Part shown: positions 1 through 49,043 of the stretch, piece after piece
Layout of the letters: each line of letters begins with the position of its first letter
Numbering within the stretch: the first letter of the stretch is position 1
Source of the DNA: Escherichia phage PGN590
Sequence record: NC_049830.1
Strand: one strand, 5' to 3'
DNA length: 49,043 bases
Made by a program: the position numbers and the translations under genes
Notes under the pieces: generated by a model
Seen by the model: the letters and a program-made list of their open reading frames with translations, nothing else
What the model was told of the DNA's origin: nothing
Databases searched by the model: none

Positions 1-122
1 ATGCCCTTCATAACTTCATCAACATACTTCCCGCGCTTTTCAACATCCGCCTTCATTGCCTCGCCGCACTTCTTAGCCTGGCGTTTTGCAGCGTTGAATT
101 GTGCCTCGTTCATTCCAAACAT
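1..122 (-). CDS. hypothetical protein, partial (N-terminus only; runs off window start)
   Basis: ATG at 120-122 overlapping TAA of upstream ORF (TAATG); open frame to position 1; MFGMNEAQFNAAKRQAKK... Confidence 0.3.
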   Translation of the reverse strand, partial: MFGMNEAQFNAAKRQAKKCGEAMKADVEKRGKYVDEVMKG

Positions 123-250
123 TACAGACCTCTACCCTTCCACAAGTTGTACATTTCGAAATAGTGCATTGCTGTTTCAGTATCGCCGCTATCTAATGCC
201 TCCTCCTGCTTCTGTGCGCACCATTGCGACGGTTTTATGTAGTTATCCAT
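122..250 (-). CDS. small hypothetical protein (42 aa), not in ORF track
   Basis: ATG 248-250, TAA 122-124; below 60-aa cutoff; sits in minus-strand gene array. Confidence 0.25.
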   Translation of the reverse strand: MDNYIKPSQWCAQKQEEALDSGDTETAMHYFEMYNLWKGRGL

Positions 251-320
251 TGAATCACCTTACCTTAAAAATGCCTCGTCAAAATGCGTCCTGTTCGCTG
301 TATGAGGCATTCAATTTTAA

Positions 321-635
321 TTAAAAATCGTCGAGCAACTCACGAAAGTTGTTAAGAGTTGCAACTTTGGCACAATCCCACTCCGTCGATCCTGCTTCTT
401 CCCACGGAGAACCAGGCCCGTGGTTTGTCATATCATCAATCAAGCAAGAGATCTCATCAATGACAACATCTTTTAAATGCTCGCGGTGCTCAATATCTTC
501 CACAGGCTCAAAAGCCTGAATTACACCACCCAAAACGCGTTGCTGTGCTTTAGCATCGTCGAGCGTGTCACAAATTGCTCTGCGCTCCTGCTTGTTTTCG
601 TTTGTCCCGATCTGGTAGTAGTGAATGAAAATCAT
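321..635 (-). CDS. hypothetical protein
   Basis: ORF track; ATG 633-635 overlaps stop of upstream gene (ATGA). Confidence 0.5.
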   Translation of the reverse strand: MIFIHYYQIGTNENKQERRAICDTLDDAKAQQRVLGGVIQAFEPVEDIEHREHLKDVVIDEISCLIDDMTNHGPGSPWEEAGSTEWDCAKVATLNNFRELLDDF

Positions 636-940
636 TTATATTTCTCCGCTACATGCTTTGCAACTGATTGTGCGTAATTGGCAAATGCCGACTCCACTCT
701 TTCATTCTTTCTCTTCCAGTTGTGAACCTTTAAAGCCGTGTATCCATTCTCAGCAAGCCATTTTGCAGTTTCTGCCGCGTCAGTTGGACGCGGTGAGAAT
801 TTTTGCTCAAGCTGAGTAAAAAGCTCTCTTGCAACCTCATGATCAATAATCATTTCATCAGTTGATCCGCAAAGTGCGCGAGAACCTACAGCACGCAGGA
901 GTTTCTTTGCTTGTTCTTCTGAAAGGTTAATCGTGATCAT
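632..940 (-). CDS. hypothetical protein
   Basis: ORF track, start moved to ATG 938-940 (MITINLSEEQ) overlapping upstream stop (ATGA). Confidence 0.5.
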   Translation of the reverse strand: MITINLSEEQAKKLLRAVGSRALCGSTDEMIIDHEVARELFTQLEQKFSPRPTDAAETAKWLAENGYTALKVHNWKRKNERVESAFANYAQSVAKHVAEKYK

Positions 941-1149
941 TCTTCTACTACCTCGCATTCGTCATGGTTTACGCCGATGTTATCACCGATTCGAATTTCT
1001 TCCGTGTTGCGGATTGCCAACACGCAGTAAGAACCATCGCGAAAGAATCCGTCAACATCCACAATGTCACCAACTTTAAACCCGCATTGCTCAAGGGTAA
1101 TGCTTCCGTCGTTGCGGTCAATGTCAACCCTGGTGATTCGAATTTTCAT
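937..1149 (-). CDS. hypothetical protein
   Basis: ATG 1147-1149 preceded by GAGGA RBS; downstream of repeat copy at 1207. Confidence 0.5.
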   Translation of the reverse strand: MKIRITRVDIDRNDGSITLEQCGFKVGDIVDVDGFFRDGSYCVLAIRNTEEIRIGDNIGVNHDECEVVEE

Positions 1150-1206
1150 TTTGATTTCCTCTGTTTCGCTTCAATGAGGACACTTTAACAAATGCCCTCG
1201 CGGAAG

Positions 1207-1226
1207 TTTTAACAAAAAGTGCTATT
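1207..1226 (-). promoter_or_regulatory. intergenic 20-bp repeat, promoter-like
   Basis: sense AATAGCACTTTTTGTTAAAA; overlaps TAA of 1225-1512; TAAAGT about 22 nt downstream. Confidence 0.55.
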
Positions 1227-1512
1227 AGCTCATATAATAAATTTCATCGCGCACAAAATCGTCAAAATCAGATTGCGTTAATGGTCGATCCTCTAATGCT
1301 GCCTGTTCAATCATTTCCACCAGGGCGCAATCCATAGCAAGGTAATGCGCATCAAGATCATACCATGAAGCCATTTGACGCGCCCAGGAGCGGCAATTCT
1401 TGAATCCGTAGCGTCGGATACAGTTTGCCGTGTGAAATGAGTCATTCCAACCACGCTCAAGCGCTGCCTTTTCGAATGCGTTAATCAACATTTTACGATT
1501 GCTTTTAGCCAT
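1225..1512 (-). CDS. hypothetical protein
   Basis: ATG 1510-1512 with GGAGG RBS; stop overlaps repeat motif. Confidence 0.55.
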   Translation of the reverse strand: MAKSNRKMLINAFEKAALERGWNDSFHTANCIRRYGFKNCRSWARQMASWYDLDAHYLAMDCALVEMIEQAALEDRPLTQSDFDDFVRDEIYYMS

Positions 1513-1555
1513 TTGATTCCTCCTTTTAGCGCCACCGAAGCGGCGCGATTAAACA

Positions 1556-1732
1556 TTATTTCTTTCCGGTCAGAATGTAGCGCTTGCCATTTTTAAATCC
1601 ATCGCCGTAGCCGTAATATGCGCCAGCCAGGAAGATAATCATTCCCCCGAATGACTCAACAATGCCGCTATACCCATAAGCCAAATGGGAACCAACGATA
1701 AGGGCAATAAAGGTGATAATTGCTCTTTTCAT
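1556..1732 (-). CDS. small membrane protein (2 predicted TM helices)
   Basis: ATG 1730-1732 overlaps upstream stop (ATGA); hydrophobic IITFIALIVG and GMIIFLAGAYYGY. Confidence 0.45.
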   Translation of the reverse strand: MKRAIITFIALIVGSHLAYGYSGIVESFGGMIIFLAGAYYGYGDGFKNGKRYILTGKK

Positions 1733-1992
1733 TCGTGATCCCATACGTCGCATTTTTTGACAACCAGCAAACGCAGCTTGTAAGGTCGGAACTTGTGCAA
1801 CTTTTTAGCGTATTCTCGCGCCTCACTGTAACTATTGAACTCCATAGCCCAAAAGCCTAAAGCATCATCCGTCAGATATTCCCAATCCCCACTAATAACG
1901 CGGCGGCGTTGCAGACAATAAATCTTGCATTCTGTGCAAGCAACGATCCGGTATTCAGGTTTGAAGATTCGTTTTAGTGCATTAAAAACCAT
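1729..1992 (-). CDS. hypothetical protein (CxxC pair)
   Basis: ATG 1990-1992 with GAGGG RBS; VACTECKIYC. Confidence 0.45.
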   Translation of the reverse strand: MVFNALKRIFKPEYRIVACTECKIYCLQRRRVISGDWEYLTDDALGFWAMEFNSYSEAREYAKKLHKFRPYKLRLLVVKKCDVWDHE

Positions 1993-2091
1993 AGTGCCGC
2001 CCTCACTGAATAAACAACTAAGAGAATAAAGAATAACACAATCATGATTTCATGAAAATTAAATGGAGGCTTTGGATTGGTTGCGTTGTTG

Positions 2092-2496
2092 TTATTTCCC
2101 AGCATTTCGCGCAATCCCTTTGTACATTCTGTAAAAATTACTGCCAGGATTTTTGAACTTGATCGCGTTTCGAGCAAGTCGGCGCATCCGTCGCGCATCG
2201 TATCGCGCTCGCTGAAATGGCATTTTCATTGTCTTAATATGGCAGCCGCGATGATCGCTGATTCGCTTAAGCTCAATCAAAACGCCTTGAGTTGCCACTA
2301 CGTAATAATGTTCAAATCCCAAACGGCGAGTTATGATATAGCCATTCTTGATGCGTGGTCGGTTAAACTCTTTGGTCGATCCGATATAGCGATCTGAAGC
2401 CGTTACAATCTCGCCTTTACGAATACCGCATATCTCACCACATACCCAGGTTACAACAAATTTTGTGCCTACGCGGATTTTTTGAAGTTCTAACAT
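2092..2496 (-). CDS. hypothetical protein, basic C-terminus (possible nucleic-acid binding)
   Basis: start set to ATG 2494-2496 (MLELQKIR) after GAGAGGG RBS; track start lies inside promoter-like TATAAT. Confidence 0.45.
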   Translation of the reverse strand: MLELQKIRVGTKFVVTWVCGEICGIRKGEIVTASDRYIGSTKEFNRPRIKNGYIITRRLGFEHYYVVATQGVLIELKRISDHRGCHIKTMKMPFQRARYDARRMRRLARNAIKFKNPGSNFYRMYKGIARNAGK

Positions 2497-2545
2497 GTTC
2501 AAGCCCTCTCGTTTATTGGTGTTTGCATTATAGCGAGGCATTGCG

Positions 2546-2570
2546 CCCCGCTTTTAGCAATTCGTGCTAT
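2546..2570 (-). promoter_or_regulatory. divergent repeat copy (AATAGCACGAATTGCTAAAAG), promoter-like
   Basis: overlaps TAG of kinase gene; GC hairpin then TATAAT (plus-strand 2526-2531). Confidence 0.45.
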
Positions 2571-3157
2571 TTGATCTTAACGTGTTTCCACTGGACAGTT
2601 TTGATGATCTCGTCAACTGTCTTTTCTGGATCGCCATCAGTCATTGTGAAGTCGTAATGTTTTATGCGGTGATGGTATCCGCTCAGGTCAATATAGTTTC
2701 GTGAATCGCCATCAAACGTGAAACCTTCGCGGTGCAGTCTGCAAATGTGAACTTCATGGCCTGCCTTAACGAGCGGCTTGATTTCTTCAGGAAATCCGCC
2801 ATCACTAATTACAACAGCCAAATCCCTGCACATCTCGTGTACTTGCTCAACCATGCGATTTCCGAAATATTGCTCGCCAAAAGCTGGCTTCATAATTTCT
2901 TCGCTAATCCAGATCATGAACTGGCGAGGCGACTTGCCTTGCAAGATTGCTTGAGGCTTTTCTTTCTGCTCGCGGTCGTTATACAGATCAATAAACTCGT
3001 CATATCGGTAAACGCCAAGCATGGAGAATGCAATATCAAACATAGGCTGTTTAAACGACGCTTTAACGGCTGCGTAACGATGACCTGTTAAGTATGCCGC
3101 AAGCGTATCCTTGCCAACTCCTGGCGGTCCGTTAAGGATTATAATGTCTCGCTTCAT
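2567..3157 (-). CDS. P-loop nucleotide/polynucleotide kinase-like protein
   Basis: Walker A LNGPPGVGKDT near N-terminus; GGAG RBS before ATG 3155-3157. Confidence 0.6.
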   Translation of the reverse strand: MKRDIIILNGPPGVGKDTLAAYLTGHRYAAVKASFKQPMFDIAFSMLGVYRYDEFIDLYNDREQKEKPQAILQGKSPRQFMIWISEEIMKPAFGEQYFGNRMVEQVHEMCRDLAVVISDGGFPEEIKPLVKAGHEVHICRLHREGFTFDGDSRNYIDLSGYHHRIKHYDFTMTDGDPEKTVDEIIKTVQWKHVKIK

Positions 3158-3351
3158 ATTAATTTTCTCCATATTGGATTGAATGTTTACCTGGACGCTG
3201 GCGCTTCTTGCGATAGCGTTGATTCGTCTCTTGGTGCTCGTGGTAGCTGTATCGCTTCTTTTTGGATACGATTTTCTCGAAGTTTCGCATCTTCATGATC
3301 TCATGTTGTTATCTCAACATAGCGCACTGCATGAATGCGCTATAGCAAGAA

Positions 3352-3537
3352 TCACCACTTAAATCCGCTTTCATCCCGCACAATCTGGTAAAGCGCCACC
3401 CAAAACCACACAAACCAGAAAATCAGAACAAGATGCTGATCTTTATCAGTGCAATCACACTCTTTAACCAATGCGCGGAAGATGAATAATCCTGAAATAT
3501 AAAAGAAAACCACTAAAAATACAAGTAACCAAATCAT
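3352..3537 (-). CDS. small membrane protein
   Basis: AAGGAGG RBS; two hydrophobic segments (LLVFLVVFFYISGLFIF, LIFWFVWFWVALY). Confidence 0.45.
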   Translation of the reverse strand: MIWLLVFLVVFFYISGLFIFRALVKECDCTDKDQHLVLIFWFVWFWVALYQIVRDESGFKW

Positions 3538-3611
3538 TTATTGCCTCCTTCAATTACCAGCGTGTAAAGCAGAACTGGATTTTGCATGTCGCGGCGGCGC
3601 GGCTCTAGTTG

Positions 3612-3797
3612 CTAATCTAGCCATGCACATTTACCGTTCGCCACAATATAACCCACCAGGTCACTAAGTTTTGATATACCGTCTCGACTAATCACGTTGT
3701 ATGCAACGTCTTCGCCGTCAATGGAATGGATAGCAAAGAAACTTGGCGCGCCGTCAATCTTGTCTACCGCTTTGAAAAACTCCACTTTATTAGCCAT
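3612..3797 (-). CDS. hypothetical protein
   Basis: ATG 3795-3797 preceded by conserved leader CATCGACAACAAACGAGGATTAAATC. Confidence 0.5.
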   Translation of the reverse strand: MANKVEFFKAVDKIDGAPSFFAIHSIDGEDVAYNVISRDGISKLSDLVGYIVANGKCAWLD

Positions 3798-3853
3798 GAT
3801 TTAATCCTCGTTTGTTGTCGATGGGCTTACTATACCGCAAGCCCGATAATCTG

Positions 3854-3873
3854 TTTTTGCAAAAAGTGCTATT
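3854..3873 (-). promoter_or_regulatory. intergenic repeat (variant TTGCAAAAA), promoter-like
   Basis: overlaps TAG of phosphatase gene; TATAGT 22 nt downstream, then conserved leader. Confidence 0.5.
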
Positions 3874-4582
3874 CAGCGTTAACAAAATCGCCGTCACTAT
3901 GATCGAATGACCAGGTACATCCAGAATCATCATGAACTATAAAGCTCTTGTCATGATAAGAAACAACGTCATAGGCTATTCCTCTAGTAAAGCTGGCATT
4001 GACCAAGCTGTCTTTGCTGCCGACGAATCTGGCGCGCTTCGTGATCTTGATGACCTCAACGCCGTGCGATTGGATGTGACTATGTGGCTTGTCGTATTCC
4101 GTGACCTGATAGGTTGTGATTCCCAGGCTGCGGAAGTGCTTAACCACGTTAGGCGAATCATCAAAAGCGCACACAATGTTTTCCAGTCCGATAGCGCGTA
4201 AGACTTCTTCTTTGATGATTGTGTCTTTGCGGTTATCTTCCTTGCGGCGCATGATTAACGCATCGTACTTGATGCCGCTTTCGTTAAGCCATTTGCAGGT
4301 GTCCGCCATTACTTCGTCGCTACGTCCGGTCAGGATAACAATGGCAAATCCTGACATCCATAATCCGTTAACCACTGCAACCGTGCTCTTAATCGGCGAA
4401 TCTCCAACAGCCGCCTTATTGAACTCAGACCAGCTTTCTGTAAGGTGCAAATCTTCTGTCGGAAGCAGGTGCAAGCGATGCGTTCCATCGGATAAAGTGC
4501 CGTCAAGATCAACAATAACAATCGGCTTGCTGGTGGAAAAATGGTATTTGCTGCCCCAAAGTTCAAATTCGTATTTTTTCAT
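3869..4582 (-). CDS. HAD-superfamily phosphatase (polynucleotide 3'-phosphatase-like)
   Basis: DxDxT motif VIVDLDGTLSDG near N-terminus; ATG 4580-4582. Confidence 0.6.
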   Translation of the reverse strand: MKKYEFELWGSKYHFSTSKPIVIVDLDGTLSDGTHRLHLLPTEDLHLTESWSEFNKAAVGDSPIKSTVAVVNGLWMSGFAIVILTGRSDEVMADTCKWLNESGIKYDALIMRRKEDNRKDTIIKEEVLRAIGLENIVCAFDDSPNVVKHFRSLGITTYQVTEYDKPHSHIQSHGVEVIKITKRARFVGSKDSLVNASFTRGIAYDVVSYHDKSFIVHDDSGCTWSFDHSDGDFVNAE

Positions 4583-4593
4583 TATCAAACCTA

Positions 4594-4815
4594 TCAATTA
4601 AAGTGGATTTGCTTGTATTCGATTTCATCTGCCAGATCATTTAACTTATCCGCCAGCTTGCGCACCTGGTCAATGGTGAGTATTGACCTAAAATCCGGCC
4701 TGCGCCCACCCTCAAACGTGCCATCAATAAACACGCGATCTCCGAACTTATATACTTCAAGTGAATCACCATGATTATCAATAAACTTGTGCTTGACGCG
4801 CTTATTTGTTTCCAT
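4594..4815 (-). CDS. hypothetical protein
   Basis: ATG 4813-4815 with GAGGAAG RBS. Confidence 0.5.
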   Translation of the reverse strand: METNKRVKHKFIDNHGDSLEVYKFGDRVFIDGTFEGGRRPDFRSILTIDQVRKLADKLNDLADEIEYKQIHFN

Positions 4816-5032
4816 CTTTCACTTCCTCAAATTCAGCAATTACCATAGCGTGCGCCATAACCTTAGTGCCTTCGCCTCCGTTCAGGAACATGCGATGCCC
4901 TTTACTATTGCTCACGTAAAATGATCCGGTTGATGATTTCATCTTTTGCGCCGTATAGATTTCGCCAGGCTTGAACATACCAGAGCAAGCATAGTTAACG
5001 GAAACGCATTTCATCTTCTTTTTAATGTACAT
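4802..5032 (-). CDS. hypothetical protein
   Basis: start moved to ATG 5030-5032 (AAGGA RBS); track start lies inside repeat motif. Confidence 0.45.
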   Translation of the reverse strand: MYIKKKMKCVSVNYACSGMFKPGEIYTAQKMKSSTGSFYVSNSKGHRMFLNGGEGTKVMAHAMVIAEFEEVKDGNK

Positions 5033-5086
5033 CGTTTTATATCCTTCATTGAAAGTGAGGCCATTATACCTGGCCCCACATTTGAG

Positions 5087-5106
5087 TTTTAACAAAAAGT
5101 GCTATT
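5087..5106 (-). promoter_or_regulatory. intergenic 20-bp repeat, promoter-like
   Basis: canonical copy; consensus TATAAT at plus-strand 5063-5068, 21 nt downstream. Confidence 0.6.
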
Positions 5107-5330
5107 TCTTAATACATAGCGTGTGAGTGTACGCATAAAACCTGTTGTTGCTCTTGATCTGCTCTCGTGCCTCAATGCAAGATTGCTGGCTATTCATTTC
5201 GATATGGTCAACGCCGCCATCAATCATAAGAATCAGTAAAATCCAAGTAGCCATCTCTCACCTCAATAAAAGATAAACAGGTAGGCAAACAATCCGATCC
5301 ATGCGGCGACGTGCGCCGCAGTGAACAAAC

Positions 5331-6212
5331 TCAAATCTTTACCTCCCACTTAACCATCGTTCCGCGCTTGATGCTGATCTCACCTGCAACAGTCCGGTTT
5401 TTAGAGCCGCCATAGTGAAGCAGGAGGATAACAACATCATCATGAATCTCGATAGTCTTTGGTTTCGCCGTTAATTCATACCAGATGCCGTCATCAAGCT
5501 GGACTCCTTTTAGCGTAGCTGCAAGTGGCATATCTTCAATGGCGCTCTGACTTACGAGGTTTCGCGCAACAATGCCATGCCCATTGATTGTTTGACTGTG
5601 AATCTGTTCACCAATACGTCGCGCGGCGTTATCTATAGCCTGAGCAATGTGTGACTTACCGCCACCGATTGGCGCATCTCCAAACAAGTGTTTTGTAATG
5701 TCTTCCACATAGTAAATCTTATCTTTTTCATTGTGCGGATTGTATTTATTATGACCATTAACAAAGAAATCCACCTTAAGCTCTGATTTCTGACCATCGC
5801 TATAAACGCCATTGTCGCGCGATGTGTAGCGAATCGTTGAATTACCAGCGGAGCGGAAAGTGATCGGATATTTGATATTATCCACGTCTAAGCACCACAA
5901 TTTTTTGTAGTCGCATGTATTCATCTTGATCATCGGAATCTCTGCGCGTTCCGGTGAGCGCACCGGTAACACCTGGCCCCTGTATGGCTTGTAGTGGAAA
6001 CATGTATATCCTGGCATTGCATAGCCGTAGTCTTTTCGCGAGTTATAGTGCTTGTTATGCACATCAATGAAGTACTCAATCTCCATTGATGAAACACCAG
6101 GCTTTCCGTATTCGTTAAACGTAGTGCATGTATTTTCATCGGTGAACATGAAGTGTCCGACCCCCTTTGATTGGAAGGTGATCGGGAATTTGATGTTAGC
6201 AAGTTTTAACAT
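5331..6212 (-). CDS. hypothetical protein with tandem duplicated N-terminal domain
   Basis: AGGAGA RBS; NIKFPITFQSKG...FIDVHNKHYN repeated as NIKYPITFRSAGN...FVNGHNKYNP; IGGGKSH Walker-A-like segment. Confidence 0.55.
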   Translation of the reverse strand: MLKLANIKFPITFQSKGVGHFMFTDENTCTTFNEYGKPGVSSMEIEYFIDVHNKHYNSRKDYGYAMPGYTCFHYKPYRGQVLPVRSPERAEIPMIKMNTCDYKKLWCLDVDNIKYPITFRSAGNSTIRYTSRDNGVYSDGQKSELKVDFFVNGHNKYNPHNEKDKIYYVEDITKHLFGDAPIGGGKSHIAQAIDNAARRIGEQIHSQTINGHGIVARNLVSQSAIEDMPLAATLKGVQLDDGIWYELTAKPKTIEIHDDVVILLLHYGGSKNRTVAGEISIKRGTMVKWEVKI

Positions 6213-6291
6213 GGTGCTTTCTCCTGATTGGTTTTGTGGGCGACGCCGTGCCGCCCTATGTTATTTATTATGCCTGGTTATCGTTTTTTAG

Positions 6292-6311
6292 TTTTAACAA
6301 AAAGTGCTATT
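6292..6311 (-). promoter_or_regulatory. intergenic 20-bp repeat, promoter-like
   Basis: abuts TAA of 6311-6496; CATAAT about 22 nt downstream. Confidence 0.55.
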
Positions 6312-6496
6312 TAGAATTTTACCTCTTCAACAAGCTCAACCATTTTATAACCTAGCAGATAAGAGTCACCGAACAACAAGATCCCCATAAATTCATCGCG
6401 GCTTATTGACTCTTTACCAACCGTTCTAAGCTCGCCATTGTGAATCACAGTATCGCTGATATTGATTTCTGATTTATGGACTAATTTCGTTTTCAT
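6311..6496 (-). CDS. hypothetical protein
   Basis: ORF track; ATG 6494-6496. Confidence 0.45.
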   Translation of the reverse strand: MKTKLVHKSEINISDTVIHNGELRTVGKESISRDEFMGILLFGDSYLLGYKMVELVEEVKF

Positions 6497-6511
6497 TTAT
6501 TCACCCGCTAA

Positions 6512-6697
6512 TTAAAAGAAAGCCACATAGTTTGCAATGCCTTTGGCGTCATCGTTTGGCATTGCTTTTACAGCCAGGTCATAACCTGCATCTACCTTCT
6601 GTTTTGCTGTTTCTTCGTTGTAGCCCCAGATAATCAGAATTTTAACTACGTTTTCTTTGTTCAGTACTTTAAGGTCTTTGGTGATGCGACGTGCCAT
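6512..6697 (-). CDS. hypothetical protein
   Basis: ATG 6695-6697 with GAGGAAA RBS. Confidence 0.5.
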   Translation of the reverse strand: MARRITKDLKVLNKENVVKILIIWGYNEETAKQKVDAGYDLAVKAMPNDDAKGIANYVAFF

Positions 6698-6754
6698 TTT
6701 GTTTTCCTCAATCTCGTTTCGATGAGGCTATTATGCCAGGCTTTGCGCCTGGCG

Positions 6755-6774
6755 TTTTAACAAAAAGTGCTATT
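6755..6774 (-). promoter_or_regulatory. intergenic 20-bp repeat, promoter-like
   Basis: overlaps TAG of lipoprotein gene; GC hairpin in spacer; CATAAT downstream. Confidence 0.55.
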
Positions 6775-7030
6775 TAATATCTGTTGTGACTTGTTGGTGC
6801 ATTACGTTTTTGCCGCTGTTGTATGTGCTATCCGTTGCGCCATTACAATTGGTGTAATAGATTGCTCGACCGTTGTCATAGAATCGGTACGCAGTGCATC
6901 CATCCACAGTAAACAGGCGACCGACTTTAAAATCTGACTCCACTCCTACGACAACCGTTGATTCCGATGCCTTCTCGCATCCGGTCAGGGTAGCAATTGC
7001 AATCAAAACTCCAATTAATGCCTTACTCAT
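6770..7030 (-). CDS. lipoprotein
   Basis: signal peptide plus lipobox LIAIATLTGC; four further Cys in mature part. Confidence 0.55.
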   Translation of the reverse strand: MSKALIGVLIAIATLTGCEKASESTVVVGVESDFKVGRLFTVDGCTAYRFYDNGRAIYYTNCNGATDSTYNSGKNVMHQQVTTDIK

Positions 7031-7508
7031 CCTCTTTCCCTCCAGCGAGTTTACGAATCATGTCCTGGTAGCGCCCTATAGCCTCACACGCTCCAGCAAG
7101 TTTGTCGCCTTCCATGTCTGTGATATTTGGCATTACGTTTACCAGGTGATTAAGAATTTTGCTTACCGCCTTCTCTGCGCGCTTTTCTGCGATCTCGTCG
7201 ATTTCTTCACCAGTCAAAACGCGAGGCTTGCTTTTGGCTTCGGTGAGCGTAAACACAAAGCCATCACCCTCATCAGTCACCTTTCGCTTAATGCTGATCA
7301 CTCCTTTTTGCTTTACTTCTGGCACACGGTTGACAACCTGGCGCATGTACGATGCCGTAATTGCTTCGCCGTTCTCCACATTAGCGCACAAAAAAAGTGC
7401 TGGCATGAATACATTATTACGCTCACCACTACCAATTGCCGCGCCCAAGTCGCGAAGCATATCGCAAAACTCACTACGCGACATGGTGATAATATTTTCT
7501 TCGCTCAT
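7023..7508 (-). CDS. hypothetical protein
   Basis: ORF track; first gene transcribed leftwards from control region. Confidence 0.5.
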   Translation of the reverse strand: MSEENIITMSRSEFCDMLRDLGAAIGSGERNNVFMPALFLCANVENGEAITASYMRQVVNRVPEVKQKGVISIKRKVTDEGDGFVFTLTEAKSKPRVLTGEEIDEIAEKRAEKAVSKILNHLVNVMPNITDMEGDKLAGACEAIGRYQDMIRKLAGGKEDE

Positions 7509-7829
7509 AGCATCTACTCCTTTTGTTGCGTTTAAACTGGATGCATTATTGCCTTGCCTCTCCTACATGTCAATATATTTTGTGTTTTAACAACAATTTT
7601 TGGCATGTGGCGCGTTTAAAGATAACAAAATGCTTCAGTTAAGTCATTGGTTTTTATGTTAAAAATGACCCTGTTGACTTGGTTGACGGAGGATTGCTTC
7701 ATACCCATATATATACATACAAAAATCACCACGCATCATCATTGATTAAAAAATATACAATCACACATACATATCACCACAAACAATACCAATCCACCAC
7801 ATACCCATAGAACAAGCACAACAGTAAAT

Positions 7830-7870
7830 AACAAATATAAATACATATATAACTAACTTATTGATTTTAT
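7830..7870. repeat. conserved block shared by both strand-switch control regions (copy 1)
   Basis: AACAAATATAAATACATATATAACTAACTTATTGATTTTAT; about 33/40 identical to 28024-28063; flanked by CA-rich tracts. Confidence 0.6.
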
Positions 7871-7922
7871 GGGTATATATATAAATTTTATTTTGTTCTT
7901 TTTGTTGATGAACGCCAATTCT

Positions 7923-7957
7923 GTTATCTCAAAGTGCGGAGGCTTATTTGAGATAAC
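7923..7957. repeat. perfect 11-bp inverted repeat with 13-nt loop
   Basis: GTTATCTCAAA ... TTTGAGATAAC in non-coding control region. Confidence 0.6.
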
Positions 7958-8107
7958 GCGGGGAACAGAAATAACAGTTGTGCGCGCCAGGATTGCAGGA
8001 AAGGATGCAAGAGGGCCACATTTCTCTATCCCCTCCACACAAAAAGTTAATCACTTGATTAAAATTGATCAAACTCAAAGTCTCACAATCCAGGTGATCG
8101 CGAATGA

Positions 8108-8150
8108 TTTATTCCTGTTATTCCTGATTAATGGAATAGATGGAATAATG
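8108..8150. promoter_or_regulatory. dyad-symmetric operator-like element
   Basis: TTATTCCTG TTATTCCTG attaat GGAATAGAT GGAATAATG; two direct 9-mers mirrored around ATTAAT, 12 bp upstream of promoter-like repeat. Confidence 0.5.
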
Positions 8151-8161
8151 ACCAGTCAGCA

Positions 8162-8180
8162 AATAGCACTTTTTGTTAAA
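8162..8180 (+). promoter_or_regulatory. intergenic repeat, promoter-like (first rightward promoter)
   Basis: TACATT 22 nt after TTGTTA; drives 8244 gene; dyad element just upstream. Confidence 0.55.
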
Positions 8181-8243
8181 CCTGAATTGCCATGATCGGG
8201 TACATTAGACACATCGAAACGAGATACCCATCAGGAGATAGCA

Positions 8244-8516
8244 ATGAACATCAGCAAAACCACTTTCAACTTTGCAAAGCGTCACGGTCTGGATCTGACT
8301 GTTGAAGATTTTGGCGATGTTCTGCAACTATGCATTTGGGAAGCGGATAACGATTGCGAGTGGCTTTGCTCTTATCGCATCAATTACCATTGCTTAACCT
8401 GGCACGGCAATATCTATCTGCCGCAAGAAGTGAAAGAGGAATTGCCAGCGACCATCAATAATGAAGTGTTTTTGCGCAAAGTCCTGAAGTTTATTGCTGA
8501 GGAGATCAAGAAATGA
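8244..8516 (+). CDS. hypothetical protein
   Basis: AGGAGA RBS; first rightward gene after promoter-like repeat at 8162. Confidence 0.5.
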   Translation: MNISKTTFNFAKRHGLDLTVEDFGDVLQLCIWEADNDCEWLCSYRINYHCLTWHGNIYLPQEVKEELPATINNEVFLRKVLKFIAEEIKK

Positions 8517-8758
8517 TTGATGAAGTGGATTTTGAACTTGCAGAGGCCCAGGTAAGGGCCAAAAAGATGGGATTGCGGATCCTGAAGAAAACAGTCGAGT
8601 TCCCGTCGATGCCGTTCGCATCGTTTCATAAAGTGACGGTATTCAGTAGAAAACGCGAGTGTAATGCGCTAATCCCTGTTGGTGATGATAAGCGCATGGC
8701 TAAATTCATTAACGAGTCCTGTGATGTTCTGATGGCCGTTAAACACGATCAACAATGA
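8513..8758 (+). CDS. hypothetical protein
   Basis: ATG overlaps upstream stop (ATGA). Confidence 0.5.
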   Translation: MIDEVDFELAEAQVRAKKMGLRILKKTVEFPSMPFASFHKVTVFSRKRECNALIPVGDDKRMAKFINESCDVLMAVKHDQQ

Positions 8759-8771
8759 AGGGGAAATAAAG

Positions 8772-9038
8772 ATGGCACGAATCAATGCACCTATTCCAGT
8801 AAAACGCAAAGCACGACTGCTTAACAATGGATGTTACGCCATGCGGCCTGCATTTAAGGATCGCACCTTTCCGGTTATCGTCAACGTGTTGTACGTAAGC
8901 CGTAGCGGGAATCTGGCCTTTGTTAGCGGTGAAGATCTGGCGGCGATTGGATTCTATGGCGGTATTTACAGCGAACCGCTCGGATTCTGGATTGTAAATC
9001 CGTCAACTGGAGAACGCGAAATCGAACTCCTGGACTAA
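8772..9038 (+). CDS. hypothetical protein
   Basis: GAAGGGGAAA RBS; stop overlaps repeat motif. Confidence 0.5.
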   Translation: MARINAPIPVKRKARLLNNGCYAMRPAFKDRTFPVIVNVLYVSRSGNLAFVSGEDLAAIGFYGGIYSEPLGFWIVNPSTGEREIELLD

Positions 9039-9056
9039 TAGCACTTTTTGTTAAAA
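9037..9056 (+). promoter_or_regulatory. intergenic 20-bp repeat, promoter-like
   Basis: overlaps TAA of 8772-9038; TACATT 22 nt downstream; conserved leader. Confidence 0.55.
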
Positions 9057-9114
9057 CTCAATCCTCGTGTTCCTGTACATTACACACATCAACAACGAAT
9101 GCGAGGATTTGAAA

Positions 9115-9267
9115 ATGGTTACTCTGATTACCTGGGAACACGAAAACAGCCAGCCGGAAGCGCGCGAGTTTGAAACTGTAGCGGCATGTTATAACCTTGC
9201 GAAAAATGGTGGCTTCTATAAGGCGCAAATCGTTAACGAATTTGGAGTTGTTGACTATGAGTTCTAA
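9115..9267 (+). CDS. small hypothetical protein (50 aa)
   Basis: start set to ATG 9115 after conserved leader and GAGGA RBS. Confidence 0.45.
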   Translation: MVTLITWEHENSQPEAREFETVAACYNLAKNGGFYKAQIVNEFGVVDYEF

Positions 9268-9547
9268 ATTTTACAGCTACACCGATACCGTGGATTTTGA
9301 GGGGATACAATTGCCCCTCCCTAATATATACCGCTATATCACGCGTGACGAACGCGGATATATTGAAGCGTGGCGCTCATATCCAGTGCGGGATCTTGAA
9401 TTTGGCGGCTTCCGCTCTCTTGAGGGTGAGTTGCCGATCTGCTTCGGTCATCAAAGCGGTGAAAATCTTCCGGTTGTTGCGCGGCAGTATCGCAGACACA
9501 AGATCACAAGAGCACTTATCTCTTTAACTGGATCTGTTGTTGAATAG
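9257..9547 (+). CDS. hypothetical protein
   Basis: ATG 9257 overlapping upstream gene end; stop TAG inside repeat motif. Confidence 0.45.
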   Translation: MSSKFYSYTDTVDFEGIQLPLPNIYRYITRDERGYIEAWRSYPVRDLEFGGFRSLEGELPICFGHQSGENLPVVARQYRRHKITRALISLTGSVVE

Positions 9548-9562
9548 CACTTTTTGTTAAAA
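9543..9562 (+). promoter_or_regulatory. intergenic 20-bp repeat, promoter-like
   Basis: overlaps TAG of 9257-9547; TATATT 22 nt downstream; conserved leader. Confidence 0.55.
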
Positions 9563-9618
9563 ACGGTATGCGCCTGAATGGTATATTACATCCATCAACA
9601 ACGAACGAGGATTTAAAA

Positions 9619-9813
9619 ATGGAAAATCAAGTTGATGTTAAAGTTTTACAGCGTGACACCACTCACGAGAAAGGAATCTTTAAGAAAGGCGCTATCATCA
9701 CAATTGATATTGAGGATATGGTTGCGTACCACTCAGGGCTAACTTGGAACGTTGTTAAACATGGCAATGCTTTCAAACTGCGTGGATTCAATACTATTAT
9801 GGAGGTTGTGTAA
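9619..9813 (+). CDS. small hypothetical protein
   Basis: ATG 9619 after conserved leader CATCAACAACGAACGAGGATTTAAAA. Confidence 0.45.
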   Translation: MENQVDVKVLQRDTTHEKGIFKKGAIITIDIEDMVAYHSGLTWNVVKHGNAFKLRGFNTIMEVV

Positions 9814-10094
9814 TGGCCTACAAAAACAGCGATTTTAAAAACTCAGCCGAAACAATCAATGCGGCGCTAATTAAACAACGCGCTTATAGATTCTGGCTTG
9901 ATTATCATAATCTAAGGAAAAAGATTGATAATCTTATCAAGAATGGTAACGCGTCATGTTCTAACATTACGGTTTGGCGCAATATGAACGCGCAGTACGG
10001 CAAGGGAAAAATCCGTTTATTTGGTGGATCTGTTGAAGCGTATGTGTTTAGCGGAACAAAAGTTGTAAGTTTTAACGTTGTTGGCATTAATTAG
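9813..10094 (+). CDS. hypothetical protein
   Basis: ATG overlaps upstream stop (TAATG). Confidence 0.45.
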   Translation: MAYKNSDFKNSAETINAALIKQRAYRFWLDYHNLRKKIDNLIKNGNASCSNITVWRNMNAQYGKGKIRLFGGSVEAYVFSGTKVVSFNVVGIN

Positions 10095-10195
10095 ATGAAG
10101 CTAATAATATTCCATAATGCCTGGATGGTAGCTGTTGCAAATGATCATTATGGCGGAGACGGCAAGCGAGCAAAGCGCCACAGCTATTTCAACTG

Positions 10196-10214
10196 ATAGC
10201 ACGAATTGCTAAAC
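10196..10214 (+). promoter_or_regulatory. divergent repeat copy (ATAGCACGAATTGCTAAAC), promoter-like
   Basis: CATAGT 22 nt after TTGCTA; upstream of 10269 gene. Confidence 0.45.
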
Positions 10215-10268
10215 AATATTTCTAAAACCTGGCATAGTTACAACACCAAATATAATGAGGATTGCATA

Positions 10269-10496
10269 ATGAAAGCTAAAGTAACTAACATCATGCACAC
10301 TGTTGATGCACATCACCGCGTGGCAGTGAAAATGGATAAATCTTGCGGAATCAACCAGTTAACAATAACAAGCGGTAAAGGTGTGTTTGTTGTTGGATCA
10401 CATCCAGGTAGTAAAATCCGCAAATATACTCGCGAAGAATTGATTAAACTGCTGGAAGAAAACAGCATGTTTATTGAAAGCTGGAAGGCTATCTAA
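10269..10496 (+). CDS. hypothetical protein
   Basis: ATG 10269 after GAGGATTGCATA; followed by hairpin 10506-10523. Confidence 0.45.
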   Translation: MKAKVTNIMHTVDAHHRVAVKMDKSCGINQLTITSGKGVFVVGSHPGSKIRKYTREELIKLLEENSMFIESWKAI

Positions 10497-10505
10497 TTAA
10501 TAAAC

Positions 10506-10526
10506 GGGAGGTTTTCGCCTCCCTTT
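10506..10526 (+). terminator. putative intrinsic terminator (weak U-tract)
   Basis: GGGAGG-ttttcg-CCTCCC then TTT. Confidence 0.4.
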
Positions 10527-10546
10527 AAATAAAGGCGATAATAACG

Positions 10547-10657
10547 ATGAAATTTCTTGATATTTTATTTGGTGTGATGATTGGCCTTGCTGGTCTTTTA
10601 GTTGTCACTGCTGGTCTTGCTATTATTCTGATTGTTATCAAGGAGTTTATGAAATGA
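10547..10657 (+). CDS. small hydrophobic peptide (36 aa, single TM), not in ORF track
   Basis: MKFLDILFGVMIGLAGLLVVTAGLAIILIVIKEFMK; stop overlaps next start (ATGAAATGA). Confidence 0.35.
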   Translation: MKFLDILFGVMIGLAGLLVVTAGLAIILIVIKEFMK

Positions 10658-10878
10658 GTCAGGATGGATTTTTTGAGAGACTGCAAAAAGCGGAAGATGC
10701 TGGACTGAATAAAGAGGCCGCTCTTGAAGTTGCATATAAGATCAGGACACTTGATGATGCGTTGGGTGAAATGGATATGGAACATGAATGCGGTGCTGCA
10801 TTTGCAGATCCAACGATGATTGTTAATGATTGCGGCTGCAATTTTGATCCTAACTGTCCGCGATGCTTTCCGTTTTGA
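10654..10878 (+). CDS. hypothetical Cys-rich protein
   Basis: C-terminal CGCNFDPNCPRC cluster; start coupled to upstream peptide. Confidence 0.45.
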   Translation: MSQDGFFERLQKAEDAGLNKEAALEVAYKIRTLDDALGEMDMEHECGAAFADPTMIVNDCGCNFDPNCPRCFPF

Positions 10879-10887
10879 GGTGATGAA

Positions 10888-11598
10888 ATGCATAAAGGTT
10901 TGATTTTCTCTTTGTTTGATGGATCTGGTAAAGCCGTTAAAGATTGGGCTGACGCTGGATATAAATGCATTTGCTTTAATTACGATGATGCTGATCACGG
11001 TGATTACCACTCAGTGCGCATAATCCACGACAATATTTTTTACGTTAATGTGTGGATTGATGAGCTATTCAAATATACCGCAAAACTTGAAAATTGGGGT
11101 AAGCCTGATTTTATTATGGCGTTCCCTCCATGCACTGACCTTGCAAATAGCGGATCTCGCCATTGGGCTAAAAAACGCATTGAGAATCCATCGTTCCAGG
11201 ATGAAGCCGCCGACACTTGCAAAATAGCGGCGCAAATTGCTGATTATTTCGGTGTTCCGTACATGATAGAGAATCCTGTAGGCAAGCTGTCAACGCTATG
11301 GCGCAAGCCTGATTATACGTTCCATCCGTGCGATTATGCTGGCTATCTGCCGGAAGATGATAAACATCCCGACTTTCCTGATATTATTCCGGCGCGGGAT
11401 AGGTACTTTAAGAAAACATGCCTTTGGACTGGAAACGGATTTGTTATTCCTCCTCGCGCAACAATCCTTCCTAAAGAGGGCGACAAGGATAATCCTGGTT
11501 GGGCCAAAACTGGCGGAAAATCATCTCGCACAAAGATGATCCGCTCCCTCACACCGCGCGGTTTTGCTCGCGCAGTATTTGAAGCAAACGCAAAATAG
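10888..11598 (+). CDS. DNA (cytosine-5) methyltransferase-like protein, compact
   Basis: motif I-like LFDGSGKA, PC motif AFPPCTDLANSGS, ENV-like MIENPVG; no obvious target-recognition domain. Confidence 0.5.
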   Translation: MHKGLIFSLFDGSGKAVKDWADAGYKCICFNYDDADHGDYHSVRIIHDNIFYVNVWIDELFKYTAKLENWGKPDFIMAFPPCTDLANSGSRHWAKKRIENPSFQDEAADTCKIAAQIADYFGVPYMIENPVGKLSTLWRKPDYTFHPCDYAGYLPEDDKHPDFPDIIPARDRYFKKTCLWTGNGFVIPPRATILPKEGDKDNPGWAKTGGKSSRTKMIRSLTPRGFARAVFEANAK

Positions 11599-11613
11599 CA
11601 CTTTTTGTTAAAA
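11594..11613 (+). promoter_or_regulatory. intergenic 20-bp repeat, promoter-like
   Basis: overlaps TAG of methyltransferase-like gene; CATAAT at 11633-11638. Confidence 0.55.
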
Positions 11614-11669
11614 GCTAGGTGTAAAAGCCTGGCATAATCACTTCACCGAAACGAAAGGAGAAATAAACG

Positions 11670-12056
11670 ATGAAAGTTATCTGCAATAAAACCAACGTTT
11701 TGATGAACGGTCGTTATAAAGCTGTATACGAAAAAATTGCTGGTAGCGATGATGTGATCGAGTTGGAACAATTCCAGGTAAAGAGCATTACAAAGGGTAG
11801 CAAGTGGCAAAATGCTGTTGAGTCTGACTATCGTAATATCAAGACAAAAACAATTAAATGCACATTTGTAGATCACAAGATCCCGTGCAAAAAGCATTTC
11901 AAAGAAGGAAAGCGCTACCAGATTGAGCAAGGCCGCGCTCTTGGCGCTGTTGCTGGTTATGTGTTTGATGAAGCTGGCGACCGCTGGACGCTATACCGCG
12001 AAGAAGTTGGGTTTTCCGCTGGTGGCTGTCATTTATTTGAGGCTATGTATAAGTGA
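11670..12056 (+). CDS. hypothetical protein
   Basis: AAAGGAG RBS; promoter-like repeat upstream. Confidence 0.5.
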   Translation: MKVICNKTNVLMNGRYKAVYEKIAGSDDVIELEQFQVKSITKGSKWQNAVESDYRNIKTKTIKCTFVDHKIPCKKHFKEGKRYQIEQGRALGAVAGYVFDEAGDRWTLYREEVGFSAGGCHLFEAMYK

Positions 12057-12274
12057 TCAAGGCTGAATATCGCTATAAGGTGACTCATTCAGCAACAAAA
12101 ACCTTCAAGCCTGGCGATATAGTCAGGCCAATAAAGAAAACGATGGTTGGATGGCTGATTGGTCTTTCTTACCACAAATCACTTTATTTTGATTTTGCTG
12201 ATTCCGTAACCGCGTATTGCCATAGCGCAAGGGAACCAGAAAAAATCTTAGTTAGCATAGAGCGGATCAAATAG
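12053..12274 (+). CDS. hypothetical protein
   Basis: GTG start overlapping upstream stop (GTGA); stop TAG inside repeat motif. Confidence 0.4.
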   Translation: MIKAEYRYKVTHSATKTFKPGDIVRPIKKTMVGWLIGLSYHKSLYFDFADSVTAYCHSAREPEKILVSIERIK

Positions 12275-12288
12275 CATTTTTTGTTAAA
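12270..12288 (+). promoter_or_regulatory. intergenic repeat (variant AATAGCATTTTTTGTTAAA), promoter-like
   Basis: overlaps TAG of 12053-12274; TATTAT at 12309-12314 inside a hairpin. Confidence 0.5.
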
Positions 12289-12343
12289 TGCGGGTAGCAT
12301 TGGTGCGGTATTATTGCCGCATCAAAAAAAGGAGTTATCATCA

Positions 12344-13927
12344 ATGAATTTTTCGTTTGAAACCAATAAACTAACACCAAAACAAATTATCGAATTAGCT
12401 GATGCACAAGGATTGTCTCCGGTGCGCGTGTCCATTCAGGCAAACGGATACCGTCAATCGTCCAGCTTTTGGGGTGAGGTTAATGATGTTAATAACGGAA
12501 ATGATCGCTACCCTGTAATTTCTCTTGGTAATGATGTTGATGTTGTTGGTAAGTTGGCGCGCAACATTGCTCGATCAGTTCAGTTCCCTGAATCATCGGC
12601 ATATATGCACTTTATAGGCTGCGTGTCTGCTGCAATGCTTGGACGCTTCACGGTTGAGTATCACGGAACGGATCAGCCGACCGCTCTTTATGTTGTCACA
12701 AGCCAGCCTCCTTCAACTGGTAAATCCGCCGTTAACAGCCTGGCACTTGCTCCAATGGTTGCAGAAGTGGAAAGAATTAACGATCAGCGAAAGAAGGAAA
12801 GAAAAAAGATTCAGGCAAAGTTGGCAGGTCTTGCAAAAGAGATGAAAAGCGAGCGCTCCGGCGCTGATATGGAATCTCTGTACCAGGAGAAAGAAGATCT
12901 GGAAGAAAAACTTGAAAAGATGTGTGACATTGTTTTCCCTGTGTCCGACACCACGCCGGAAGGACTTGCAAGAATCAACAATCGCCAGGGTAACTTTGCT
13001 GTGATTTCAGACGAGGCAACGAGTATTAACAGCCTTTTAGGTCTGACATATGCCAATAGCGAACGTAAAACCAACAGCGAACTTGTGCTGAAAGCATGGG
13101 ATCATGGTCATGTTTCTATAGCTCGTGCAAACGCTGACAACAATATGAGTTTTAAAGCTCTTGGCTGTATGGCTGTAATTGCCCAGGATGAAACAATCAA
13201 TGCCATCATGGATGCAGGATCGCGCGGTATCGGTGTAAGTGAGCGTTATTTGCTTGTACGCGAGGAATCATTTTTAGGCCGTAGAAAGTTTGTTGATGAT
13301 AACGGTGATTCTACTTATGAGCCTGTTGATGGAGAACTGAAAAGCCAATATTTCAAGCTGATCCATAACATCATGAGTGAATCAAACATCCAGCTTAAGA
13401 TCAGCAAATCAGCAATGCGAGTTCTTAACATGGCTCGTCAGGAGATGGAACCGCACCTTGCTGATGGAGGAAAATATTCGCATACAATGCTGCGCGGCGC
13501 TCTTGGCAAAATGGATAAGCAGGTGATCAGGATTGCTTCGGTTTTGCACACTATCCGAAACTGGTTTAATCCTGGCGGATACCCTCAAAAGTCGAAAGAG
13601 ATTGAGGTTGAAACCGTTCAGGAAGCATTGCTGATGTTTAGCGAGTTGAGCAAAACATACATTAGCGCCGCCAACGCTTCTGGCTATGCTGGTGATGATG
13701 CTGAAATGGGTAAACTAATCGAGATCATCACTCGACACGGCAAGGCTAATAAGGGGATCTTGAATGTGCGCGCAATATATGAGGCTGCACGAAAAGTTAA
13801 GCCGTTTATTGGCCAGGCTGGCGTAATGAAGCGTATGGAAACGCAACTGCTGCCGATGCTTGAAGAAAGAAATTATATTTGTGTGATTAATGGAGTTGTT
13901 TTTGTAAATCCAACATTGCTGGGGTAA
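12344..13927 (+). CDS. P-loop NTPase (SF3-helicase-like Walker A)
   Basis: AAGGAG RBS; Walker A VVTSQPPSTGKSA; Walker B-like FAVISDEA; coiled-coil insert between them. Confidence 0.5.
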   Translation: MNFSFETNKLTPKQIIELADAQGLSPVRVSIQANGYRQSSSFWGEVNDVNNGNDRYPVISLGNDVDVVGKLARNIARSVQFPESSAYMHFIGCVSAAMLGRFTVEYHGTDQPTALYVVTSQPPSTGKSAVNSLALAPMVAEVERINDQRKKERKKIQAKLAGLAKEMKSERSGADMESLYQEKEDLEEKLEKMCDIVFPVSDTTPEGLARINNRQGNFAVISDEATSINSLLGLTYANSERKTNSELVLKAWDHGHVSIARANADNNMSFKALGCMAVIAQDETINAIMDAGSRGIGVSERYLLVREESFLGRRKFVDDNGDSTYEPVDGELKSQYFKLIHNIMSESNIQLKISKSAMRVLNMARQEMEPHLADGGKYSHTMLRGALGKMDKQVIRIASVLHTIRNWFNPGGYPQKSKEIEVETVQEALLMFSELSKTYISAANASGYAGDDAEMGKLIEIITRHGKANKGILNVRAIYEAARKVKPFIGQAGVMKRMETQLLPMLEERNYICVINGVVFVNPTLLG

Positions 13928-13929
13928 TT

Positions 13930-14322
13930 ATGTTTCTTCTGGACCTGTATCGCTGGTGTGAGTCATTCGAATGGTTTACACGTCAACATATAGCGAAATT
14001 TATATTTCAGCATAGAGAATGTGAGCGGCTCGCAAGGGCCGCAGGATTTACACCGAGAATGTTTGCGACTGCCGTTTCAAAAGAGTTTTGCGCAAGAATG
14101 ATGACCGCTGGTTATCTTGATGGAGTTGATGGAAAGTTCTGGTGTAAGAAAGGATCCGCAAATCGCCCTTTCTCGTTTGAACTTTACAGCCTGGAAGGTA
14201 TGCAAAACGAATGGGTTAGGGATGTTTTAAGGATCGGAGAAATGAGCGATGAAGAATTGTTTGCGTCAAATGCTAATAGACAAAATATTGAAGTTCTGCG
14301 CCGTAAGTTCAATCTCACATGA
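13930..14322 (+). CDS. hypothetical protein
   Basis: ATG 13930 three nt after upstream stop. Confidence 0.5.
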   Translation: MFLLDLYRWCESFEWFTRQHIAKFIFQHRECERLARAAGFTPRMFATAVSKEFCARMMTAGYLDGVDGKFWCKKGSANRPFSFELYSLEGMQNEWVRDVLRIGEMSDEELFASNANRQNIEVLRRKFNLT

Positions 14323-14445
14323 AGACTTCATGTACGCAATGTTAACGCTAATTCATTCTGACATGCGAGCGTTTAACATATCAGAGCATAATTTGTGCGA
14401 TGATGACGGCGTTTTGTTGGTTACTGTAAAGCGCATTGAATAACA

Positions 14446-14475
14446 AAGGAGGCGTTAAGCCTCCTTTTTCTTTTC
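14446..14475 (+). terminator. intrinsic terminator ending rightward early operon
   Basis: AAGGAGGC-gttaa-GCCTCCTT then TTTCTTTTC; overlaps 3' end of convergent spanin gene. Confidence 0.6.
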
Positions 14476-14841
14476 TCTCCAGTAAAGACAAATCAGCACA
14501 ATTAACACAACCACGCATATGATTACTGGATCGTACCATCTGCCGTTATTGCCCTGCACAACCTGGATTTTATCAGCCTTGATGGTGTTAGCCTGAATGG
14601 TTGACGTAGTGAAATCCTTCTTGCTGGAAGTGTCAACCTTATCAACCGCAGATTCCTTTATTGTGGTTTCCTGTTTTGTGCTGGTGTCCTGCTTTGCGGT
14701 AACGCCAACGGTCTGCTTTACGTTCTCCGCTCCTGCCTGTGCTGTGATTTCCGGCTTACTACCGATTAATCCGGTCAGTGGAGTAACGCTTGAACATCCA
14801 GACAAAATAACAGCTATAGCGATTGCCGATAACTTTCTCAT
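14455..14841 (-). CDS. unimolecular spanin (lipoprotein with C-terminal TM)
   Basis: lipobox AVILSGC at N-terminus and hydrophobic VIICVVVLIVLICLYW at C-terminus; last gene of lysis cassette. Confidence 0.6.
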   Translation of the reverse strand: MRKLSAIAIAVILSGCSSVTPLTGLIGSKPEITAQAGAENVKQTVGVTAKQDTSTKQETTIKESAVDKVDTSSKKDFTTSTIQANTIKADKIQVVQGNNGRWYDPVIICVVVLIVLICLYWREKKKEA

Positions 14842-14843
14842 AA

Positions 14844-15332
14844 TTACAGATCCTTAATGCAATATTTAAATTCCACGGCGCGGCGGTTGCGCAGTCCTTT
14901 AGACGTTTCTTTCTTTCCTGTTTTTGGATTTGTGTATTTTGTCCATCGCCATAACTGATTGCACGCTTCCATATAACGACCGTTATTAATCAGCTTAAGC
15001 ATGGTTGAATTTCTGAAAGCACCAGTACCAGCATTGTATGTGAATGAATACATTGCCGCTCGCATTGTATCAGGAATCTCAACCTTCACACGTTTATCAA
15101 CTTCATCCTTTGCGATCTTGATATGCTTTTCCAGTAGCGCATCGCACTCTCTCTGTGTGTACGTTTTACCTGGTATTACGTCAGGTCCAGTTATTCCGGC
15201 GCAAACCGTCCATATTCCAGCAATATCTTTGTACGGTTTATGTTTTACTCCTTCTATTTCCTCCAGTAATGGAGAAGTAAGAGCAAGAGCAACGCCGAAA
15301 GCCGCAGCGGTCACTCTTTGTTTTATACTCAT
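14844..15332 (-). CDS. endolysin (lysozyme-like, SAR-type N-terminus)
   Basis: hydrophobic N-terminal [17 protein letters not shown] then E..D..T catalytic spacing ([16 protein letters not shown]). Confidence 0.7.
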
Positions 15333-15547
15333 TATTTACCTCTGATCTCAATAGCTTTCTTAATATCACCGCATTCAAGCGCGTCACGTAGCGCCTTACT
15401 ATCACGCCAACGAAGATAAGCGCCCCACATACCAAATGCAGCCATCAAAACTAAGCTGGCTATTGCGATAGTTGTTTGACCAGTTACCGCCCCAGTGATT
15501 GACGCGCCGCCAGTGCCTGAAGTTACAGCGTTTAAAAAATCTTTCAT
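15332..15547 (-). CDS. holin
   Basis: 71 aa, one TM ([19 protein letters not shown]), charged C-terminus; directly upstream of endolysin. Confidence 0.55.
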
Positions 15548-15620
15548 GATTAGATCTCCTGTAGATAAAAGTCAACAATTAATTGATTGTATCCTAACCA
15601 TTGAACGCACAAAAAGGAAT

Positions 15621-15650
15621 AAAAAAAGGGCGAAGCAAAATGCCTCGCCC
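15621..15650 (-). terminator. intrinsic terminator after phosphoesterase gene
   Basis: minus-strand hairpin GGGCGAGGC/GCTTCGCCC followed by seven U. Confidence 0.6.
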
Positions 15651-15693
15651 AATTAAATTTATGATTTATATTGGTATTTTAATTATTAAAAGT

Positions 15694-16809
15694 TCAATCA
15701 GCCATTTCCGGATAATGCATAAATCGCCCCACTTCTCCGTATTCTTTATCGTAAACAATAACAGCCGCACGGCGACGGGAACGCCATCCACCGCGCGCCG
15801 CATATGCATCTTTTGCCGCCATAGTGCTGTGCACTTCAACAATGCCCAGGCTTGTTTCAGTTACTGTCTGATGATGCCAGTGCCCTACGTGAGCATACAT
15901 CATTTTTGAATTTCCGAAGTCTTCGCGCCAGTCTGCCGCACACATCATGAGCAATGTTTCAGGCTTGCGTATAGTGTGCCCATGATGGTATGCCAGGAAT
16001 GTCTTGCCATATTGTGTGTGATGAACTACTCGCGGAGAAACATCAACATGCACTCGTGGCTCATTCTCATATGCTGCCGCCATTGCTGCGCGCAACCAGA
16101 TCATGCCGCTTTGGTCGTGGTTGCCCTCAATTATCTGAATCTCGACGTTTTTGTGTTTTGATAACAGCTTTGCTATTGCTCGACGCACTGACCGGATTGC
16201 AACGTAAACAAGTTTTGCGTATCGACTATCTTGATCCAATACGTGACCGCTTGCAGGTGTTACCGCTTCCAGTCCGTCGCTGTGAAGCATATCACCACCA
16301 ATCAGCAAGACAGCTTTTTCACTATCCGGCGCGCACTGTATGGAATAATCAATGAAATTATTCATTACGCGCTCTGCTGTTGCTGTATCCCAATTCTCGC
16401 CGCATTCATGCTTATGCGCCATTGCGCCCAGGTGCATATCAAAGATCGGATACAGTGATAACGTCTCGCTATAATCCTTTTGTGATTCCGGTTGCGGATC
16501 AAGTCGCGGAACTTCTTCGCTAAATGCATCCATAGCGGCCTGCATTAATGCTTCTAACTGTTCGCGGTCCTTGCTTGTCTTAATCCATGTCATAACCACA
16601 TTTCCATCTTTATCAATTAGCTTTGATTCTCCAGTAACACCAAAACCAGGTGATCCGATGGTTGTAACTTTACCTTGCTTTGCTAATCGTGCTGCGCGGC
16701 GCTCAATGCTTCGAACGTTCATACCATACTCATTAGCGATCTGCTTATATGTCTTTCCCTGCTTGCGCTCATTGATAAATTGTTCATCTGTTATTTTGAT
16801 TTGCTTCAT
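15694..16809 (-). CDS. HTH-domain calcineurin-like metallophosphoesterase
   Basis: N-terminal HTH (KTYKQIANEYGMNVRSIERR); DxH (FDMHLG), GDxxH (GGDMLHSDG), GNHD motifs; ATG 16807-16809 after AAGGAG. Confidence 0.6.
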   Translation of the reverse strand: MKQIKITDEQFINERKQGKTYKQIANEYGMNVRSIERRAARLAKQGKVTTIGSPGFGVTGESKLIDKDGNVVMTWIKTSKDREQLEALMQAAMDAFSEEVPRLDPQPESQKDYSETLSLYPIFDMHLGAMAHKHECGENWDTATAERVMNNFIDYSIQCAPDSEKAVLLIGGDMLHSDGLEAVTPASGHVLDQDSRYAKLVYVAIRSVRRAIAKLLSKHKNVEIQIIEGNHDQSGMIWLRAAMAAAYENEPRVHVDVSPRVVHHTQYGKTFLAYHHGHTIRKPETLLMMCAADWREDFGNSKMMYAHVGHWHHQTVTETSLGIVEVHSTMAAKDAYAARGGWRSRRRAAVIVYDKEYGEVGRFMHYPEMAD

Positions 16810-16907
16810 CAAAAATTCTCCTTATCTCATTATGACAACATACACAATAGAGATCGCCATCATAACAGGTAAGGGCAAAAGTAACAAACGCCACATGATA
16901 ATAATCC

Positions 16908-17150
16908 TCATTTGTAGTATTTGCGCGGCTCGCGAATTTTCGCCATAGCCTCTTTGAAATCAATCTTTGTTGGTATTGCTGGGACGCGATGCATCTTGCG
17001 CGGGCGTTCATTGAGAAAAGTCATTTTGTCGCCGCTTATAATGCTTATGTCAGCAATATCAAAATATTTTGCTATCCTGGCTATGTCTTCAGAGATACCG
17101 CATTCCTTTGCATGATCCCATACAGCCTGCCTACCTTGTTCAACCTTCAT
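16908..17150 (-). CDS. hypothetical protein
   Basis: start set to ATG 17148-17150 (MKVEQGRQ) overlapping stop of small upstream ORF. Confidence 0.45.
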   Translation of the reverse strand: MKVEQGRQAVWDHAKECGISEDIARIAKYFDIADISIISGDKMTFLNERPRKMHRVPAIPTKIDFKEAMAKIREPRKYYK

Positions 17151-17319
17151 GCTTATAATATGCCTCCGCAAATTCTAATGGGTAGTGACCATATGCAACG
17201 CGAAGTAGAATCATTGCCGCACCCCAATCAAGCTGCATATTGTTTTTAGTTCCACCTTTTACCGCCTCGCGTGAGGTTTGTTGCGCCTGGTCAAATGCTT
17301 TCTTGCTGTATACTACCAT
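17140..17319 (-). CDS. small hypothetical protein (59 aa), not in ORF track
   Basis: ATG 17317-17319 after GAGGAAATAAAA; downstream of promoter-like repeat at 17377. Confidence 0.4.
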   Translation of the reverse strand: MVVYSKKAFDQAQQTSREAVKGGTKNNMQLDWGAAMILLRVAYGHYPLEFAEAYYKHEG

Positions 17320-17376
17320 TTTTATTTCCTCATGTTTGTTTCGTTGAAATAATTATGCCCGACACAAAGCCGGGCG

Positions 17377-17396
17377 TTTTAACAAAAAGTGCTATT
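17377..17396 (-). promoter_or_regulatory. intergenic 20-bp repeat, promoter-like
   Basis: overlaps TAG of 17392-17631; GC hairpin in spacer; CATAAT downstream. Confidence 0.55.
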
Positions 17397-17631
17397 TTGA
17401 TGCTGATTCGTAAAACTCTTGCAAGTCTTTACCGATCTGCTCATGCCATTTTTCAAGCGGTAGTTTTCTTGTTTCCTCAAAGCTCATGTCAAGCGCGCTT
17501 GTAAATTCCCACGGGTCGCAACCTAACAGCGGTTTTATGAACTCGTTTTTATCAAGCGCTTCGCAAACCATAGCGCGAAATAGCAACCACTCTCCAGTTT
17601 CATTTAAATAAACGCTTCTTTCTTTCTGCAT
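17392..17631 (-). CDS. hypothetical protein
   Basis: start set to ATG 17629-17631 (MQKERSVY) with GGAG RBS, 4 nt after dam stop. Confidence 0.45.
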   Translation of the reverse strand: MQKERSVYLNETGEWLLFRAMVCEALDKNEFIKPLLGCDPWEFTSALDMSFEETRKLPLEKWHEQIGKDLQEFYESASK

Positions 17632-17635
17632 GATA

Positions 17636-18337
17636 TTAACTCCGCTTTCTTGCTCGACGCTCTGCCACTGACGGGCAAATGTCGCTGATCTTAACGTATC
17701 GCGTTTTCTGCTGCTCACCTTCTTTCAGTTCGCGCATGATGAAAATAACGCTGCCTTTGTTGTTTCCCTGCACTGGTTTACCTGTAAGCGCTGAAGTGAA
17801 CGCCAGGCGTCCGGTACGGGAATATTCTGTTCCGCGCTCCTGGTAAACTTCTCCAGTGATCCAGATTATTTCCGCTGCGTGCTGTTGCGCCTCATAAAAC
17901 CATCCTGTTGACGTGTCGCAAGGTAAAAGCATGTCGATCTGGTTGCCGTGCTCCATTTGCTCAATTGTTTTCTTAACAAACGGCGTGATATTGCTGTACG
18001 GTGGGTTAAGCCATATATGCTTGTTACTACCCCACCAACGCTTTAAGCAATTTGTCTCCTTGCTGTAGAATTTTTCACATACAGCATTTTCTTTGCTTGC
18101 CGCAGCGTCGATGTCATAATCACCGTATTCACTTTCCATCCATGCGACAAGCTCAGACGGCGTAGACCACAAATCTCGCACAACGTCCGGCGTATTGCTG
18201 CCGTTATAGCGGTTGCCAGTGACTTTATAATATTGATTTGGTTTAACAGCCTGGTAATAGCCTCCGGTAGCAAGAGCATTGCCAATGAATGTTTCTCGTT
18301 CGATTTGTTCAAATGTCACTTCGGTTTCTTTGATCAT
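17636..18337 (-). CDS. dam: DNA N6-adenine methyltransferase (phage Dam-like)
   Basis: catalytic NPPY motif (HIWLNPPYSNI). Confidence 0.8.
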   Translation of the reverse strand: MIKETEVTFEQIERETFIGNALATGGYYQAVKPNQYYKVTGNRYNGSNTPDVVRDLWSTPSELVAWMESEYGDYDIDAAASKENAVCEKFYSKETNCLKRWWGSNKHIWLNPPYSNITPFVKKTIEQMEHGNQIDMLLPCDTSTGWFYEAQQHAAEIIWITGEVYQERGTEYSRTGRLAFTSALTGKPVQGNNKGSVIFIMRELKEGEQQKTRYVKISDICPSVAERRARKRS

Positions 18338-18396
18338 TTCTTAATTACCTGTTGCTTGTTGAACTGGTGTTATTATGGCGCAATCCTTCGCGCCTG

Positions 18397-18416
18397 TTTT
18401 AACAAAAAGTGCTATT
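18397..18416 (-). promoter_or_regulatory. intergenic 20-bp repeat, promoter-like
   Basis: overlaps TAG of VRR-NUC gene; CATAAT downstream; upstream of dam. Confidence 0.55.
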
Positions 18417-18831
18417 TCATCATGTGTTCTACAGCGATCATGAATTGCTTATATCCGTATGTTACGGCAGCGTATCCGCCAAGCTCGCGCACGCGGCGTA
18501 AGAAGGCTTTTTGCTCCTTGCTGACTGGTGAAGCCTTACCCTTGCCAGACTTATTGACGCGCTTCATCTCAATAGCCGCGAAAGGGTAGCGGCCTTTTAA
18601 TCCAATCAGGATGATAAAATCACTTACTCCCTTAACGAGTCCGGCTTGCTGATCCATCATTGCGGTGGCGATCCCCTTGTCGCCCTCGTTTTTCGTATGC
18701 CATGCCAGCAATTCAGGATGAGCATAACTCAACCATTGAAACGCCCCGATCTGGTGTGATTCCTCTTTTAGCGTATCCGTCGGATCTCTTTCGTAAAACT
18801 CCAGATAATCGCCTTTATCAGTCATTGGCAT
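18412..18831 (-). CDS. VRR-NUC-type PD-(D/E)xK nuclease
   Basis: GVSDFIIL and AIEMK motifs (D ... E-x-K); adjacent to helicase. Confidence 0.55.
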   Translation of the reverse strand: MPMTDKGDYLEFYERDPTDTLKEESHQIGAFQWLSYAHPELLAWHTKNEGDKGIATAMMDQQAGLVKGVSDFIILIGLKGRYPFAAIEMKRVNKSGKGKASPVSKEQKAFLRRVRELGGYAAVTYGYKQFMIAVEHMMK

Positions 18832-20863
18832 AATTAAATTCCTTCTTGTATAAATTATCTTCGCCCTTGCTAGTCTTGCGGTGAGTCACACGCGATGGTG
18901 GCATGATGTGATTCACATATTGCATTATTTTTCGTGCATTACGATAGCTCGCCACCATGCCAGCAACACGGCGATCCGGTATGTGCTTAAGAGCAACGCT
19001 TCGCCATTTTGCGCGGCAAATTTGGCTCTCAGATTCAGGGAAAAATATCTCTCTCGCCCTGAAAGTGTCTATGCCATCGGAAAGCTCATAATTAAATATT
19101 ATCCCTTTCTGGTTTTTCGTCATGTCAACCGAGAAAGATTGCACCTTGAACCAGTCGTTTTTTGTGTAGTGCTTTCCGCTCAACTTCTCGTTAGGGTCAA
19201 TCAATGACATGTCGCAATGTCTGCATACCCTGGCCGCAATATCATTCTTCGTTCCGCAACCGCGATGAATAATCTTTTTAGTTCGAGGGTCAATCTGATC
19301 ATCACATGTCCTGAATTTAAAGAACCACTCACATCTGTTGCCGTTTTCGTCTACGTGCATACAACGACGAGCATAATAGCTGTTAAGAGTTCCGCAAATA
19401 GGGCACGGTTTCGGATCTTTACCGTTCCTGAATCGCTTCTGGTGCTGCGCCTGTTCCAGTATCGGATCAAAATAAAGTTCCCCTAGCTCGTCCATCGTTC
19501 CTGAAAAGTCCATAACGAGGTGATCATCTTTCTGGAATCCTTGCTCCTTATGCCACTTCTTAAGTAGTCGCATTCCGCGCCCCAAAAGCTGAATCAGCAA
19601 AGTTAGCGATCCAATCTTGCGCAGTATGACAGACGTATCCCAAAACGGAACGTTAACGCCAGTTGTTAGCGCCTGCACCTGGAAGATGTATTTTACCTTT
19701 CCCTCGTATGCTTCCTTTAACCACTCCTTGCGCTGGTTATCGCCAGTCTTACCAGTAATGATCCTGTAAGTAGTTCCAGGTGGCAATGCTGCCGCTGCCT
19801 CTTTGCAATGCCTTTCTCCCGCACATGTCACAAGTACACCGTTACGGTTTTTACAGATCTCGTGAACTTTAGCCATGATGCGCTTTGTCATGGTCGCTTC
19901 TTCGTGAATTTTTTGTTCCATCCTGCGAAGCGTTTTAGCGTCAAAGTCTGCGACGCCATCCTCGCTGGATGCCTCAAACTCTGAAAGGTCATACCCTAGA
20001 TCGCCAACGTCGCCAAAATTTGTTGGCACAACAGAACCGAATTTGATCAGGTAGTTGGTGTCAATATTAGTAACCTGTTCACGCCAGAATCCTTTCTGTT
20101 TTTTGTCTTCTACCAGGATCGGGACTACTCCGCGAAACTCCGAACCAGTCATACCAAAGATGCGCAGTTCATGACCATATGCTTTCCTGCAACGTCGCAT
20201 CATTTCCATGATAATGACAGTGTATTGCGTGCGGCCTGTTCCCTCCATTGGTAAGCCATCCTCACCAATCAGGAACTCTGTATTTCTGTTCCTGCTGCCC
20301 TTTGTTATGTCATAATCTGGATTTGGTACTTTTTCGCCTTTCTTCGTTGTCATTTGTAAAAATGATTCGTCTTTCTCTATGGCGTCGGCAAGGTCTTCCC
20401 AATCCACCTGGTGACACTCGTCAATCCCGATAACGTGCGGAACATAGTCGCCAAGCGCTTTAAACAGTCCATTAACTACAGTGCCCTCAGAACCAACAAC
20501 AATCGGAAAGTATGCGCTTTTTGTCTTCAGTCCTGCGCAATAGATGGAGTTCGGCACGCCAAGATTTGTTATCTCTTCAGAATCCTGATCCACAATCTCA
20601 GCCTGGCGAGCAAGGACCATCATTTTTAATCCAATTTTCCGGCACTGGTGAGCAACCATTGCAAACATCAATGTTTTGCCAGCCGATACGGACGCTTTAA
20701 CAAAGAATGGATGCTCATAATTTTTCATACGCTTTGCGATCTCAGCGTATGCAACGCACTGGTAAGGGTAAGGCACAATCTCGCCAACAGTGAATCGCTC
20801 CTGAATGGATTTAATTACCGCTTCACCAAGTGCTGATATTTGCTTTTCAATGTTTGGAATCAT
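18818..20863 (-). CDS. SF2 DNA helicase (DEAH-box) with C-terminal zinc-ribbon region
   Basis: Walker A SAGKT, DExH IGIDECHQ; C-terminal Cys clusters; start set to ATG 20861-20863 (AAAGG RBS). Confidence 0.8.
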   Translation of the reverse strand: MIPNIEKQISALGEAVIKSIQERFTVGEIVPYPYQCVAYAEIAKRMKNYEHPFFVKASVSAGKTLMFAMVAHQCRKIGLKMMVLARQAEIVDQDSEEITNLGVPNSIYCAGLKTKSAYFPIVVGSEGTVVNGLFKALGDYVPHVIGIDECHQVDWEDLADAIEKDESFLQMTTKKGEKVPNPDYDITKGSRNRNTEFLIGEDGLPMEGTGRTQYTVIIMEMMRRCRKAYGHELRIFGMTGSEFRGVVPILVEDKKQKGFWREQVTNIDTNYLIKFGSVVPTNFGDVGDLGYDLSEFEASSEDGVADFDAKTLRRMEQKIHEEATMTKRIMAKVHEICKNRNGVLVTCAGERHCKEAAAALPPGTTYRIITGKTGDNQRKEWLKEAYEGKVKYIFQVQALTTGVNVPFWDTSVILRKIGSLTLLIQLLGRGMRLLKKWHKEQGFQKDDHLVMDFSGTMDELGELYFDPILEQAQHQKRFRNGKDPKPCPICGTLNSYYARRCMHVDENGNRCEWFFKFRTCDDQIDPRTKKIIHRGCGTKNDIAARVCRHCDMSLIDPNEKLSGKHYTKNDWFKVQSFSVDMTKNQKGIIFNYELSDGIDTFRAREIFFPESESQICRAKWRSVALKHIPDRRVAGMVASYRNARKIMQYVNHIMPPSRVTHRKTSKGEDNLYKKEFNYAND

Positions 20864-20921
20864 TCTAAAACCTTTGAGTAATGCCATTTGGCGTGTATAA
20901 TACACAATCATTAAATCATCG

Positions 20922-20940
20922 TTTAACAAAAAATGCTATT
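20922..20940 (-). promoter_or_regulatory. intergenic repeat (variant), promoter-like, helicase side of divergent region
   Basis: sense AATAGCATTTTTTGTTAAA; TATTAT (plus-strand 20897-20902) downstream. Confidence 0.5.
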
Positions 20941-20952
20941 GGAGAATGAATA

Positions 20953-21426
20953 ATGAAAGAAAAGCGGATCGCGGTATCAACTGGCAAAATTGACAAACGC
21001 ACAATCAATGGCAATAACGGAACTCGACGTGGTAAAGATAAGAAAAAGCGCAAGCGCCCTACAGGATACTATGTTTTAAAAGATGAAGTGCGCGCAGGAC
21101 TAAAAGCACGGCTTGACATTCTTATTGAGTATTACGGAAGCGTGTCAGCAATGGCAAAGCGTCTTAACGTTAGCCAGCAAACTGTAAATCAGTGGCGTGT
21201 TCGAGGTATGATTTCAGCCGCTGGCGCTCAAAAGGTGCATAACGATTACAAGAAATATGGTTGTCAAGGCTATCGCGCTTCATTCTGCCGTCCAGATCTA
21301 CGATTTGATTCCAATGGCAAACCGCTCACAAAGAGATGTGATAAGCGTGAAATGTTGCGAGTAGTAAGAATGTCAGATTATGAACCTGGCGGATTCCTGT
21401 ATAAACCTGAAAGCACTAATTGCTAA
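20953..21426 (+). CDS. HTH DNA-binding protein (putative regulator)
   Basis: basic N-terminus, HTH-like SVSAMAKRLNVSQQTVNQW. Confidence 0.45.
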   Translation: MKEKRIAVSTGKIDKRTINGNNGTRRGKDKKKRKRPTGYYVLKDEVRAGLKARLDILIEYYGSVSAMAKRLNVSQQTVNQWRVRGMISAAGAQKVHNDYKKYGCQGYRASFCRPDLRFDSNGKPLTKRCDKREMLRVVRMSDYEPGGFLYKPESTNC

Positions 21427-21481
21427 AAACAATGCCTGGCATGATGTTATCATCTGTCAGGCTTTTTTGTTTGAGGTGTAT

Positions 21482-22414
21482 ATGAATAACGAAAACTTTA
21501 TGGTTTATCAAAAGGAAGATGTACTCCCATATATGCAAGGATTGTGGCGTGATGCGCTACAAAGTATTTGCGGTCTTCCAAATGAAGTTTTTAACGGCAA
21601 GCATCAATCTTGCCCACACTGCGGCGGAAAGGATCGCTTCAGATGGACGGATAAACTTGGCGATAAAAAAGGCGATGGCGGTGCGATCTGCAACGTGTGC
21701 GGTAATGATACCGGAATTGGTTGGATCATGAAGCTAACCGGAGAGCCTTACAGCGAAGTGATCAACATTTTGGGCAGATTTCTTGGAAAAGTTCCTCAGG
21801 ACTATAGAATAAAGGCAAATAAGCGAGTATCTCGTGATTCTGGTTATTCGTTTGGTAAACAGGCAAGTCATGAATGCTGCGAGCGCGTTATGTCAAAAAC
21901 ACTAAAATTTGATCGAACGCCGTTAAGCACATATGAAGGAATATACCCACCTGAAGATGGTCATTATGATTGCGGCGTAAAAGATGGTAGATACATTCAC
22001 GCGCTACCTTGTCACCTGGTACACTCAGATGAGATTGATGATGAAATGTGCAATGTGCTTTTCATTGATGAAGAAGGTAAACAATCTTTTCTAGCAAAGG
22101 ACTACACGCGCGGGTCGGTAGTGAGAACAGGAAGCACCGATAAGACTATCTATCTTTGCGTTGACTGGATTGATGCGCAACACATCCATCTTGCAACTGG
22201 TCAAGAGGTTTGGTCATGTTTTGATGCAACTAACATTGAGATTGTGGCTTACAGGTATAAAGGCAACAGAAGAATGCGAGTTGTCTGTAAGAGTACAGAC
22301 CGTGACACAATCATTGCTGCTGAGGAAAGAGGTATTGAAATTATGATTCCGATTAATGATAATTACAGGCAAGGGATAGAGAGGAAAGTTTACAAACCTG
22401 AATCTCTTCTCTAA
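21482..22414 (+). CDS. DNA primase (zinc-ribbon type)
   Basis: GAGGTG RBS; CPHCGG...CNVCG zinc ribbon near N-terminus; strong terminator follows. Confidence 0.6.
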   Translation: MNNENFMVYQKEDVLPYMQGLWRDALQSICGLPNEVFNGKHQSCPHCGGKDRFRWTDKLGDKKGDGGAICNVCGNDTGIGWIMKLTGEPYSEVINILGRFLGKVPQDYRIKANKRVSRDSGYSFGKQASHECCERVMSKTLKFDRTPLSTYEGIYPPEDGHYDCGVKDGRYIHALPCHLVHSDEIDDEMCNVLFIDEEGKQSFLAKDYTRGSVVRTGSTDKTIYLCVDWIDAQHIHLATGQEVWSCFDATNIEIVAYRYKGNRRMRVVCKSTDRDTIIAAEERGIEIMIPINDNYRQGIERKVYKPESLL

Positions 22415-22431
22415 ATGTCACTGCTATTTTA

Positions 22432-22455
22432 CCCCGCATTGCGGGGTTTTTTTTT
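22432..22455 (+). terminator. intrinsic terminator after primase
   Basis: CCCCGC-att-GCGGGG followed by nine T. Confidence 0.8.
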
Positions 22456-22512
22456 GCCTTAGCAAATGCTATTATCTGCATTGACATTAACATGCAACAT
22501 GGGAGAAAACGC

Positions 22513-24738
22513 ATGGCAATTTACAGAACCGGACAAGCGTCAATGGACGCTCAAGGTTATATTACTGGATACGACACGAAATGGCGAGAGCAACTAACGC
22601 TCATTCGCCCTGGTGCAACAATCTTTTTCATTGATGCGCCATTTCAAGCGGCTGTGATCAGTGAAGTTATCAGCGATACACAAATCCGCGCCATCACAAC
22701 TGGAGGCGCTGAAATTGGGCGAAGCAATTACATTATTTTGCTGCATGACTCAATCACGGTTGACGGCCTGGCGCAAGATGTTGCGGAAACTCTGCGTTAC
22801 TATCAAAGCAAAGAAACTCAGATCGAGGAAGCTATTGAATTTTTCAAAAACTTTGACCTAAAACAGTTGCAAGATCTGGCTAATCAGGTTAAGGGTGATG
22901 CAGAGAAAACAGCCAATGATCGTGCTGCTACTGAACAACTGAAAAACGACACTCAACAGATAAAGGATTCTGCTGTTGCTGAAACAAACCAGATTAAAGC
23001 AGACACTAACGCAATCAAGGAGCAAACGCAACAGATTAAAGATTCTGCGATAACGGAAGTTAATTCCGCACGCGATCAAGGTGTTTTAGCTGTAAACCAG
23101 ACTAAAGATCAGGCTGTTTCAGAAATGAATCAGATAAAGGGTGATGTTTCGAATCTGAAAAACGAAGCTATTTCAGCAAGGGATTCAGCCCAGCAATACA
23201 TGACTGGCGCTCAATCTGCAAATAGCGCCGCTGAAACTGCAAAGCATGGTGCTGAAACTGCGCGTGATGAAGCTCGCCAATGGGCGCAACAGGTACAGCC
23301 TGAAAATCTGCTGCATAAAGATCAAAACCTTAATGATCTGGAAAATAAAGACCTTGCAAGGGAAGTATTGAAGGTTGACCGATTTAATCAGGTCGATGGT
23401 GAAACGCTTATTCGGTCGCCAGATAAGATCAAATACCTTACAGTTCGTAACGATGGTTGGGGTTACTGGGATACCGAATTGCAACGTTTTATTCCTCTTT
23501 CAATTTATGCCGGAGGTACTGGATCTAATAGTGAAGCTGGAGCAAGAAAGAACATTAATGCTGCTGTTGGGAATAGGGCTGTTTCAATTGCTGACAATAC
23601 TGATATTCTCAGTTTTTTTATAAACAATCCAGAAGGCGGATATTATTCTTCTGGTGGCGGCGTTGTAGGTTATCCGGAAGTCGCCGCTTGGTGGATGTAT
23701 AATTTACATGTTCACGGAAAGACTAGTGATGAAAGTAAATTGCTATATGGTCTTCTTTCAGCAACAGCTAACTCTGGTAACAAATGGGAAAATGTTTGCG
23801 ATAACGGTAACTGGCGTGGTTGGAAAAGAGTTTTTAGAAGCGATAACGTAATTGAACTTACTGGTGAAAAAGGAGCTACTCTTGGTGAATACTCAATAGC
23901 AATTGGAGATAATGATACAGGTTTTAAATGGGGTGGTGACGGAATATTGCATGTTTTTTGTAATGCTGGGAGTGTTGCATCATTTTCTCCTCAAAACATT
24001 CGTTTTGATGGTAGTTTAACCATATATCCTGTTGATGATAATGCAATTAGGGTTGCTGGCGTTAGGTCAGGCGGTGGAAGTGCCATGATTGCCGGTCAAA
24101 TTGGGGGAGGCTCTTTTGCTGGTTGGCGTGATCGTGGTTGTGGGTTGCTTTGTGAGATTACAGGAAAAGACGCAGCCTTTAACGTATTCAAGGTTGTTCA
24201 TTGGGGTGATGATTGGATTGCTGGAATGGATGCCATTAACTTTTCTGGTGGCGGCGCTGAAACTCACCTTTATGTAAAGGGAGGTGAATTCATTTTCAAT
24301 AGCAGTGGAAATGCTACTTGTAGCCAATGGATTTCTACGTCAGACATAAGGATGAAAGCGCAACTAAAAGAGATTGAAACGGCATCCGACAAAATTGATT
24401 ATCTAACTGGTTATACTTACTACAAGCGCAATAATCTTATAGAAGATGAAAACAGCGTTTATAGCATTGAGGCTGGATTGATCGCTCAAGATGTTGAAAG
24501 GGTTTTGCCGGAAGCTGTTCACTCTTTAAACAATGATGAGGGATTAGATCCAAAAGGTGAGTCAATCAAAGGAATTAACTATAATGGAGTTGTGGCTCTT
24601 TTGGTTAACGCATTCAAAGAGCAAAAGGCAAAAGTTGACAAGCAACAAGAGGAGATCGAAAAACTTAAATCTGAAATTGCAGATCTCAAAGAGGCGGTGG
24701 CTGCGTTACTCGACAAGCCAACAACGCTGGAAAATTAA
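22513..24738 (+). CDS. tail fibre protein with C-terminal intramolecular chaperone (peptidase S74-like) domain
   Basis: coiled-coil heptad repeats (QIKDSA..), Gly-rich beta region, C-terminal SDIRMKAQL...YTYYKRN chaperone signature. Confidence 0.7.
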   Translation: MAIYRTGQASMDAQGYITGYDTKWREQLTLIRPGATIFFIDAPFQAAVISEVISDTQIRAITTGGAEIGRSNYIILLHDSITVDGLAQDVAETLRYYQSKETQIEEAIEFFKNFDLKQLQDLANQVKGDAEKTANDRAATEQLKNDTQQIKDSAVAETNQIKADTNAIKEQTQQIKDSAITEVNSARDQGVLAVNQTKDQAVSEMNQIKGDVSNLKNEAISARDSAQQYMTGAQSANSAAETAKHGAETARDEARQWAQQVQPENLLHKDQNLNDLENKDLAREVLKVDRFNQVDGETLIRSPDKIKYLTVRNDGWGYWDTELQRFIPLSIYAGGTGSNSEAGARKNINAAVGNRAVSIADNTDILSFFINNPEGGYYSSGGGVVGYPEVAAWWMYNLHVHGKTSDESKLLYGLLSATANSGNKWENVCDNGNWRGWKRVFRSDNVIELTGEKGATLGEYSIAIGDNDTGFKWGGDGILHVFCNAGSVASFSPQNIRFDGSLTIYPVDDNAIRVAGVRSGGGSAMIAGQIGGGSFAGWRDRGCGLLCEITGKDAAFNVFKVVHWGDDWIAGMDAINFSGGGAETHLYVKGGEFIFNSSGNATCSQWISTSDIRMKAQLKEIETASDKIDYLTGYTYYKRNNLIEDENSVYSIEAGLIAQDVERVLPEAVHSLNNDEGLDPKGESIKGINYNGVVALLVNAFKEQKAKVDKQQEEIEKLKSEIADLKEAVAALLDKPTTLEN

Positions 24739-24754
24739 CAAAAAATAATCACAA

Positions 24755-24781
24755 GGCGCGGCTACGGTTGCGCCTTTTTTT
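24755..24781 (+). terminator. intrinsic terminator after tail fibre gene
   Basis: GGCGC..GCGCC hairpin followed by seven T. Confidence 0.75.
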
Positions 24782-25099
24782 GTCTTTATGCCATTTGCTG
24801 ACATATCGCTTACAAATATTTTATATCTATTCCTGGTAATTTGGCGCACACCATTTGTCGTACCATAAATATTGCAAACTTTTTTAATTTTTTAACGTCA
24901 AAGAGAGCACACACAATATCTGATTAAGGTCAATCACCAATATCAATTATGAAATCGGCAATGTCAGGTTTTAACGGGCTTGGAAGTATGAGCGGAATGT
25001 TGTCAATAATGACCAATGGAAAACTTAATGCTCATCAAACTGAACTTGCAAAGCGAATTGCTGTTAAGGTTATTGCCGTTCTTGTGATGGATGAAAGTG

Positions 25100-25120
25100 G
25101 AAAAGGGGCGCAATGCCCCT
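25100..25120 (-). terminator. putative terminator after ssb
   Basis: hairpin AGGGGC/GCCCCT with four U on minus strand. Confidence 0.4.
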
Positions 25121-25127
25121 TTGTTGA

Positions 25128-25580
25128 TCAGAAAGGAATGTCATCGTCAAAGTCCATAGGAGGCTGATTGCTTTGTCTTGGCTGTTGCGGTTGTTGCGGT
25201 TGATTCTGTTGTTGTGGTTGGCCCCATCCCCCTTGCGTTCGCTGCTGATATTGTTGATGGCTTTCCCCGCGCTGACTGAAGATAAGATTTGCAAATCCAC
25301 CAGGCATCAAACTTGAATACATCTTTCCGTTGTGTTCTCGCGTTTCAATGCGCAGAGTGTCACAAGAAACAGAAATAACCTTGCCAACCTGGAACGCCTC
25401 AGCATACCAACCATTAAGTCCGTCAGTTTTCGCATTAAAAAAGAAACTGTAGTTTGTATATTGCCAGTTTCCATCTTTATCTTTGTATCGCTCTGAAAGT
25501 TCAACCACATAAAGTGTGCTGCCGTTAGGCATTTGCTTTACTCGCGGCTCTTTTCGGATCTCACCAGTAATAATATGCAT
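25128..25580 (-). CDS. ssb: single-stranded DNA-binding protein
   Basis: OB-fold-like N-terminus, Gln/Pro-rich linker, acidic tail DFDDDIPF. Confidence 0.85.
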   Translation of the reverse strand: MHIITGEIRKEPRVKQMPNGSTLYVVELSERYKDKDGNWQYTNYSFFFNAKTDGLNGWYAEAFQVGKVISVSCDTLRIETREHNGKMYSSLMPGGFANLIFSQRGESHQQYQQRTQGGWGQPQQQNQPQQPQQPRQSNQPPMDFDDDIPF

Positions 25581-25624
25581 TATTTATTCTCCTGTAAGAA
25601 AGGGGCGCAAGCGCCCCATGTCAA

Positions 25625-26281
25625 TTATTCAAAATCAGTGATACTTTGTGATTTTACTTGCTCGTCGTTTTTTGTGTCAACGTCTTGAGCGGCGAGATTT
25701 TGCTTTGGTTGCGCTGGATTAAATCCTCGTGCTTTTCCGATCTCAAGCTCTGCTTTGCGTTTTTCGTAATGCTCTTTAATTACCTGCTTGCTTGCCGGAT
25801 CGCTTGCCTTCCATGCTGATTTGAGCACTTCTTGTAATTCGTTTACGCTTTCACATTTCTCAATGTCACGCTTCCAGTCATTTGCAGATTTAACGGCAAT
25901 CTGTGCGTCATCGTCTGCCTGGCTTAATCCAAATGCGGCTGCTGCTGCATAACGACGAGCATATGTGAATGCAGATCCGACGCCTTGAGGATCGTTTTTA
26001 ACTATTGGTAATTCAGCATAGAATTTAACCCACTGACCGGAAACATGCAGGACTGTAGTTTCAACCTTGATTCGGTTAGGTTGTTCGCTTTCAATCATAT
26101 CCTGCATCAACATTAGCTCGTTATCGTTGAGTGCTGGAGTGATTGCATCAAGTACGGCATCAAGTGTTGCGTAACGGTTTTTAAGGTGCGTGTTTTGCTT
26201 ATCCTTCTTCACCTTTACAAACAAACTGCGCGCCTTATGCAGTGCTGGCAAAACCTTGTCGAATTGCTCTGATAGTTTCAT
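25625..26281 (-). CDS. Erf-family single-strand annealing protein
   Basis: [23 protein letters not shown] resembles Erf core as recalled from P22 Erf. Confidence 0.65.
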
Positions 26282-26326
26282 GATTAATTCCCGTAATTAA
26301 TGGCGGCTTTCGCCGCCTTATTGCTG

Positions 26327-26605
26327 TTAGTGCTTTGCCTCTTCTTTGGTGTGTAATTTAATCAGATTTTCCATCATGCGATCAGAACTTTCTTTTACAG
26401 CCTTGATTGCTTCATCGTTTTCTTCGCTCATTGTTGCAATAAGTACGACGTTATCGACCGCATCAATTACTTTTCTGATGTACTCCATTTCTTCTTCGCC
26501 TGCAGTTGGATCAAGTGGCGCCACAAAGTCACGAAGCAACATAGCCATGCCAGTTGCAAAATTGTTGATATGAACTGCCACCTCTGACACTTGCTTGTTT
26601 TCCAT
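26327..26605 (-). CDS. hypothetical protein
   Basis: GAGGAAATAAA RBS; between exonuclease and Erf. Confidence 0.45.
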   Translation of the reverse strand: MENKQVSEVAVHINNFATGMAMLLRDFVAPLDPTAGEEEMEYIRKVIDAVDNVVLIATMSEENDEAIKAVKESSDRMMENLIKLHTKEEAKH

Positions 26606-26686
26606 ATTTATTTCCTCACGCTTGTTGTTAACTTATGCGGTGAATTATAACACCGCATTTTTCATTTGTTTAGCTATTTGTGCTGT

Positions 26687-27748
26687 TTAAATAAGATATT
26701 GCTTAAACTGGCGGCGCACCCAATCAGGAGTATCAAGGCAAACCTCAGGCTCACCGTTTGAATACGAAGGCCAAACGTCATGTTGCTGGCACATGGCAAA
26801 CTGGTTAATCACGCTCGTGTACTGAATGCGCCCGATCTTCAACTGCTCGCTATTCATGCGGAAAGCCAACGGCAAATAAGGCTCTTTCTTCTCTTGGGCT
26901 AACAGTCGCACAACTATAGGTCGCTTTTCTTCTGGATATGCTTTCCTGAATAAATCACATTGCAACGCCATTTTCAAATAATATCCGTGATTGTAAGCCA
27001 GGCGCATAAACTCAACCGGATTAGCGCTCATTGTGGTTTTGTAGTCTGTGATCACAATGGCCTCTGGATAAATAATATCTCTGCAAATAGGCTGGCCTTT
27101 TTCATCGTAACCATCAATCAGCGTTGCGGTGACGTTCTTTGTTACGTCAACGTGATCGCATCGAACTTTGACTTTTACGCCGTTAATTTCACCGAATAGC
27201 GATAATTCACGTTGTGCTGTCTTGCTATTCATACATGCGTTATGTTCAGGTATGGATTCAAGAACCTGGCGCATTGCCACGCACGCATCGTAATCTTTAG
27301 CCTCGATTAACTGAACCCCATCGGCCCTGGCTTGACTTTCTGCGATCATCTCAATCAACCACATAACGTTAAGGTCTTCTCCGCAATCAACCATCATTTT
27401 GATAAGATCTGGATAAGTCTTTCCGGTTGTACCTTTCAGGCCAAATGATTTCAGTTTTGCAGCCAGCGCCGTTTGGCTAGTTATCAGATCCTTAAAGTCT
27501 TCTGTCGCTGGCGCACGGCGATAGTTTTTTTCGAAAAGCTCCTTGCTTTCAAAGTTGGTATGCGACTGCGTACCGAAAACTAGCGCTTTGCTCTTATCAT
27601 CACGAGGCTTGAACTTCCACGCCGCCGGGCATGTGCTGTAAATCTCTGCCAGGCTTGATCCGCTAACATAATCAGCCGTCCACGCTTCTGGATCGTGATA
27701 AAGCTCGTTGCTCATTTCTTCGCTGGTGTACGCCATAAACTTATTCAT
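26687..27748 (-). CDS. RecB-family PD-(D/E)xK exonuclease
   Basis: ITDYKTT motif typical of RecB/Cas4-type nuclease domains; partner position to Erf. Confidence 0.65.
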   Translation of the reverse strand: MNKFMAYTSEEMSNELYHDPEAWTADYVSGSSLAEIYSTCPAAWKFKPRDDKSKALVFGTQSHTNFESKELFEKNYRRAPATEDFKDLITSQTALAAKLKSFGLKGTTGKTYPDLIKMMVDCGEDLNVMWLIEMIAESQARADGVQLIEAKDYDACVAMRQVLESIPEHNACMNSKTAQRELSLFGEINGVKVKVRCDHVDVTKNVTATLIDGYDEKGQPICRDIIYPEAIVITDYKTTMSANPVEFMRLAYNHGYYLKMALQCDLFRKAYPEEKRPIVVRLLAQEKKEPYLPLAFRMNSEQLKIGRIQYTSVINQFAMCQQHDVWPSYSNGEPEVCLDTPDWVRRQFKQYLI

Positions 27749-28023
27749 GATTTGCCCTCATTGGTTGGTATGTCTGCATTGTAGCTATTTGATGCGTTTA
27801 GTCAATAGTTATTTTGTTTTTTCTGTTCTAACAACGTTCTCACCAACTTTGGTAACAAAACTTACATGTAAGAGATTGATAAATATCAGTGTTGTCTTTT
27901 TGTTCTCTTGTTCATCCATTTGCGCCGGATATAGATATATAGACACACAAACACTAACACATACACAACCAAATAAAAATTACCAGACACACAAAATCAC
28001 ACAAAACATAGATAACAAGAAAA

Positions 28024-28063
28024 AACAAATATAAATATATACACTACTAACTCATTGATTTAT
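28024..28063. repeat. conserved block shared by both strand-switch control regions (copy 2)
   Basis: AACAAATATAAATATATACACTACTAACTCATTGATTTAT; flanked by CA-rich and TATATA tracts. Confidence 0.6.
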
Positions 28064-28172
28064 ATATATGTATATATACTTATCTGTATGTATAGCGCTC
28101 TATTACTGTTCACTTTTTGAGCTAAATTTAAGCCTCCGCAGATTTGAGAACGAAGGAAAACAAAAAGAACAG

Positions 28173-28191
28173 AATAGCACTTTTTGCTAAA
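28173..28191 (+). promoter_or_regulatory. intergenic repeat (variant TTGCTAAA), promoter-like
   Basis: in control region 2; TATAGT at 28211-28216; drives lipoprotein gene. Confidence 0.5.
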
Positions 28192-28247
28192 CGCACGCCG
28201 CAAGATCGTGTATAGTTGCAACTAACAATAACTAAGGAGAAAACAAG

Positions 28248-28475
28248 ATGAAAAAATTAATCGCCGTTTTGATTGCAGCCGTAACCCTGACTGGTTGCGC
28301 AAATATGCCTAAGCGTGAATGCACGGCTATTTATGAAAATAGCGGTATGCAGTATTCAGTTGCTATTTTTGGAGTAAAACGAGTTGGCGACCGCACTCTT
28401 GTTAAGGCTGGCTATCCGTTTAATTTTCAGTGGGTAAGCATTGATAACTTTAAAAACGCTGATTGCAGTATGTAA
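28248..28475 (+). CDS. small lipoprotein, Cor/Llp-like superinfection-exclusion candidate
   Basis: AAGGAGA RBS; lipobox AAVTLTGC; 75 aa with two distal Cys; adjacent to tail genes. Confidence 0.5.
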   Translation: MKKLIAVLIAAVTLTGCANMPKRECTAIYENSGMQYSVAIFGVKRVGDRTLVKAGYPFNFQWVSIDNFKNADCSM

Positions 28476-28485
28476 ATAAAAATAA

Positions 28486-28506
28486 AGGGGCAAAAGCCCC
28501 TTTTTC
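28486..28506. terminator. bidirectional intrinsic terminator between convergent genes
   Basis: AGGGGC-aaaa-GCCCCT flanked by A-run upstream and T-run downstream. Confidence 0.7.
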
Positions 28507-28507
28507 A

Positions 28508-29179
28508 TTAGTCGTAAATATCAGTCTTAATGGCTGTTATTGCATTGCCATTATTTGTATACCCAACAACAGATCCGGTTGCATTATTACCGCTTGCTGC
28601 TGATATTCTTGTTGTTGACCCGTTAAACCTAGCGCCTGTGTATGCAGTAATAGAAATCACCTGTGGTTGACCTTGAACAAAAAATCTAATTAGCGTAGAA
28701 CCCAATATTCCAGGTGATACTGCATAACTTCCTGATAACGTTTCATCTATATTTATACCACCATTAACTCCAGGTGCCCCAACGGTCACAAGATCTGTTA
28801 AAACCTTTGATTCATTTGTTAATATACACGTACCTCCTTCATCCCAAATTGCCATTCCATATTTTGGTAATGGCTGAGGGAATCTTGCAAAAACATAAGC
28901 TGTTAAAGTGTGTGATTGACCAAATGGATTGCTTGAGCTAACAACTATACTGTCTCCATTTCTTCTTGATCCAACTGTTGTTGGTTGTGCTGTGTAAGTT
29001 GTTTTCAAAAATGCTATTGCCGGATAACTTGAACTGATTGGAATATTAGTTGATGCTGATTGAAAAACTCCGTTAGCGGAAGATGATACATTTACTTTTT
29101 TATATAATACAAAAGGCGTTGAATTTGGCGTAACAAATGGATTACCGTTATTAAGATTTAATAAAGCACCGTAACTCAT
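28508..29179 (-). CDS. tail fibre-associated protein
   Basis: GGAG RBS; Ser/Gly/Thr/Asn-rich; downstream of J-like gene. Confidence 0.45.
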   Translation of the reverse strand: MSYGALLNLNNGNPFVTPNSTPFVLYKKVNVSSSANGVFQSASTNIPISSSYPAIAFLKTTYTAQPTTVGSRRNGDSIVVSSSNPFGQSHTLTAYVFARFPQPLPKYGMAIWDEGGTCILTNESKVLTDLVTVGAPGVNGGINIDETLSGSYAVSPGILGSTLIRFFVQGQPQVISITAYTGARFNGSTTRISAASGNNATGSVVGYTNNGNAITAIKTDIYD

Positions 29180-29180
29180 A

Positions 29181-29486
29181 TTAAGATTTCTCCACAAAAA
29201 CTACCAATTCACAAGCAGACGCAGCATAATTTCCAGGCCCAACGTTACTTGCAGGTGAAACTTTTATTGTATTTCCTGATGCTACTATATTCCTCCCCAC
29301 GCCAACATCACCTTGATCAAGAGCAATTGCGAATCCGACTTTCATCCCGCTTGGTATTGTAAAGGACCAAGATCCACTTGTTTGGCCTTGACTTAAAGAA
29401 ATGATGCCAACAACTGAAACAGGCTTGATCCCATAGTTATTATAATTACCGTTTGCATCCCACGTTGAAATCCCATACTCAGCCAT
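29181..29486 (-). CDS. tail-associated protein
   Basis: GGAGG RBS before ATG 29484-29486; between J-like gene and next tail gene. Confidence 0.45.
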   Translation of the reverse strand: MAEYGISTWDANGNYNNYGIKPVSVVGIISLSQGQTSGSWSFTIPSGMKVGFAIALDQGDVGVGRNIVASGNTIKVSPASNVGPGNYAASACELVVFVEKS

Positions 29487-29529
29487 TATTAAACCTCCAT
29501 AAATGCGGGGCAATCGCCCCGCTTTGATT

Positions 29530-32500
29530 TTACCACGCACCAGTCAGCCTACCAATCTGAACACGCAAAACGCCGTTTGCATCCCTAACGCTGATCGTTT
29601 CGTTTGTCATTTTCATGGCTCCCTCTCCAGGAGTAGAACCATAATTTTCAAACGTGCCGTTTTTATCCAGCCTCCATCCTGCTTGATTCCAAACGTAATT
29701 GTTTGATTGGATGAAGTTACCGATCATGGCGTTTGTGATTGATCCGTTTTTCACTAACAGGCTGTTAATGAAAACTTGGTTATTTTCAACCACAAAAGGC
29801 AATGTATACGACCCTCCGGTCGAACTTGTCATGATAGCGAACCTGTTCGCATCAAACAAAATCTGCGAAATAAGGCCGGATGAACCCTGCGAAAGCTGCA
29901 TTACCATTCCTGCGCTGTACTGCTGCCCGTTGTAGGTCAGTCCCAATTTCATTGCGTACTGTGCGCCAACTCCATTAACACCAGCCCATGAATCAAGTTT
30001 TTCTGTCAGCGCTGATTCAACATCTCCAAACTTCGCTGTTAATGCCGTATCAGCCGAAACGCGCGCCTCTGTTTCGCTTGCAATCGCTTCCTCAACCCGC
30101 GTTAGTTGCCCCTGAATATCATCACCAATCTGTGATTTCAATTCCTCAATGGCTGTTGCTCGCGTTTCCGATTCTGTTGCAATTGCCTGATCAAGCCTTG
30201 TTACTTCGCTAGTTATTTCCTCGTCAAATTCAGCCTTGAGTTGCGTCATTGCGGTAACGCGCGCCTCAGTTTCATCTGCGATCAACTGTATTGATTGCCT
30301 GAATTCGGCTTTGCGTTTTCCGTTTTCCTTCCTCATAATCCTAACGTCTGCATCATTCGCCAATGCGTTTTGAATGATGCTTTGTGCCTGATCCTTGATT
30401 TTGTTTGCGCTATCAATGGCATTCTCTTTCAGATCCTTTCCTGCTTCGGTATCAAAAATCTTATCAAGAATATCGCCTAAAACAGCCTCCACATCATCTG
30501 AAGCCATGCCTCTAACAAAATCAGTCCAGCCGGAAACGTTGCCGATTCTGTCAACGCTGCGGATTCTATACCATACAACATGACCAGCCGGAAGCGTGCC
30601 GTGCCAATATTCATATTGTGGGTATGGTATCAGCGTTAACAGGCTTGAGTTTTCAGCCGTTCCATCAGGCGATTGATGAAGCTCAATGTATGCCGTGTCT
30701 CCGCTGCCTTCTGGCATTCCCCACTTAACACGAATGCCAAACACCTCATTGTCGGATGCAGTTAAGTTAACTGGCGCGCCTGGCTCTCCTACCTTACCAG
30801 TCAGTGAAGCTGTCACAATTCTGGACCATGGAGACGTAGAACCGGAAGCAGAAACAGATCTTACCCTTACCTGGTAGTTTCCTGAATAAATACCTTCAAC
30901 CTCAATTTCTTTGTTTGCAGTCTGTGGTGTATTCAGCCAGTTGCCATCACCTTTTCGCCACTGCATTTCATACAGCGATGCGTAAGGTACTTTATCCCAC
31001 GACACAACCATTGTTTCAACGCTTGCACCCTGGACAATTCGCGAGTATGAGGATATTTGCACGTTTTCCGGTGCTGCCATTGTGTCAGGCTGGACAATTG
31101 AAGTCGGCCTGTCATCAATGTTTACTCCGTAATCAATCTCGTCGTATTTGTTCGGATCATATTCAACAGCTGTGATGGAGTATGTAAATTCATCATCATC
31201 ATCACCTTTGCCGATACTCGTTACAACGTATTGCTGCAATGCAATATCAGTGCGGTCGATTGCAAAAACCGTGTCAGGTTTAACCTCAAATCCAAACCCA
31301 ATGTTTAGCTCAATGGTTTTTCCGTCACCGCTTACCTTTGAGATTGTGCGCTTAACTGGCTTTCCATCCGGCTTGTTGATGATAATGAAATCACCTGGTC
31401 GTGCGTCAATCTTAAACGGAGCGAACACTTGCAAGCCGGAAACTTCCATCACGCGCCCTGATAGGTTTAATTTAAGGTTGCTGCTGTGAAAATTGTCAGC
31501 AATAGCAATCACATCACCTATTGATGGGATCATGCCTTCAAGTCCAGTAGCAAAGTTTACCGTAGTGCTGCGCAAGTTGGTTTTTAGTATCCATCGACCG
31601 CGCCGATTAGCCTCACTTCTGCGTGTACATCCGATCGCTGTTATGCTTGTAGGATTGTATCCAAAGCGCAATGATGCCTCGGTGTCGAATACGCCCTCTA
31701 CGTCCTGTTGATACATGTTTTGTTCGTCATCGAACGTCACGTTGCACTGCGTGTACATGCTCTTTTCGCTTGCTGTTGTGTACTGAAAATCACCATCAAC
31801 AACGTTGTCATTGGTGAAGATGTACGATGGATCGCGCGGCTTATCAATGACGATTGACAAGCTCTCCCCATTCCAAAAGCTCATGCCTCGGAAGATTGAG
31901 CAAATATCACGAATAAGCTGATAAGCCTCAATCTGGCTTTGAATCACAACGTCGCATAGATAACGCGGCTCTGTACCGCCTTTTCCATCCGGCACTTTCT
32001 GATCGCAGTATTGCGCCGCTTCGTAAAGACTCCATTTGTCAACCTGCACACCAAGTTCTCGCTGATCTAATCCGTATCGCTGGTTTGTGATAATGTCATA
32101 AAGAACCCACGCCGGATTGTTCGACCACGCTTTCTTGAAAGTACCATCCCATGAACCGTGATACTCTCGCATTACCGGATCGTAATTGCTCGGAACATTA
32201 ATCAACTTCCATTTCTTCTTGATTGAAATGTTAGGGATCTGGTTAGGGAATAACTCACTGTCAAATTCAACATATACAAGACCAGTCAGAGGATAACGGA
32301 ATTTTGCATCAATAACCTCAGCGTAACTTTGTAGCTTAATCAGATCGGTAACGCGAGAAGATGTGCTGTCTGCCGTAACCCTTCTAACCCTAAGCAATAC
32401 GCGATCATTAAATGCCGGAAGGTCAATCCTTCGGCTTCTGTCGTAACCGGAACGCGTTTTACCTTCGATGGTGTCTAGTAATACTTCTTTGTAAGAGTCT

Positions 32501-32955
32501 CCGTCAACAGCCATATCAACAGCATAAGTAACCTTAACGCCTACAAGATCGCCGTTATCCTCTTGCTTAATGCCTGTTGGCATTAGCATTTTGATTCTGA
32601 TAGCCGATAATGTTTTGTTGGTCACAGAAATTACATAAGGATTTGATGTAGTAATGTCACGCGCCAGCGTCACTTCGCTTGATGTGTCAGTAAACCCCTG
32701 AATGTAATCTTGCGTCTGTGTTCCAGGTCGAAATTCAGCTTTCACACCCTGGTAGTTAACAGTTCCATCATCTGCAATTACCGGAACATCATCAAGATAC
32801 AGATCGCGAAGTGTAAAATCTGGATCGCACTCGCCATCGGAAACGGCAAGAAGGATTTTGATTTTGTTGATTGAGATCAGGTTATCTTCCATCTCTTTCG
32901 GAACATAAGGTTTTGATGATCCGCCCTTACTTCCCGTTATCATATTTTCAGCCAT
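29530..32955 (-). CDS. central tail fibre / tip attachment protein (lambda J-like)
   Basis: block YHGSWDGTFKKAWSNNPAWVLYD...QYCDQKVPDGKGGTEPRY matches lambda J as recalled; coiled-coil C-terminal region. Confidence 0.9.
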   Translation of the reverse strand: MAENMITGSKGGSSKPYVPKEMEDNLISINKIKILLAVSDGECDPDFTLRDLYLDDVPVIADDGTVNYQGVKAEFRPGTQTQDYIQGFTDTSSEVTLARDITTSNPYVISVTNKTLSAIRIKMLMPTGIKQEDNGDLVGVKVTYAVDMAVDGDSYKEVLLDTIEGKTRSGYDRSRRIDLPAFNDRVLLRVRRVTADSTSSRVTDLIKLQSYAEVIDAKFRYPLTGLVYVEFDSELFPNQIPNISIKKKWKLINVPSNYDPVMREYHGSWDGTFKKAWSNNPAWVLYDIITNQRYGLDQRELGVQVDKWSLYEAAQYCDQKVPDGKGGTEPRYLCDVVIQSQIEAYQLIRDICSIFRGMSFWNGESLSIVIDKPRDPSYIFTNDNVVDGDFQYTTASEKSMYTQCNVTFDDEQNMYQQDVEGVFDTEASLRFGYNPTSITAIGCTRRSEANRRGRWILKTNLRSTTVNFATGLEGMIPSIGDVIAIADNFHSSNLKLNLSGRVMEVSGLQVFAPFKIDARPGDFIIINKPDGKPVKRTISKVSGDGKTIELNIGFGFEVKPDTVFAIDRTDIALQQYVVTSIGKGDDDDEFTYSITAVEYDPNKYDEIDYGVNIDDRPTSIVQPDTMAAPENVQISSYSRIVQGASVETMVVSWDKVPYASLYEMQWRKGDGNWLNTPQTANKEIEVEGIYSGNYQVRVRSVSASGSTSPWSRIVTASLTGKVGEPGAPVNLTASDNEVFGIRVKWGMPEGSGDTAYIELHQSPDGTAENSSLLTLIPYPQYEYWHGTLPAGHVVWYRIRSVDRIGNVSGWTDFVRGMASDDVEAVLGDILDKIFDTEAGKDLKENAIDSANKIKDQAQSIIQNALANDADVRIMRKENGKRKAEFRQSIQLIADETEARVTAMTQLKAEFDEEITSEVTRLDQAIATESETRATAIEELKSQIGDDIQGQLTRVEEAIASETEARVSADTALTAKFGDVESALTEKLDSWAGVNGVGAQYAMKLGLTYNGQQYSAGMVMQLSQGSSGLISQILFDANRFAIMTSSTGGSYTLPFVVENNQVFINSLLVKNGSITNAMIGNFIQSNNYVWNQAGWRLDKNGTFENYGSTPGEGAMKMTNETISVRDANGVLRVQIGRLTGAW

Positions 32956-33000
32956 GCTTTTTCACCTTTTGTGCTATTTGATTTGTTGAATTATACGGGC

Positions 33001-33027
33001 AAAAAAAAAGCCGCGCAACGCGCGACT
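33001..33027 (-). terminator. intrinsic terminator between I-like and J-like genes
   Basis: GC-rich stem followed by nine U on minus strand; RBS and J start follow. Confidence 0.55.
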
Positions 33028-33035
33028 CTTTTATA

Positions 33036-33632
33036 TTAAGCCTTATCCTCTGCATAACTCCCAGCCGACCATATAGCTCCGCCGACGGTCCTTTGACCGT
33101 ATGGCAATGGTATTGGGTATCCTGCCGCCGTTGTGTTAACTGCACCGCCAAAAGCGTAAGACGGCTTATTCTCTGCTGATTGGGATGATAACCGCGACCC
33201 GCCTTGCTGTGGTGAAATCATTTGCATTACACCACCCAGCACCATAGCACCACCCATCATGAAAGCAGACGATGCAAAAGCGCCCATCAAAGCAAGTGAG
33301 GAGCCGCCAGTGAAAAATGCAGTAGCCATAATAACCGCGCCAAGAACAACCTGAAACAACCCGCCAGACTTTGAACCTGTTGGGATTGGAATAATCCTCA
33401 CTTCCTTTGCACATTGCCACGCTTTTTCATCGTTCTGCCCTACATTCTTACCGTCAACAAATACAGCGTAACGCATTCTCGATCCCACTTCGCTTTGCAT
33501 GTAGTCCTTGAATCCTTCCACCTGCGAAGATAGTGCGCGTATTGCTTCGGGGTATGAATCAACAGCCAGCTTATGAAATACTCCAAATCTTCGGCCTAAA
33601 GATCCAGATAATTTAATTACCTTCAAAGTCAT
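33036..33632 (-). CDS. tail assembly protein (lambda I-like)
   Basis: PEAIRALSSQ and GSKSGGLFQVVLGAV with Gly/Ala-rich hydrophobic C-terminal half, as in lambda I. Confidence 0.7.
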   Translation of the reverse strand: MTLKVIKLSGSLGRRFGVFHKLAVDSYPEAIRALSSQVEGFKDYMQSEVGSRMRYAVFVDGKNVGQNDEKAWQCAKEVRIIPIPTGSKSGGLFQVVLGAVIMATAFFTGGSSLALMGAFASSAFMMGGAMVLGGVMQMISPQQGGSRLSSQSAENKPSYAFGGAVNTTAAGYPIPLPYGQRTVGGAIWSAGSYAEDKA

Positions 33633-34344
33633 ATTTTAGATCCTTATGTCTACAAACCATTTTTGCATGTTCCTGATACCATCCAGAATACAGATCAACC
33701 CTTGACAACTTGCCAAAGGCATGATGAAGCAACTGATTGTTGCCAAGATAAATGCCTGCATGATTCCACACTGGCGCGGAAAGCTGAAAGATAACCATAT
33801 CACCAGGTTTTGGCGGCTCTCCTGTTTCAATAAAACCCTCTTTCAGATAATTTTCTTGATAAAGATTTTCACCGTGCTCAGGCTTCCACCATTCATATGG
33901 TTTCCTGAAGTCATTCAGGATAACGCCATGTTGCTTATGCCATGCCATAATAAGCCCCCAGCAATCATACGCCCCAAGCGACCATGGGCGACCAATCAGA
34001 GGACGAGATTCAGGCTCAATGATTCTCATATCACCTTCGGGCCATGACACAATAACCCATGAAACACCCATTTCATCACACATGCATGTATCATGGGCGC
34101 TTGGAATTGTACTCGCCCCGTCTCCAGTGTGGCTATGCACAACAGCAATAAGCTCGCCACTTTCGCACGCTTCAACGTATTCAATTGCGTCCATCTCAAA
34201 ATGATTTTCAGGATCATCATGTACGTTGGTTATGCGGCGGTATTTTTGCACGCGTGATTTTTGAGTGATAACACCGCACGCCTCGCGCGGGTATTCATCT
34301 TTTACGTGCTGCATTATTTCAAGTTTTATTTTTGCACTAATCAT
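33613..34344 (-). CDS. tail assembly protein (lambda K-like, MPN/JAMM plus NlpC/P60)
   Basis: VHSHTGDG (JAMM-like) and AYDCWGL (NlpC/P60 Cys); ATG 34342-34344 overlaps L stop. Confidence 0.75.
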   Translation of the reverse strand: MISAKIKLEIMQHVKDEYPREACGVITQKSRVQKYRRITNVHDDPENHFEMDAIEYVEACESGELIAVVHSHTGDGASTIPSAHDTCMCDEMGVSWVIVSWPEGDMRIIEPESRPLIGRPWSLGAYDCWGLIMAWHKQHGVILNDFRKPYEWWKPEHGENLYQENYLKEGFIETGEPPKPGDMVIFQLSAPVWNHAGIYLGNNQLLHHAFGKLSRVDLYSGWYQEHAKMVCRHKDLKYDFEGN

Positions 34345-35105
34345 CACTGATTTCTCCTTAACAGGCTTGCTACTGGCGCACCGCCAAAATCAAGCTGCTG
34401 ATCTGCACCAAAACGAAGTTTGCACGCTGTTACAGTTCCGGCGCAAAAGTCTTGAGATGGATCGGTTACAGGATTGTTGTCTTTGTCAAACATTCGCGAT
34501 CCATTGTATCCGCAACCATTTCCGCTTCGATACCATCCACGCTGCGCCCAATAACAAACGCTTTGAGTTATTCGCGGAGGAATCATTATTCCATCCATAT
34601 CATAAGGCGATGTCAGATCAAACTTTGCCATCATTCTATTGTAATGGCTTGGGCGCTCAATGTAATAAACCAGCTTTCTTGAAGCGCCATCTTTAATGCT
34701 GCCATCTTTACCCATTAATTCTGCTGGCGTGATCCAGATTGTAACCTTAGCTTGCATCATGCCGTTAAAGTTGCGAATCATCGCGCTCACCTGGCTGTCA
34801 AGGTTTGACAGTATCAATTGTGGCTTATCAGCCTTTCCGTTGCTTGTGAAGTTGATACCTGATATTCCGAACGGGCGCGCGCCGTAAACCTCACCACGGA
34901 ATGTAATCTCTTTCGGCGGAAGAACTCCAGTTTCTCGCGCCTGCAATAATTCTTCCGCAGTGTATGAGATGTTCTCATTGTGTATGCGGTAAATGTTTGC
35001 GCCAAACTTTGTTCCGTCAATTTCAATTAGCGTGATAATCTCGCCAGGGTAAAGGCTTTGCAGACAATTTTCAAGATCCGCGCGACCTGTTGTTTCATTA
35101 GCCAT
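34344..35105 (-). CDS. minor tail protein (lambda L-like)
   Basis: AAGGAGG RBS; N-terminal MANETTGRADLENCLQSLYPGEIITLIEIDG; C-terminal Cys cluster. Confidence 0.7.
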   Translation of the reverse strand: MANETTGRADLENCLQSLYPGEIITLIEIDGTKFGANIYRIHNENISYTAEELLQARETGVLPPKEITFRGEVYGARPFGISGINFTSNGKADKPQLILSNLDSQVSAMIRNFNGMMQAKVTIWITPAELMGKDGSIKDGASRKLVYYIERPSHYNRMMAKFDLTSPYDMDGIMIPPRITQSVCYWAQRGWYRSGNGCGYNGSRMFDKDNNPVTDPSQDFCAGTVTACKLRFGADQQLDFGGAPVASLLRRNQ

Positions 35106-35139
35106 AACTGCACCTCCTTTCGTACATTGTATCATCAAT

Positions 35140-35162
35140 AAAAAAGCCGCACAAAGGCGGCT
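35140..35162 (-). terminator. intrinsic terminator between M-like and L-like genes
   Basis: minus-strand AGCCGCC/GGCGGCT hairpin plus six U, then AAGGAGG RBS. Confidence 0.6.
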
Positions 35163-35166
35163 TGAA

Positions 35167-35523
35167 TTATTGCATTGATGTAAATTGCTCAATAAATGTT
35201 GCTTTCACTTCCTGAACGGTTGCTGATATTGGAGTTAATCCAACGCTACCAGATTTTACCCTGAACAGACCAGGTTGACCATCAGGCATAAACCATAAAA
35301 ACGGCTTCAGCCTGTGCCCATTCAGGAAGTCAACAACGTCTCTGTAATCCTTGCCAACATAGACAATAGAAAACTCCCTGCGTACCGTGTTAAACCCTCC
35401 TGAAGCAACCTGCGTGTAACCATTGCCAAATGAGATTTCCCTGTCGTTATTTGATGTGGTCATAGTGCCGCCGCCTCCTTGCGTTTGCGTGCACCATTTG
35501 AATTGCTCAAGTTTCACTATCAC
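35167..35523 (-). CDS. minor tail protein (lambda M-like)
   Basis: KLEQFKW...[13 protein letters not shown] parallels lambda M N-terminus; GTG start overlapping tape-measure stop. Confidence 0.65.
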
Positions 35524-38192
35524 CCCCGCTTAGACATAACAAATTCGTAAACTTCCCCACCCTGCGTACAGGAACGCTTAATCATATCAGTGAAAATCAT
35601 TTTTACACCAGTCTCCAACCCTTTCGGATCGCTTCCGTTGTTAATATCAACGCTGATCCCGCCAATATTAAGATTTGTTGCTCCAGATGAAACGCCGCCG
35701 CCAGTGTATGAAGTTCCGCCAACAACGCCGCCATTTGCATAACCGCGCATCATTTTGTAAAGGTTTCCAACTCCGATCCGCTTCGTGGCCTCCTTCGTCA
35801 TGACAAACTCGCCTTTATGGACAACACCTGCTGGCTCATACTTCCCGCCGTCGCCAGTGTATCCACCAGTTGCAAACCCAACATTTTTAAGAAGGCTCCC
35901 AATCGTCCAAGTGTCACCGCCAATCGCACCAGATATGGCATTAAAGATAACCATCTTTGTGATCATCTGAATAATCATTTGGATGATTGACGTTGCGAAG
36001 CTCTTAAAATTTGCCTTACCTGTTGCAAGGAATGTAGCCATTTGATTGGTTAGACCATTGAGCGCCTCGCTTGCAATATCTTGCACGTTGCCGTACATAT
36101 CCATTGCATCTTGTCCGTAAACCTCCCAAGCGTTTTTTGCTCCTGCAATCCAGTTATTTCTAAGCTGATCTTCAGTGGCGTAATACTCCTTCAGCTTTGC
36201 TTCCATCTGCTGATAAATTTCATCGTCGATACTACCTCCGCCAGCAACATAATCAGTTCGCAACTTCTTCAACTCAAGCTCTCGCTGGATTTGCAGATCT
36301 GTAGCTCCAGACTGTCGCAAGTTCATAGCGTCAATAGCATCTGATGTTTGCTGAATGAATTTAAGCCCTTCCTGGTATTGCTTGTTCTTTCTCTGTTGCA
36401 AAACAATCTGATCGCCTATCTCTGCCTTTTCTTTTGCCATAGCAATAACTGCTTTTTGCTCGTTTAGTAACGCCTGTTCCGCTTTTGTCAGCTTGCGTTT
36501 GCTTTGCGCTTCCTCAAGGATCTGGATCTGCTTTTCAATACTCCACAAAGATTGCCTCTGGCGTGAAATAACATCATTTACAGTTCGGTGCTCTTTCAGC
36601 GTTTCAAGTTGCGCCTTGAGAACATATAGCTCCTTATCAAGCTGCTCTGTTGGTGCTTTTACAACTCCACCAACTTTCTCCTTTTGCTGCTGCGCCTTTT
36701 TCGCCTCTTCAAGCTCTTTTCGCCTGAACTCCACGTTCTCAGCTGCTCGTTTTTTCAACTCTTCGTCTGCTGTCCTTGCTACGTTCTTCTGATCCTCTAT
36801 GGCTTTGTTTAAAGCCTCTTGCGCCGCTCGCACTCTGTTTAATGAAAGGTTTTCCCTGTCTATGCGTGCTGCTCGTTCCGCCATATCCTTATTCGCATCT
36901 TTTACGATCTTTCCTATATCCTCATAGGTGTTCTTCGCAAATTGCAGCATTGGATTCACATAACCAAGCTCTTTCCCCAACAGCCCGCCTGACGGTGAAG
37001 CATAATCACGTTTTGCTTTTAAGACCGCATACCATGAATCGCCAAGCTCAAGAACTTTGTTTTTGTGATCGGCAATTTCATTGTTAAGACTTACAAAACT
37101 TGATGCTTTTTTGTATTCGTTTACTTTTGCCTTTGCTTCGTCATAGGTAAATCCAACATCGACGAGTTTTTGTATGGCCTCGCTTGCTCCATCCTTAGTG
37201 CTTATGTAAGCCTTTGCCAGATTATCGGCGCTCTCACCTGTCTTGTCAGATAGCGCCTGGATTCCCGTTGCAATCCGCTCCGCAAACTCACCAGAAAGAC
37301 CAGTAGCCTCCTGAACGGTTTTTGTGATCTCCTTCAGTTGCGCATTTGCTTTGTATGCATTATATGCAGCATAACCAAGAGCACCAGTCAGCGCCGTCAT
37401 TCCTACACTTAACGGCGTGACAAATGTCATTAGTGCTTTGAACGTATTCGCAACACCACCGAATGAGTCCTTGATCTGTCCACCCTGCTGGATTGCGACC
37501 ATCCACACTGGCATTCCTGAAGCAAGAGAAGTAACAACGTCAGTGATCTGCATTGGTAATTGCGCCATTGCTTGCTTATACTGCCCCATAGAAACGCCAA
37601 GTTTTGAGGCTTGTTTTTCCTGCTCCTTCATTTTTGCAATAAATGGCGCTGCCTCTGCACTAACTCCAAGTTGTGCAGCTCTCATTTCAACAAGTTCTGA
37701 TTTTGTCTTTTCTGCTGCGTCTGCTTGTGCCTGTAATGCCGCAATGAACTTTCTGGCCTCAGCCTCTGCCCTGGCTTTATTCTTTGCTTCCTCAAGCGCC
37801 GCTCGGCCTTCTTCTGTTAGCGCCTTTTTCGTTGCGATCAGCTTGTTTTGCTGCGTCTCAAGAATTGAACCTAATTCAAAGAATGTATCATCCGGTACAA
37901 TTCCTTTTTTCCATAGTGCATCAAGCTGTGTCGCAGCCTGGCGCAACTTATCCATCTTGCTGGCTGTTGGATCTATTGCCGACTGAATTGCTTTAAATTC
38001 TTGCTTCTGCTTTGCCAATTCCTCAGCCAGTTGTTTGGCTCTTTGTCTTGCAACAACCTCTGAATCAACAAAACCCTCAACGCTTCCCTTTGCGTCGTCG
38101 TTTGCCTTCTTGAATTGCTGCAAAGACTTTACAGCATTGTTGAGTTGAGAAACGTCAACCCCAAGCGTCAAGCCTGCGTATTGTTCTGACAT
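35520..38192 (-). CDS. tail tape measure protein
   Basis: 890 aa, long alpha-helical/coiled-coil, Gly-rich C-terminal segment; sits between chaperone genes and M-like gene. Confidence 0.85.
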
Positions 38193-38211
38193 TATTAATC
38201 CTCCAGGTAAT

Positions 38212-38233
38212 AAAAAAGCGCCCGTAGGCGCTT
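38212..38233 (-). terminator. terminator-like hairpin between chaperone and tape measure genes
   Basis: AAGCGCC-cgta-GGCGCTT plus six U; overlaps T stop; GGAGG RBS follows. Confidence 0.55.
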
Positions 38234-38860
38234 ATTTTGAATGCATCATTTCAAGTGCTTTTTGCTCCATGATTCGCAAGTCGTTTAGCGCCATCTCGCG
38301 ATCCTCAACCTTGTAAATCTCAAAAAGCATAGGCAAGACATTATAATCAAATCCGTAAGCACCACCGCCTGAACATCTCCATTGCGTTTGCATTGCGCAA
38401 AATATATCCCATGATTGCATCATGCTTTCATCAAATATAACCTCTGGCGGATCTTCTCCTTCATAGTCTGCCCTTGTAAGGCCAACAGCCTCAAGCTCTG
38501 CATCTGTCGGCGGTTTCTGATAAAACAGGTAAACCGCCCTTTTTAGTTTTTTACTCGCTGCCCCGCAAGCGCTTTCATGTATGCGCTAGTTAATCCGATT
38601 GCTGTTGCTGGGTAGTAATCAAGAAGCCGTTTAATATTTTCTTCGTTAAATTCATCATCAAGATTCCAACCAGAAGCAAGGAAGGTGATCATTTCAACAT
38701 CGCTCATTGGAGTATCTGACGTGTAGCGCTCGTGAATCTCACTTGTTTTGCGGTGGCGAACTGTGAAGATAATTGTTTGATCTTCTCCGTTAGGCATTGC
38801 AAATTCCACTGGTAATTTAAAGTCAGGAAGCGGCCCAATCGTCAATTTCATTTTTGACAT
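38232..38860 (-). CDS. tail assembly chaperone frameshift fusion (G-T-like) via -1 slip
   Basis: -1 frame from slippery site 38546-38552 is open through ORF 38232-38423; checked codon by codon. Confidence 0.55.
38543..38860 (-). CDS. tail assembly chaperone (lambda G-like)
   Basis: 105 aa acidic protein upstream of tape measure; ends ..QRVKN with slippery A_AAA_AAC. Confidence 0.65.
   Translation of the reverse strand: MSKMKLTIGPLPDFKLPVEFAMPNGEDQTIIFTVRHRKTSEIHERYTSDTPMSDVEMITFLASGWNLDDEFNEENIKRLLDYYPATAIGLTSAYMKALAGQRVKN
38546..38552 (-). other. -1 programmed ribosomal frameshift slippery site (A_AAA_AAC)
   Basis: last two sense codons of G-like gene; -1 frame open into downstream ORF. 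Confidence 0.55.
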
Positions 38861-38873
38861 TTCTTTCTCCTTG

Positions 38874-38892
38874 ATAGCACTTTTTGTTAAAA
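38874..38892 (+). promoter_or_regulatory. repeat copy oriented antisense to the late genes
   Basis: ATAGCACTTTTTGTTAAAA on plus strand between major tail and G genes; TATCAT 22 nt downstream. Confidence 0.4.
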
Positions 38893-38931
38893 GAATTGAT
38901 TATGAATCGTGTATCATGATTGTACAGTAAC

Positions 38932-38954
38932 AAAAAAAGGGGCGCAACGCCCCT
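38932..38954 (-). terminator. intrinsic terminator after major tail gene
   Basis: AGGGGCG-caa-CGCCCCT plus seven U on minus strand. Confidence 0.75.
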
Positions 38955-38959
38955 TGTGA

Positions 38960-39622
38960 TTATGCTACTTGAGAAGGTAGGAAGGTGAATCGACCTTTCA
39001 GGGATACAGAAAGGGAAACAGTTTCCATTTCGTTAACGGTCGTTTGTGGGATCTCGTTAAACGAAAGCACACCAGCCCAGCAACGCATCTCTTTTGCTTT
39101 TGGTACATACATGCGAAGAGCGGTTACTTCTCCTGATTCATCTGCTGAACGCAATAGCGGATAGATCGCGTTATCGTATTCGTGCGCAAAAGTGTAGGTA
39201 AGAGAAACGGCGCTCTTATATGTAGGTAACTGCTGTTCTTGATCGTCTGCCAAACACTGATAAGTGTAGTATTGCTGTTCGCCGCCGTCCTGCGACAAAT
39301 CTTGAACGCAAGGAATCTCAGTCCATGCATCAATTTTTGCAAAAGATGCAGTACCGCCAGACGGGAAAACGTTCTGATCAGTAGTATCTACACCTTCAAG
39401 AGTCACGCTTGTTTCTTCGCCGTTAGCCTTTACACGCATAACACGATCAATCAGCTTACCCCAAGAAGACGCAGTGATGATAACATAATCACCTTTCTTG
39501 TACGAAGTGCCGCCAGATGCAACGGTGAATACAGGATCTTTAGCGTTTGATACTGCCGTTGCTTGGATTTCGCTGCCGCGATTGCTCTCAACGAAAATTT
39601 GCGATCCATTTGGTAAATGCAT
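38960..39622 (-). CDS. major tail protein
   Basis: AAAGGAG RBS; position immediately upstream of chaperone genes; strong terminator after stop. Confidence 0.6.
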   Translation of the reverse strand: MHLPNGSQIFVESNRGSEIQATAVSNAKDPVFTVASGGTSYKKGDYVIITASSWGKLIDRVMRVKANGEETSVTLEGVDTTDQNVFPSGGTASFAKIDAWTEIPCVQDLSQDGGEQQYYTYQCLADDQEQQLPTYKSAVSLTYTFAHEYDNAIYPLLRSADESGEVTALRMYVPKAKEMRCWAGVLSFNEIPQTTVNEMETVSLSVSLKGRFTFLPSQVA

Positions 39623-39626
39623 AATT

Positions 39627-40025
39627 TTACTCCTTTGTTTCAATTCGAACATAAAATCTTACAGGGAGAAGCCAACCGCTTTCACTCTTGAGCGGCTTGT
39701 GAACTCTTGCACCCTCATATATATAACCATGCTCCAACATTTTACCATCGTAAAAGAATTGCGCAATCTCTTTAGCGAGAACGCGCGGCCTGTCAGTTCC
39801 GTAACCTGGTGGAAACACAATGCCAACCTGAATCATTCCGATATAGGAAACGCATTTTCGATCCAATGACAAGTATTCTGTATCAACTTCGGCATAGTCA
39901 AACTTCAACCACGGCGAACCGTCACCAGGTGGCGTAAACTCTACGTTTTCATAAGCGATCTTGAATCTGCTCTCGTATTCAGTCGCCAGCGCCTTACGCG
40001 CTGATAGCATTAATTCATAGTGCAT
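39627..40025 (-). CDS. tail terminator/completion protein (by position)
   Basis: synteny between head-tail joining genes and major tail gene. Confidence 0.45.
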   Translation of the reverse strand: MHYELMLSARKALATEYESRFKIAYENVEFTPPGDGSPWLKFDYAEVDTEYLSLDRKCVSYIGMIQVGIVFPPGYGTDRPRVLAKEIAQFFYDGKMLEHGYIYEGARVHKPLKSESGWLLPVRFYVRIETKE

Positions 40026-40458
40026 TTTTAGCCCTCGACTCTTTTATTGCTTCAGCCATATAAGATCTCAACTTAACCGCGACAATCCCAAGCACACCCG
40101 CTGGCGCTTGTTTTGAATGACCGTACTCAAGCGCGTTAGCGTAAATAAGCATATTTGAAAAATAAATGGCCCTTACTGCGCCGCCACCTCTCAATATTGC
40201 GTATATGGCGCGCTTGCCTTCCGCTATCGTTTTGTCGCCGTGCTTATCGTACTGATTAAGCGCATACAATGGCGGCTTGTTTGCTGTTACCTGCCAGTTT
40301 GCACGGTAACGACCAGTATCTACCGGAGAACGCTTAACCAAATCTGTGTGTACTTTTTCGGCGAACAACTCCACGCAATCTTTTAGTCCACTATCAACGG
40401 CGTTTATCCACGCATCAATGTTGCCGTGAAATTCCCTTATCGTGTAGTTTTTAGCCAT
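40015..40458 (-). CDS. tail completion protein (HK97 gp10-like motif)
   Basis: RSPVDTGRYRANW resembles the VDTG..R signature of HK97 gp10-type tail components. Confidence 0.5.
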   Translation of the reverse strand: MAKNYTIREFHGNIDAWINAVDSGLKDCVELFAEKVHTDLVKRSPVDTGRYRANWQVTANKPPLYALNQYDKHGDKTIAEGKRAIYAILRGGGAVRAIYFSNMLIYANALEYGHSKQAPAGVLGIVAVKLRSYMAEAIKESRAKNAL

Positions 40459-40822
40459 GTACGGAAATCCTTCTCAAAATAGGCCGATAAGCAACAGTGA
40501 CATTAGTTTGTCTGATTGGTCTTGCTTCAACTACAACATATAATTCACCATCAACATCAATATGATACCCGTTCTTAATTTCAACTTTATTGTTAAAAAC
40601 TCCCAACTTATCGGTTACTCGTATTGTCTCTCCGTCAACCTCGCGGAATTTTGGGGAGCGAATTAAACCTTTAATCATTACACTGATCTCTGGCTTTTCT
40701 ACTTCTTCGCCTCCGATGATTTCAACGCTTCCACGCTGCGTTATGCACTTAAACTCACCGTTGTCATCACTGAAGAAGTTTATTCCTTCAGTTGCCATTC
40801 TTGCGATCTCGTTATAGTTCAT
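40451..40822 (-). CDS. head-tail adaptor/closure protein (by position)
   Basis: ATG 40820-40822 with GGAG RBS overlapping upstream stop. Confidence 0.4.
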
Positions 40823-41235
40823 TTGCAACGTCTCCGAAATCCAGTCACAAGGCCAAATCCACCGCCTTTCTTACGATTTAGCGTTTCATACATTTTTCCC
40901 CAGGGAGTTTGTCTAATCTCTTTTCCGCCAGAGTCGCCTGACACTCGATCAAAAGTCTGGCTAAATTCACCAGTCAGGGAAAATGATGCAACTCGCCGCG
41001 AGTAACTTTCTACGCTTTCCCCTTCTTGCTTCATTGCTCCGTCAAGCGTCATAAGGTGCAACGTATAAAGAGCAACCGCTTTGGGATATGATTCTTTAAA
41101 CCGCTTCTTGCAAACAAATTCCTTTGCAAGATCAATCCATGCCGCCATTAAATCTGGATCAATCTGCTTCATCGGTGGCGCCAATTTCACGATTTGCTGC
41201 GTGATTTCTGCGTCAGTGAAAAATTCATCAACCAT
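40819..41235 (-). CDS. head-tail connector protein (by position)
   Basis: GGAGGAA RBS; synteny downstream of capsid gene. Confidence 0.4.
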
Positions 41236-41282
41236 TGTGTTTCCTCCAGATATGACAAAGGGCGCTTATAGCGCCCTCTTTA

Positions 41283-41555
41283 TTAATAGATGCCGCCGTC
41301 TTCAAGTTCGGCTTTGCTCTTGCCCTCTCGCGGGTCTTTTTTACGTTTGCTTGCTGCGCTCTGTTTGATTTCTTCGTTCAATGCGGAGTTATCTTTAACC
41401 TCCAGATCGCCTTTTGCAATTAGATATTCAAACGCGCTTGTTTTCAATTTTGATTCTTCTACGTCAAACTCTTTTCCTGGGTGATAATGCTCACCATCAA
41501 CAATGATAAGGCACACGCCGGAAACCTTTAGCGTTACAGTTTTTTCTTTAGCCAT
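41283..41555 (-). CDS. hypothetical head-associated protein
   Basis: GGAGG RBS directly after terminator hairpin 41577-41598. Confidence 0.4.
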   Translation of the reverse strand: MAKEKTVTLKVSGVCLIIVDGEHYHPGKEFDVEESKLKTSAFEYLIAKGDLEVKDNSALNEEIKQSAASKRKKDPREGKSKAELEDGGIY

Positions 41556-41570
41556 TTCATAACCTCCAAT

Positions 41571-41598
41571 AAAAAAGGGAATCCAGTTAAGGATTCCC
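41571..41598 (-). terminator. intrinsic terminator after major capsid gene
   Basis: GGGAATCC-agttaa-GGATTCCC plus six U; GGAGG RBS follows. Confidence 0.7.
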
Positions 41599-41611
41599 CA
41601 ATGCTATACGA

Positions 41612-42586
41612 TTAACCTGTTTTTTTCAAGCCAGTAATAAGCACTAGCGTAAACGGACGGTAAATCGTCAGGCCAGTGCATTTTGAAGTGCACGGAACTT
41701 TGAAATGCAGATCTTTTGGTTGCGCCGGAAGCATGTTAAATGCTTCTGGAATTTCGATAGACATGTTCATCGGGTCTTTCTCATATACCAGGCAACCTTT
41801 CGTTCCAGTGCCATCAATATCCTCAAGCTCTGCGATTGAGTCGAAGGTTATTCCGCTGTTTTGTTTCTGGAAGTATTCCAGATAACTTTCAGTGGTGTTT
41901 TCCATTCGAACAGAAAGAACCTTGCGCATAGACGGCGGAATCAGGATATTGGTTGCGCGGTGCTGACCATTGGTGATGGTCTGAATGGTTTCAATAGCCT
42001 TTTCCAGTTCATCAGATGCTGCCTGCGGGAACTTAGTGTTTTCATCAGCACTTAACCAGCCAGTTGACACGATCTTTGTCAGGTTAGGATGTTCAAACAC
42101 CGAAAGAATCTTATGCGGCTTTGAACCCTTAAACACCAGGCGGTTAACTTCCTGATCATGAGCGTTTTGCGCTGCGTTTGCCTTGCGAGTCGAAAGGCTC
42201 TTACCAGTGCGCTGACCAGCCTTGATTTCGTCAATGGAGATCAAGAACGCGTTACCCAGGCGGAACACCTTGCCAAACTCGCTTGACATTAAAGCGTCAA
42301 CAGTTGGCAGATCGTCGGTGTAATCAGCGATAATTTTTGCGTAACCAACCCTGTCAAACATCTGATATTCAAAAGTCTTATCAGTATCAGAAAGCTCATT
42401 AGTTACAGGGAACACACGAAGCGCTGAACCTGCCGGATACTCTTTCTCGTAAGCAGTTGAGCGGATCTTGTGAAGCTCTTGCGCCGTCCAGATACCCATA
42501 TCAGAAGCATCACCCTTAACGCCGCGAGTAGCCAGATAGCTAGAAACAATATCCGCATCTAGCTGATCAAATTTTTCTTTTTCCAT
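41612..42586 (-). CDS. major capsid protein
   Basis: 324 aa; GGAGGAAGAA RBS; position between scaffold/decoration genes and head-tail genes. Confidence 0.8.
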   Translation of the reverse strand: MEKEKFDQLDADIVSSYLATRGVKGDASDMGIWTAQELHKIRSTAYEKEYPAGSALRVFPVTNELSDTDKTFEYQMFDRVGYAKIIADYTDDLPTVDALMSSEFGKVFRLGNAFLISIDEIKAGQRTGKSLSTRKANAAQNAHDQEVNRLVFKGSKPHKILSVFEHPNLTKIVSTGWLSADENTKFPQAASDELEKAIETIQTITNGQHRATNILIPPSMRKVLSVRMENTTESYLEYFQKQNSGITFDSIAELEDIDGTGTKGCLVYEKDPMNMSIEIPEAFNMLPAQPKDLHFKVPCTSKCTGLTIYRPFTLVLITGLKKTG

Positions 42587-42632
42587 TTTCTTCCTCCATA
42601 TATAAAGGTCGTTAGTATGTAACGGACCAATG

Positions 42633-42650
42633 ATAGCATTTTTTGTTAAA
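42633..42650 (+). promoter_or_regulatory. repeat copy oriented antisense to the late genes
   Basis: ATAGCATTTTTTGTTAAA on plus strand upstream of capsid gene; weak TATGAG 22 nt downstream. Confidence 0.35.
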
Positions 42651-42669
42651 CGTGCAACCTAATTTTGTG

Positions 42670-43104
42670 TTATGAGTCAATGCTTACCCCGACAATATAT
42701 GAATCATGATCAACCTTTACATGTTCGCCAGTAAAGATCCAACCGCTCAGTAAGTCGCCTTCACTGTATGCCGCATCTCCATCTTGCGTTACAAATACTT
42801 TATCTCCATATTCTGGCGCTTCGCTCTCAGAAGTTAAGCACCAAACAATACCTCGACTAACAACACTAATTGGATCACCATCCTCATATATGCACGAGTC
42901 CAGCGGCCTTACTGCCACGCCAATAACAAGATCCCCATTAATACTGGCTATTTTGTATCCATTTGTTATATGTGATAGTCGAACAATCTTACCTGGCGCA
43001 ATAAATTCATCTCCGCACACGAAAGATCCGTTAATCACCATTATTGAAGAATCGACCATGCACCCTGGCGACTCAACGCCAACAATGACTGAATAATCAC
43101 TCAT
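42670..43104 (-). CDS. head structural/decoration-like protein (paralogue of 43151-43663)
   Basis: start set to ATG 43102-43104 (MSDYSV, GGAG RBS); shares GxVWxL...DGxxxxxSGxIxxxWIxTG pattern with neighbour. Confidence 0.45.
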   Translation of the reverse strand: MSDYSVIVGVESPGCMVDSSIMVINGSFVCGDEFIAPGKIVRLSHITNGYKIASINGDLVIGVAVRPLDSCIYEDGDPISVVSRGIVWCLTSESEAPEYGDKVFVTQDGDAAYSEGDLLSGWIFTGEHVKVDHDSYIVGVSIDS

Positions 43105-43120
43105 GAGAAACTCCAAATAT

Positions 43121-43143
43121 AAAAAAGGCGCTCAGTGAGCGCC
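43121..43143 (-). terminator. intrinsic terminator between paralogous head genes
   Basis: GGCGCTC-agt-GAGCGCC plus six U; GGAG RBS follows. Confidence 0.7.
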
Positions 43144-43150
43144 ATATTTA

Positions 43151-43663
43151 TTAACCTGCTGAAACTGCCGGAACTTTTTGCACCTGAACCTCTACCAGCT
43201 TCAAGCCTTGAAACTCGGTGAAATCACCAGTCGCGATCCAGTTGGTTTCGATAGTGCCAGACGCGGTGTCAACCTGACCATCATCAGAAAGTTTGATTGT
43301 AGCGCCGAACGCTGGCGCGGAAGCGTCTTTAGCCAACATCCAAACACGCCCCTCAGTCATTACGTTGATTCCGCTGCCAGATTCATAAATCATTCTACCG
43401 TCAGCCGAAGTCGTCTGGAAGTGGGATCGAATTGCAACACCGTAAGCCTTGCCGCTTGCCGCCATCGGCTTAATTAGCTTATTGCCCATAGCATCAACGC
43501 CGCCATGCTGGACTGCAACACCAACAAAAATGTTTTTGTTCTGGTTGCCTGCCGCATTCTCAAGAACACAAGCGCCATCAATATTATAAGCTGAAGTATC
43601 AGAAACCTGACCAGGTAACGCACGAGACATTACAGCAAAATAACTTGCTCCAATTGTAGCCAT
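43151..43663 (-). CDS. head structural/decoration-like protein (paralogue of 42670-43104)
   Basis: NVMTEGRVWMLA...LSDDGQVDTASGTIETNWIATGDF parallels neighbour. Confidence 0.45.
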   Translation of the reverse strand: MATIGASYFAVMSRALPGQVSDTSAYNIDGACVLENAAGNQNKNIFVGVAVQHGGVDAMGNKLIKPMAASGKAYGVAIRSHFQTTSADGRMIYESGSGINVMTEGRVWMLAKDASAPAFGATIKLSDDGQVDTASGTIETNWIATGDFTEFQGLKLVEVQVQKVPAVSAG

Positions 43664-43675
43664 GTTTATTTCTCC

Positions 43676-44788
43676 TTATTTAAGTTTTTTCAAACGCGCA
43701 GTCGGATCAAGGGAGTCGGTTTTTTCACTCTTGCCAGATTCGAAAGAATCGCCCTTGACAGATTTACGCTGCGCCGCCATTTTATCAGACTGCTTCGCAA
43801 GGTCAAAAGCTGTTTCAATATATGCATCGGCTTTTTCTGAAATATCAGCGCCAGTGACTTCTTTGACGTAAGCAACCTTGATCGCTTTAGCGTCCAAGCC
43901 GTCACACTTGATGCCAATTTCAGTTGCATCTGCAACCAGCTTGGCATGTTCTTCTGCGTCAGTCTTTGCCTTCTTAACAGCTTCTGCAATCTGCGCCGGA
44001 ATGCCATCGACTTTAGTTTTCAGGGCGTCGCGCTCTGCCTCAAGGCCATCAGCTTTTTCGGTTGCAGCTTTTGCATCTGCCTTTAACGCCTCAATATGAT
44101 CAGCAACGGCCTTTGGAACATCAAATTCTACCGCGCCATCAAGTTTGATTTTTACTGTCATTTCCTCATCTCCTTTGTCATTTGGAACCTCGTCACTATA
44201 CGGAAAATCCTGTTCGCTATCAAGATTTAATTTGGCAATGCCAGCACGACCACGAAAGACAAGTGCAATGTGATTAACGCGGATATTCGTCTGAATGGCG
44301 TCAAATTTAACCCAATCAGGAGAATCAGGCTTCCAGTCTTCCTTTAGGTCTTCCTCAAACAAGTAATCACCGGTTTTATTATTACCCCAGCCTGGCTTGT
44401 CAATATCAACCGATGTGTAACCAACTGAAATTTCCGCTGTGTCTTTCTTTTTTGCGCTCTCAATTGCTCGCTTTGAGTAAATGCTTAACGGAACTTCAAC
44501 GCCAATCCCATTTGGAACACCAGCGCCAGCGCATGAACCAACAACAACCTGATCCGCATTATCTGGCGTTACTGTGACGTGACCGATAGTGATCGGCTTG
44601 CCTGCGAACGTAGCAAGCGAATCAGCCTTAAACACCTCTGAGGCTGGTCGGAACTCTCGTCTTATTCCGTATGGTGTGCGGTACTCCTGCAAACCAATTC
44701 GCGCCACAATTGGGCGATCCACTAAAAAACCATTATCATCAAAATGCGCCTTAACCTGAACGCTATCAAATCTTTGTTTTGCCTTCAT
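43676..44788 (-). CDS. prohead scaffolding protein (possible N-terminal protease-like domain)
   Basis: C-terminal Ala/Lys/Glu/Asp-rich coiled coil; position between head morphogenesis and capsid genes. Confidence 0.5.
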   Translation of the reverse strand: MKAKQRFDSVQVKAHFDDNGFLVDRPIVARIGLQEYRTPYGIRREFRPASEVFKADSLATFAGKPITIGHVTVTPDNADQVVVGSCAGAGVPNGIGVEVPLSIYSKRAIESAKKKDTAEISVGYTSVDIDKPGWGNNKTGDYLFEEDLKEDWKPDSPDWVKFDAIQTNIRVNHIALVFRGRAGIAKLNLDSEQDFPYSDEVPNDKGDEEMTVKIKLDGAVEFDVPKAVADHIEALKADAKAATEKADGLEAERDALKTKVDGIPAQIAEAVKKAKTDAEEHAKLVADATEIGIKCDGLDAKAIKVAYVKEVTGADISEKADAYIETAFDLAKQSDKMAAQRKSVKGDSFESGKSEKTDSLDPTARLKKLK

Positions 44789-44791
44789 TAA

Positions 44792-45556
44792 TTACTCTCC
44801 TTTATTATTCCAATCTGGAATCGCCCAGCAACGGCAACCCCACGGCTCACCAGGGAAATCATGAATTGCATCAAGCGCTATTCTTTTACCTTCCCATAAC
44901 ACATGCTGCAATCGCTCTCTATCATCTAACATCCCATGCCAGAAATAATGAGTCACCTTAGCATCATAAAGGCGCTGGCGCATCAGGCGACTATTCCACG
45001 CTCCGATAATGTTTTCTGATCTCGTTTTACCCCAAGAGCTATAAACAGCAAATCTCTTTTCTGCAAGATCATTAACCTGTTTATCATTGCTTCCGCGAAA
45101 GTTTGCATTGCGAATGTTTGTTGACCAGTCAGACACAATATTTGTGAATAGCTTCCTTAGCGATGATTCTGTAAGGCCGTGCCATTGACCGTAAAGCGTC
45201 TTATACCACTCCTCGTTAGCGTTAGCGCCAACCGCGATCAAAACAATTACCGCCGTATTATCCTTTCCGCCTGTTGACTTGGCAACATTTATGAACTGCT
45301 TCGCATTGAACTTATAGATGGTCAACGCGATTGCAGGAAGAGTGGAAACAATGCCAGCTATAAGGTCAGTTGCCAGGCTGTTAATTTCATCTTCTGCGCT
45401 GTTGATCTCATTATCTGTTGCGTCAAACTTCATCGCTTTTGTTCGCTTGCGCATGAGAATTACAAGATCTCTGATTGCCTCCTGAATTGAGCGGCTAAGT
45501 TGCCGCTCGCTTGCTTCAGGAAAGCGCCATTGTTTAACGACGCCCTTCACTTTCAT
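44792..45556 (-). CDS. head morphogenesis protein (Mu F / SPP1 gp7-like)
   Basis: C-terminal HYFWHGMLDDRE...GEPWGCRCWAIPDW; directly downstream of portal. Confidence 0.65.
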   Translation of the reverse strand: MKVKGVVKQWRFPEASERQLSRSIQEAIRDLVILMRKRTKAMKFDATDNEINSAEDEINSLATDLIAGIVSTLPAIALTIYKFNAKQFINVAKSTGGKDNTAVIVLIAVGANANEEWYKTLYGQWHGLTESSLRKLFTNIVSDWSTNIRNANFRGSNDKQVNDLAEKRFAVYSSWGKTRSENIIGAWNSRLMRQRLYDAKVTHYFWHGMLDDRERLQHVLWEGKRIALDAIHDFPGEPWGCRCWAIPDWNNKGE

Positions 45557-46836
45557 TACTCATTCCCCTGTGTGCCTGGCTCCGGCTCCGTTGGATCCGG
45601 CAGCTTGATTTTATTAGTGTCCTTTAGTTTAACGCTTGGGGCGATTGCTCGCAACGTGTCTCGCGCTTCTTCAACATCAAGGAACTGACCATCAATAGCC
45701 TTGCTGATTGAGTCGATATTCTTATTCAGAATTTCAGCCTGATCCTTATCGCTAGGTACGTTCAAAGGTGAAAACTTAACACTCCACTCCTGCTCACTAA
45801 TGATGAACGGCAATAGAAATTCAAGGATTGGCTTGTAATCCTCGACGCGTTTTCGTTCAATCAGCTTATAGAATGTTTCAAGCGCCGTGTTTTGGCTTGC
45901 GCTAACGCCGCCAACGTTTTTATTTTTCAGGATGATTTCATGAATACCTGAAAGGGAAACGATGCGATCCATTTTCTTTTCCAGAAAAGAATCAACGCCG
46001 CTAATGTCAGAGTTAAGAACATCATATTCTTCATCTTCTGCATCAATACCAATTGCCTTGCCTACTCCGCCCTCATCGTCAACCTGCGCAAGTCTCAGGC
46101 GTGCCGCGCTAACACCTTCCTCATCATCGCACAAGTCAGCGAGTCCTTTAGCCTTCCATACCGCCTGTTGCTTCCGCCGCAATAATTGCGTTGCTAATGT
46201 TTCACAATAGTTATAATCAACAATAGCCTCAACAAGTCGCTTGTTAAGAACTGACTCACCCCAGCCATCATTGCTGCGTCGCTTTGCGTTAGGTATCCGC
46301 TCACCATCGATAATGCAAACTCGCGTGTAGTGAACTTGGTATTCCGGCAAGTCTCCACCAGGCGTTACAGTGTAAAGCACTGGCTCACCATAGCGAACCT
46401 TGCGGGGATTAGTTTCGCGCGCTTCAACGCGAATCTGATAACGATCATAAACGCGCACATCTTCCAGGATAGCTCCAGGCTTTACAGGTGATTTGAGCGC
46501 TCGCCCATCCTGAACAAGAGCAATGATTGCAGATCCACCAAACAAACGCGACCAACAAAGCGCATCAATAATTTTTGCATTGAGTCGCTTCTCATCCCAC
46601 AAAGAACGGAATGCTGCCTCGTCTGCCACGCCGTCAATAGTAAAGCCAGGGGAAACCATTTCCTCTGGTACTACGTCAATAACCCTTTTTGCCAGGCCAT
46701 CTTTTTCGTAAAAGTCAGCAAGCGTCTTGTATGGCATTGATTGCATGTAGAATGGTTGCTCTGCTCGCGATTTGCAATTCTCGCCTTTAAAGATCTCATT
46801 ATAGCCGTCAGCCTTAACGATTCGTGATTTACTCAT
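45556..46836 (-). CDS. portal protein
   Basis: 426 aa; position between large terminase and head morphogenesis gene. Confidence 0.75.
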   Translation of the reverse strand: MSKSRIVKADGYNEIFKGENCKSRAEQPFYMQSMPYKTLADFYEKDGLAKRVIDVVPEEMVSPGFTIDGVADEAAFRSLWDEKRLNAKIIDALCWSRLFGGSAIIALVQDGRALKSPVKPGAILEDVRVYDRYQIRVEARETNPRKVRYGEPVLYTVTPGGDLPEYQVHYTRVCIIDGERIPNAKRRSNDGWGESVLNKRLVEAIVDYNYCETLATQLLRRKQQAVWKAKGLADLCDDEEGVSAARLRLAQVDDEGGVGKAIGIDAEDEEYDVLNSDISGVDSFLEKKMDRIVSLSGIHEIILKNKNVGGVSASQNTALETFYKLIERKRVEDYKPILEFLLPFIISEQEWSVKFSPLNVPSDKDQAEILNKNIDSISKAIDGQFLDVEEARDTLRAIAPSVKLKDTNKIKLPDPTEPEPGTQGNE

Positions 46837-46851
46837 TATCTTTCCTCCAAT

Positions 46852-46874
46852 AAAAAAGGCTGGATTTACCAGCC
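46852..46874 (-). terminator. intrinsic terminator between terminase large subunit and portal
   Basis: GGCTGG-attta-CCAGCC plus six U; GGAGG RBS and portal ATG follow. Confidence 0.65.
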
Positions 46875-46904
46875 TTTGATTATATATTGGTTTGTCGATT
46901 CGTG

Positions 46905-48473
46905 CTATTTGTTCCGCAAACCTGCCAATTTTTTCATTCTTCCTACCGGATCATCTGCCATGTTCATTTCAATGTTAACCGCATCAATGATGTTATCAAC
47001 AATATCATCATGAGGATGCGAATCATCGAATGTGAACGCCGCAACTTCAGCGAGTATCTCAGCCAGCATAGGATGATATTCTGGAAGTGCCACGCGTCCG
47101 GCGCGCATTACTGGCGCTGCGTCCATTGCTCGCGTAACCTTATCTTTATCTCGCTGAACAGGATTGATCTTGATCATAATTTTTTTCGCTGCGCTCTGAA
47201 TCAAGCCAGTGCCAGATGACTTATCTTCAACATGAATCCTTCGCAACGTTCCGCATTCTTTATTGCGCTTCCAGCACTGATTAACAAATGCAACAAAATT
47301 CGTCTCAAGGTCAGGCGCTTCCCATTTTCCGCGAACACCATCAATGAAGTAAACGCGATCTTTATACATCCCCCAATAACAGATCACGGAGTAGTCGTTA
47401 AGCTCACCTGTTTTCTGCGCGGTATCAACCGTGATAAATGTATATTCAAAGCGATCCGGTTTTGGTAGCGTGCATTTCTCGCTGCTGCCGTAATACTGAA
47501 ACCACTCCGTTTTAAACACGTTACCGCCAAGCGCAACAGGCTGTTGCTGATACTGACTAGCGAACGTGTACGGATCAGCATTTCGAAGTGCAAGTAATTC
47601 CTCCGCGCTTTCCTTAGCAGGCCAGAATGAATAATGAGCAACACCATCAATCATTACTGGCTTACTGGATAAAACATCGCGATCAAATTCAGGCTTTAAC
47701 CAATCAGGAAGCGTTTCGCGATATTCCTTAGTAACGAGCGCCGGAATGCTAACTACTTTAAACTGGATGCCGCCCATGCCGCCGTTTGTCATGAACCATG
47801 TTGAATCATTGACGTGTAGACGTTGCTGGACCATTACAATCGGCGTTGTGTCCTTCATTCGACGTGATCGCACCGTGTTCTTTAGGCGCATGTGTCCGGC
47901 TTCGCGCTTCACCTTAGAAAGCATATCGTCCGGTTTGTCTGGATCATCAAGAACCAGCATACCAGTAAATCCATCGTCCATGTAGCCGCCACGCAGACCA
48001 GTAACCTGACCACCGATAGAACGCGAGTTAACTTGTAACTTAACCTTGCCGCCATCGGTTACAATCAAATCCTTTGCGCTCGCCTTTGCCAGCTTTCCTG
48101 GCCATAGCTCCTGCCATTCTGGAGAGCCAATAATCTCCTTAATTCGGTTGCTATTCTGCTGGACAAGGCCATCACTAAACGAAAGATTAAGATTTCGCAC
48201 CTTCTTACTTTTCAATGACGCATAAGGTGACATGTGGATCGAGAATATCTCTGTTTTACCACTGCCTGGTGTTATGTTGAAAATTACATTCTGTGACTCG
48301 CCTTTGATGATTTTTTCAACTTCGCTGCATAGGTAACTGAAATGCCAGTTTCCTAAGAACCTTTGCCCCTGGAGAAGTTGAAACCAAATGCGGATCATCT
48401 TTTCGAATGAATATTCGCTCATTTCCTTAATGGCGCGTTTTTGCGCCGCTGTTAAGTCTTCCCAAATCAGCAT
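46905..48473 (-). CDS. terminase large subunit
   Basis: N-terminal ATPase (P-loop ITPGSGKTE, Walker B MLVLDDPD) and C-terminal nuclease-like domain. Confidence 0.85.
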   Translation of the reverse strand: MLIWEDLTAAQKRAIKEMSEYSFEKMIRIWFQLLQGQRFLGNWHFSYLCSEVEKIIKGESQNVIFNITPGSGKTEIFSIHMSPYASLKSKKVRNLNLSFSDGLVQQNSNRIKEIIGSPEWQELWPGKLAKASAKDLIVTDGGKVKLQVNSRSIGGQVTGLRGGYMDDGFTGMLVLDDPDKPDDMLSKVKREAGHMRLKNTVRSRRMKDTTPIVMVQQRLHVNDSTWFMTNGGMGGIQFKVVSIPALVTKEYRETLPDWLKPEFDRDVLSSKPVMIDGVAHYSFWPAKESAEELLALRNADPYTFASQYQQQPVALGGNVFKTEWFQYYGSSEKCTLPKPDRFEYTFITVDTAQKTGELNDYSVICYWGMYKDRVYFIDGVRGKWEAPDLETNFVAFVNQCWKRNKECGTLRRIHVEDKSSGTGLIQSAAKKIMIKINPVQRDKDKVTRAMDAAPVMRAGRVALPEYHPMLAEILAEVAAFTFDDSHPHDDIVDNIIDAVNIEMNMADDPVGRMKKLAGLRNK

Positions 48474-48994
48474 TATATCTTCTCCAGAATGTCAATTACC
48501 GCCTCTTTGACTTCCTCCGCCGTTACAGCGTCAACGCTGGCGCTTGTGTTATTCTCAATGGTAACGGTAGCTGGCTTTTCAATGCCGATCTCCTTACCAA
48601 TGAATCCGGCGTTAACAATATTGTTTGCGGCAAGCTGGAATTTTTGCTCATAAACAACGCCGTCGATAAAGTCCATAACCTCGCTGAATCCTGGCTCACG
48701 TCGCCATTTTTCAAGTACGGAAGCAGAAAGGCCAGCGAATAATCGGAATCCGTTTAAGGTGAACACTCGCGGCTTGTGAATCTTGCTTTCGTATACATTA
48801 CCCTGAAAGGATGCCGTTTCTGCAGCCTGTATATGATTTTCCTCGGCCCACGTAAAGTAACGAACAGCAAGATCAAATGCCTGTTCCGGCGTGTATTTGT
48901 GCGCCTTTGTCATTTTTGCTATATCGCCATATTGCTTATTATATAGTTTTTTAAAATTGCAAGCCTTTACTGCTGGCTCAACGTTTTTAGCCAT
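48473..48994 (-). CDS. terminase small subunit
   Basis: start set to ATG 48992-48994 (MAKNVEP) after AAAGGAGGG; stop overlaps TerL start. Confidence 0.6.
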   Translation of the reverse strand: MAKNVEPAVKACNFKKLYNKQYGDIAKMTKAHKYTPEQAFDLAVRYFTWAEENHIQAAETASFQGNVYESKIHKPRVFTLNGFRLFAGLSASVLEKWRREPGFSEVMDFIDGVVYEQKFQLAANNIVNAGFIGKEIGIEKPATVTIENNTSASVDAVTAEEVKEAVIDILEKI

Positions 48995-49043
48995 AATGCG
49001 CCCTCCTTTATAACAAAGCATCATTATAGACAAATTGCAGGCA

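What the first reader, a model, noticed from the sequence alone, without database searches (positions are those of the whole stretch)
8190..9618. Conserved 5' leader shared by independently promoted small early genes
Downstream of the -10-like hexamer several genes share a leader of the form TACATTACACACATCAACAACGAA(TG)CGAGGATTTNAAAATG: 9076-9114, 9582-9618, variant at 8201-8243, and minus-strand relatives upstream of 3612-3797 (CATCGACAACAAACGAGGATTAAATC) and 937-1149. Conservation of an untranslated leader suggests a shared post-transcriptional element (RNA-binding protein site, processing site or structured translation signal) in addition to the promoter.
Basis: seen in the sequence. Interest (0 to 1): 0.45.

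Follow-up and report, generated by a model that had tools for sequence, protein, structure and literature searches.

The report
Conserved transcript start in T1-like phage promoters
The shared "leader" is real: it is the first ~11 transcribed bases (consensus ATCGAAACGAA) of a promoter cassette reused many times in this T1-like phage and across its whole family. It is locked to the predicted transcription start rather than to the ribosome-binding site and has no RNA structure, so it is most likely a start/escape signal for the host RNA polymerase that also gives a short open leader.

Summary
The window is a T1-like phage (Drexlerviridae, Hanrivervirus-like).

- **The repeated unit.** Seventeen copies of a known 16-21 nt direct repeat (AGCACTTTTTGTTAAA) are each followed, almost always 20 nt later, by a good -10 hexamer.
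- **The motif in the window.** In 10 of the 17, the base 7 nt after the -10 starts ATCGAAACGAA or the one-base-longer ATCRACAACGA.
- **The motif in the family.** Among about 156 diverged promoter sites from T1, Rtp, TLS and metagenomic relatives, 32% match at least 9 of 11 bases at exactly that register, against 0.1% in controls.
- **What it is anchored to.** The motif is fixed to the -10 (sd 0.3 nt), not to the Shine-Dalgarno sequence (sd 3.7 nt). It is absent upstream of internal genes.
- **What it is not.** It is unstructured, matches no Rfam family and is not complementary to 16S rRNA.
- **Resemblance.** It resembles the mapped starts of T7 A1/A3 and rrnB P1.

Best reading: an initial transcribed sequence of a host-polymerase promoter that doubles as an A/C-rich open 5' UTR. 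A 5'-terminal RNA tag bound by a protein is not excluded. The upstream repeat is published; the +1 motif was not found in the searchable literature. The start site itself is inferred, not mapped.

The parts
8165..8180 (+). Upstream direct repeat (DR) AGCACTTTTTGTTAAA of promoter 1, about -48 to -33
   Evidence: Exact match. Corresponds to the published TLS repeat aaATAGCACnnnTTGnTAAAA.
8201..8212 (+). -10 hexamer TACATT (8201-8206) plus discriminator agacac
   Evidence: Lies 20 nt after the DR.
8213..8243 (+). Predicted 31-nt leader. Core ATCGAAACGAG at 8213-8223, SD GGAG, ATG at 8244.
   Evidence: Matrix score 12.4. Core invariant in 6 Hanriverviruses while the spacer, -10 and discriminator vary. 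Unstructured.
9040..9055 (+). DR of promoter 2
9076..9087 (+). -10 TACATT plus discriminator acacac
9088..9114 (+). Predicted 27-nt leader. Core ATCAACAACGA at 9088-9098, SD GAGGA, ATG at 9115 (DUF7170 gene).
   Evidence: Matrix score 9.0. Relatives have ATCGA(C/T)AACGA. Pfam result.
9546..9561 (+). DR of promoter 3
9582..9593 (+). -10 TATATT (preceded by TGG, extended -10-like) plus discriminator acatcc
9594..9618 (+). Predicted 25-nt leader. Core ATCAACAACGA at 9594-9604, ATG at 9619 (Pfam Gp54 gene).
3797..3870 (-). Whole cassette: DR 3870-3855 (2 mismatches), -10 TATAGT 3834-3829, +1 at 3822, core ATCGACAACAA 3822-3812, ATG at 3797
   Evidence: The arms gggctt/aagccc flank the -10.
1149..1223 (-). 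Whole cassette: DR 1223-1208, -10 TAAAGT 1187-1182, +1 at 1175, core ATTGAAGCGAA, ATG at 1149
   Evidence: Matrix score 10.6.
6697..6771 (-). Whole cassette: DR 6771-6756, -10 CATAAT 6735-6730, +1 at 6723, core ATCGAAACGAG, ATG at 6697 (DUF7421 gene)
   Evidence: Matrix score 12.4. Pfam result.
11597..11672 (+). Whole cassette: DR 11597-11612, -10 CATAAT 11633-11638, +1 at 11645, core ACCGAAACGAA, ATG at 11670
   Evidence: Matrix score 12.8.
12273..12346 (+). Whole cassette: DR (1 mismatch), -10 TATTAT, +1 at 12321, core ATCAAAAAAAG, ATG at 12344 (DUF3987 protein)
   Evidence: Matrix score 9.2. Pfam result.
17319..17393 (-). Whole cassette: DR 17393-17378, -10 CATAAT, +1 at 17345, core AACGAAACAAA, ATG at 17319
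   Evidence: Matrix score 12.3.
27746..27805 (-). Canonical sigma-70 promoter without a DR: TTGACT 27805-27800, 16-nt spacer, TACAAT 27783-27778. A related leader ATACCAACCAA starts at 27771; ATG at 27748.
   Evidence: Matrix score 9.2 in the correct register. This is the only DR-less example in the window.

Best explanation
The 'leader' is the transcribed end of a promoter cassette that T1-like phages use for most early and DNA-metabolism operons.

The cassette, from 5' to 3':
- stop codon of the upstream gene;
- the direct repeat ATAGCACTTTTTGTTAAAA, at about -48 to -33;
- a 20-bp spacer that is hypervariable but usually hairpin-forming;
- (T/G)G plus a TATAAT-like -10;
- a C/T-rich 6-nt discriminator ending in C;
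- +1 A, followed by TCGAAACGAA (or TCRACAACGA);
- more A/C-rich bases, then GAGG/GGAG and the ATG 23-31 nt from +1.

No phage RNA polymerase was found among the nine largest ORFs, so the host sigma-70 holoenzyme is assumed.

Proposed mechanism (inferred, not shown). First, C(-1)A(+1) fixes the start site. Second, the purine-rich, T-poor +2..+11 stretch, with AAA at +5..+7, is an initial transcribed sequence that lets polymerase clear a very tightly bound promoter quickly. Third, the same bases give a very short, G/U-poor, structure-free 5' UTR that leaves the Shine-Dalgarno sequence open in primary transcripts.

Shown: the motif, its register, its family-wide conservation, its absence at internal genes and its lack of structure. 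Inferred: the start site, and the effects on escape and translation.
For: Cassette geometry: 17 DR copies against 1.3 expected. The DR-to--10 spacing is 20 nt in 218 of 271 family sites. G at -14 is 0.82, C at -1 is 0.76 and A at +1 is 0.83. Positions +2 to +11 read T C G A A A C G A A at 0.43-0.71 each.

Register: 44 of 54 strong motif copies lie exactly 6 nt after the -10. The sd is 0.29 nt to the -10 against 3.7 nt to the SD or ATG. Summed information content is 4.18 bits -10-anchored against 2.67 bits SD-anchored.

Frequency: 32% of 156 site clusters match at least 9 of 11 bases, and 20 clusters match all 11, against 0.1% in coding controls.

Specificity: the motif is absent upstream of 62 internal genes in the window. 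One DR-less canonical promoter carries a related leader in register.

Selection: the spacer has almost no sequence conservation while both flanks do. Orthologue mismatch is 0.174 in the spacer, 0.148 in the discriminator and 0.080 in the motif. The site at 8213 is invariant in six genomes whose -10, discriminator and spacer differ.

No structure.

Host-polymerase link: with starts as annotated in the T7 record, T7 A1 (C|ATCGAGAGGGA) scores 6.7 bits (about 0.4% of random window positions score that high). T7 A3 (C|ATGAAACGACA) scores 11.9 bits if one gap is allowed. rrnB P1 (C|ACTGACACGGA, start placed from my own knowledge) scores 8.2 bits (about 0.1% of positions).

Literature (PMC5961368): the first ~10 transcribed bases change escape kinetics over about three orders of magnitude. 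Slow sequences carry several T's in the first ~7 bases, with TG worst at +5/+6. Purine content correlates with productive yield. The motif has a single T, AAA at +5..+7 and 8 of 11 purines.

No phage polymerase among the nine largest ORFs. The TLS paper reports none either.
Against: - No transcription start has been mapped for any of these promoters. +1 is inferred from the 7-nt rule.
- The motif contains CG steps at +3/+4 and +8/+9, and Y-G steps are reported as pause-prone during initiation. It is therefore not simply the best-escaping sequence predicted by published rules.
- Exact 11-of-11 identity at many sites is more than composition-level optimisation would need, which leaves room for a specific binding partner.
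- The comparison promoters (T7 A1/A3, rrnB P1) were chosen from memory of a resemblance, so their p-values are biased.
- Seven of the 17 window promoters lack the motif, so it is not obligatory.
- The family sample was retrieved through the exact DR 16-mer, and its 156 clusters are not phylogenetically independent.
Confidence: 0.55

Rival explanations
1. 5'-terminal RNA tag. The first ~11 nt of primary phage transcripts (5'-AUCGAAACGAA) are recognised as RNA by a host or phage protein. Candidates are ribosomal protein S1, CsrA at the adjacent ACGAGGAU, or an unknown early phage protein. Alternatively a 5'-end-dependent enzyme recognises them. Either would control translation or stability of promoter-proximal mRNAs specifically.
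For: The same +1 anchoring fits a 5'-end-anchored RNA element. Exact 11-mer identity in 20 clusters suggests a sequence-specific reader. The leader is single-stranded and so accessible. Predicted SD accessibility is higher in primary transcripts than in read-through transcripts (0.68 against 0.475), so 5'-end identity could matter. Many small early proteins of unknown function are encoded right here.
Against: No RNA-binding domain was found in the ten early proteins scanned. A common one-base insertion variant and A/C-only variants (ACACCAACCAA) occupy the same place, which a strict protein site would tolerate poorly. The resemblance to T7 A1/A3 and rrnB P1 starts points to the host polymerase rather than a T1-specific reader. 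There is no complementarity to 16S rRNA beyond chance (6 nt, and 185 of 300 shuffles match as well).
Confidence: 0.25
2. DNA operator. The +1..+11 sequence, roughly two CGAAA units, is a DNA site for a phage regulator that switches the whole promoter set off or on. This would resemble the 'stoperator' idea raised for the upstream repeat.
For: A conserved 11-bp block overlapping the start site is where repressors usually act. The TLS authors raised regulator-binding explanations for the cassette. The DR itself looks like a specific protein site rather than a plain A/T tract (ATAGCAC and TAAAA are conserved while the middle varies).
Against: The block has no dyad symmetry. Indel and composition variants are tolerated. 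Seven of 17 DR promoters lack it. A related leader occurs at a canonical promoter without a DR. Similar sequences occur at T7 and rRNA promoter starts, which do not share T1 regulators.
Confidence: 0.1
3. No function of its own. The motif is inherited from a single ancestral cassette and kept similar by gene conversion between copies.
For: The window has the same G-to-A change at +4 in both neighbouring cassettes (9088 and 9594), where five relatives have G at both. That looks like conversion between copies 506 bp apart.
Against: The 20-bp spacer lying between two conserved blocks is completely different at every site. Conversion tracts would have to skip it every time. The motif persists across T1, Rtp, TLS and Hanrivervirus lineages and evolves at half the spacer rate.
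Confidence: 0.06
4. The similarity is only what -10 and ribosome-binding-site requirements produce.
For: C(-1)A(+1) and the GAGG/GGAG block are generic requirements. The A/C-rich composition continues up to the SD.
Against: The conserved positions +2..+11 lie between the two signals. Internal genes with good SDs lack the motif. SD-anchored alignment shows only composition, not a motif.
Confidence: 0.02

Closest known systems
21-nt direct repeats of T1-like phages (TLS: aaATAGCACnnnTTGnTAAAA; PMC11447400, 2024)
   Same: It is the same element, found upstream of every leader here. It points in the direction of transcription, is intergenic and lies about 73-79 nt before the start codon. It is also reported for T1, Rtp and Rogue1.
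   Different: The paper treats the repeat alone and leaves its function open (stoperator, enhancer site or UP element). It found only three sigma-70-like promoters. It does not describe the fixed 20-nt link to a -10, the +1 motif or the spacer hairpins.
Initial transcribed sequences of strong host-polymerase phage promoters (T5 N25, T7 A1/A3). Effects reviewed in PMC5961368.
   Same: These are transcribed bases +1 to about +10 that set promoter output. T7 A1 and A3 start C|ATCGAG... and C|ATGAAACGA..., close to C|ATCGAAACGA.
   Different: In those phages each promoter has its own sequence. Here one sequence recurs at many promoters of a genome and across a family. No biochemical data exist for it.
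T7-type phage-polymerase promoters, whose consensus runs into the transcript (to about +6, GGGAGA). From my own knowledge.
   Same: The promoter consensus extends past +1, so many phage mRNAs share a 5' end.
   Different: Those promoters are read by a phage-encoded single-subunit polymerase. None was found among the nine largest ORFs scanned.
E. coli rrnB P1
   Same: It has an upstream A/T-rich element, a C-rich discriminator, an A start and an A/C-rich initial transcript. It scores 8.2 bits in the same register.
   Different: rrnB P1 has a near-consensus -35 at 16 bp. The DR cassette has nothing -35-like at 16-18 bp: TTGTTA lies 22 bp from the -10.
Unstructured A/C-rich translational enhancers (CAA-rich leaders such as TMV omega, thought to act through protein S1). 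From my own knowledge.
   Same: A/C-rich, G/U-poor and unstructured sequence directly 5' of the SD.
   Different: Such enhancers act by composition and need no fixed register. This motif is a specific sequence fixed to the start site.
Start-associated sequences of cluster K mycobacteriophages. From my own knowledge.
   Same: A short conserved motif recurs in front of many genes of one phage, with unknown function.
   Different: Those motifs are tied to the start codon and RBS. This one is tied to the -10 and start site and is absent from internal genes.

Membership tests
T1-like (Drexlerviridae) DR promoter cassette | 21-nt repeat aaATAGCACnnnTTGnTAAAA, many copies per genome | tested here: met
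   17 copies at up to 3 mismatches against 1.3 expected. Consensus as published.
T1-like (Drexlerviridae) DR promoter cassette | Intergenic, co-oriented with the downstream gene, about 76 nt before the start codon | tested here: met
   The DR start lies 73-79 nt before the ATG at the nine sites listed under 'parts' that carry a DR. Exceptions: 38876(+) and 42635(+) lie antisense in the late region.
T1-like (Drexlerviridae) DR promoter cassette | Genome is a T1-like phage | tested here: met
   93.6% identity to Escherichia phage herni (Hanrivervirus).
Sigma-70 promoter (extended -10 type) | TATAAT-like hexamer with A at -11 and T at -7, TG at -15/-14, start about 7 nt downstream | tested here: inconclusive
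   A TATAAT-like hexamer was found after 271 of 324 DR copies (A at -11 and T at -7 were required by the filter). G at -14 is 0.82 but T at -15 only 0.41. Nothing -35-like at 16-18 bp. Promoter activity and start site were not measured.
UP element | A/T-rich tract at -59 to -38 contacted by the alpha C-terminal domain | tested here: inconclusive
   The DR spans about -48 to -33 and contains TTTTT and TAAAA. However, its best-conserved part is ATAGCAC, and the T-tract is replaceable by AAA or GAA in TLS. Binding is not testable here.
Structured cis-regulatory RNA leader (riboswitch, ribosomal-protein leader, thermometer) | Conserved secondary structure within the leader | tested here: not met
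   MFE is -0.7 to -4.1 kcal/mol, five z-scores positive and one -0.05. Family leaders are less structured than shuffles. No Rfam match.
rRNA-complementary translational enhancer (T7 gene 10 epsilon type) | Complementarity of the leader to 16S rRNA outside the anti-SD | tested here: not met
   The longest complement is 6 nt, and 185 of 300 shuffles do as well or better.
Start-codon-associated repeat (mycobacteriophage SAS type) | Fixed distance to the start codon or RBS, and present at internal genes | tested here: not met
   The distance to the ATG varies (sd 3.7 nt). The motif is absent at 62 internal genes.
Initial transcribed sequence controlling promoter escape | Occupies +1 to about +10 in fixed register to the -10 | tested here: met
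   44 of 54 copies lie exactly 6 nt after the -10.
Initial transcribed sequence controlling promoter escape | Changing it alters abortive and productive transcription | not testable with these tools
   This needs in vitro transcription. Published rules are only partly matched: the motif is T-poor with AAA at +5..+7, but has CG at +3/+4.
Phage-polymerase promoter with a conserved +1 region (T7 type) | Phage encodes its own RNA polymerase | tested here: not met
   The nine largest ORFs are tail, tape-measure, terminase, portal, capsid and similar proteins. The TLS paper reports no polymerase or sigma gene.

The most novel reading that the evidence does not exclude
5'-AUCGAAACGAA is a viral 5' tag. 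It would mark transcripts that initiate at phage promoters, as opposed to host mRNAs and read-through phage RNA, which carry a hairpin ending exactly at -1 in front of the same bases. A dedicated phage or host factor would read the tag to favour their translation or protect them during host shut-off. This would be a bacterial analogue of the common 5' leaders of some eukaryotic viruses.
Probability: 0.1. Interest if true: 0.8.

Novelty: new variant of a known kind. Interest (0 to 1): 0.45.

Why it matters
T1-like phages are among the commonest and fastest coliphages, yet their promoters are essentially uncharacterised. The 2024 TLS re-annotation found only three sigma-70-like promoters and left the repeat unexplained.

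The evidence here is that the repeat, a fixed 20-bp spacer, a -10 and a conserved +1..+11 block form one unit. That turns the repeat into a testable promoter model and gives a much fuller predicted promoter map for this phage family.

A natural case where dozens of promoters share one initial transcribed sequence would be a useful test of how those bases control escape by E. coli polymerase. It would also supply compact strong expression cassettes: promoter plus a 25-nt open leader, often overlapped by a hairpin, about half of them terminator-like.

If the motif instead proves to be an RNA tag, that would be a new layer of phage gene control.

Tried and rejected
1. **Structured RNA.** Folding of six window leaders and 127 family leaders found no structure. 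Rfam gave nothing at gathering threshold over the window and nothing meaningful at E up to 1 over 8100-9700.
2. **Pairing with 16S rRNA.** At chance level.
3. **General RBS context.** Internal genes lack the motif, and SD-anchored alignment shows only A/C richness.
4. **Motif count in the whole window at up to 3 mismatches.** At chance (64 against 58 expected). The signal appears only when the register to the -10 is used.
5. **Evolved SD masking in read-through RNA.** SD accessibility does drop (0.68 to 0.475), but chimeric upstream regions give the same drop (0.467, p = 0.78). The effect is generic, not co-evolved. Site 9040 may be a local exception.
6. **RNA- or DNA-binding domains in the neighbouring early proteins.** None found. 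The 'polyribonucleotide nucleotidyltransferase' label in a relative is on the gene that corresponds by position to the window's 75-aa ORF at 10269-10493, which has no Pfam support.
7. **A second DR-less canonical promoter at 7573-7545.** I first counted it as carrying the leader. On reading the sequence, the motif-like stretch is out of register (+1 region AGTTTAAACGC), so I dropped it.
8. **Literature.** No paper in the library contains ATCGAAACGAA in a phage context, and none maps transcription starts in Drexlerviridae.
9. **Generic sigma-70 and terminator scans.** No excess over shuffles in 1-13000.
Full report
**What the window is.** The region 7800-10800 is 93.6% identical to Escherichia phage herni and similar to JakobBernoulli, pSf-1 and other Hanriverviruses (Drexlerviridae, T1-like). 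The nine largest ORFs are tail, tape-measure, terminase, portal and capsid proteins and the like, and the 681-aa ORF at 18821-20863(-) is a helicase. No phage RNA polymerase was found among them, in line with the TLS paper. Host polymerase is therefore assumed.

**Checking the observation.** The two minus-strand relatives are present. The 22-mer leader occurs twice at up to 3 mismatches with none expected.

**The real repeated unit.**
- Every leader sits behind an exact or near-exact AGCACTTTTTGTTAAA. There are 17 copies at up to 3 mismatches against 1.3 expected.
- Fifteen are co-oriented with the downstream gene. In 14 of the 17 a TATAAT-like hexamer follows exactly 20 nt later.
- This repeat is published. 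The 2024 TLS re-annotation describes a 21-nt repeat aaATAGCACnnnTTGnTAAAA, 21 copies, about 76 nt before start codons, also present in T1, Rtp and Rogue1. Its function was left open (stoperator, enhancer site or UP element), and only three sigma-70-like promoters were found.
- A generic sigma-70 scan of 1-13000 likewise finds no excess of canonical promoters.

**Family-wide evidence.**
- An exact-match scan of IMG/VR with the 16-mer returned 118 loci, including contigs whose lengths match T1, Rtp and TLS.
- From these, 256 distinct cassettes with a -10 were aligned on the hexamer. The repeat-to-hexamer spacing is 20 nt in 218 of 271 sites. G at -14 is 0.82, positions -4..-1 are C/T-rich with C at -1 at 0.76, and A at +1 is 0.83. 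Positions +2..+11 read T C G A A A C G A A at 0.43-0.71 each.
- The 20-nt spacer carries almost no sequence information.
- The sites were clustered by downstream coding sequence into 156 groups. Twenty groups have all 11 bases, and 32% have at least 9 of 11 at the register 6 nt after the hexamer, against 0.1% of control positions.
- Common variants are a one-base insertion (ATCGACAACGA or ATCAACAACGA, the form at 9088 and 9594) and A/C-only forms (ACACCAACCAA).
- Caveat: the sample was retrieved through the repeat itself, and the clusters are not phylogenetically independent.

**What the motif is anchored to.**
- Of 54 strong copies, 44 lie exactly 6 nt after the -10. The sd is 0.29 nt, against 3.7 nt for the gap to the Shine-Dalgarno sequence or ATG.
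- Anchoring the same sites on the SD leaves only A/C-rich composition. The best 11-nt window then carries 2.67 bits, against 4.18 bits for +1..+11.
- In the window, a matrix built only from other phages scores at least 9 bits in register at 10 of 17 promoters. Only 0.09% of all positions reach even 8 bits.
- Promoter-proximal genes score a median of 9.2, against 2.8 for 62 internal genes (p = 2.6e-5).
- One canonical promoter without the repeat (TTGACT-16-TACAAT, 27805-27778, minus strand) also starts with a related ATACCAACCAA in register. A second candidate at 7573-7545 turned out to be out of register.
- The motif therefore belongs to the transcription start, not to the ribosome-binding site.

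**Selection.**
- Between orthologous cassettes, mismatches per site are 0.174 in the spacer, 0.148 in the discriminator, 0.080 in +1..+11 and about 0.08 in the rest of the leader.
- At 8213 the motif is invariant in six Hanriverviruses whose spacer, -10 (TACATT or CATAAT) and discriminator differ.
- The window carries the same G-to-A change at +4 in both 9088 and 9594, where five relatives have G. This hints at gene conversion between neighbouring cassettes.
- Conversion alone cannot explain two conserved blocks separated by a spacer that is different at every site.

**Tests of RNA-level ideas.**
- The six window leaders fold at -0.7 to -4.1 kcal/mol, five with positive z-scores and one at -0.05.
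- Family leaders with the motif fold at -1.48, against -2.70 kcal/mol for shuffles.
- There is no Rfam hit and no complementarity to E. coli 16S rRNA beyond chance.
- None of the ten neighbouring early proteins has a recognisable nucleic-acid-binding domain.
- 'Structured signal' and 'rRNA-pairing enhancer' are rejected. A single-stranded protein site at the 5' end cannot be rejected.

**Link to the host polymerase.**
- In the T7 record the E. coli promoters A1 and A3 are annotated to start at C|ATCGAGAGGGA and C|ATGAAACGACA. The rrnB P1 region reads TATAAT gcgccacc ACTGACACGGA, with the start placed from my own knowledge.
- In the same register, A1 scores 6.7 bits (about 0.4% of random window positions score that high) and rrnB P1 scores 8.2 bits (about 0.1%). 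A3 scores 11.9 bits with one gap, and A2 does not match. I picked these promoters from memory of a resemblance, so the numbers are suggestive only.
- Published work shows that the first ~10 transcribed bases can change escape kinetics over three orders of magnitude. Slow sequences carry several T's in the first ~7 bases, with TG worst at +5/+6, and purine content correlates with yield (PMC5961368).
- The motif has one T, AAA at +5..+7 and 8 of 11 purines. It also has CG at +3/+4 and +8/+9, which those rules would not favour.

**Best explanation.** The leader is the transcribed end of the T1-family promoter cassette. C(-1)A(+1) sets the start. The +2..+11 stretch is an initial transcribed sequence for rapid clearance of a tightly bound host-polymerase promoter. 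The same bases, plus the following A/C-rich stretch, make a 23-31 nt open 5' UTR. I put this at about 0.55. The anatomy is shown; the start site and both functional effects are inferred.

Rivals:
- a 5'-terminal RNA tag read by a protein (0.25);
- a DNA operator (0.10);
- hitch-hiking or gene conversion only (0.06);
- -10 plus RBS only (0.02, contradicted by the data).

**Surroundings worth recording.**
- The 'variable' spacer nearly always holds a GC-rich inverted repeat. Mean MFE is -8.7 kcal/mol, against -4.85 for chimeras of one site's 5' part with another's 3' part (p = 4e-18).
- The arms differ from site to site but stay complementary (ggggta/tacccc, gggctt/aagccc, ggcgct/agcgcc and others).
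- The sense strand folds better than the antisense strand (-8.68 against -6.78, p = 5e-11), with 148 G-U pairs against 57. GNRA and UNCG loops occur, which points to an RNA hairpin in read-through transcripts.
- In one class (49 clusters) the stem ends at the start of the -10, and in 27 of 49 the -10/discriminator serves as a U-rich tail, so these look like terminators.
- In the other class (53 clusters) the 3' arm is the discriminator, and the stem ends exactly at -1 in 45 of 53.
- The motif occurs with both classes and with neither.

**Novelty and score.** The upstream repeat is known. The fixed link to a -10, the +1..+11 motif and the overlapped RNA hairpins were not found in the searchable literature, though its coverage is incomplete. 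I class this as a new variant of a known kind: a host-polymerase promoter with a conserved initial transcribed sequence. Interest is 0.45.

Noticed in passing
window 38876-38960 (+), and L005, L008, L055, L092, L094: A DR copy with a good -10 (TATCAT) lies antisense between two minus-strand late genes. Its predicted transcript (ACAGTAACAAA...) runs straight into the hairpin GGGGCGCAACGCCCC, which on the minus strand is a strong terminator (CCCCTTTTTTTG). The arrangement is conserved in relatives. It could be a tiny antisense RNA or an orientation-independent factor site.
   Followed up: partly
window 42635-42650 (+): Another antisense DR copy sits about 50 nt upstream of the major capsid gene (start 42586, minus strand). 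It has a poor -10 (TATGAG) and no ORF behind it. No sense-oriented DR exists anywhere in the late region from about 24800 to 49000.
   Followed up: partly
promoter spacers, e.g. window 6755-6724(-), 17377-17346(-), 3854-3823(-), and 145 family sites: GC-rich RNA hairpins with compensatory arm changes are embedded in the promoters. One class ends at the -10 and is often terminator-like. The other uses the discriminator as its 3' arm and ends exactly at -1.
   Followed up: yes
window 9059-9066 and 9101-9108: AATCCTCG in the promoter spacer is complementary to CGAGGATT, the Shine-Dalgarno region of the DUF7170 gene. Read-through RNA folds at -18.9 kcal/mol with the SD buried, while RNA started at 9088 lacks the 5' arm. 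The arm is kept in 5 of 6 Hanriverviruses. Other lineages bury the same gene's SD with CCTCAA/TTGAGG. A family-wide test found no site-specific effect.
   Followed up: partly
window 9088-9098 and 9594-9604: Both neighbouring cassettes carry A at +4 where five relatives carry G at both sites. This suggests gene conversion between copies 506 bp apart.
   Followed up: partly
window 9619-9813: The gene behind the third leader matches Pfam PF25180, 'Phage antiviral trigger protein Gp54' (E = 1.7e-36). The gene behind the second leader is DUF7170.
   Followed up: no
window 24010-23970 (-): An orphan near-perfect motif, CATCAAAACGAA, lies 8 nt before GAGGAG-ATG. It has no DR and no -10 in register. 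It may be a decayed cassette or chance.
   Followed up: partly
window 1209-1238 (+): The reverse complement of the DR supplies TTAACA, which with TATAAT 18 nt downstream gives an 11-of-12 sigma-70 match pointing antisense to the minus-strand genes.
   Followed up: no

What the first reader, a model, noticed from the sequence alone, without database searches (positions are those of the whole stretch)
8244..10496. Array of eight tandem small genes, most with their own promoter-like unit
Eight ORFs of 50-96 aa follow each other on the plus strand; several are preceded by their own repeat/-10/leader unit (8162, 9037, 9543, 10196) rather than sharing one polycistronic signal. None has recognisable motifs. 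An early, heavily promoted array of tiny proteins is where host-takeover and anti-defence factors usually sit in virulent phages.
Basis: inference. Interest (0 to 1): 0.5.

Follow-up and report, generated by a model that had tools for sequence, protein, structure and literature searches.

The report
Promoter-studded small-gene array, T1-like phage
This is a real, dispensable-looking block of nine tiny genes in a T1-like coliphage, cut into four short transcription units, and its repeated promoter element (a T1-family repeat reported but never explained) looks exactly like the binding site and promoter layout used by the host stress activators MarA, SoxS and Rob.

Summary
The window is a Hanrivervirus-like Drexlerviridae (T1-like) phage. 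At 8244-10496 it carries nine (not eight) conserved plus-strand genes under purifying selection. They form four units (g1-g3, g4-g5, g6-g8, g9), each behind a repeat/-10/leader unit at 8163, 9038, 9544 and 10196, and end at a terminator (10501-10527).

"No recognisable motifs" is wrong for two genes. g6 belongs to Pfam PF25180, the family of Gp54 of phage Bas11, a non-essential trigger of the CapRelSJ46 defence protein. g4 is DUF7170. The other genes are family-restricted ORFans; g1 models as an RWD-like binding fold.

The repeat is not special to the array. It is the genome-wide T1-family "DR" element (19 copies here, 18 in T1, 14 in Klebsiella phage KP36), described in 2024 as unexplained. 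I find that it:
- matches the published mar/sox/rob box consensus exactly;
- points the same way as the E. coli class II promoters checked;
- lies 34-35 nt from the -10, as in micF, sodA, nfo and fumC;
- has no in-register -35.

Published Bas11 data show the same 75-nt unit drives Gp54 in uninfected cells. Cassette gain and loss between relatives breaks inside these units. Early timing, activator dependence and an anti-defence role remain inferred.

The parts
8163..8206 (+). Promoter unit P1: box ATAGCACTTTTTGTTAAACC (8163-8182), an 18-nt spacer, then the -10 hexamer TACATT (8201-8206). It is followed by a CA-rich leader and a Shine-Dalgarno sequence upstream of g1.
   Evidence: The box matches the marbox consensus gcannwwntgnnaaa exactly. 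The G of GCAC lies 35 nt upstream of the -10.
8244..8516 (+). g1, 90 aa, first gene of unit 1. It is conserved across Drexlerviridae genera (71% identity in Bas11).
8513..8758 (+). g2, 81 aa. Its start overlaps the g1 stop (ATGA).
   Evidence: No Pfam or PHROG match. dN/dS 0.08-0.19.
8772..9038 (+). g3, 88 aa, fast-evolving. Its stop codon abuts the P2 box.
   Evidence: PHROG 9595 (C-terminal half of a 162-aa profile), E 3.5e-16. 47% identical to part of T1 ST71, which sits in T1's other small-gene array. dN/dS 0.24-0.72.
9038..9081 (+). Promoter unit P2: box ATAGCACTTTTTGTTAAAAC (9038-9057), an 18-nt spacer, then the -10 hexamer TACATT (9076-9081).
   Evidence: The P2-type spacer sits directly upstream of the g6 homologue in Bas05, which lacks g4-g5.
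9115..9267 (+). g4, 50 aa, acidic, DUF7170.
   Evidence: Pfam PF23776, E 2.8e-28. PHROG 4653. In Bas11 the homologue (74%) lies on the opposite strand in the leftward array, again just downstream of a box.
9257..9547 (+). g5, 96 aa, overlaps g4 by 11 nt. g4-g5 together with one promoter unit form an indel cassette that is absent from slyngel, Fulano1 and Bas05.
   Evidence: PHROG 1972, E 4.1e-15. Only 13 clusters in 1.84 billion representative proteins. Cassette absence.
9544..9587 (+). Promoter unit P3: box ATAGCACTTTTTGTTAAAAA (9544-9563; the TAG inside the box is the g5 stop codon), an 18-nt spacer, then the -10 hexamer TATATT (9582-9587) preceded by TGG.
   Evidence: It is the positional equivalent of the experimentally used 'native promoter' of Bas11 gene 54.
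9619..9813 (+). g6, 64 aa, a member of the Gp54 family (the family of the CapRelSJ46 trigger protein).
   Evidence: Pfam PF25180, E 1.7e-36, 124 bits against a cut-off of 27. PDB 9axb/9erv Gp54, E 6.4e-13. Found in 212 phage records. It has V7 and A25 where Bas11 Gp54 has A7 and I25.
9813..10094 (+). g7, 93 aa, basic, a narrow ORFan.
   Evidence: Only 12 homologues, all at least 67% identical. No Pfam or PHROG family. dN/dS 0.40-0.42. The AF2 model has pLDDT 46 and is unusable.
10095..10196 (+). g8, 33 aa.
   Evidence: PHROG 32259, E 1.4e-20. Annotated in Bas07, Fulano1 and Bas05.
10196..10238 (+). Promoter unit P4, the 'GAA' variant: box ATAGCACGAATTGCTAAACA (10196-10215), then the -10 hexamer CATAGT (10233-10238), 34 nt from the G of GCAC.
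   Evidence: The same GAA class occurs in TLS and in T1 and KP36.
10269..10496 (+). g9, 75 aa, a monocistronic unit. It is conserved as far as T1 (42%).
   Evidence: PHROG 4344, E 1.5e-33. The full-length homologues are all 75 aa. dN/dS 0.07. Some records annotate the TTG-extended 96-aa ORF as 'polyribonucleotide nucleotidyltransferase'; Pfam does not support this.
10501..10527 (+). Intrinsic-terminator-like hairpin (GGGAGG-UUUUCG-CCUCCC followed by UUUAAAU) that closes the array.
   Evidence: Terminator scan. RNA fold -13.1 kcal/mol, z-score -2.2.

Best explanation
The region is an accessory small-gene array of a T1-like (Drexlerviridae, Hanrivervirus-like) phage.

Layout. Nine small proteins are made from four short, translationally coupled units: g1-g2-g3, g4-g5, g6-g7-g8 and g9. 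No terminator lies between the units, so the four promoters should add up along the array until the hairpin at 10501-10527.

Promoter unit. Each unit starts with the same cassette of about 75 nt:
- a 20-bp box, ATAGCAC-nnn-TTG-n-TAAAA;
- an 18-nt spacer;
- a -10 hexamer;
- a CA-rich leader with GAGGA;
- the ATG.

Most likely mechanism. The box is a class II mar/sox/rob box. A monomer of a host MarA-family activator binds GCAC (about -47 to -44) and TAAA (about -36 to -33). The most plausible activator is the constitutively abundant Rob; MarA or SoxS would act under stress. The activator takes the place of the missing -35 contact and recruits sigma70 RNA polymerase through alpha-CTD and sigma region 4, as at E. 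coli micF. The genes can therefore be read by unmodified host polymerase from the start of infection.

Evolution. The conserved promoter cassettes also serve as patches of homology. Gene cassettes are gained, lost and moved by crossovers inside them, as with the T4 PeSL elements.

Proteins. They are non-enzymatic binders that probably act on host or defence components. g6 is the Gp54-family beta-barrel, which at least one defence protein (CapRelSJ46) has learned to sense.

Shown:
- the genes are real, conserved and under purifying selection;
- the units are a significant, family-wide repeat;
- sequence, orientation and spacing are identical to known class II marbox promoters;
- there is no in-register -35;
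- the unit has promoter activity in uninfected cells (literature, Bas11);
- recombination breakpoints lie inside the units;
- g6 is a member of the Gp54 family.

Inferred:
- binding and activation by Rob, MarA or SoxS;
- early timing;
- a host-directed or anti-defence role for the proteins.
For: Taxonomy and conservation:
- 93% identity to Hanrivervirus phages, with the same nine CDSs annotated.

Coding:
- dN/dS is well below 1 for all genes.

Repeat and consensus:
- The 17-mer occurs 16 times against 0.38 expected.
- The published marbox consensus gcannwwntgnnaaa (PMC12052159) matches exactly 22 times against 1.8 +/- 1.4 expected. 19 of these are the co-oriented boxes.
- T1 has 20 matches against 0.8 expected, and KP36 has 14 against 0.84.

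Geometry:
- The -10 starts 35 nt (15 units) or 34 nt (4 units) after the G of GCAC.
- The same distance is 35 in E. coli micF, sodA and nfo, and 34 in fumC.
- The micF box ACAGCACTGAATGTCAAAAC is 15/20 identical to the phage box. The cryo-EM complex places G at -47 and A at -45, with Rob occluding sigma region 4 from the -35 (PMC9178005).
- Class II is defined as a forward box overlapping the -35. The phage boxes point the same way as micF, sodA, nfo and fumC.
- In 30 units from the window and T1, the hexamer in -35 register matches TTGACA at only 0.7-2.2 of 6 positions for 16-18-nt spacers. 13 of 30 have TG at -15/-14.
- The generic sigma70 scan misses P1-P3.

Function:
- The Bas11 'native promoter' fragment begins exactly at TAGCACTTTTTGTTAAAACC (primer TZ-58) and expresses Gp54-FLAG in uninfected MG1655. 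Escape mutations just upstream of gene 54 lower expression.
- Rob is constitutively expressed at a high level.
- tblastn finds no MarA-like protein in the window.

Association with non-structural genes:
- In T1 the structural block 8396-29601 has no co-oriented box, while the small-gene, replication and methylase blocks have many.

Modularity:
- slyngel, Fulano1 and Bas05 lack g4-g5 plus one promoter unit.
- slyngel keeps the P3-type spacer and Bas05 keeps the P2-type spacer upstream of g6.
- The g4 homologue is inverted into the other array in Bas11, and the g3 homologue is in T1's other array.

Proteins:
- g6.
- The region is dispensable in Bas11, where escape clones carry deletions of gene 54 and its neighbours.
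- The g1 fold is RWD-like, a binding module.
Against: - No binding, footprint, start-site or time-course data exist for any Drexlerviridae promoter in the searchable literature.
- The Bas11 promoter test used a multicopy plasmid. The positions of the escape mutations are not given in the text or tables I could read.
- Rob is largely sequestered and inactive without inducers, so it may not give strong activation in unstressed cells.
- The phage boxes are far more uniform than host marboxes: ATA and TTG are invariant. That could point to a more specific binder.
- The phage encodes a Cro/YdaS-like HTH protein (20953-21426), and the box has partial dyad symmetry (TAGCA-N5-TG(C/T)TA).
- Eight of the nine proteins have no functional evidence at all.
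- Gp54 is known only as a trigger, not as an inhibitor, and g6 lacks the two residues needed to activate CapRelSJ46.
Confidence: 0.6

Rival explanations
1. The box is an operator for a phage-encoded regulator, for example the Cro/YdaS-like HTH protein at 20953-21426 (the T1 ST23 'transcriptional regulator' equivalent). It would then be a 'stoperator' or switch site that shuts off or re-times these units. Basal promoter activity would come from the -10 and RNA polymerase alone, and the resemblance to marboxes would be coincidental.
For: The TLS genome paper raised stoperator and enhancer ideas for this repeat. The box has partial dyad symmetry, which is perfect in the TAGCA-N5-TGCTA variants. 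A phage HTH protein exists (T1 and KP36 annotations). The boxes are more uniform than host marboxes.
Against: The unit is active in uninfected cells without any phage protein. All invariant box positions coincide with the specified positions of the marbox consensus, and the variable positions with its N positions. The spacing to the -10 is identical to the base with four host class II promoters. That precision is not expected of an unrelated operator. A repressor role later in infection is not excluded and could coexist with activator binding.
Confidence: 0.15
2. The box is read directly by sigma70 RNA polymerase, as a displaced -35 (TTGnTA) and/or an UP-element-like A/T tract contacted by alpha-CTD. 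No activator protein would be involved.
For: TTG is invariant. The T-type box is A/T-rich (CTTTTTGTTAAAA) and lies at about -49 to -33, overlapping where proximal UP subsites lie (position from established knowledge). 13 of 30 units have an extended -10 TG. The unit is active in uninfected cells. The TLS authors mention UP elements.
Against: TTGnTA lies 22 bp from the -10, outside the working spacer range, and in-register -35 matches are near random. The most conserved block, ATAGCAC, is not explained by an UP element or a -35. The GAA-type box is not an A/T tract.
Confidence: 0.2
3. The small proteins are not host-takeover or anti-defence factors. They would be accessory parts of the phage's own replication, recombination or regulation machinery, which the array adjoins (Dcm methylase and helicase downstream).
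For: The array is continuous with the genes for a Dcm-like methylase and a helicase. g1, g9 and g11 are conserved across genera under strong purifying selection. None matches a known anti-defence family. Gp54 is not toxic to the host.
Against: Gene 54 and its neighbours can be deleted in Bas11 with the phage still plaquing. Content varies by whole cassettes even within a genus. g3 and g7 evolve fast. One member is directly bound by a host immune sensor.
Confidence: 0.3

Closest known systems
21-nt direct repeat ('DR') of phage TLS, also noted in T1, Rtp and Rogue1 (German, Misra, Kropinski and co-workers, Phage 2024; PMC11447400)
   Same: Same element. The consensus is aaATAGCACnnnTTGnTAAAA, with TTT, GAA and AAA sub-classes. 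[quoted passage not shown] In the array the distances are 73-81 nt.
   Different: That paper left the function open (stoperator, enhancer site or UP element) and did not connect the repeat with a -10 at a fixed distance or with the marbox. The present window has 19 copies and is from another genus.
E. coli class II mar/sox/rob promoters (micF, fumC, sodA, nfo; Rob-micF transcription activation complex, PMC9178005; marbox definition, PMC12052159)
   Same: The 15-nt consensus matches exactly. The orientation is the same as in the four E. coli promoters. The box overlaps the -35 position. The distance from the G of GCAC to the -10 is 34-35 nt. There is no usable -35.
   Different: Host boxes are degenerate, single and stress-regulated. 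The phage carries 14-20 near-identical, consensus-grade copies controlling most non-structural transcription units. Binding by MarA, SoxS or Rob has not been shown.
Gp54 of phage Bas11 (Pfam PF25180; PDB 9axb, 9erv; Zhang et al., Nature 2024, PMC11578894)
   Same: g6 is a full-length homologue (about 52% identity) in the same genomic position, behind the same promoter unit.
   Different: g6 has V7 and A25. In Bas11 Gp54 the A7V and I25V substitutions each largely abolish CapRelSJ46 activation, and homologues from SECphi27, Bas5, Bas8 and Bas10 do not trigger it. g6 is therefore probably not a CapRelSJ46 trigger. The function that benefits the phage is unknown for the whole family.
PeSL (promoter-early stem-loop) mobile regulatory cassettes of T4-type phages (PMC2839356, PMC4122927)
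   Same: A short conserved promoter-containing motif flanks small ORFan genes in variable regions, and indels between close relatives break inside the motif. Many DR units elsewhere in these genomes also carry a hairpin, which the T1 record annotates as a terminator.
   Different: The sequence is unrelated and the phage family is different. The PeSL promoter is an ordinary T4 early sigma70 promoter, whereas here the -35 is replaced by a marbox-like site. The three TTT-type units inside this array have no obvious stem-loop.
T4 middle promoters (MotA box plus -10; sigma appropriation)
   Same: The architecture is the same: a good -10 with the -35 replaced by a conserved activator box (established knowledge).
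   Different: T4 supplies its own activators (MotA and AsiA). This window has no MarA-like gene, and the unit works without phage proteins.

Membership tests
Drexlerviridae DR repeat (TLS/T1 type) | Consensus aaATAGCACnnnTTGnTAAAA with TTT, GAA or AAA middle classes | tested here: met
   P1-P3 are the TTT class and P4 is the GAA class. 19 copies in the window match TAGCAYNNNTTGNWAAA with at most 1 mismatch, against 0.66 expected.
Drexlerviridae DR repeat (TLS/T1 type) | Intergenic, co-oriented with the downstream gene, about 76 nt upstream of the start codon | tested here: met
   The distance from box start to ATG is 81, 77, 75 and 73 nt for P1-P4. All four are on the + strand, as are the genes.
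Class II mar/sox/rob (marbox/robbox) promoter | Match to the marbox consensus (gcannwwntgnnaaa; the older form AYnGCACnnWnnRYYAAAY is quoted from memory) | tested here: met
   All four array boxes match the 15-mer exactly. There are 22 exact matches in the window against 1.8 expected. P2 matches 13 of the 14 specified positions of the older 19-mer.
Class II mar/sox/rob (marbox/robbox) promoter | Forward orientation, with the box overlapping the -35 position (centre between -36 and -55) | tested here: met
   GCAC is distal and TAAA proximal, as in micF, sodA, nfo and fumC. With the -10 at -12 to -7 the 15-mer spans -47 to -33.
Class II mar/sox/rob (marbox/robbox) promoter | Fixed spacing between the box and the -10, as in known members | tested here: met
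   The distance from G of GCA to the -10 is 35 nt (P1-P3) and 34 nt (P4). In E. coli it is 35 for micF, sodA and nfo, and 34 for fumC.
Class II mar/sox/rob (marbox/robbox) promoter | Binding of MarA, SoxS or Rob to the box | not testable with these tools
   Needs EMSA, footprinting or ChIP. No such data were found in the literature.
Class II mar/sox/rob (marbox/robbox) promoter | Transcription depends on, or is stimulated by, the activator | not testable with these tools
   The only evidence is indirect: the unit is active in uninfected E. coli, which contains Rob.
Gp54 family (Pfam PF25180), for g6 | Full-length match above the Pfam gathering score | tested here: met
   124.2 bits against a cut-off of 27, covering residues 1-64 of 64. 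PDB Gp54, E 6.4e-13.
Gp54 family (Pfam PF25180), for g6 | Residues required for CapRelSJ46 activation (A7 and I25 of the Bas11 protein) | tested here: not met
   g6 has V7 and A25 (alignment). A7V and I25V each largely abolish activation. g6 is therefore a family member but probably not a CapRelSJ46 trigger.
PeSL-type mobile promoter cassettes (works like, not a member) | Indel or replacement breakpoints between related phages fall inside the conserved promoter motif | tested here: met
   The g4-g5 cassette is absent from slyngel, Fulano1 and Bas05, and the junctions retain either the P3-type or the P2-type spacer.
PeSL-type mobile promoter cassettes (works like, not a member) | Composite promoter plus stem-loop/terminator | tested here: inconclusive
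   GC-rich hairpins lie in or around the spacer or -10 of many DR units elsewhere (for example 6773, 17395 and 18415; T1 terminators at 38973, 39998 and 41980). None is obvious in P1-P3.
Known anti-defence or host-takeover proteins | Sequence or fold similarity to a characterised inhibitor | tested here: not met
   No Pfam or PHROG functional family for g1-g5 or g7-g9. No PDB sequence hit except Gp54. The g1 fold gives only generic RWD-like matches. No dedicated anti-defence library was available.

The most novel reading that the evidence does not exclude
T1-family phages have handed over -35 recognition at essentially all of their non-structural promoters, including the four in this array, to the host's MarA/SoxS/Rob stress activators. 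They do this by carrying 14-20 consensus-grade class II marboxes per genome. Phage early gene expression would then depend on, and be tuned by, the host's Rob/Mar/Sox state (bile salts, antibiotics, oxidative stress). The same portable marbox-promoter cassettes would drive shuffling of accessory genes.
Probability: 0.5. Interest if true: 0.8.

Novelty: new variant of a known kind. Interest (0 to 1): 0.6.

Why it matters
The gene array itself is an ordinary feature of virulent phages, and it is already present, unannotated, in hundreds of database records. What matters is the promoter.

The T1-family repeat was listed in 2024 as unexplained. Reading it as a class II mar/sox/rob promoter gives a concrete mechanism that can be tested in a week. 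The tests are rob/marA/soxS mutants, box point mutants and gel shifts with purified Rob.

If the reading is correct, it would be a case of a virulent phage family wiring most of its early programme to a host stress regulon, which would:
- link phage T1-type infection efficiency to bile, antibiotics and oxidative stress;
- explain why standard sigma70 predictors find almost no promoters in these genomes;
- supply compact host-activated promoter parts.

The analysis also places the Gp54 immune-trigger gene in a defined, mobile transcription unit. It points to g1, g3, g7 and g9 as the next candidates for host-interaction screens.

Tried and rejected
- Rfam scan of 7400-10700: no RNA family.
- Generic sigma70 scan: it does not see P1-P3. 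It proposes CTGGCA-16-TATAAT at 10229-10256 for g9. I rejected this because its start site would fall inside or after the Shine-Dalgarno sequence.
- Literal searches for the motif string: no relevant paper.
- 'marbox' with 'bacteriophage', and MarA/SoxS/Rob with T1-like terms: nothing relevant.
- Phage-encoded MarA homologue: none found. The best tblastn hit has E 0.12 over 27 aa.
- g7 'putative homing endonuclease' (Bas07 annotation): not supported. There is no family match, only 12 close homologues, and the AF2 model has pLDDT 46, so no fold search was run.
- g7 weak ADP-ribosyltransferase hit (E 0.032, below the cut-off) and g3 weak SAM/YdaT hits: dismissed.
- g9 'polyribonucleotide nucleotidyltransferase' (annotation of the TTG-extended ORF in some records): not supported.
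- g5 exhaustive HMMER search: 13 small unannotated clusters and no larger annotated relatives.
- g1 fold search: only generic RWD-like matches and uncharacterised phage proteins, so no function could be assigned.
- ORF 7869-8195 upstream of the array (annotated as a CDS in relatives): rejected as a gene because substitutions are evenly spread over codon positions.
- Timing data for Gp54 in the Zhang et al. paper: none.
- The exact positions of the Bas11 promoter escape mutations could not be recovered from the text or tables.

Full report
**What the window is.** The 2.5 kb around the finding is 93% identical to Escherichia phages vB_EcoS_G29-2, herni and JakobBernoulli (Bas07) and to Shigella phage pSf-1. 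Weaker matches extend to 234 phage records. Bas07 is classified as Drexlerviridae; Tempevirinae; Hanrivervirus. The window is therefore a T1-like siphovirus genome. The array sits between a 735-nt non-coding gap, beyond which a leftward array of small genes runs on the minus strand, and the genes for a Dcm-like methylase and a helicase.

**Checking the observation: genes.** All eight ORFs exist on the + strand. Using Shine-Dalgarno sequences and homologue lengths, the genes are:

| Gene | Coordinates | Length (aa) |
|---|---|---|
| g1 | 8244-8516 | 90 |
| g2 | 8513-8758 | 81 |
| g3 | 8772-9038 | 88 |
| g4 | 9115-9267 | 50 |
| g5 | 9257-9547 | 96 |
| g6 | 9619-9813 | 64 |
| g7 | 9813-10094 | 93 |
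| g9 | 10269-10496 | 75 |

- A ninth gene, g8 (10095-10196, 33 aa), was missed. It has its own PHROG family and is annotated in relatives.
- Within units the genes overlap or abut (ATGA, an 11-nt overlap, TAATG, TAGATG), which indicates translational coupling.
- Against the Bas07 and slyngel orthologues, dN/dS is 0.03-0.24 for g1, g2, g4, g5, g6, g8, g9 and g11. It is 0.40-0.42 for g7 and 0.24-0.72 for g3. All are coding, and g3 and g7 evolve fast.
- The 108-aa ORF at 7869-8195, annotated just upstream in relatives, shows no codon-position bias and is probably not a gene.

**Checking the observation: promoter-like units.**
- The repeats at 8162, 9037 and 9543 are a 54-nt family.
- The core 17-mer TAGCACTTTTTGTTAAA occurs 16 times in the window within 3 mismatches, against 0.38 expected. 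Most copies point the same way as the genes downstream of them; the two exceptions, at 38874 and 42633, are listed under side observations.
- The unit at 10196 is a variant, TAGCACGAATTGCTAAA, which also occurs at 2553 on the minus strand.
- Each box is followed after a fixed distance by a -10-like hexamer: TACATT, TACATT, TATATT and CATAGT for the four array units.
- A CA-rich leader with GAGGA then precedes the ATG. The ATG lies 73-81 nt from the start of the box.
- A hairpin at 10501-10527 (-13.1 kcal/mol) closes the array.
- The array therefore consists of four units: P1:g1-g3, P2:g4-g5, P3:g6-g8 and P4:g9.

**The repeat is known but unexplained.**
- The 2024 re-annotation of phage TLS reports a 21-nt direct repeat with consensus aaATAGCACnnnTTGnTAAAA and TTT, GAA and AAA sub-classes. 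There are 21 copies, in the direction of transcription, about 76 nt upstream of start codons.
- The repeat is also seen in T1, Rtp and Rogue1.
- The authors could find only three sigma70-like promoters in TLS. They left the repeat's role open: stoperator, enhancer site or UP element (PMC11447400).
- I confirmed the element directly in T1 (20 consensus matches, 18 of them with the ATAGCA prefix) and in Klebsiella phage KP36 (14).
- IMG/VR contigs with several copies are mostly about 46-53 kb long, consistent with this family.

**What the unit looks like.**
- The box matches the published marbox definition 5'-gcannwwntgnnaaa-3' at every specified position (PMC12052159).
- Exact matches number 22 in the window against 1.8 +/- 1.4 expected, 20 against 0.8 in T1, and 14 against 0.84 in KP36.
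- Every invariant block of the phage box (ATAGCAC, TG, TAAA) falls on a specified marbox position. The positions that vary between box classes fall on N or W positions.
- The distance from the G of GCAC to the first base of the -10 is 35 nt in 15 window units and 34 nt in 4.
- I measured the same distance in E. coli K-12 promoters that I recall from the literature as class II members of the regulon. It is 35 in micF, 35 in sodA, 35 in nfo and 34 in fumC.
- The micF box (ACAGCACTGAATGTCAAAAC, then 18 nt, then TAGAAT) is 15/20 identical to the phage box. In the cryo-EM Rob-RNAP-micF complex, Rob contacts G at -47 and A at -45, the CAAA site overlaps the -35, and Rob occludes sigma region 4 from the -35 (PMC9178005).
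- With the phage -10 placed at -12 to -7, the phage GCAC falls at -47 to -44.
- Class II is defined as a forward-oriented box overlapping the -35. The phage boxes point the same way as the four E. coli promoters.
- The E. coli mar operon's own marbox, read on the reverse strand (ATGCCACGTTTTGCTAAATC), shares the 14-mer CACGTTTTGCTAAA with a KP36 box.
- In 30 units from the window and T1, the hexamer in -35 register matches TTGACA at only 0.7-2.2 of 6 positions for 16-18-nt spacers. The conserved TTGnTA lies 22 bp from the -10, too far to act as a -35.
- The generic sigma70 scan accordingly misses P1-P3.

**Functional evidence from the literature.**
- In Bas11, from a different genus, the same box lies directly upstream of gene 54: TGATAGCACTTTTTGTTAAAACC...TATCAT...ATG.
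- Zhang et al. [quoted passage not shown]
- They expressed Gp54-FLAG from 'its native promoter' on pBR322 in uninfected MG1655.
- Their forward primer TZ-58 begins the phage-derived part exactly at TAGCACTTTTTGTTAAAACCAGTCAGATGC.
- The 75-nt unit is thus sufficient for expression with host factors alone. This argues against an obligatory phage activator.
- It fits a host activator, and Rob is constitutively expressed at a high level.
- tblastn finds no MarA-like protein in the window.
- I found no paper connecting marboxes or MarA/SoxS/Rob with T1-like phages.

**Caveats on the marbox reading.**
- It rests on sequence, orientation and spacing only.
- Rob is largely sequestered without inducers.
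- The boxes are more uniform than host marboxes.
- The box has partial dyad symmetry, and the phage encodes a Cro/YdaS-like HTH protein at 20953-21426 that could also use these sites.
- I put activator (Rob/MarA/SoxS) dependence at about 0.5-0.55, and promoter function of the units at about 0.85.

**Timing.** There are no transcript data.
- By association, boxes precede the small-gene arrays and the methylase, helicase, primase-region, lysis-side and cor-like genes.
- None is co-oriented with the large minus-strand block at 25-49 kb. I take this block to be structural from ORF sizes and synteny with T1.
- In the annotated T1 record, the structural block 8396-29601 has only two boxes, and both are antisense.
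- 'Early' or 'non-late' is therefore plausible (about 0.65) but not shown.

**The proteins.**
- g6 is a full-length member of Pfam PF25180, 'phage antiviral trigger protein Gp54' (E 1.7e-36). It matches the solved Gp54 structure (9axb/9erv) at E 6.4e-13, and the family occurs in 212 phage records.
- Gp54 of Bas11 is a 66-aa beta-barrel. It binds the antitoxin domain of CapRelSJ46 directly and activates it. It is not toxic alone and is dispensable: escape clones delete gene 54 and its neighbours. Its authors suggest it may inhibit another defence.
- g6 has V7 and A25 where A7 and I25 are needed in the Bas11 protein. Homologues from SECphi27, Bas5, Bas8 and Bas10 do not trigger CapRelSJ46. g6 is therefore probably not a trigger for that sensor.
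- g4 is DUF7170.
- g2 and g7 have no PHROG family. g7 has 12 close homologues and g9 has 8. An exhaustive search finds 13 clusters for g5.

**Modularity.**
- slyngel, Fulano1 and Bas05 go directly from g3 to g6. They lack g4-g5 and one promoter unit.
- The alignment of the junctions is informative. slyngel and Fulano1 keep a P3-type spacer upstream of g6. Bas05 keeps the P2-type spacer, which is otherwise upstream of g4. The two spacers are unrelated to each other. The crossovers therefore lay in the conserved box or in the conserved leader.
- In Bas11 the g4 homologue sits, again just downstream of a box, on the opposite strand in the leftward array.
- The g3 homologue is the C-terminal part of ST71 in T1's other array.
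- Bas11's rightward array is reduced to the g1, g6, g9 and g11 homologues.
- This is how the composite promoter-terminator PeSL motifs shuffle ORFans in T4-type phages (PMC2839356, PMC4122927), but with an unrelated sequence.

**Verdict.**
The promoters are credible and the array is accessory and mobile, with one member at the phage-immunity interface. Early timing and anti-defence function remain inference.
- The array alone is a new member of a well-known kind.
- Identifying the long-unexplained T1-family repeat as a class II mar/sox/rob-type promoter appears new and is directly testable. On that basis I rate the finding moderately high.

**Side observations.**
- Two boxes (38874 and 42633, + strand) point against the structural operon. 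T1 has the same arrangement. The short transcribed stretch after 38874, up to a bidirectional terminator, is conserved with T1.
- Many DR units outside the array carry GC-rich hairpins in the spacer or flanking the -10. The T1 record annotates these as terminators.
- A near-consensus sigma70 promoter (TTGACA-17-AATAAT) heads the leftward array at 7573-7545.
- Bas07 carries GCGC instead of GCAC in the box upstream of its Gp54 homologue.

Noticed in passing
window 7509-8243: A 735-nt gap lies between the two divergent small-gene arrays. In 60-nt blocks, 85-98% of columns are identical across the window, Bas07 and slyngel. It contains AT-rich repeats (ATATATATACAT) and inverted repeats. The ORF at 7869-8195, annotated as a CDS in relatives, shows no codon-position bias (6/7/5 differences), so it is probably not a gene. 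The gap may be an origin or a control region. No Rfam hit.
   Followed up: partly
window 7545-7573 (- strand): A near-consensus sigma70 promoter (TTGACA, 17 nt, AATAAT; 11 of 12 matches) lies directly upstream of the first leftward gene (7023-7508). The leftward array thus starts with a canonical promoter, whereas the rightward array starts with a marbox-type unit.
   Followed up: no
window 38874-38950 and 42633-42680 (+ strand); T1 locus L005 18850 and 15086 (- strand): Two box/-10 units point against the structural operon. The arrangement is conserved in T1. After 38874 the transcribed stretch (gattgtacag...ggggcgcaacgcccc) is conserved with T1 and ends at a bidirectional terminator. This suggests a short antisense or small RNA of about 40 nt, or interference with late transcription.
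   Followed up: partly
window boxes at 6773, 17395, 18415, 2570, 3872, 5105 (- strand); T1 L005 38953, 39976, 41956: Many DR units outside the array have a GC-rich hairpin, often with a GNRA-like loop. It sits either inside the 18-nt spacer or with arms flanking the -10. The T1 record annotates these as rho-independent terminators (38973-39001, 39998-40024, 41980-42007). They look like overlapping terminator-promoter modules. P1-P3 of the array lack them.
   Followed up: partly
L001 (Bas07) about 7447-7466: In Bas07 the box upstream of the Gp54 homologue reads ATAGCGCTTTTTG. The A of GCAC, the base contacted by Rob W36 in the micF complex, is replaced by G. This may be a natural down-mutation of the promoter of this immune-trigger gene.
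   Followed up: no
window 20953-21426 (+): A 157-aa protein has a Cro/YdaS-like HTH domain (Pfam E 5e-07 and 1e-05, just below the cut-offs). It lies upstream of the primase-side genes and is the counterpart of the 'transcriptional regulator' annotated in T1 and KP36. A marbox-like site (AAAGCACTAATTGCTAAAAA, 21410) lies at its 3' end. It is a candidate regulator of the late switch or of the boxes.
   Followed up: partly
window 10547-10878: After the terminator come a 36-aa single-pass membrane peptide (g10) and a 74-aa acidic protein with a C-terminal Cys cluster, CGCNFDPNCPRC (g11). g11 is conserved as far as T1 (54%), with dN/dS 0.04-0.06. No box precedes them.
   Followed up: no
one search hit list (GenBank MG0656xx records): Twenty records labelled 'Campylobacter phage', with host Campylobacter jejuni, are 86-87% identical to this E. 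coli/Shigella phage region over 92% of its length. The host labels are doubtful.
   Followed up: no
window 28174-28475 (+): A 75-aa gene beginning MKKLIAVLIAAVT lies on the + strand inside the minus-strand late region, at the position of T1's Cor superinfection-exclusion gene. It has its own box/-10 unit (TATAGT at 34 nt), consistent with these units serving genes needed early.
   Followed up: no

What the first reader, a model, noticed from the sequence alone, without database searches (positions are those of the whole stretch)
10888..11598. Compact C5-cytosine-methyltransferase-like protein in the early operon, in addition to Dam
The 236-aa protein carries, in the canonical order, an FxGxG-like motif (LFDGSGKA), a Pro-Cys motif (AFPPCTDLANSGS) and an ENV-like motif (MIENPVG), but is too short to contain a conventional target-recognition domain. 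The genome also encodes a Dam-type adenine methyltransferase (17636-18337). A second, minimal cytosine-directed enzyme could be an anti-restriction modification enzyme, a DNA hypermodification enzyme, or a methyltransferase-fold protein with another substrate.
Basis: inference. Interest (0 to 1): 0.55.

Follow-up and report, generated by a model that had tools for sequence, protein, structure and literature searches.

The report
Known minimal phage cytosine-C5 DNA methyltransferase
The gene is a real but already known, unusually small phage DNA cytosine-C5 methyltransferase; a 97%-identical copy in a sister phage has been shown to make 5-methylcytosine and to set off the bacterial retron Ec86 defence, so the finding is correct but not new.

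Summary
Window 10888-11598 (+) encodes a 236-aa protein with FDGSG (motif I), PPC (Cys82, motif IV) and ENP (Glu128, motif VI) in canonical order. A Dam gene lies at 17636-18337, on the minus strand.

The window is the complete genome of Escherichia phage PGN590 (T1-like, Hanrivervirus-like). This exact protein is deposited as "DNA methyltransferase" (YP_009902191.1).

It is 97% identical to the KarlJaspers "Dcm-like C5 cytosine methyltransferase". The orthologue in a KarlJaspers strain was shown to put 5mC on retron Ec86 msDNA and trigger that defence. A C82A/E128A/K175A/K176A mutant was inactive; all four residues are present here.

The family (PHROG 757) is large: about 1,500 phage records and 2,123 clusters at 50% identity. 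It is uniformly short, with about 22 residues where a TRD should be and no motif X. It falls below Pfam PF00145's threshold.

It is not an orthologue of E. coli Dcm. Its CCWGG specificity is assumed in the literature, not mapped, and that is the only open point.

Verdict: interpretation supported, already known, low interest.

The parts
10877..10882 (+). Shine-Dalgarno sequence GAGGTG, 5 nt upstream of the ATG. Position -9 (G10879) lies inside it.
   Evidence: Sequence read directly. Two published Ec86-escaper phages carry a single-base change 9 bp upstream of the dcm start codon. That this change disrupts the SD is my inference.
10888..11598 (+). CDS of the 236-aa minimal DNA cytosine-C5 methyltransferase (identical to YP_009902191.1 of Escherichia phage PGN590).
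10912..10935 (+). Motif I (LFDGSGKA, residues 9-16), the predicted AdoMet-binding glycine loop after strand beta-1.
   Evidence: Aligns to M.HhaI F18-AGLGG in hhalign. G12/S13/G14 are invariant in close relatives. Conservation is looser in the most distant set.
11122..11136 (+). Motif IV (FPPCT, residues 79-83) with the catalytic nucleophile Cys82 (nt 11131-11133).
   Evidence: Aligns to HhaI P80-C81 and to the DNMT3B PC motif. Cys is conserved in 95% of 104 diverse members. C82 is one of four residues whose joint mutation inactivates the orthologue.
11263..11280 (+). Motif VI (MIENPV, residues 126-131; ENP variant of ENV) with Glu128 (nt 11269-11271).
   Evidence: Aligns to HhaI E119-N-V. E128 is conserved in 99%, N129 in 91% and P130 in 98%. 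E128 was mutated in the inactive orthologue.
11395..11439 (+). Motif VIII-like region (RDRYFKKTCLWTGNG, residues 170-184), including K175/K176 and strand 177-182.
   Evidence: D171, Y173, K175, T177 and W180 are conserved in at least 92%. K175/K176 were named substrate-binding residues in the published orthologue. Equivalence to the canonical QxRxR motif is not settled, because hhalign placed that motif elsewhere.
11443..11511 (+). Variable loop (residues 186-208) occupying the position of the target-recognition domain. It is the most variable and lowest-confidence part of the C-terminal half.
   Evidence: Mean column entropy is 2.75 bits against 1.5-1.9 in the flanks. Loop length is typically 20-24 residues across the family. 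Block-mean pLDDT is 65-83 here. It maps onto HhaI about 190-270.
11539..11577 (+). Motif IX (IRSLTPRGFARAV, residues 218-230). The protein ends 6 residues later, with no motif X.
   Evidence: Aligns to the HhaI motif IX block (T271-M283, TRKLHPRECARVM) in hhalign. Aligns to E. coli Dcm R-RLTPRECAR in BLASTP. R219 is conserved in 94% and the block is invariant in close relatives. C-terminal tails are mostly 6-16 residues.
17636..18337 (-). Second, unrelated methyltransferase of the genome: Dam-type N6-adenine DNA methyltransferase (233 aa).
   Evidence: Pfam PF05869 E=1.1e-60. NPPY at residue 111. The syntenic gene is annotated 'Dam-like N6-adenine methyltransferase' in JakobBernoulli.
14445..14467 (+). 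Intrinsic-terminator-like hairpin (9 pairs, then a T-run) that closes the co-directional block containing the methyltransferase.
   Evidence: sequence confirmed.

Best explanation
The gene encodes an autonomous, orphan, AdoMet-dependent DNA cytosine-C5 methyltransferase with no restriction partner. It belongs to a large phage-specific 'minimal' family (PHROG 757). Inferred mechanism, from the canonical C5-MTase pathway: the FDGSG loop binds AdoMet; the target cytosine is flipped out; Cys82 of the PC motif attacks C6; Glu128 of the ENP motif protonates N3; the methyl group goes to C5. Target reading must rely on the catalytic loop after Cys82 and a loop of only about 22 residues (186-208), because the enzyme has no conventional TRD and no motif X. 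Expressed with the replication genes, it methylates whatever DNA is in the cell. The presumed benefit is protection of progeny phage DNA from m5C-sensitive restriction; this step is inferred, not shown. A demonstrated cost is that it also methylates the stem-loop of retron Ec86/Eco1 msDNA, which activates that abortive-infection system. Shown by others on an orthologue: 5mC formation dependent on the four catalytic/binding residues, retron triggering, and dispensability for plaque growth. Shown here: fold, motif architecture, conservation, near-identity to the KarlJaspers (Bas06) protein and synteny with it. The sequence specificity (assumed to be CCWGG) is not established.
Against: The protein itself fails Pfam PF00145's gathering score (11.2 against 22 bits). 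It has no NCBIfam hit. Sequence-level matches to solved C5-MTases are insignificant (E 0.18-1), and the hhalign probability is only 11%. Homology therefore rests mainly on fold plus motifs. It lacks motif X and a TRD, two features of every characterised C5-MTase. No experiment was done on this exact protein. The benefit to the phage is unproven: the BASEL study found no simple link between methyltransferase genes and restriction resistance in Drexlerviridae, and escaper phages lacking the gene still plaque. The published 5mC measurement was on msDNA in over-expression, not on virion DNA.
Confidence: 0.85

Rival explanations
1. The enzyme is an active DNA C5-methyltransferase, but its selected role is not protection from restriction. 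It might instead mark phage or host DNA for regulation, replication or packaging control, or counter another defence. Restriction evasion would then be incidental or absent.
For: Most Drexlerviridae remain very sensitive to restriction-modification systems, and no pattern links methyltransferase genes to resistance. The gene is accessory: it is absent from T1 and dispensable in escapers. It is consistently placed among replication genes.
Against: The RM systems tested in BASEL are mostly adenine-directed, so they say little about m5C-sensitive enzymes (my knowledge). Co-occurrence and fusion with adenine MTases fits a general modification and anti-restriction toolkit. No regulatory target is known.
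Confidence: 0.1
2. It transfers a group other than methyl to cytosine C5, for example carboxymethyl from Cx-SAM as phage CmoX does. It would then be the first step of a DNA hypermodification.
Confidence: 0.03
3. Its true substrate is RNA, in the manner of the DNMT2-type tRNA m5C methyltransferases, and DNA methylation is a side activity.
Against: DNA MTases score higher. The orthologue raises 5mC on DNA. Family members are fused or adjacent to DNA adenine MTases.
Confidence: 0.02

Closest known systems
Phage 'Dcm' of Escherichia phage KarlJaspers (Bas06, QXV82308.1) and its strain K42, the trigger of retron Ec86/Eco1 (Wang et al., bioRxiv 10.1101/2023.08.16.553469; Cell Rep 2024;43:114857)
   Same: Same 236-aa length and 711-bp gene. 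97% identity without gaps. Same neighbours. Same C82, E128, K175 and K176. Same 90% cluster.
   Different: Six substitutions relative to Bas06 (H2Y, H41Q, I98L, A115S, Q116H, G198D). The K42 sequence itself was not available to me. The PGN590 protein has not been tested.
Catalytic domain of mammalian DNMT3A/DNMT3B
   Different: Only 15-17% identity. DNMT3 keeps motif X and is about 285 aa. It works as a DNMT3-DNMT3L/DNMT3 tetramer reading CpG (my knowledge). Oligomeric state and specificity of the phage enzyme are unknown.
Canonical bacterial type II C5-MTases, e.g. M.HhaI and M.HaeIII (Pfam PF00145)
   Different: 236 against 327 aa. About 22-30 residues instead of a TRD of about 80. No motif X. 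Below Pfam's gathering score. No cognate restriction enzyme.
E. coli Dcm (b1961, 472 aa) / M.EcoRII, CCWGG-specific
   Same: Same product (5mC) and the same name in annotations. The literature assumes the same CCWGG target.
   Different: No significant similarity: BLASTP E=1.7, hhalign probability 1.3%. Half the size and no Dcm TRD. No NCBIfam hit at all. No vsr partner gene.
Phage CmoX, the DNA cytosine C5-carboxymethyltransferase (PDB 8yf3)
   Different: CmoX is 333 aa with motif X Arg350, and is linked to cmoA and cmoY genes. None of these is present here.

Membership tests
DNA cytosine-C5 methyltransferase superfamily (Posfai motifs / Pfam PF00145) | Class I Rossmann-like MTase fold specifically resembling C5-MTases | tested here: met
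DNA cytosine-C5 methyltransferase superfamily (Posfai motifs / Pfam PF00145) | Motif I FxGxG (AdoMet binding) | tested here: met
   F10-D-G12-S-G14 aligns to HhaI F18-A-G-L-G-G. Invariant in close relatives. Less well aligned in the most distant set.
DNA cytosine-C5 methyltransferase superfamily (Posfai motifs / Pfam PF00145) | Motif IV Pro-Cys with catalytic cysteine | tested here: met
   P81-C82 aligns to HhaI P80-C81. Cys is conserved in 95% of 104 members.
DNA cytosine-C5 methyltransferase superfamily (Posfai motifs / Pfam PF00145) | Motif VI ENV with catalytic glutamate | tested here: met
   E128-N-P aligns to HhaI E119-N-V. Glu is conserved in 99%.
DNA cytosine-C5 methyltransferase superfamily (Posfai motifs / Pfam PF00145) | Motif VIII QxRxR | tested here: inconclusive
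   R170-D-R172-Y is a candidate, but R170 is kept in only 53% and position 172 is mostly Ala. hhalign paired HhaI Q161-R165 with a different segment.
DNA cytosine-C5 methyltransferase superfamily (Posfai motifs / Pfam PF00145) | Target-recognition domain of about 80 residues or more between motifs VIII and IX | tested here: not met
   Only residues 186-208/215 lie there. The family loop length is mostly 20-24 residues.
DNA cytosine-C5 methyltransferase superfamily (Posfai motifs / Pfam PF00145) | Motif IX (RxLTxRExARLQ) | tested here: met
   I218-RSLTPRGFARAV aligns to HhaI RKLHPRECARVM and to Dcm RRLTPRECARLM.
DNA cytosine-C5 methyltransferase superfamily (Posfai motifs / Pfam PF00145) | Motif X (GN[SA]V helix) | tested here: not met
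   The chain ends 6 residues after motif IX. The global hhalign stops at HhaI residue 297, before F302-GNSV. Tails are mostly 6-16 residues across the family.
DNA cytosine-C5 methyltransferase superfamily (Posfai motifs / Pfam PF00145) | Score above Pfam PF00145's gathering threshold | tested here: not met
   11.2 bits against 22, E=0.24, covering only residues 7-93. 19 of 30 relatives hit at E<=1, best 1.3e-6.
DNA cytosine-C5 methyltransferase superfamily (Posfai motifs / Pfam PF00145) | Formation of 5-methylcytosine in DNA | not testable with these tools
   Published for the K42 orthologue by LC-MS, with a quadruple-mutant control.
PHROG 757 (phage minimal 'DNA methyltransferase') | Full-length profile match | tested here: met
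   E=1.1e-86, residues 1-235 on profile positions 12-219 of 247.
E. coli Dcm / M.EcoRII family (CCWGG) | Specific sequence similarity including the Dcm TRD; NCBIfam model hit | tested here: not met
   BLASTP E=1.7, hhalign probability 1.3%. No NCBIfam family at E<=10.
E. coli Dcm / M.EcoRII family (CCWGG) | Methylation of the inner C of CCWGG | not testable with these tools
   Assumed, not mapped, in the retron paper. CCWGG is not avoided in the genome (119 observed, 114 expected), which is uninformative.
Triggers of retron Ec86/Eco1 | Expression activates Ec86; loss lets the phage escape | not testable with these tools
   Shown for the K42 orthologue. Expected here from 97% identity to the Bas06 protein.
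CmoX-type C5-carboxymethyltransferases | Arg at the HhaI Asn304 position (motif X), with linked cmoA or amide ligase genes | tested here: not met
   No motif X. Neighbours are unknown small proteins and a helicase. None is annotated in the 21.5-kb syntenic stretch of JakobBernoulli. The whole proteome was not scanned.

The most novel reading that the evidence does not exclude
The enzyme's target is not E. coli Dcm's CCWGG. A C5-methyltransferase with only a ~22-residue loop in place of a TRD, and no motif X, would instead read a very short or relaxed motif. Alternatively it reaches specificity in a new way, for example as a DNMT3-like dimer reading half-sites. It would then define the smallest functional architecture of a DNA C5-MTase, one that PF00145-based methylome surveys systematically miss. 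Reasons this stays open: there is no homology to the Dcm TRD. The published assay strain MG1655 carries its own dcm, yet msDNA 5mC was low without the phage enzyme and host Dcm is never discussed. Counter-argument, from my own knowledge of McrBC: the enzyme is tolerated in McrBC-positive K-12 without the retron, which favours a pyrimidine-mC context such as C-mC-WGG.
Probability: 0.3. Interest if true: 0.5.

Novelty: already known. Interest (0 to 1): 0.2.

Why it matters
For this genome it matters little. The gene is correctly annotated in GenBank and RefSeq, and its family has a published function: 5mC formation and triggering of retron Ec86/Eco1. Two practical points follow. First, PGN590 is predicted to be sensitive to retron Ec86 (native in E. 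coli BL21) through this gene, and to escape by losing it. That is relevant to host-range prediction and phage-therapy design. Second, this very abundant family scores below Pfam PF00145's threshold (about 1,500 phage records; 2,123 clusters at 50% identity). Methylome studies that find m5C enzymes with that model (for example the methods quoted) will overlook it. The one question of real scientific interest is how an enzyme without a TRD or motif X chooses its target, and what that target is.

Tried and rejected
1. NCBIfam scan: no hit at E<=10.

2. Sequence searches of the PDB with the protein and with a family profile: only insignificant DNMT3B and HaeIII matches around motifs I-IV. The fold search was needed.

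3. Split-enzyme idea (a separate TRD or motif-X subunit encoded next door, as in M.AquI): rejected. Neighbours differ among Hanrivervirus, Vequintavirus, Webervirus-like and Pararheinheimera phages, and none has a known function.

4. 'Dcm orthologue' idea: rejected by direct comparison with b1961.

5. Inferring specificity from motif avoidance, using T1 (which lacks the gene) as a control: inconclusive. CCWGG O/E is 1.04 here against 0.82 in T1. Other differences (CCSGG, GGCC) point to unprotected sites rather than to the target.

6. The peer-reviewed Cell Reports paper is not in the library. I relied on the preprint and on later citations.

7. Literature searches for methylomes or restriction digests of Hanrivervirus/Drexlerviridae DNA found only annotation-level statements. 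The PLoS Biol 2025 retron paper concerns an N6-adenine MTase, not this family.

They were repeated without it.

9. Whether the last helix occupies motif X's position, and whether the protein dimerises, could not be examined.

Full report
OBSERVATION. A Shine-Dalgarno sequence, GAGGTG, lies at 10877-10882. LFDGSGKA is residues 9-16, the Pro-Cys motif is FPPCT with Cys82, and MIENPV holds Glu128. The second methyltransferase at 17636-18337 is real: Pfam Dam PF05869 at E=1.1e-60, with an NPPY motif. It lies on the minus strand.

WHAT GENOME THIS IS. The window is the complete 49,043-bp genome of Escherichia phage PGN590. An exact look-up finds the protein as QKL16937.1 / YP_009902191.1, 'DNA methyltransferase', on a 49,043-bp contig. 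The region is 93-96% identical to Hanrivervirus phages of the T1-like family Drexlerviridae: herni, G29-2, egaa, JakobBernoulli, pSf-1 and KarlJaspers. There the syntenic gene is annotated variously as 'hypothetical protein', 'putative site specific DNA methylase' or 'Dcm-like C5 cytosine methyltransferase'.

HOW COMMON IT IS. tblastn finds a homologue in 1,502 phage records, across Escherichia, Klebsiella, Salmonella, Shigella, Vibrio and other phages. These include large myoviruses of 137-164 kb. The 5.8-billion protein set holds 3,362 homologues. An exhaustive profile search finds 2,123 clusters at 50% identity. Nearly all are 200-260 aa and match end to end, so the short length is a family trait and not a truncation. 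The gene is accessory: phage T1 itself has only Dam and no homologue. Thirty-two of 5,426 complete E. coli genomes carry a diverged chromosomal copy, which I take to be prophage-borne (not checked).

IS IT A C5-METHYLTRANSFERASE? Sequence profiles alone are equivocal. PHROG 757 'DNA methyltransferase' matches at E=1.1e-86. Pfam PF00145 gives only 11.2 bits against a threshold of 22. NCBIfam gives nothing. PDB sequence searches give E=0.18-1 to DNMT3B and HaeIII. Among 30 relatives, 19 touch PF00145 at E<=1, with a best E of 1.3e-6, and no other Pfam family recurs.

Foldseek agrees.

I then built a canonical profile from 78 viral C5-MTases, anchored on an M.HhaI sequence that I validated against 10mh_A. 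The profile-profile alignment is co-linear over 204 columns:
- F10-DGSG aligns to F18-AGLGG (motif I).
- P81-C82 aligns to P80-C81 (motif IV).
- E128-NP aligns to E119-NV (motif VI).
- I218-RSLTPRGFARAV aligns to the HhaI motif IX block (T271-M283, TRKLHPRECARVM).

The pairwise E-value is 0.0028 and the probability only 11%. The alignment is useful for mapping motifs rather than as proof of homology.

Conservation shows selection on catalysis. In 104 members that are 30-52% identical to the window protein, Cys82 is kept in 95%, Glu128 in 99%, Asn129 in 91%, Pro130 in 98%, Lys175 in 93% and Arg219 in 94%.

WHAT IS UNUSUAL IN THE ARCHITECTURE. M.HhaI has about 80 residues between motifs VIII and IX. 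This protein has residues 186-208/215 there. That loop is the most variable part of the C-terminal half (2.75 bits against 1.5-1.9 in the flanks) and the least confident part of the model. It is usually 20-24 residues long across the family. The protein also ends six residues after motif IX, and family tails are mostly 6-16 residues. So there is no sequence counterpart of motif X, the GN[SA]V helix. Motif VIII could not be assigned with confidence. No neighbouring gene is conserved across phage groups, so a separate recognition subunit is unlikely.

EXPERIMENTAL LITERATURE. The function has already been studied. Wang et al. (bioRxiv 10.1101/2023.08.16.553469; published as Cell Rep 2024;43:114857) selected escapers of retron Ec86 in phage K42, a KarlJaspers strain.
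[quoted passage not shown] - In the window, position -9 is G10879, in the middle of the Shine-Dalgarno sequence. I infer those mutations weaken translation.
- Expressing the gene was toxic only in cells with Ec86.
- A C82A/E128A/K175A/K176A mutant was inert.
- LC-MS showed high 5mC on msDNA only with the wild-type enzyme.
- Thirty-four of 35 Ec86-sensitive phages encoded the gene.

The window protein is 230/236 identical to the KarlJaspers Bas06 protein, with no gaps and all four residues in place. A 2026 NSMB paper cites the mechanism as established. The BASEL paper notes that Drexlerviridae abundantly encode N6-adenine and C5-cytosine methyltransferases. It found no simple link to restriction resistance.

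MECHANISM. The best-supported account is an autonomous orphan AdoMet-dependent DNA C5-methyltransferase working by the canonical Cys-addition mechanism: Cys82 as nucleophile, Glu128 as proton donor, FDGSG as the cofactor loop. This step is inferred from the family's well-known chemistry. It is made together with the replication genes. It methylates DNA in the infected cell. It presumably shields progeny DNA from m5C-sensitive restriction, which is inferred and unproven. It exposes the phage to retron Ec86/Eco1, which senses methylation of its msDNA stem-loop; this was shown for the orthologue. Genomic context fits a DNA-modification role. One family member is fused to a D12 N6-adenine DNA MTase. 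A Pararheinheimera phage has an N6-MTase immediately upstream. A vequintavirus has one 1.3 kb upstream.

RIVALS. A Cx-SAM-dependent carboxymethyltransferase of the CmoX type is unlikely. CmoX selectivity rests on a motif X arginine and on linked cmoA and ligase genes, none of which is present, and the orthologue's product matched a 5mC standard. An RNA substrate of the DNMT2 type has no support beyond generic fold similarity. A role other than anti-restriction remains possible.

WHAT IS NOT KNOWN. The name 'Dcm' describes the chemistry, not orthology. Against E. coli Dcm (b1961, 472 aa), BLASTP gives E=1.7 and hhalign gives 1.3% probability. Only the generic motifs IV and IX align. The retron paper took CCWGG specificity from E. 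coli Dcm. It supported this only by showing that mutating CCTGG in the msDNA abolishes defence. Such mutations could equally disturb effector contacts. The assay strain MG1655 carries its own dcm, yet msDNA 5mC was low without the phage enzyme, and the text never mentions host Dcm. Genome statistics do not help. CCWGG is at expectation here (119 observed, 114 expected) and slightly low in T1 (83 observed, 102 expected). One indirect constraint comes from my own knowledge that McrBC restricts purine-mC. The enzyme is tolerated in McrBC-positive K-12 without the retron, which favours a pyrimidine-mC context such as C-mC-WGG. The specificity, and how it is achieved without a TRD, is the only open question.

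VERDICT. Novelty is 'already known': the exact protein is deposited and annotated, the family is catalogued (PHROG 757), and a 97%-identical orthologue has a published activity and a published role as a retron trigger. Interest is low (0.2). The residual value lies in the unmapped specificity of a TRD-less, motif-X-less C5-MTase. It also lies in the practical point that PF00145-based screens, such as the methods quoted, miss this abundant family.

Noticed in passing
window 1-49043: The window is the whole genome of Escherichia phage PGN590 (49,043 bp). The methyltransferase is identical to YP_009902191.1 / QKL16937.1.
   Followed up: yes
window, whole sequence: Strong avoidance of some short palindromes. 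CCSGG has only 2 sites (11.3 expected; T1 has 65). GGCC has O/E 0.48 and AGCT 0.65. AAGCTT, GATATC, GCATGC and CCGCGG are absent. GATC and CCWGG are at expectation. This suggests selection by host restriction enzymes at sites the phage's own methyltransferases do not cover.
   Followed up: partly
protein P0251 (563 aa, metagenomic); BFVD A0A6J5SE15 (1397 aa) and A0A6J5NPY6 (1126 aa): The minimal C5-MTase module occurs fused to a D12-class N6-adenine DNA methyltransferase. It also appears as a domain inside two giant phage proteins, one annotated as a helicase.
   Followed up: partly
window 10654-10878 (+): The 74-aa ORF just upstream (PHROG 9323, unknown function, Cys-rich C-terminus CGCNFDPNCPRC) is in the same reading frame as the methyltransferase. 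The two are separated only by a TGA and three codons.
   Followed up: no
cluster of the window protein: The same 90%-identity cluster holds 236-aa and 257-aa forms. The latter are in Warwickvirus phages, with a 21-residue N-terminal extension or a different start call.
   Followed up: no
L087 (phage T1, NC_005833): T1 has Dam (ST20) but no homologue of this gene. Its syntenic region next to the DUF3987 helicase ST9 carries an HNH endonuclease and small ORFs instead. The gene is therefore accessory within Drexlerviridae.
   Followed up: yes
window 14445-14467: A strong terminator-like hairpin (AAAGGAGGC-GTTAA-GCCTCCTTT followed by a T-run) lies between the rightward replication/modification block and the leftward lysis genes.
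   Followed up: no
window 12281-13927 (+): The 548-aa 'helicase' downstream is a DUF3987 protein (Pfam E=2e-43; PHROG 2373 'DNA helicase', E=3e-245). Relatives annotate a shorter 527-aa form, so the TTG start listed here is probably too far upstream.
   Followed up: no
literature (bioRxiv 10.1101/2023.08.16.553469): The retron Ec86 study used dcm+ MG1655 yet reports low 5mC on msDNA without the phage enzyme, and never discusses host Dcm. The claimed CCWGG target of the phage enzyme is therefore untested.
   Followed up: partly

What the first reader, a model, noticed from the sequence alone, without database searches (positions are those of the whole stretch)
12344..13927. Large early P-loop ATPase with SF3-helicase-like Walker A and a coiled-coil insert
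This is the only large protein in the small-gene early operon. It has a Walker A of the GPPxTGKS style (SQPPSTGKS), a hydrophobic-DE Walker B candidate (FAVISDEA) about 100 residues later, and a charged coiled-coil segment (KKERKKIQAKLAGLAKEMKSE) in between. The genome already has an SF2 helicase and a primase elsewhere, so this ATPase may have a different role (origin recognition, host DNA manipulation, or an exclusion/anti-defence function).
Basis: inference. Interest (0 to 1): 0.5.

Follow-up and report, generated by a model that had tools for sequence, protein, structure and literature searches.

The report
MCM-like DUF3987 helicase of T1-like phage
The large early gene encodes a DUF3987 ATPase with an MCM-like fold, most likely the phage's own replication-fork helicase; this family and annotation are already known, so the finding is real but ordinary.

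The parts
12344..13927 (+). Gene for the 527-aa DUF3987 (MCM-like AAA+) helicase
   Evidence: ORF and translation. Pfam DUF3987 E=1.8e-43 over aa 82-431. PHROG 2373 'DNA helicase' E=2.8e-245. 97-98% nt identity to genes annotated as helicase in Hanrivervirus-like phages.
12330..12334 (+). Shine-Dalgarno AGGAG, 9 nt upstream of the ATG
   Evidence: Read directly from the sequence.
12267..12291 (+). Copy of the T1-group intergenic repeat (AATAGCAyTTTTTGTTAAA), about 55 nt upstream of the ATG; a possible transcription-control element for this gene
   Evidence: Repeat families D1 and D5. The same element is described in TLS, T1 and Rtp, with its function unresolved (PMC11447400).
12344..12643 (+). 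N-terminal region (aa 1-100): small helical domain plus linker; replaced in relatives by DnaB_N or primase domains
   Evidence: AF2 helices 12-22, 26-34, 37-42, 67-78 and 83-98. Relatives' fusions.
12701..12727 (+). Deviant Walker A, SQPPSTGKS (aa 120-128; K127)
   Evidence: K127 is conserved in 145/145, Q121 in 140 and P122 in 140.
12722..12919 (+). Helical hairpin (aa 127-192) extending the P-loop helix; basic RKKERKK stretch followed by an acidic return helix
   Evidence: AF2 H127-169 and H173-192, with block-mean pLDDT about 85-96. The Walker A-to-B spacing has a median of 97 aa across the family. Weak WWC1 helical-hairpin hit.
12995..13018 (+). Walker B, FAVISDEA (aa 218-225; D223, E224)
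   Evidence: Strand 218-222 in the model. E224 is conserved in 147/147; D223 is D in only 58/149.
13109..13156 (+). Beta-hairpin before sensor 1 (aa 256-271) with invariant R261: candidate pre-sensor-1 hairpin that contacts DNA
   Evidence: Strands 256-259 and 268-271. R261 is conserved in 148/148. The functional assignment is an inference from MCM and SF3 helicases.
13163..13192 (+). Strand beta-4 and candidate sensor 1 (GCMAVIAQDE; Q281)
   Evidence: Strand 274-280. Q281 is conserved in 145/146. Assignment by position is an inference.
13238..13246 (+). S-E-R (aa 299-301), candidate trans-acting arginine finger, resembling the MCM 'SRF' motif
   Evidence: R301 is conserved in 145/145 and E300 in 135/149. 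It lies immediately before strand 302-306. The role is an inference.
13331..13681 (+). Alpha-helical lid domain (aa 330-446) with the invariant RGxxGKxD motif (R384, K389), a candidate sensor 2
   Evidence: Helices 330-344, 355-372, 381-388, 390-406 and 422-446. K389 is conserved in 144/144.
13694..13906 (+). C-terminal winged-helix domain (aa 451-521)
13930..14322 (+). Downstream 130-aa gene starting 3 nt after the helicase stop; winged-helix protein; possible partner or regulator (association by synteny only)
14445..14467 (+). Terminator-like hairpin closing the + strand early operon
   Evidence: 9-bp stem followed by a T-run.
21482..22414 (+). Stand-alone Zn-ribbon (T7/P4-type) DNA primase, the presumed partner of the helicase
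   Evidence: Pfam Zn_Ribbon_Prim E=8.5e-13. PHROG 510 matched over its primase half only, positions 5-316 of 667. ATG at 21482.
18818..20863 (-). SF2 helicase, a RadD homolog (the 'other' helicase)
   Evidence: Pfam ResIII and Helicase_C. PDB 6jde RadD E=7.3e-41. Co-linear with DUF3987 in distant phages. The start coordinate is approximate.

Best explanation
The gene encodes the replicative (fork) helicase of this T1-like phage. It is a DUF3987-family AAA+ ATPase whose motor module has the MCM fold. By analogy with MCM and with the one DUF3987 protein studied biochemically, it should assemble into a ring, presumably a hexamer. ATP would bind at subunit interfaces, with K127/S128 and D223/E224 in cis and R301 as the arginine finger in trans; Q281 would act as sensor 1 and K389/R384 as a sensor-2-like residue from the lid. 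Hydrolysis would drive the R261-bearing beta-hairpin in the central channel along single-stranded DNA to unwind the duplex. The phage's stand-alone Zn-ribbon primase would prime on the unwound strands, and the host Pol III holoenzyme would synthesise DNA, because no polymerase is annotated in a near-identical genome. The C-terminal winged helix and the small N-terminal domain are the likely sites for origin/DNA binding and partner binding. The conserved charged helical hairpin after the P-loop helix is a family hallmark of unknown role. Shown here: family membership, fold, motif conservation, gene context. Inferred: ring assembly, the residue roles, helicase activity, partnership with the primase and host polymerase. 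Unknown: polarity (5'->3' in the characterised relative AgaPH, 3'->5' in MCM), and whether the protein also melts the origin.
Against: There is no experiment on any T1-group member. In this window the gene is not next to the primase: it is about 7.5 kb away, across the lysis cassette. No sequence-level (HMMER) link to MCM or to any solved structure was found, so the residue roles rest on a predicted model and on motif position. Oligomeric state was not modelled. I could not find data on whether T1 needs host DnaB, DnaC or DnaG, so a loader/initiator role is not excluded. The MCM helix-2 insert hairpin is not apparent in the model. The polarity reported for AgaPH is opposite to that of MCM, which shows that mechanistic transfer from MCM is imperfect.
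Confidence: 0.7

Rival explanations
1. It is an origin-binding initiator and/or helicase loader (AAA+ plus winged helix, as in Orc1/Cdc6 or DnaA/DnaC) that melts the phage origin and recruits host DnaB, rather than being the fork helicase itself.
Confidence: 0.12
2. It is a recombination or restart motor (branch migration, D-loop extension), analogous to MCM8/9 or ComM, serving recombination-dependent replication and concatemer formation rather than origin-dependent fork unwinding.
Against: Its immediate conserved neighbour is the primase, and family-wide fusions are with primase domains. The recombination-helicase niche is already occupied by the RadD homolog.
Confidence: 0.1
3. One reading: a non-replicative ATPase used for exclusion, anti-defence or host-DNA manipulation.
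For: It lies in an operon of small early genes of unknown function. T1 and TLS degrade host DNA by an unidentified early function (PMC11447400).
Against: There is no nuclease or effector domain. PADLOC gave only a coiled-coil noise hit, E=0.005. It is a core gene across 919 T1-like and related phage records. The whole DUF3987 family is tied to primases. I found no defence-escape study implicating it.
Confidence: 0.05
4. It is an SF3 (E1/LTag/D5-type) helicase, as the P-loop string suggested.
For: QPPSTGKS resembles the papillomavirus E1-type GPPNTGKS P-loop (recalled knowledge, not tested here). SF3 and MCM both carry a pre-sensor-1 hairpin.
Confidence: 0.03

Closest known systems
DUF3987 (PF13148) helicases, e.g. 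AgaPH, the PriCT-DUF3987 protein of Seonamhaeicola sp. S2-3 (PMC11724360)
   Same: Same Pfam family and the same Walker A/B-dependent AAA+ module, with a small C-terminal domain. AgaPH forms an oligomer, unwinds 5'-overhang and forked DNA using ATP or dATP, and binds its primase-polymerase.
   Different: AgaPH has an N-terminal PriCT domain and partners with an AEP primase-polymerase on an integrated element. The window protein has a different small N-terminal domain, partners (by inference) with a DnaG/T7-type Zn-ribbon primase, and sits in a virulent phage with no annotated polymerase. I did not have the AgaPH sequence, so no direct alignment was made.
MCM helicases (SF6; archaeal MCM, eukaryotic Mcm2-7, MCM8/9)
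   Different: No Pfam MCM hit and only 10-17% identity. No N-terminal OB-fold or Zn-finger domain. No evident helix-2 insert; instead a long helical hairpin after helix 1. Deviant QPPSxGKS P-loop. The characterised DUF3987 relative translocates 5'->3', whereas MCM goes 3'->5'.
Phage N4 gp43 (dns), cited in PMC4889955 as a DUF3987-AEP fusion essential for N4 replication
   Same: The order Walker A, long insert, 'TP' motif and hhhDE aligns with the window family (hhalign). It carries a weak DUF3987 hit and a PriCT_1 domain.
   Different: Very distant: DUF3987 at 24.2 bits is below the 27-bit cut-off, and hhalign probability is only 18%. It is fused to a C-terminal primase region. N4 encodes its own DNA polymerase.
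Cch (SCCmec) and staphylococcal island Rep/primase-helicases (PDB 5dgk, 7ola, 8tch)
   Different: Much weaker structural similarity than to MCM, and a different Pfam family (DUF927, according to PMC5862659).

Membership tests
DUF3987 (PF13148) | Pfam HMM score above the gathering threshold over the whole domain | tested here: met
   149.6 bits against a cut-off of 27. Residues 82-431 match profile positions 3-350 of 364 in one stretch.
DUF3987 (PF13148) | [quoted passage not shown] | tested here: met
   K127 145/145 and E224 147/147 in 149 representatives. D223 is present here but is variable across the family.
DUF3987 (PF13148) | [quoted passage not shown] | tested here: met
DUF3987 (PF13148) | Association with an AEP or DnaG-type primase, by fusion or as a neighbouring gene (PMC4889955) | tested here: met
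   Met in relatives: fusions, and an adjacent or near-adjacent primase gene in L003, L007 and L009. In this window the primase is in the genome but about 7.5 kb away.
DUF3987 (PF13148) | ATP-dependent DNA unwinding activity | not testable with these tools
   Shown only for AgaPH (PMC11724360).
MCM family / SF6 helicases | AAA+ core and lid fold closest to MCM | tested here: met
MCM family / SF6 helicases | Sequence-profile membership (Pfam MCM PF00493) | tested here: not met
   No MCM hit at E<=1. No PDB MCM chain found by phmmer or hmmsearch at E<=10. The link in the literature is by HHsearch only.
MCM family / SF6 helicases | N-terminal OB-fold/Zn-finger DNA-binding domain | tested here: not met
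   The model's first 100 residues are short helices and loops with no beta-barrel.
MCM family / SF6 helicases | Pre-sensor-1 beta-hairpin | tested here: met
   Strands 256-259 and 268-271, between helix 246-252 and strand 274-280, with invariant R261. This comes from a model, not a structure.
MCM family / SF6 helicases | Helix-2 insert beta-hairpin | tested here: inconclusive
   Helix 205-215 is uninterrupted in the model. The large insertion (127-192) is helical and follows helix 1. No coordinates were available for a residue-level superposition.
MCM family / SF6 helicases | 3'->5' translocation polarity | not testable with these tools
   The characterised DUF3987 relative is 5'->3'.
SF3 helicases (E1, LTag, Rep, D5) | Fold and profile similarity to SF3 helicase domains | tested here: not met
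DnaB-type (SF4, RecA-fold) replicative helicases | RecA-fold motor with DnaB_C profile | tested here: not met
   No DnaB_C hit. The fold is AAA+. One relative merely carries a DnaB N-terminal domain.
AAA+ initiators and loaders (Orc1/Cdc6, DnaA, DnaC) | AAA+ core closest to the initiator clade | tested here: not met

The most novel reading that the evidence does not exclude
An MCM-fold ring helicase would be the sole fork helicase of a bacterial virus. It would work with a bacterial-type (DnaG/T7-like) primase and directly hijack the E. coli Pol III holoenzyme, a hybrid replisome that bypasses DnaA, DnaB and DnaC. It would have lagging-strand (5'->3') polarity despite its MCM-like motor. The family-specific charged helical hairpin would serve as the adaptor to host replisome parts (tau, SSB or the clamp loader) or as the strand-separation element. 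The protein might also be the long-unidentified T1 origin-melting initiator.
Probability: 0.3. Interest if true: 0.5.

Novelty: already known. Interest (0 to 1): 0.2.

Why it matters
T1-like phages (Drexlerviridae) are abundant, are notorious laboratory and fermentation contaminants, and are candidates for phage therapy. Their replication mechanism has hardly been studied. A 2024 re-annotation paper still names the SF2 protein as 'the helicase' and does not discuss this protein in the passages I read. Identifying the DUF3987 protein as the probable fork helicase and the SF2 protein as a RadD-like repair helicase tidies the replication model for the group. It also points to a tractable E. coli system for learning how an MCM-fold motor couples to a bacterial primase and to host Pol III. 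As a discovery it is minor: the family, its MCM relationship and its helicase activity are all published, and near-identical proteins are already annotated as helicases.

Tried and rejected
1. Sequence searches of the PDB with the protein and with a 39-sequence profile found nothing meaningful, only coiled-coil noise. A residue-level alignment to MCM could therefore not be made, and motif roles are assigned by position in the model.
2. NCBIfam and PADLOC gave only coiled-coil noise hits. A defence or anti-defence role was rejected.
3. The second profile search with the search for homologous proteins returned the same 167 proteins and added only a few more distant ones.
4. Literature searches for T1's requirements for host dna genes, and for defence-escape mutations in this gene, found nothing relevant. 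The supplements of PMC4889955 are not held, so I could not see which helicase those authors assigned to T1.
5. I looked for iterons or an origin in or next to the gene. There are no internal repeats; there is only the known intergenic T1-group repeat upstream. GATC density in the gene is only slightly above the window average (7.6 against 5.6 per kb). No origin can be proposed.
6. The sigma-70 promoter scan of the operon found fewer sites than in shuffled sequence (11 against 18.1), so it was uninformative.
7. The comparison with N4 gp43 shows it is too distant to be useful.
8. The alternative TTG start at 12281 was rejected in favour of the ATG at 12344.

Full report
**Observation**

The ORF at 12344-13927 on the + strand is real. 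It translates without interruption to 527 residues plus a stop. An AGGAG Shine-Dalgarno sequence lies at 12330-12334, 9 nt upstream of the ATG, and homologs begin at the same methionine. The longer TTG-initiated ORF from 12281 is therefore not the gene.

- SQPPSTGKS at aa 120-128.
- FAVISDEA at aa 218-225.
- KKERKKIQAKLAGLAKEMKSE at aa 150-170.

The gene is the largest in a + strand operon of mostly small genes. That operon also contains a Dcm-like methyltransferase and ends at a strong terminator-like hairpin at 14445-14467.

**Where the window comes from**

The gene is 97-98% identical in DNA to genes of Escherichia phages G29-2, egaa, herni and JakobBernoulli (Bas07) and of Salmonella phage slyngel. 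These are Drexlerviridae, Tempevirinae, genus Hanrivervirus, that is, T1-like siphoviruses. At the protein level it is 99.8% identical to the 'putative helicase' of phage grams. Homologs occur in 919 phage records. T1 itself has one at 57.5% identity, annotated only as 'hypothetical protein'.

**What it is**

The protein is an unambiguous member of Pfam DUF3987. It scores E=1.8e-43 and 149.6 bits against a cut-off of 27, with residues 82-431 covering nearly the whole model. It also matches PHROG 2373 'DNA helicase' at E=2.8e-245. A separate PHROG covers the C-terminal 85 residues. NCBIfam, PADLOC and HMMER searches of PDB sequences gave only coiled-coil noise.

An exhaustive profile search found 5,777 cluster representatives at E<=0.001 and 375 at E<=1e-30. 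The family is therefore large.

**Structure**

AlphaFold2 with a 39-sequence alignment gave a confident model, with mean pLDDT 87.6 and pTM 0.85. Its parts are:
- A small N-terminal helical region (aa 1-100).
- An alpha/beta ATPase core. Strand 116-120 leads into the P-loop, strand 218-222 carries Walker B, and a beta-hairpin at 256-271 precedes strands 274-280 and 302-306.
- An all-helical lid (aa 330-446).
- A C-terminal winged helix (aa 451-521).

This reproduces what Kazlauskas et al. concluded from profile-profile comparison in 2016. They described DUF3987 proteins as divergent SF6 helicases distantly related to MCM. They noted a C-terminal wHTH and frequent fusion to, or adjacency with, AEP or DnaG primases, and predicted them to be replicative helicases (PMC4889955; see also PMC5862659).

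In 2025 a PriCT-DUF3987 protein, AgaPH, was shown to be an oligomeric 5'->3' helicase. It depends on ATP or dATP and on its Walker A and B motifs, and it binds its cognate primase-polymerase (PMC11724360).

**Motifs**

I compared 149 representatives, each from a different 50%-identity cluster.

| Residue | Conservation | Candidate role |
|---|---|---|
| K127 | 145/145 | Walker A lysine |
| E224 | 147/147 | Walker B glutamate |
| R261 | 148/148 | DNA contact on the hairpin before sensor 1 |
| Q281 | 145/146 | Sensor 1, at the end of strand 274-280 |
| R301 | 145/145 | Arginine finger |
| K389 | 144/144 | Sensor-2-like residue, in RGxxGKxD of the lid |

- R301 lies in S-E-R-[FY]-L-L, just before strand 302-306. 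This resembles the MCM 'SRF' arginine finger; that resemblance is recalled knowledge and an inference.
- The Walker A is deviant: QPPSxGKS, with Q121 in 140/145 and P122 in 140/145.
- The Walker B aspartate (D223 here) is D in only 58 of 149 relatives, A in 53 and S in 28. The neighbouring S222 is conserved in 138.
- The spacing from Walker A to Walker B has a median of 97 residues (range 53-114).

It is a family hallmark. It consists of a continuous helix 127-169 that extends the P-loop helix, plus a return helix 173-192. The segment has 40% charged residues, against 24% for the whole protein.

It lies after helix 1. I did not see an MCM-type helix-2 insert hairpin, since helix 205-215 is uninterrupted. 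Without coordinates I could not superpose the structures, so that point stays inconclusive.

**Context, and the 'second helicase' argument**

Besides this gene, the window encodes the following:
- A Cro-like regulator.
- A stand-alone Zn-ribbon primase (21482-22414). It matches only the primase half of a primase-helicase PHROG.
- An SF2 helicase (18818-20863, minus strand).
- Erf, SSB and an exonuclease VIII-like PDDEXK nuclease.
- An Mre11/SbcD-like 'DNA repair exonuclease'.

The SF2 helicase is a homolog of E. coli RadD (PDB 6jde, E=7.3e-41). RadD is a recombinational-repair helicase, not a fork helicase; that description is established knowledge.

No DNA polymerase is annotated anywhere in the near-identical complete Bas07 genome. 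The TLS re-annotation paper states that T1 and TLS lack one and probably use host enzymes (PMC11447400).

In distant relatives at 35-38% identity the genes are contiguous:
- In Acinetobacter phage AB4P2 the primase is one gene away, followed by the SF2 helicase and exonuclease VIII.
- In Vibrio phage D71 the SF2 helicase follows directly.
- In two metagenomic phage contigs the order is DUF3987, Zn_ribbon_DnaG primase, ResIII/DEAD helicase, DUF3799 exonuclease, and in one of them AAA_24.

Longer relatives carry fusions to a DnaG-type CHC2 zinc finger, to a DnaB N-terminal domain or to BT4734-like AEP primase domains.

The three proteins are thus a conserved set with different jobs, not redundant alternatives. 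Drexlerviridae have merely separated the DUF3987 gene from the primase by the lysis cassette and the methylase genes.

**Mechanism proposed**

The protein is most likely the phage's ring-shaped replicative helicase. ATP would bind between subunits, with K127, S128, D223 and E224 in cis and R301 in trans. Q281 would act as sensor 1 and K389/R384 would contribute from the lid. The R261 hairpin would pull ssDNA through the pore. The phage primase would prime and host Pol III would polymerise. The C-terminal winged helix and the N-terminal domain would mediate origin/DNA contacts and partner contacts.

Shown here: family membership, fold, motif conservation and gene context. Inferred: ring assembly, residue roles, unwinding and the partnerships.

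Polarity cannot be predicted, because AgaPH moves 5'->3' and MCM moves 3'->5'. Whether the protein also melts the origin is unknown. I put about 0.7 on the replicative-helicase reading.

Rival readings and my confidence in each:
- Initiator or loader that recruits host DnaB: 0.12.
- Recombination or restart motor: 0.10.
- SF3 classification: 0.03.

**The neighbouring gene**

**Comparison and novelty**

The protein is a member of DUF3987. All sequence and structural criteria tested were met. Activity is untestable here.

It works like an MCM-type AAA+ helicase, but it is not a member of the MCM family proper:
- It has no MCM profile hit.
- It has no OB/Zn N-terminal domain.
- It has a different insertion.
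- Its polarity may be opposite.

It is also not an SF3 helicase, not a DnaB-type helicase and not an initiator-clade AAA+ protein.

Near-identical proteins are already deposited as 'putative helicase' or 'DNA helicase'. The family's MCM relationship was published in 2016 and its helicase activity in 2025. I therefore rate the finding as already known.

Its residual interest is modest:
- T1-group papers still treat the RadD-like protein as 'the helicase'.
- No T1-group DUF3987 protein has been studied.
- An MCM-fold motor working with a bacterial primase and host Pol III in E. coli would be a convenient model system.

Interest: 0.2.

Noticed in passing
window, + orientation: 8159-8183, 9034-9058, 9540-9564, 11591-11615, 12267-12291, 28170-28194, 38870-38894, 42629-42653; reverse orientation: 1201-1227, 3848-3874, 5081-5107, 6286-6312, 6749-6775, 17371-17397, 18391-18417, 20905-20940: A roughly 20-nt element, AATAGCAC(T)5GTTAAA, recurs at 16 or more sites. 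In the early operons its orientation follows the direction of transcription. One copy lies about 55 nt upstream of the helicase ATG. It matches the '21 nt direct repeat' aaATAGCACnnnTTGnTAAAA reported for TLS, T1 and Rtp, whose function (enhancer, UP element or stoperator) is unresolved.
   Followed up: partly
window 7757-7867 and 27951-28061 (plus tandem AT-rich repeats at 7825-7857 and 28061-28094): A 111-nt sequence occurs twice at 70% identity. Each copy lies beside a short AT-rich tandem repeat, in regions where the gene direction switches. These are candidates for divergent promoter regions or replication origins.
   Followed up: no
window 12995-13018 (aa 218-225) and the family alignment: Across 149 DUF3987 representatives the Walker B aspartate is D in only 58, A in 53 and S in 28. 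The following Glu (147/147) and the preceding Ser (138/149) are conserved. This is unusual for an active AAA+ ATPase and suggests a non-canonical way of coordinating Mg2+ in much of the family.
   Followed up: partly
window 18818-20863 (-): The phage's SF2 'DNA helicase' is a clear homolog of the E. coli repair helicase RadD (PDB 6jde, E=7.3e-41). It is conserved next to DUF3987, the primase and the exonuclease in distant phages. T1-group papers describe it as the replication helicase.
   Followed up: partly
window 13930-14322 (+): A 130-aa gene starts 3 nt after the helicase stop. It is labelled 'YdbL' in some phage records and is syntenic in T1. It is predicted (pLDDT 87.8) to be a winged-helix protein with only generic MarR/ArsR-like structural matches.
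   Followed up: partly
window 11670-12056 (+): The gene two positions upstream of the helicase encodes a 128-aa protein of unknown function (PHROG 2684). A '128aa protein of unknown function' from phage SECphi27 is reported as the determinant of sensitivity to Mokosh type I (bioRxiv 10.1101/2022.08.27.505566). I did not check whether the two are the same protein.
   Followed up: no
window 15694-16812 (-): A 372-aa protein combines an N-terminal HTH with a match to PHROG 704 'DNA repair exonuclease' (GDxxH...GNHD-type metallophosphatase motifs, Mre11/SbcD-like). It sits between the lysis cassette and the Dam methylase and is conserved in T1 at 57% identity.
   Followed up: no
phage database hits: About 20 records labelled 'Campylobacter phage' (host C. 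jejuni) carry this T1-type helicase gene at 60-80% nucleotide identity. That is unexpected for an enterobacterial phage group and may reflect mislabelled or contaminating T1-like phages.
   Followed up: no

What the first reader, a model, noticed from the sequence alone, without database searches (positions are those of the whole stretch)
28248..28475. Small lipoprotein next to the tail genes: candidate Cor/Llp-type receptor-blocking exclusion protein
The 75-aa product has a signal peptide with lipobox LTGC and two distal cysteines, lies on the opposite strand directly beside the tail fibre genes, and has its own promoter-like repeat (28173) and a bidirectional terminator (28486-28506). This matches the size, lipidation and genomic position of lipoproteins that inactivate the outer-membrane receptor after infection. 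The resemblance to specific Cor/Llp sequences is from memory and not verified.
Basis: partly seen in the sequence, partly recalled or inferred. Interest (0 to 1): 0.5.

Follow-up and report, generated by a model that had tools for sequence, protein, structure and literature searches.

The report
Cor receptor-blocking lipoprotein of a T1-like phage

Summary
The 75-aa ORF at 28248-28475 (+) is real and is an orthologue of Cor, the phage superinfection-exclusion lipoprotein. It passes NCBIfam's Cor equivalog model (70.4 bits, cutoff 31) and PHROG 1119 (E 3.9e-29). It is 56% identical to T1 Cor and 96-99% identical to proteins annotated as Cor in the closest phages (slyngel, herni).

The window is a Hanrivervirus genome (Drexlerviridae). 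The gene order is the same as in T1: J-like tail tip, two small candidate receptor-binding genes, a shared terminator, then cor converging on them.

The whole cassette is 96-99.6% identical to that of phage JakobBernoulli. That phage's terminal receptor was determined experimentally as FhuA.

Lipobox Cys17 and the pair Cys25/Cys73 are conserved across the family. They align with the lipid Cys and the Cys11-Cys58 disulphide of T5 Llp. Llp in complex with FhuA (8A60) is the top solved-structure match to the predicted fold, though not a statistically significant one.

The "promoter-like repeat" is also real: it is one of 16 copies of a conserved 19-mer that usually sits in front of genes. The terminator hairpin is real.

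No exclusion phenotype has been tested for this protein. Verdict: observation confirmed, interpretation supported, already known, low interest.

The parts
28173..28191 (+). Conserved 19-mer AATAGCACTTTTTGCTAAA, one of 16 copies in the window. Candidate promoter or regulatory element for cor.
   Evidence: Conserved upstream of cor in JakobBernoulli and herni, and upstream of the Cor-like gene of KarlJaspers.
28211..28216 (+). -10-like hexamer TATAGT, 19 nt after the 19-mer.
   Evidence: all 16 copies carry a -10-like hexamer at 19-20 nt. The generic sigma-70 scan does not call it.
28234..28239 (+). Shine-Dalgarno AAGGAG, 8 nt before the ATG.
   Evidence: read directly from the sequence.
28248..28475 (+). 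cor: a 75-aa pre-lipoprotein (stop codon included), Cor superinfection-exclusion family.
28248..28298 (+). Type II signal peptide, residues 1-17, with lipobox LTGC. The Cys17 codon is 28296-28298. The +2 residue is Ala, which predicts sorting to the outer membrane.
   Evidence: The '+2 rule' is established knowledge of Lol sorting.
28320..28322 (+). Cys25 codon. Invariant; aligns with Cys11 of mature Llp.
   Evidence: PMC9586334
28410..28433 (+). Codons for G55-W62 (GYPFNFQW), the most conserved motif of the family. It aligns with Llp Ile39-Trp46, the segment that occupies the site of the FhuA switch helix in 8A60.
   Evidence: PMC9586334. The correspondence rests on a weak alignment.
28464..28466 (+). 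Cys73 codon. Invariant; aligns with Cys58 of mature Llp. Predicted disulphide partner of Cys25.
28484..28503 (.). G+C-rich hairpin between the convergent genes: a terminator for the - strand tail operon and probably also for cor.
   Evidence: Terminators are annotated at the same place in T1 and vB_EcoS_G29-2.
28508..29179 (-). 223-aa protein, PHROG 425, like N15 gp23 and T1 gp31. It is the second gene of the candidate receptor-binding locus. The likely start is the ATG at 29179, not the TTG at 29197.
   Evidence: 98.7% identical to JakobBernoulli bas07_0025.
29181..29486 (-). 101-aa protein, PHROG 557, like N15 gp22 and T1 gp32. It is the first gene after J. The likely start is the ATG at 29486.
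   Evidence: 99.0% identical to JakobBernoulli bas07_0024.
29530..32955 (-). J-like central tail tip protein, 1141 aa.
   Evidence: 99.6% identical to JakobBernoulli J.

Best explanation
The gene is cor of a virulent T1-like phage (genus Hanrivervirus). It encodes a small lipoprotein that most likely disables the phage's own terminal receptor, FhuA.

Proposed mechanism (all steps inferred):
1. cor is transcribed from its own promoter, facing away from the late tail operon.
2. The pre-protein is exported and lipidated at Cys17, then sorted to the periplasmic leaflet of the outer membrane, because the +2 residue is Ala.
3. A Cys25-Cys73 disulphide closes the small beta-rich domain.
4. By analogy with T5 Llp, the mature 58-residue domain binds the periplasmic face and plug of FhuA. 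This forces extracellular loops to fold inward, so receptor-binding proteins of FhuA-dependent phages can no longer bind.
5. The result would be exclusion of superinfecting phages and protection of progeny from wasting themselves on cell debris. Colicin M and ferrichrome uptake would also be blocked.

Shown here: the gene, the lipobox, the conserved cysteine pair, Cor family membership, T1-type gene order, near-identity to the cassette of an experimentally FhuA-dependent phage, and distant sequence and fold similarity to Llp.

Taken from the literature: Cor of temperate phages inactivates FhuA, and Llp acts from the periplasm by 'reverse allostery'.

Inferred: localisation, disulphide, direct FhuA binding, time of expression and phenotype for this particular protein.
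For: Family:
- NCBIfam Cor equivalog, 70.4 bits against a cutoff of 31.
- PHROG 1119, E 3.9e-29.
- T1 Cor, 56% identity.
- The closest relatives are annotated as Cor in RefSeq.

Gene order: recE, a gap of about 500 bp, cor, terminator, then the gp31-like, gp32-like and J genes. This is identical to T1.

Receptor:
- Identity to JakobBernoulli is 99.6% for J, 99.0% for the 101-aa protein, 98.7% for the 223-aa protein and 96.0% for Cor. The mature Cor domains differ only by L51I and M75L.
- JakobBernoulli's terminal receptor is FhuA (S5 Table of PMC8594841).
- All six BASEL phages listed among the Cor hits (Bas03, 05, 07, 09, 15, 17) use FhuA.
- A published survey links the three-gene cor cassette to FhuA-targeting phages and gives an AlphaFold3 model of T1-like Cor on the periplasmic side of FhuA (PMC13164509).

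Llp analogy:
- PDB sequence search: E 0.044 for the single sequence and 1.1e-4 for the profile, with all three cysteines aligned.
- hhalign probability 97% over the full length and 54% (P 1.3e-4) for the mature domains alone.
- The AlphaFold2 model has mean pLDDT 82. Its top Foldseek PDB hit is Llp in the FhuA complex, 8a60_B, rmsd 2.5 A over 51 columns.
- The top viral-structure hits are exclusion or receptor-blocking lipoproteins of T1-like and T5-like phages.

Mechanism of Llp: PMC9586334. The disulphide is essential for the FhuA interaction, and Cor functionally inactivates FhuA (bioRxiv 10.64898/2026.03.26.714494).
Against: - No experiment exists for this protein or for any Hanrivervirus Cor. 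I found no paper in the held library that tests T1 Cor directly.
- Fold and mature-domain similarity to Llp is weak: Foldseek E 0.053, TM 0.48-0.57, hhalign 54% without the signal peptide.
- The family does not fix the receptor. The BtuB-dependent KarlJaspers has a Cor-like protein that still matches PHROG 1119 at E 4e-11.
- The title of Arguijo-Hernandez et al. [quoted passage not shown] I did not read that paper, so how direct the action on FhuA is remains open.
- The promoter is non-canonical: TTGCTA lies 21 nt before the -10, and the sigma-70 scan found nothing on the + strand. The time of expression is therefore unknown.
Confidence: 0.85

Rival explanations
1. It is a Cor-family lipoprotein, but it blocks a receptor other than FhuA, for example BtuB or another TonB-dependent transporter.
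For: The same genus contains a BtuB-dependent phage, KarlJaspers. At the same slot it carries a Cor-like lipoprotein with the same promoter and signal peptide, and that protein still matches PHROG 1119 at E 4e-11. PMC13164509 also notes Cor-like proteins in BtuB-targeting phages.
Against: The mature domain here is only about 22% identical to the KarlJaspers protein (my count). It is 56 of 58 residues identical to that of FhuA-dependent JakobBernoulli and the full protein is 56% identical to T1 Cor. The adjacent J and candidate receptor-binding proteins are 98.7-99.6% identical to JakobBernoulli.
Confidence: 0.05
2. Cor does exclude FhuA-dependent phages, but it does not simply copy the Llp mechanism. 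It may need other outer membrane proteins as partners, or it may act in some way other than binding the FhuA plug.
For: The title of Arguijo-Hernandez et al. [quoted passage not shown] The 2026 preprint states that the molecular mechanism of Cor has not been elucidated. Similarity of the mature domain to Llp is weak.
Against: The cysteine pair is conserved, and the most conserved Cor motif aligns with the Llp segment that contacts the plug region. A published AlphaFold3 model places a T1-like Cor at the periplasmic face of FhuA with ipTM 0.84.
Confidence: 0.08
3. It is an unrelated small lipoprotein, such as a lysis spanin or a virion assembly factor, or a chance ORF in an A+T-rich spacer.
For: Only the generic signal peptide and lipobox. 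Weak hits to other lipoprotein families cover the signal peptide only.
Against: Full-length matches to the Cor models. 243 phage records hold full-length homologues. There is no C-terminal membrane segment. The holin, endolysin and spanin cassette lies about 14 kb away in the near-identical slyngel genome. Rtp45, the exclusion lipoprotein aimed at LptD (9rps_D), matches only over the signal peptide, E 0.82.
Confidence: 0.02

Closest known systems
Cor of coliphage T1 (ST30, YP_003915.1) and of other Drexlerviridae (slyngel gp31, herni_77)
   Same: Same length (75 aa), lipobox and cysteine pair. 56% identity to T1 and 96-98.7% to slyngel and herni. Same locus: convergent with the J / gp32-like / gp31-like genes across a shared terminator, with recE on the other side of a gap of about 500 bp.
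   Different: T1 lacks the 19-mer upstream. It has instead what I read by eye as TTGCAA-17 nt-TACAAT in the T1 sequence. The window protein differs from its nearest relatives by 1-3 residues.
Cor of temperate FhuA-dependent phages (phi80, N15, HK022, mEp167; tested here against HK140)
   Same: Same family (34-38% identity, E about 1e-10). Same three-gene cassette after J. This is the group for which FhuA inactivation was shown experimentally.
   Different: In HK140 cor has the same orientation as J and the two small genes. Here and in T1 it is inverted and has its own upstream region. The lifestyles also differ: lysogenic conversion there, lytic infection here.
Llp of phage T5 (PDB 8A60 chain B with FhuA; NMR structure 7QJF)
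   Same: A small outer-membrane lipoprotein with a disulphide that ties the N- and C-termini together. All three cysteines align. It is the top solved-structure match, and it targets FhuA from the periplasm.
   Different: The papers report about 20% identity. Mature-domain profile similarity is marginal (hhalign 54%). The Cor motif AGYPF is not present in Llp. In T5 the gene lies next to the pb5 gene, which is unrelated to the J / gp22-like / gp23-like cassette.
Cor-like lipoprotein of the BtuB-dependent Hanrivervirus KarlJaspers (bas06_0026)
   Same: Same genomic slot, same 19-mer, -10 and 5' leader. The signal peptide is identical in 16 of 17 residues, there is a cysteine pair, and it matches PHROG 1119.
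   Different: The mature domain is replaced immediately after the lipobox cysteine (89 aa, about 22% identity). The two small neighbouring genes are inverted and co-oriented with it. The host receptor is BtuB.
Rtp45, the exclusion lipoprotein that targets LptDE (PDB 9RPS)
   Same: A small phage lipoprotein encoded in the same kind of locus downstream of J in small siphoviruses. It blocks the phage's own receptor.
   Different: No detectable similarity beyond the signal peptide (E 0.82). The receptor is different, and the described mechanism is steric.

Membership tests
Cor superinfection-exclusion lipoproteins (NCBIfam NF047972; PHROG 1119) | Full-length sequence match above the curated family threshold | tested here: met
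   NF047972 equivalog: 70.4 bits against a cutoff of 31, residues 1-74. PHROG 1119: E 3.9e-29. T1 Cor: 56% identity, E 2e-23.
Cor superinfection-exclusion lipoproteins (NCBIfam NF047972; PHROG 1119) | Type II (lipoprotein) signal peptide with a lipobox cysteine and a +2 residue that is not Asp | tested here: met
   MKK, hydrophobic stretch, LTGC. Cys17 is at least 90% conserved. The +2 residue is Ala, and no Asp occurs at +2 in the 23 aligned sequences. Actual lipidation was not tested.
Cor superinfection-exclusion lipoproteins (NCBIfam NF047972; PHROG 1119) | Conserved cysteine pair and AGYPF motif in the mature domain | tested here: met
   C25, G55, F58 and C73 are invariant, and P57 is at least 90% conserved, in 23 sequences.
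Cor superinfection-exclusion lipoproteins (NCBIfam NF047972; PHROG 1119) | Encoded next to the J / gp22-like / gp23-like cassette | tested here: met
   PHROG 557 and PHROG 425 genes and J lie directly adjacent. Same order as in T1, JakobBernoulli, herni and HK140.
Cor superinfection-exclusion lipoproteins (NCBIfam NF047972; PHROG 1119) | The phage uses FhuA as terminal receptor | tested here: inconclusive
   Not measurable for this sequence. Inferred from 96-99.6% identity of the whole cassette to JakobBernoulli, whose receptor is FhuA.
Cor superinfection-exclusion lipoproteins (NCBIfam NF047972; PHROG 1119) | Expression excludes FhuA-dependent phages and blocks colicin M and ferrichrome uptake | not testable with these tools
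   Needs expression in E. coli and plating or uptake assays.
Llp (T5 lytic conversion lipoprotein) family | Significant sequence similarity to Llp | tested here: inconclusive
   E 0.044 for the single sequence and 1.1e-4 for the profile. hhalign gives 97% with the signal peptide but 54% for the mature domains only. This supports the same superfamily, not an Llp orthologue.
Llp (T5 lytic conversion lipoprotein) family | Same fold, with a disulphide linking the N- and C-termini | tested here: inconclusive
   8a60_B is the top hit among 350,542 chains (prob 1.00, TM 0.48/0.57, rmsd 2.5 A), but E is 0.053 and generic Tudor and chromo domain barrels follow closely. The cysteines align with Llp C11 and C58. 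The Cys-Cys distance in the model could not be read.
Llp (T5 lytic conversion lipoprotein) family | Encoded next to a pb5-type receptor-binding protein gene | tested here: not met
   The neighbours are PHROG 425 and PHROG 557 proteins and a J-like protein, not pb5.
Rtp45-type exclusion lipoproteins that target LptD | Sequence similarity to Rtp45 (9RPS chain D) beyond the signal peptide | tested here: not met
   The Cor profile matches 9rps_D only at profile positions 5-29, E 0.82.
Phage spanins (outer-membrane lipoprotein component, or unimolecular spanin) | Located in the lysis cassette; a C-terminal membrane segment for unimolecular spanins | tested here: not met
   No spanin family hit. There is no hydrophobic C-terminus. 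The holin, endolysin and spanin genes lie about 14 kb away in slyngel.

The most novel reading that the evidence does not exclude
Hanriverviruses may keep a fixed 'exclusion slot': the conserved 19-mer, the -10, the leader and the signal peptide. Into this slot recombination drops alternative mature domains exactly at the lipobox cysteine, for example an FhuA-type domain here and a BtuB-type domain in KarlJaspers, together with matching receptor-binding genes. On this reading the receptor specificity of Cor-like proteins lies wholly in the 58-72 residue mature domain and could be swapped by design. In addition, the 19-mer, with its unusual 21-22 nt distance from TTGTTA to the -10, could mark a phage-specific promoter class that depends on a phage factor and sets the time at which exclusion begins.
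Probability: 0.35. Interest if true: 0.4.

Novelty: already known. Interest (0 to 1): 0.12.

Why it matters
The result confirms that this phage carries a complete FhuA-type host-recognition and exclusion module. This predicts its receptor, and it predicts that infected cells become resistant to other FhuA-dependent phages and to colicin M. That is useful when designing phage cocktails, but it adds no new biology.

The only modestly new points are side observations:
- The junction between the FhuA-type and BtuB-type cassettes of one genus falls exactly at the lipobox.
- The exclusion gene shares a conserved 16-copy upstream element with many other genes of the phage.

Tried and rejected
- Pfam has no Cor model that reaches threshold. 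Only LPAM_1 (19.7 bits against a cutoff of 20), DUF6491 and the Phage_lipoprotein family gave sub-threshold, mostly signal-peptide matches.
- The word-indexed protein search returned only six close relatives. The exhaustive search gave 17 representatives, and these were used for the alignment.
- Three long repeat proteins in that list (P0015, P0019, P0020) match part of Cor. They were left out of the alignment and not studied.
It was rerun without them.
- Rfam found nothing in the window.
- The generic sigma-70 scan found no + strand promoter for cor.
- A literature search for a described Drexlerviridae promoter motif found nothing relevant. The Rtp genome paper is not held.
- The spanin, Rtp45-type and chance-ORF readings were considered and rejected.
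- I could not model a Cor-FhuA complex or read the model's coordinates, so the Cys25-Cys73 distance was not checked.

Full report
**1. The observation**

The region 28248-28475 (+) is an ATG ORF of 75 codons. An AAGGAG Shine-Dalgarno lies 8 nt upstream.

The product starts with MKK, a hydrophobic stretch and the lipobox LTGC (Cys17). It has two further cysteines, Cys25 and Cys73.

The ORF is not a chance one. tblastn finds full-length homologues in 243 phage records. Against the nearest relatives most codon changes are synonymous.

The gene converges on the - strand genes at 28508-29179 and 29181-29486 and on the J-like tail tip gene at 29530-32955. Between the convergent genes lies a hairpin at 28484-28503 (8 pairs, 5 of them G-C). 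It folds at -13.1 kcal/mol on the + strand and -14.7 on the - strand, far better than shuffled controls (z -3.5 and -4.8).

AATAGCACTTTTTGCTAAA is one of 16 copies of a 19-mer (10 of them exact). By my own calculation about 0.01 copies are expected by chance. Each copy is followed 19-20 nt later by a -10-like hexamer, and most are then followed by a ribosome-binding site and a start codon.

- The neighbours are the central tip gene and two small downstream genes, not the lateral fibre gene.
- One of the "distal" cysteines is only 8 residues from the lipid cysteine.
- The T-run of the terminator is convincing on the - strand only.

**2. What the window is**

The window is a nearly complete genome of a T1-like virulent siphovirus of genus Hanrivervirus (Drexlerviridae, Tempevirinae). 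It is 94-97% identical to Salmonella phage slyngel and Escherichia phage JakobBernoulli (Bas07).

**3. What the gene is**

| Test | Result |
|---|---|
| NCBIfam equivalog NF047972, "phage exclusion lipoprotein Cor" | 70.4 bits, cutoff 31 |
| PHROG 1119, "Cor superinfection exclusion protein" | E 3.9e-29, full length |
| T1 Cor | 56% identity |
| Cor of lambdoid phages such as HK140 | 34-38% identity |
| Proteins annotated as Cor or super-infection exclusion protein in slyngel, JakobBernoulli's relatives, herni | 96-98.7% identity |

In an alignment of 23 family members C25, G55, F58 and C73 are invariant. C17, G33, V38, P57 and F68 are nearly so.

The gene order is exactly that of T1: recE, a spacer of about 500 bp, cor, terminator, a gp31-like gene, a gp32-like gene and J. 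In the temperate phage HK140 the same four genes are present, but cor points the same way as J.

**4. Which receptor**

The window's proteins compare to JakobBernoulli as follows:

| Protein | Identity to JakobBernoulli |
|---|---|
| J | 99.6% |
| 101-aa protein | 99.0% |
| 223-aa protein | 98.7% |
| Cor | 96.0% |

The mature Cor domains differ only by L51I and M75L.

The BASEL study determined FhuA as the terminal receptor of JakobBernoulli (S5 Table of PMC8594841). It also matched alleles of this locus to receptors across small siphoviruses. All six BASEL phages listed among the Cor hits use FhuA. A 2026 paper reports the same link between the three-gene cor cassette and FhuA (PMC13164509). 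FhuA as the target is therefore a strong inference, not a demonstration.

One caution applies. KarlJaspers, of the same genus, depends on BtuB. It has a Cor-like lipoprotein at the same slot that still matches PHROG 1119 at E 4e-11. Family membership alone therefore does not fix the receptor. Here the assignment rests on the near-identity of the mature domain to FhuA-type proteins.

**5. How it probably works**

The best solved-structure relative by sequence is T5 Llp in complex with FhuA (8a60_B). The E-value is 0.044 for the single sequence and 1.1e-4 for the family profile, and all three cysteines align.

Profile-profile comparison gives 97% probability over the full length, but only 54% (P 1.3e-4) once the signal peptides are removed.

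An AlphaFold2 model (mean pLDDT 82, beta-rich) has Llp as its top Foldseek hit among PDB chains. The statistics are weak (E 0.053, TM 0.48/0.57). In the viral structure library the top hits are exclusion or receptor-blocking lipoproteins of T1-like and T5-like phages.

The literature reports the following:
- It makes loops EL7 and EL8 fold inward over the pb5 binding site.
- Its Cys11-Cys58 disulphide is shared with Cor proteins (PMC9586334).
- The disulphide is needed for the FhuA interaction, and Cor proteins functionally inactivate FhuA (bioRxiv 10.64898/2026.03.26.714494).

In the profile alignment the most conserved Cor motif, residues 55-62 (GYPFNFQW), falls on Llp Ile39-Trp46. That is the segment that takes the place of the FhuA switch helix. 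This is suggestive only, because the alignment is weak.

[quoted passage not shown] It would then be closed by a Cys25-Cys73 disulphide and jam FhuA from the periplasm.

The separate orientation and upstream element fit expression independent of the late tail operon. The timing itself is not known.

**6. Rivals**

- A different receptor target is unlikely, given point 4.
- A mechanism that needs other outer membrane proteins cannot be excluded. The only lead is the title of Arguijo-Hernandez 2018, seen as a reference, and I did not read that paper.
- A spanin, an Rtp45-type lipoprotein or a chance ORF is contradicted.

**7. Novelty**

The gene, its family, its position and its proposed function are all described. 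The closest genomes already carry the annotation. The finding is correct and ordinary.

**8. Side observations**

(a) The nucleotide alignment of the window, JakobBernoulli and KarlJaspers stays highly similar through the 19-mer, the -10, the leader and the signal peptide. Similarity collapses right after the lipobox cysteine codon in KarlJaspers. The exchange of FhuA-type and BtuB-type modules therefore has one junction at the lipobox. In KarlJaspers the two small genes are inverted and co-oriented with the lipoprotein gene.

(b) herni has a 98.7% identical Cor, but its two small proteins are only 61% and 72% identical. A second mosaic junction therefore lies near the terminator.

(c) The 19-mer family has an unusual geometry, and two of its copies point against the structural genes.

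Noticed in passing
window, - strand at 1226, 3873, 5106, 6311, 6774, 17396, 18416, 20940; + strand at 8162, 9037, 9543, 11594, 12270, 28173, 38873, 42632: A dispersed 19-mer, AATAGCACTTTTTGTTAAA, occurs 16 times (10 exact). Each copy is followed 19-20 nt later by a -10-like hexamer, and most are then followed by a similar leader (CATCRAMAACGA), a ribosome-binding site and an ATG. The distance from TTGTTA to the -10 is 21-22 nt, too long for a classic -35. Several copies have short inverted repeats around the -10. T1 lacks the motif upstream of its cor. This may be a phage-specific promoter class or a regulator binding site.
   Followed up: partly
window 38873-38891 (+) and 42632-42650 (+): Two copies of the 19-mer lie in short gaps between - strand structural genes and point the opposite way. 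If active they would make antisense transcripts into the 230-aa gene (38960-39652) and the 148-aa gene (42670-43116). The copy at 38873 is followed by the hairpin GGGGCGCAACGCCCC, which reads as a terminator for the - strand.
   Followed up: partly
L003 (KarlJaspers MZ501090) 4155-5440, compared with window 28130-28480: The BtuB-dependent phage of the same genus shares the upstream element, leader and signal peptide (16 of 17 residues) with the window's cor. Its mature lipoprotein domain is replaced immediately after the lipobox cysteine. Its PHROG 557 and PHROG 425 genes are inverted, so that they form one unit with the lipoprotein gene.
   Followed up: yes
window 28508-29486, compared with L004 (herni) 2758-3706: herni's Cor is 98.7% identical to the window's, but the adjacent 223-aa and 101-aa proteins are only 60.8% and 72.3% identical. 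The locus is therefore mosaic, with a breakpoint near the shared terminator. One Cor allele appears to coexist with quite different alleles of the candidate receptor-binding proteins.
   Followed up: partly
window 27749-28247: The 500-bp spacer between recE and cor drops to 28-31% G+C. It has CA-rich low-complexity runs (AGACACACAAA twice) and ATATA-type direct and inverted repeats (28025-28088). A sigma-70-like promoter for recE lies at 27805-27778 (-), and its -35 region (TTGACTAAACGCA) resembles the cor element (TTGCTAAACGCA). T1 has a spacer of similar size at the same place. Its function is unknown.
   Followed up: partly
P0015 (1018 aa), P0019 (1642 aa), P0020 (410 aa): Three long proteins carry 5-9 tandem repeats that each match part of Cor. 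An example is P0020, with repeats of the form ...RCYVGFNNSTRRYAVACDG...KLARAGYTSIV...C.... They may be Cor-like cysteine-framed modules reused as repeats, or a compositional artefact.
   Followed up: no
window 28508-29197 and 29181-29540 (-): The mechanical ORFs (229 aa from TTG, 119 aa from GTG) are longer than the genes annotated in relatives. The likely starts are the ATG at 29179 (223 aa) and the ATG at 29486 (101 aa). [quoted passage not shown] Neither has a Pfam or NCBIfam match.
   Followed up: partly
window 26327-26605 (-): This 92-aa protein between recE and the Erf-like recombinase matches PHROG 11265, which is labelled 'tail length tape measure protein'. That label is implausible for a small gene in the recombination module, and it has propagated into the RefSeq annotation of slyngel (gp33).
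   Followed up: no
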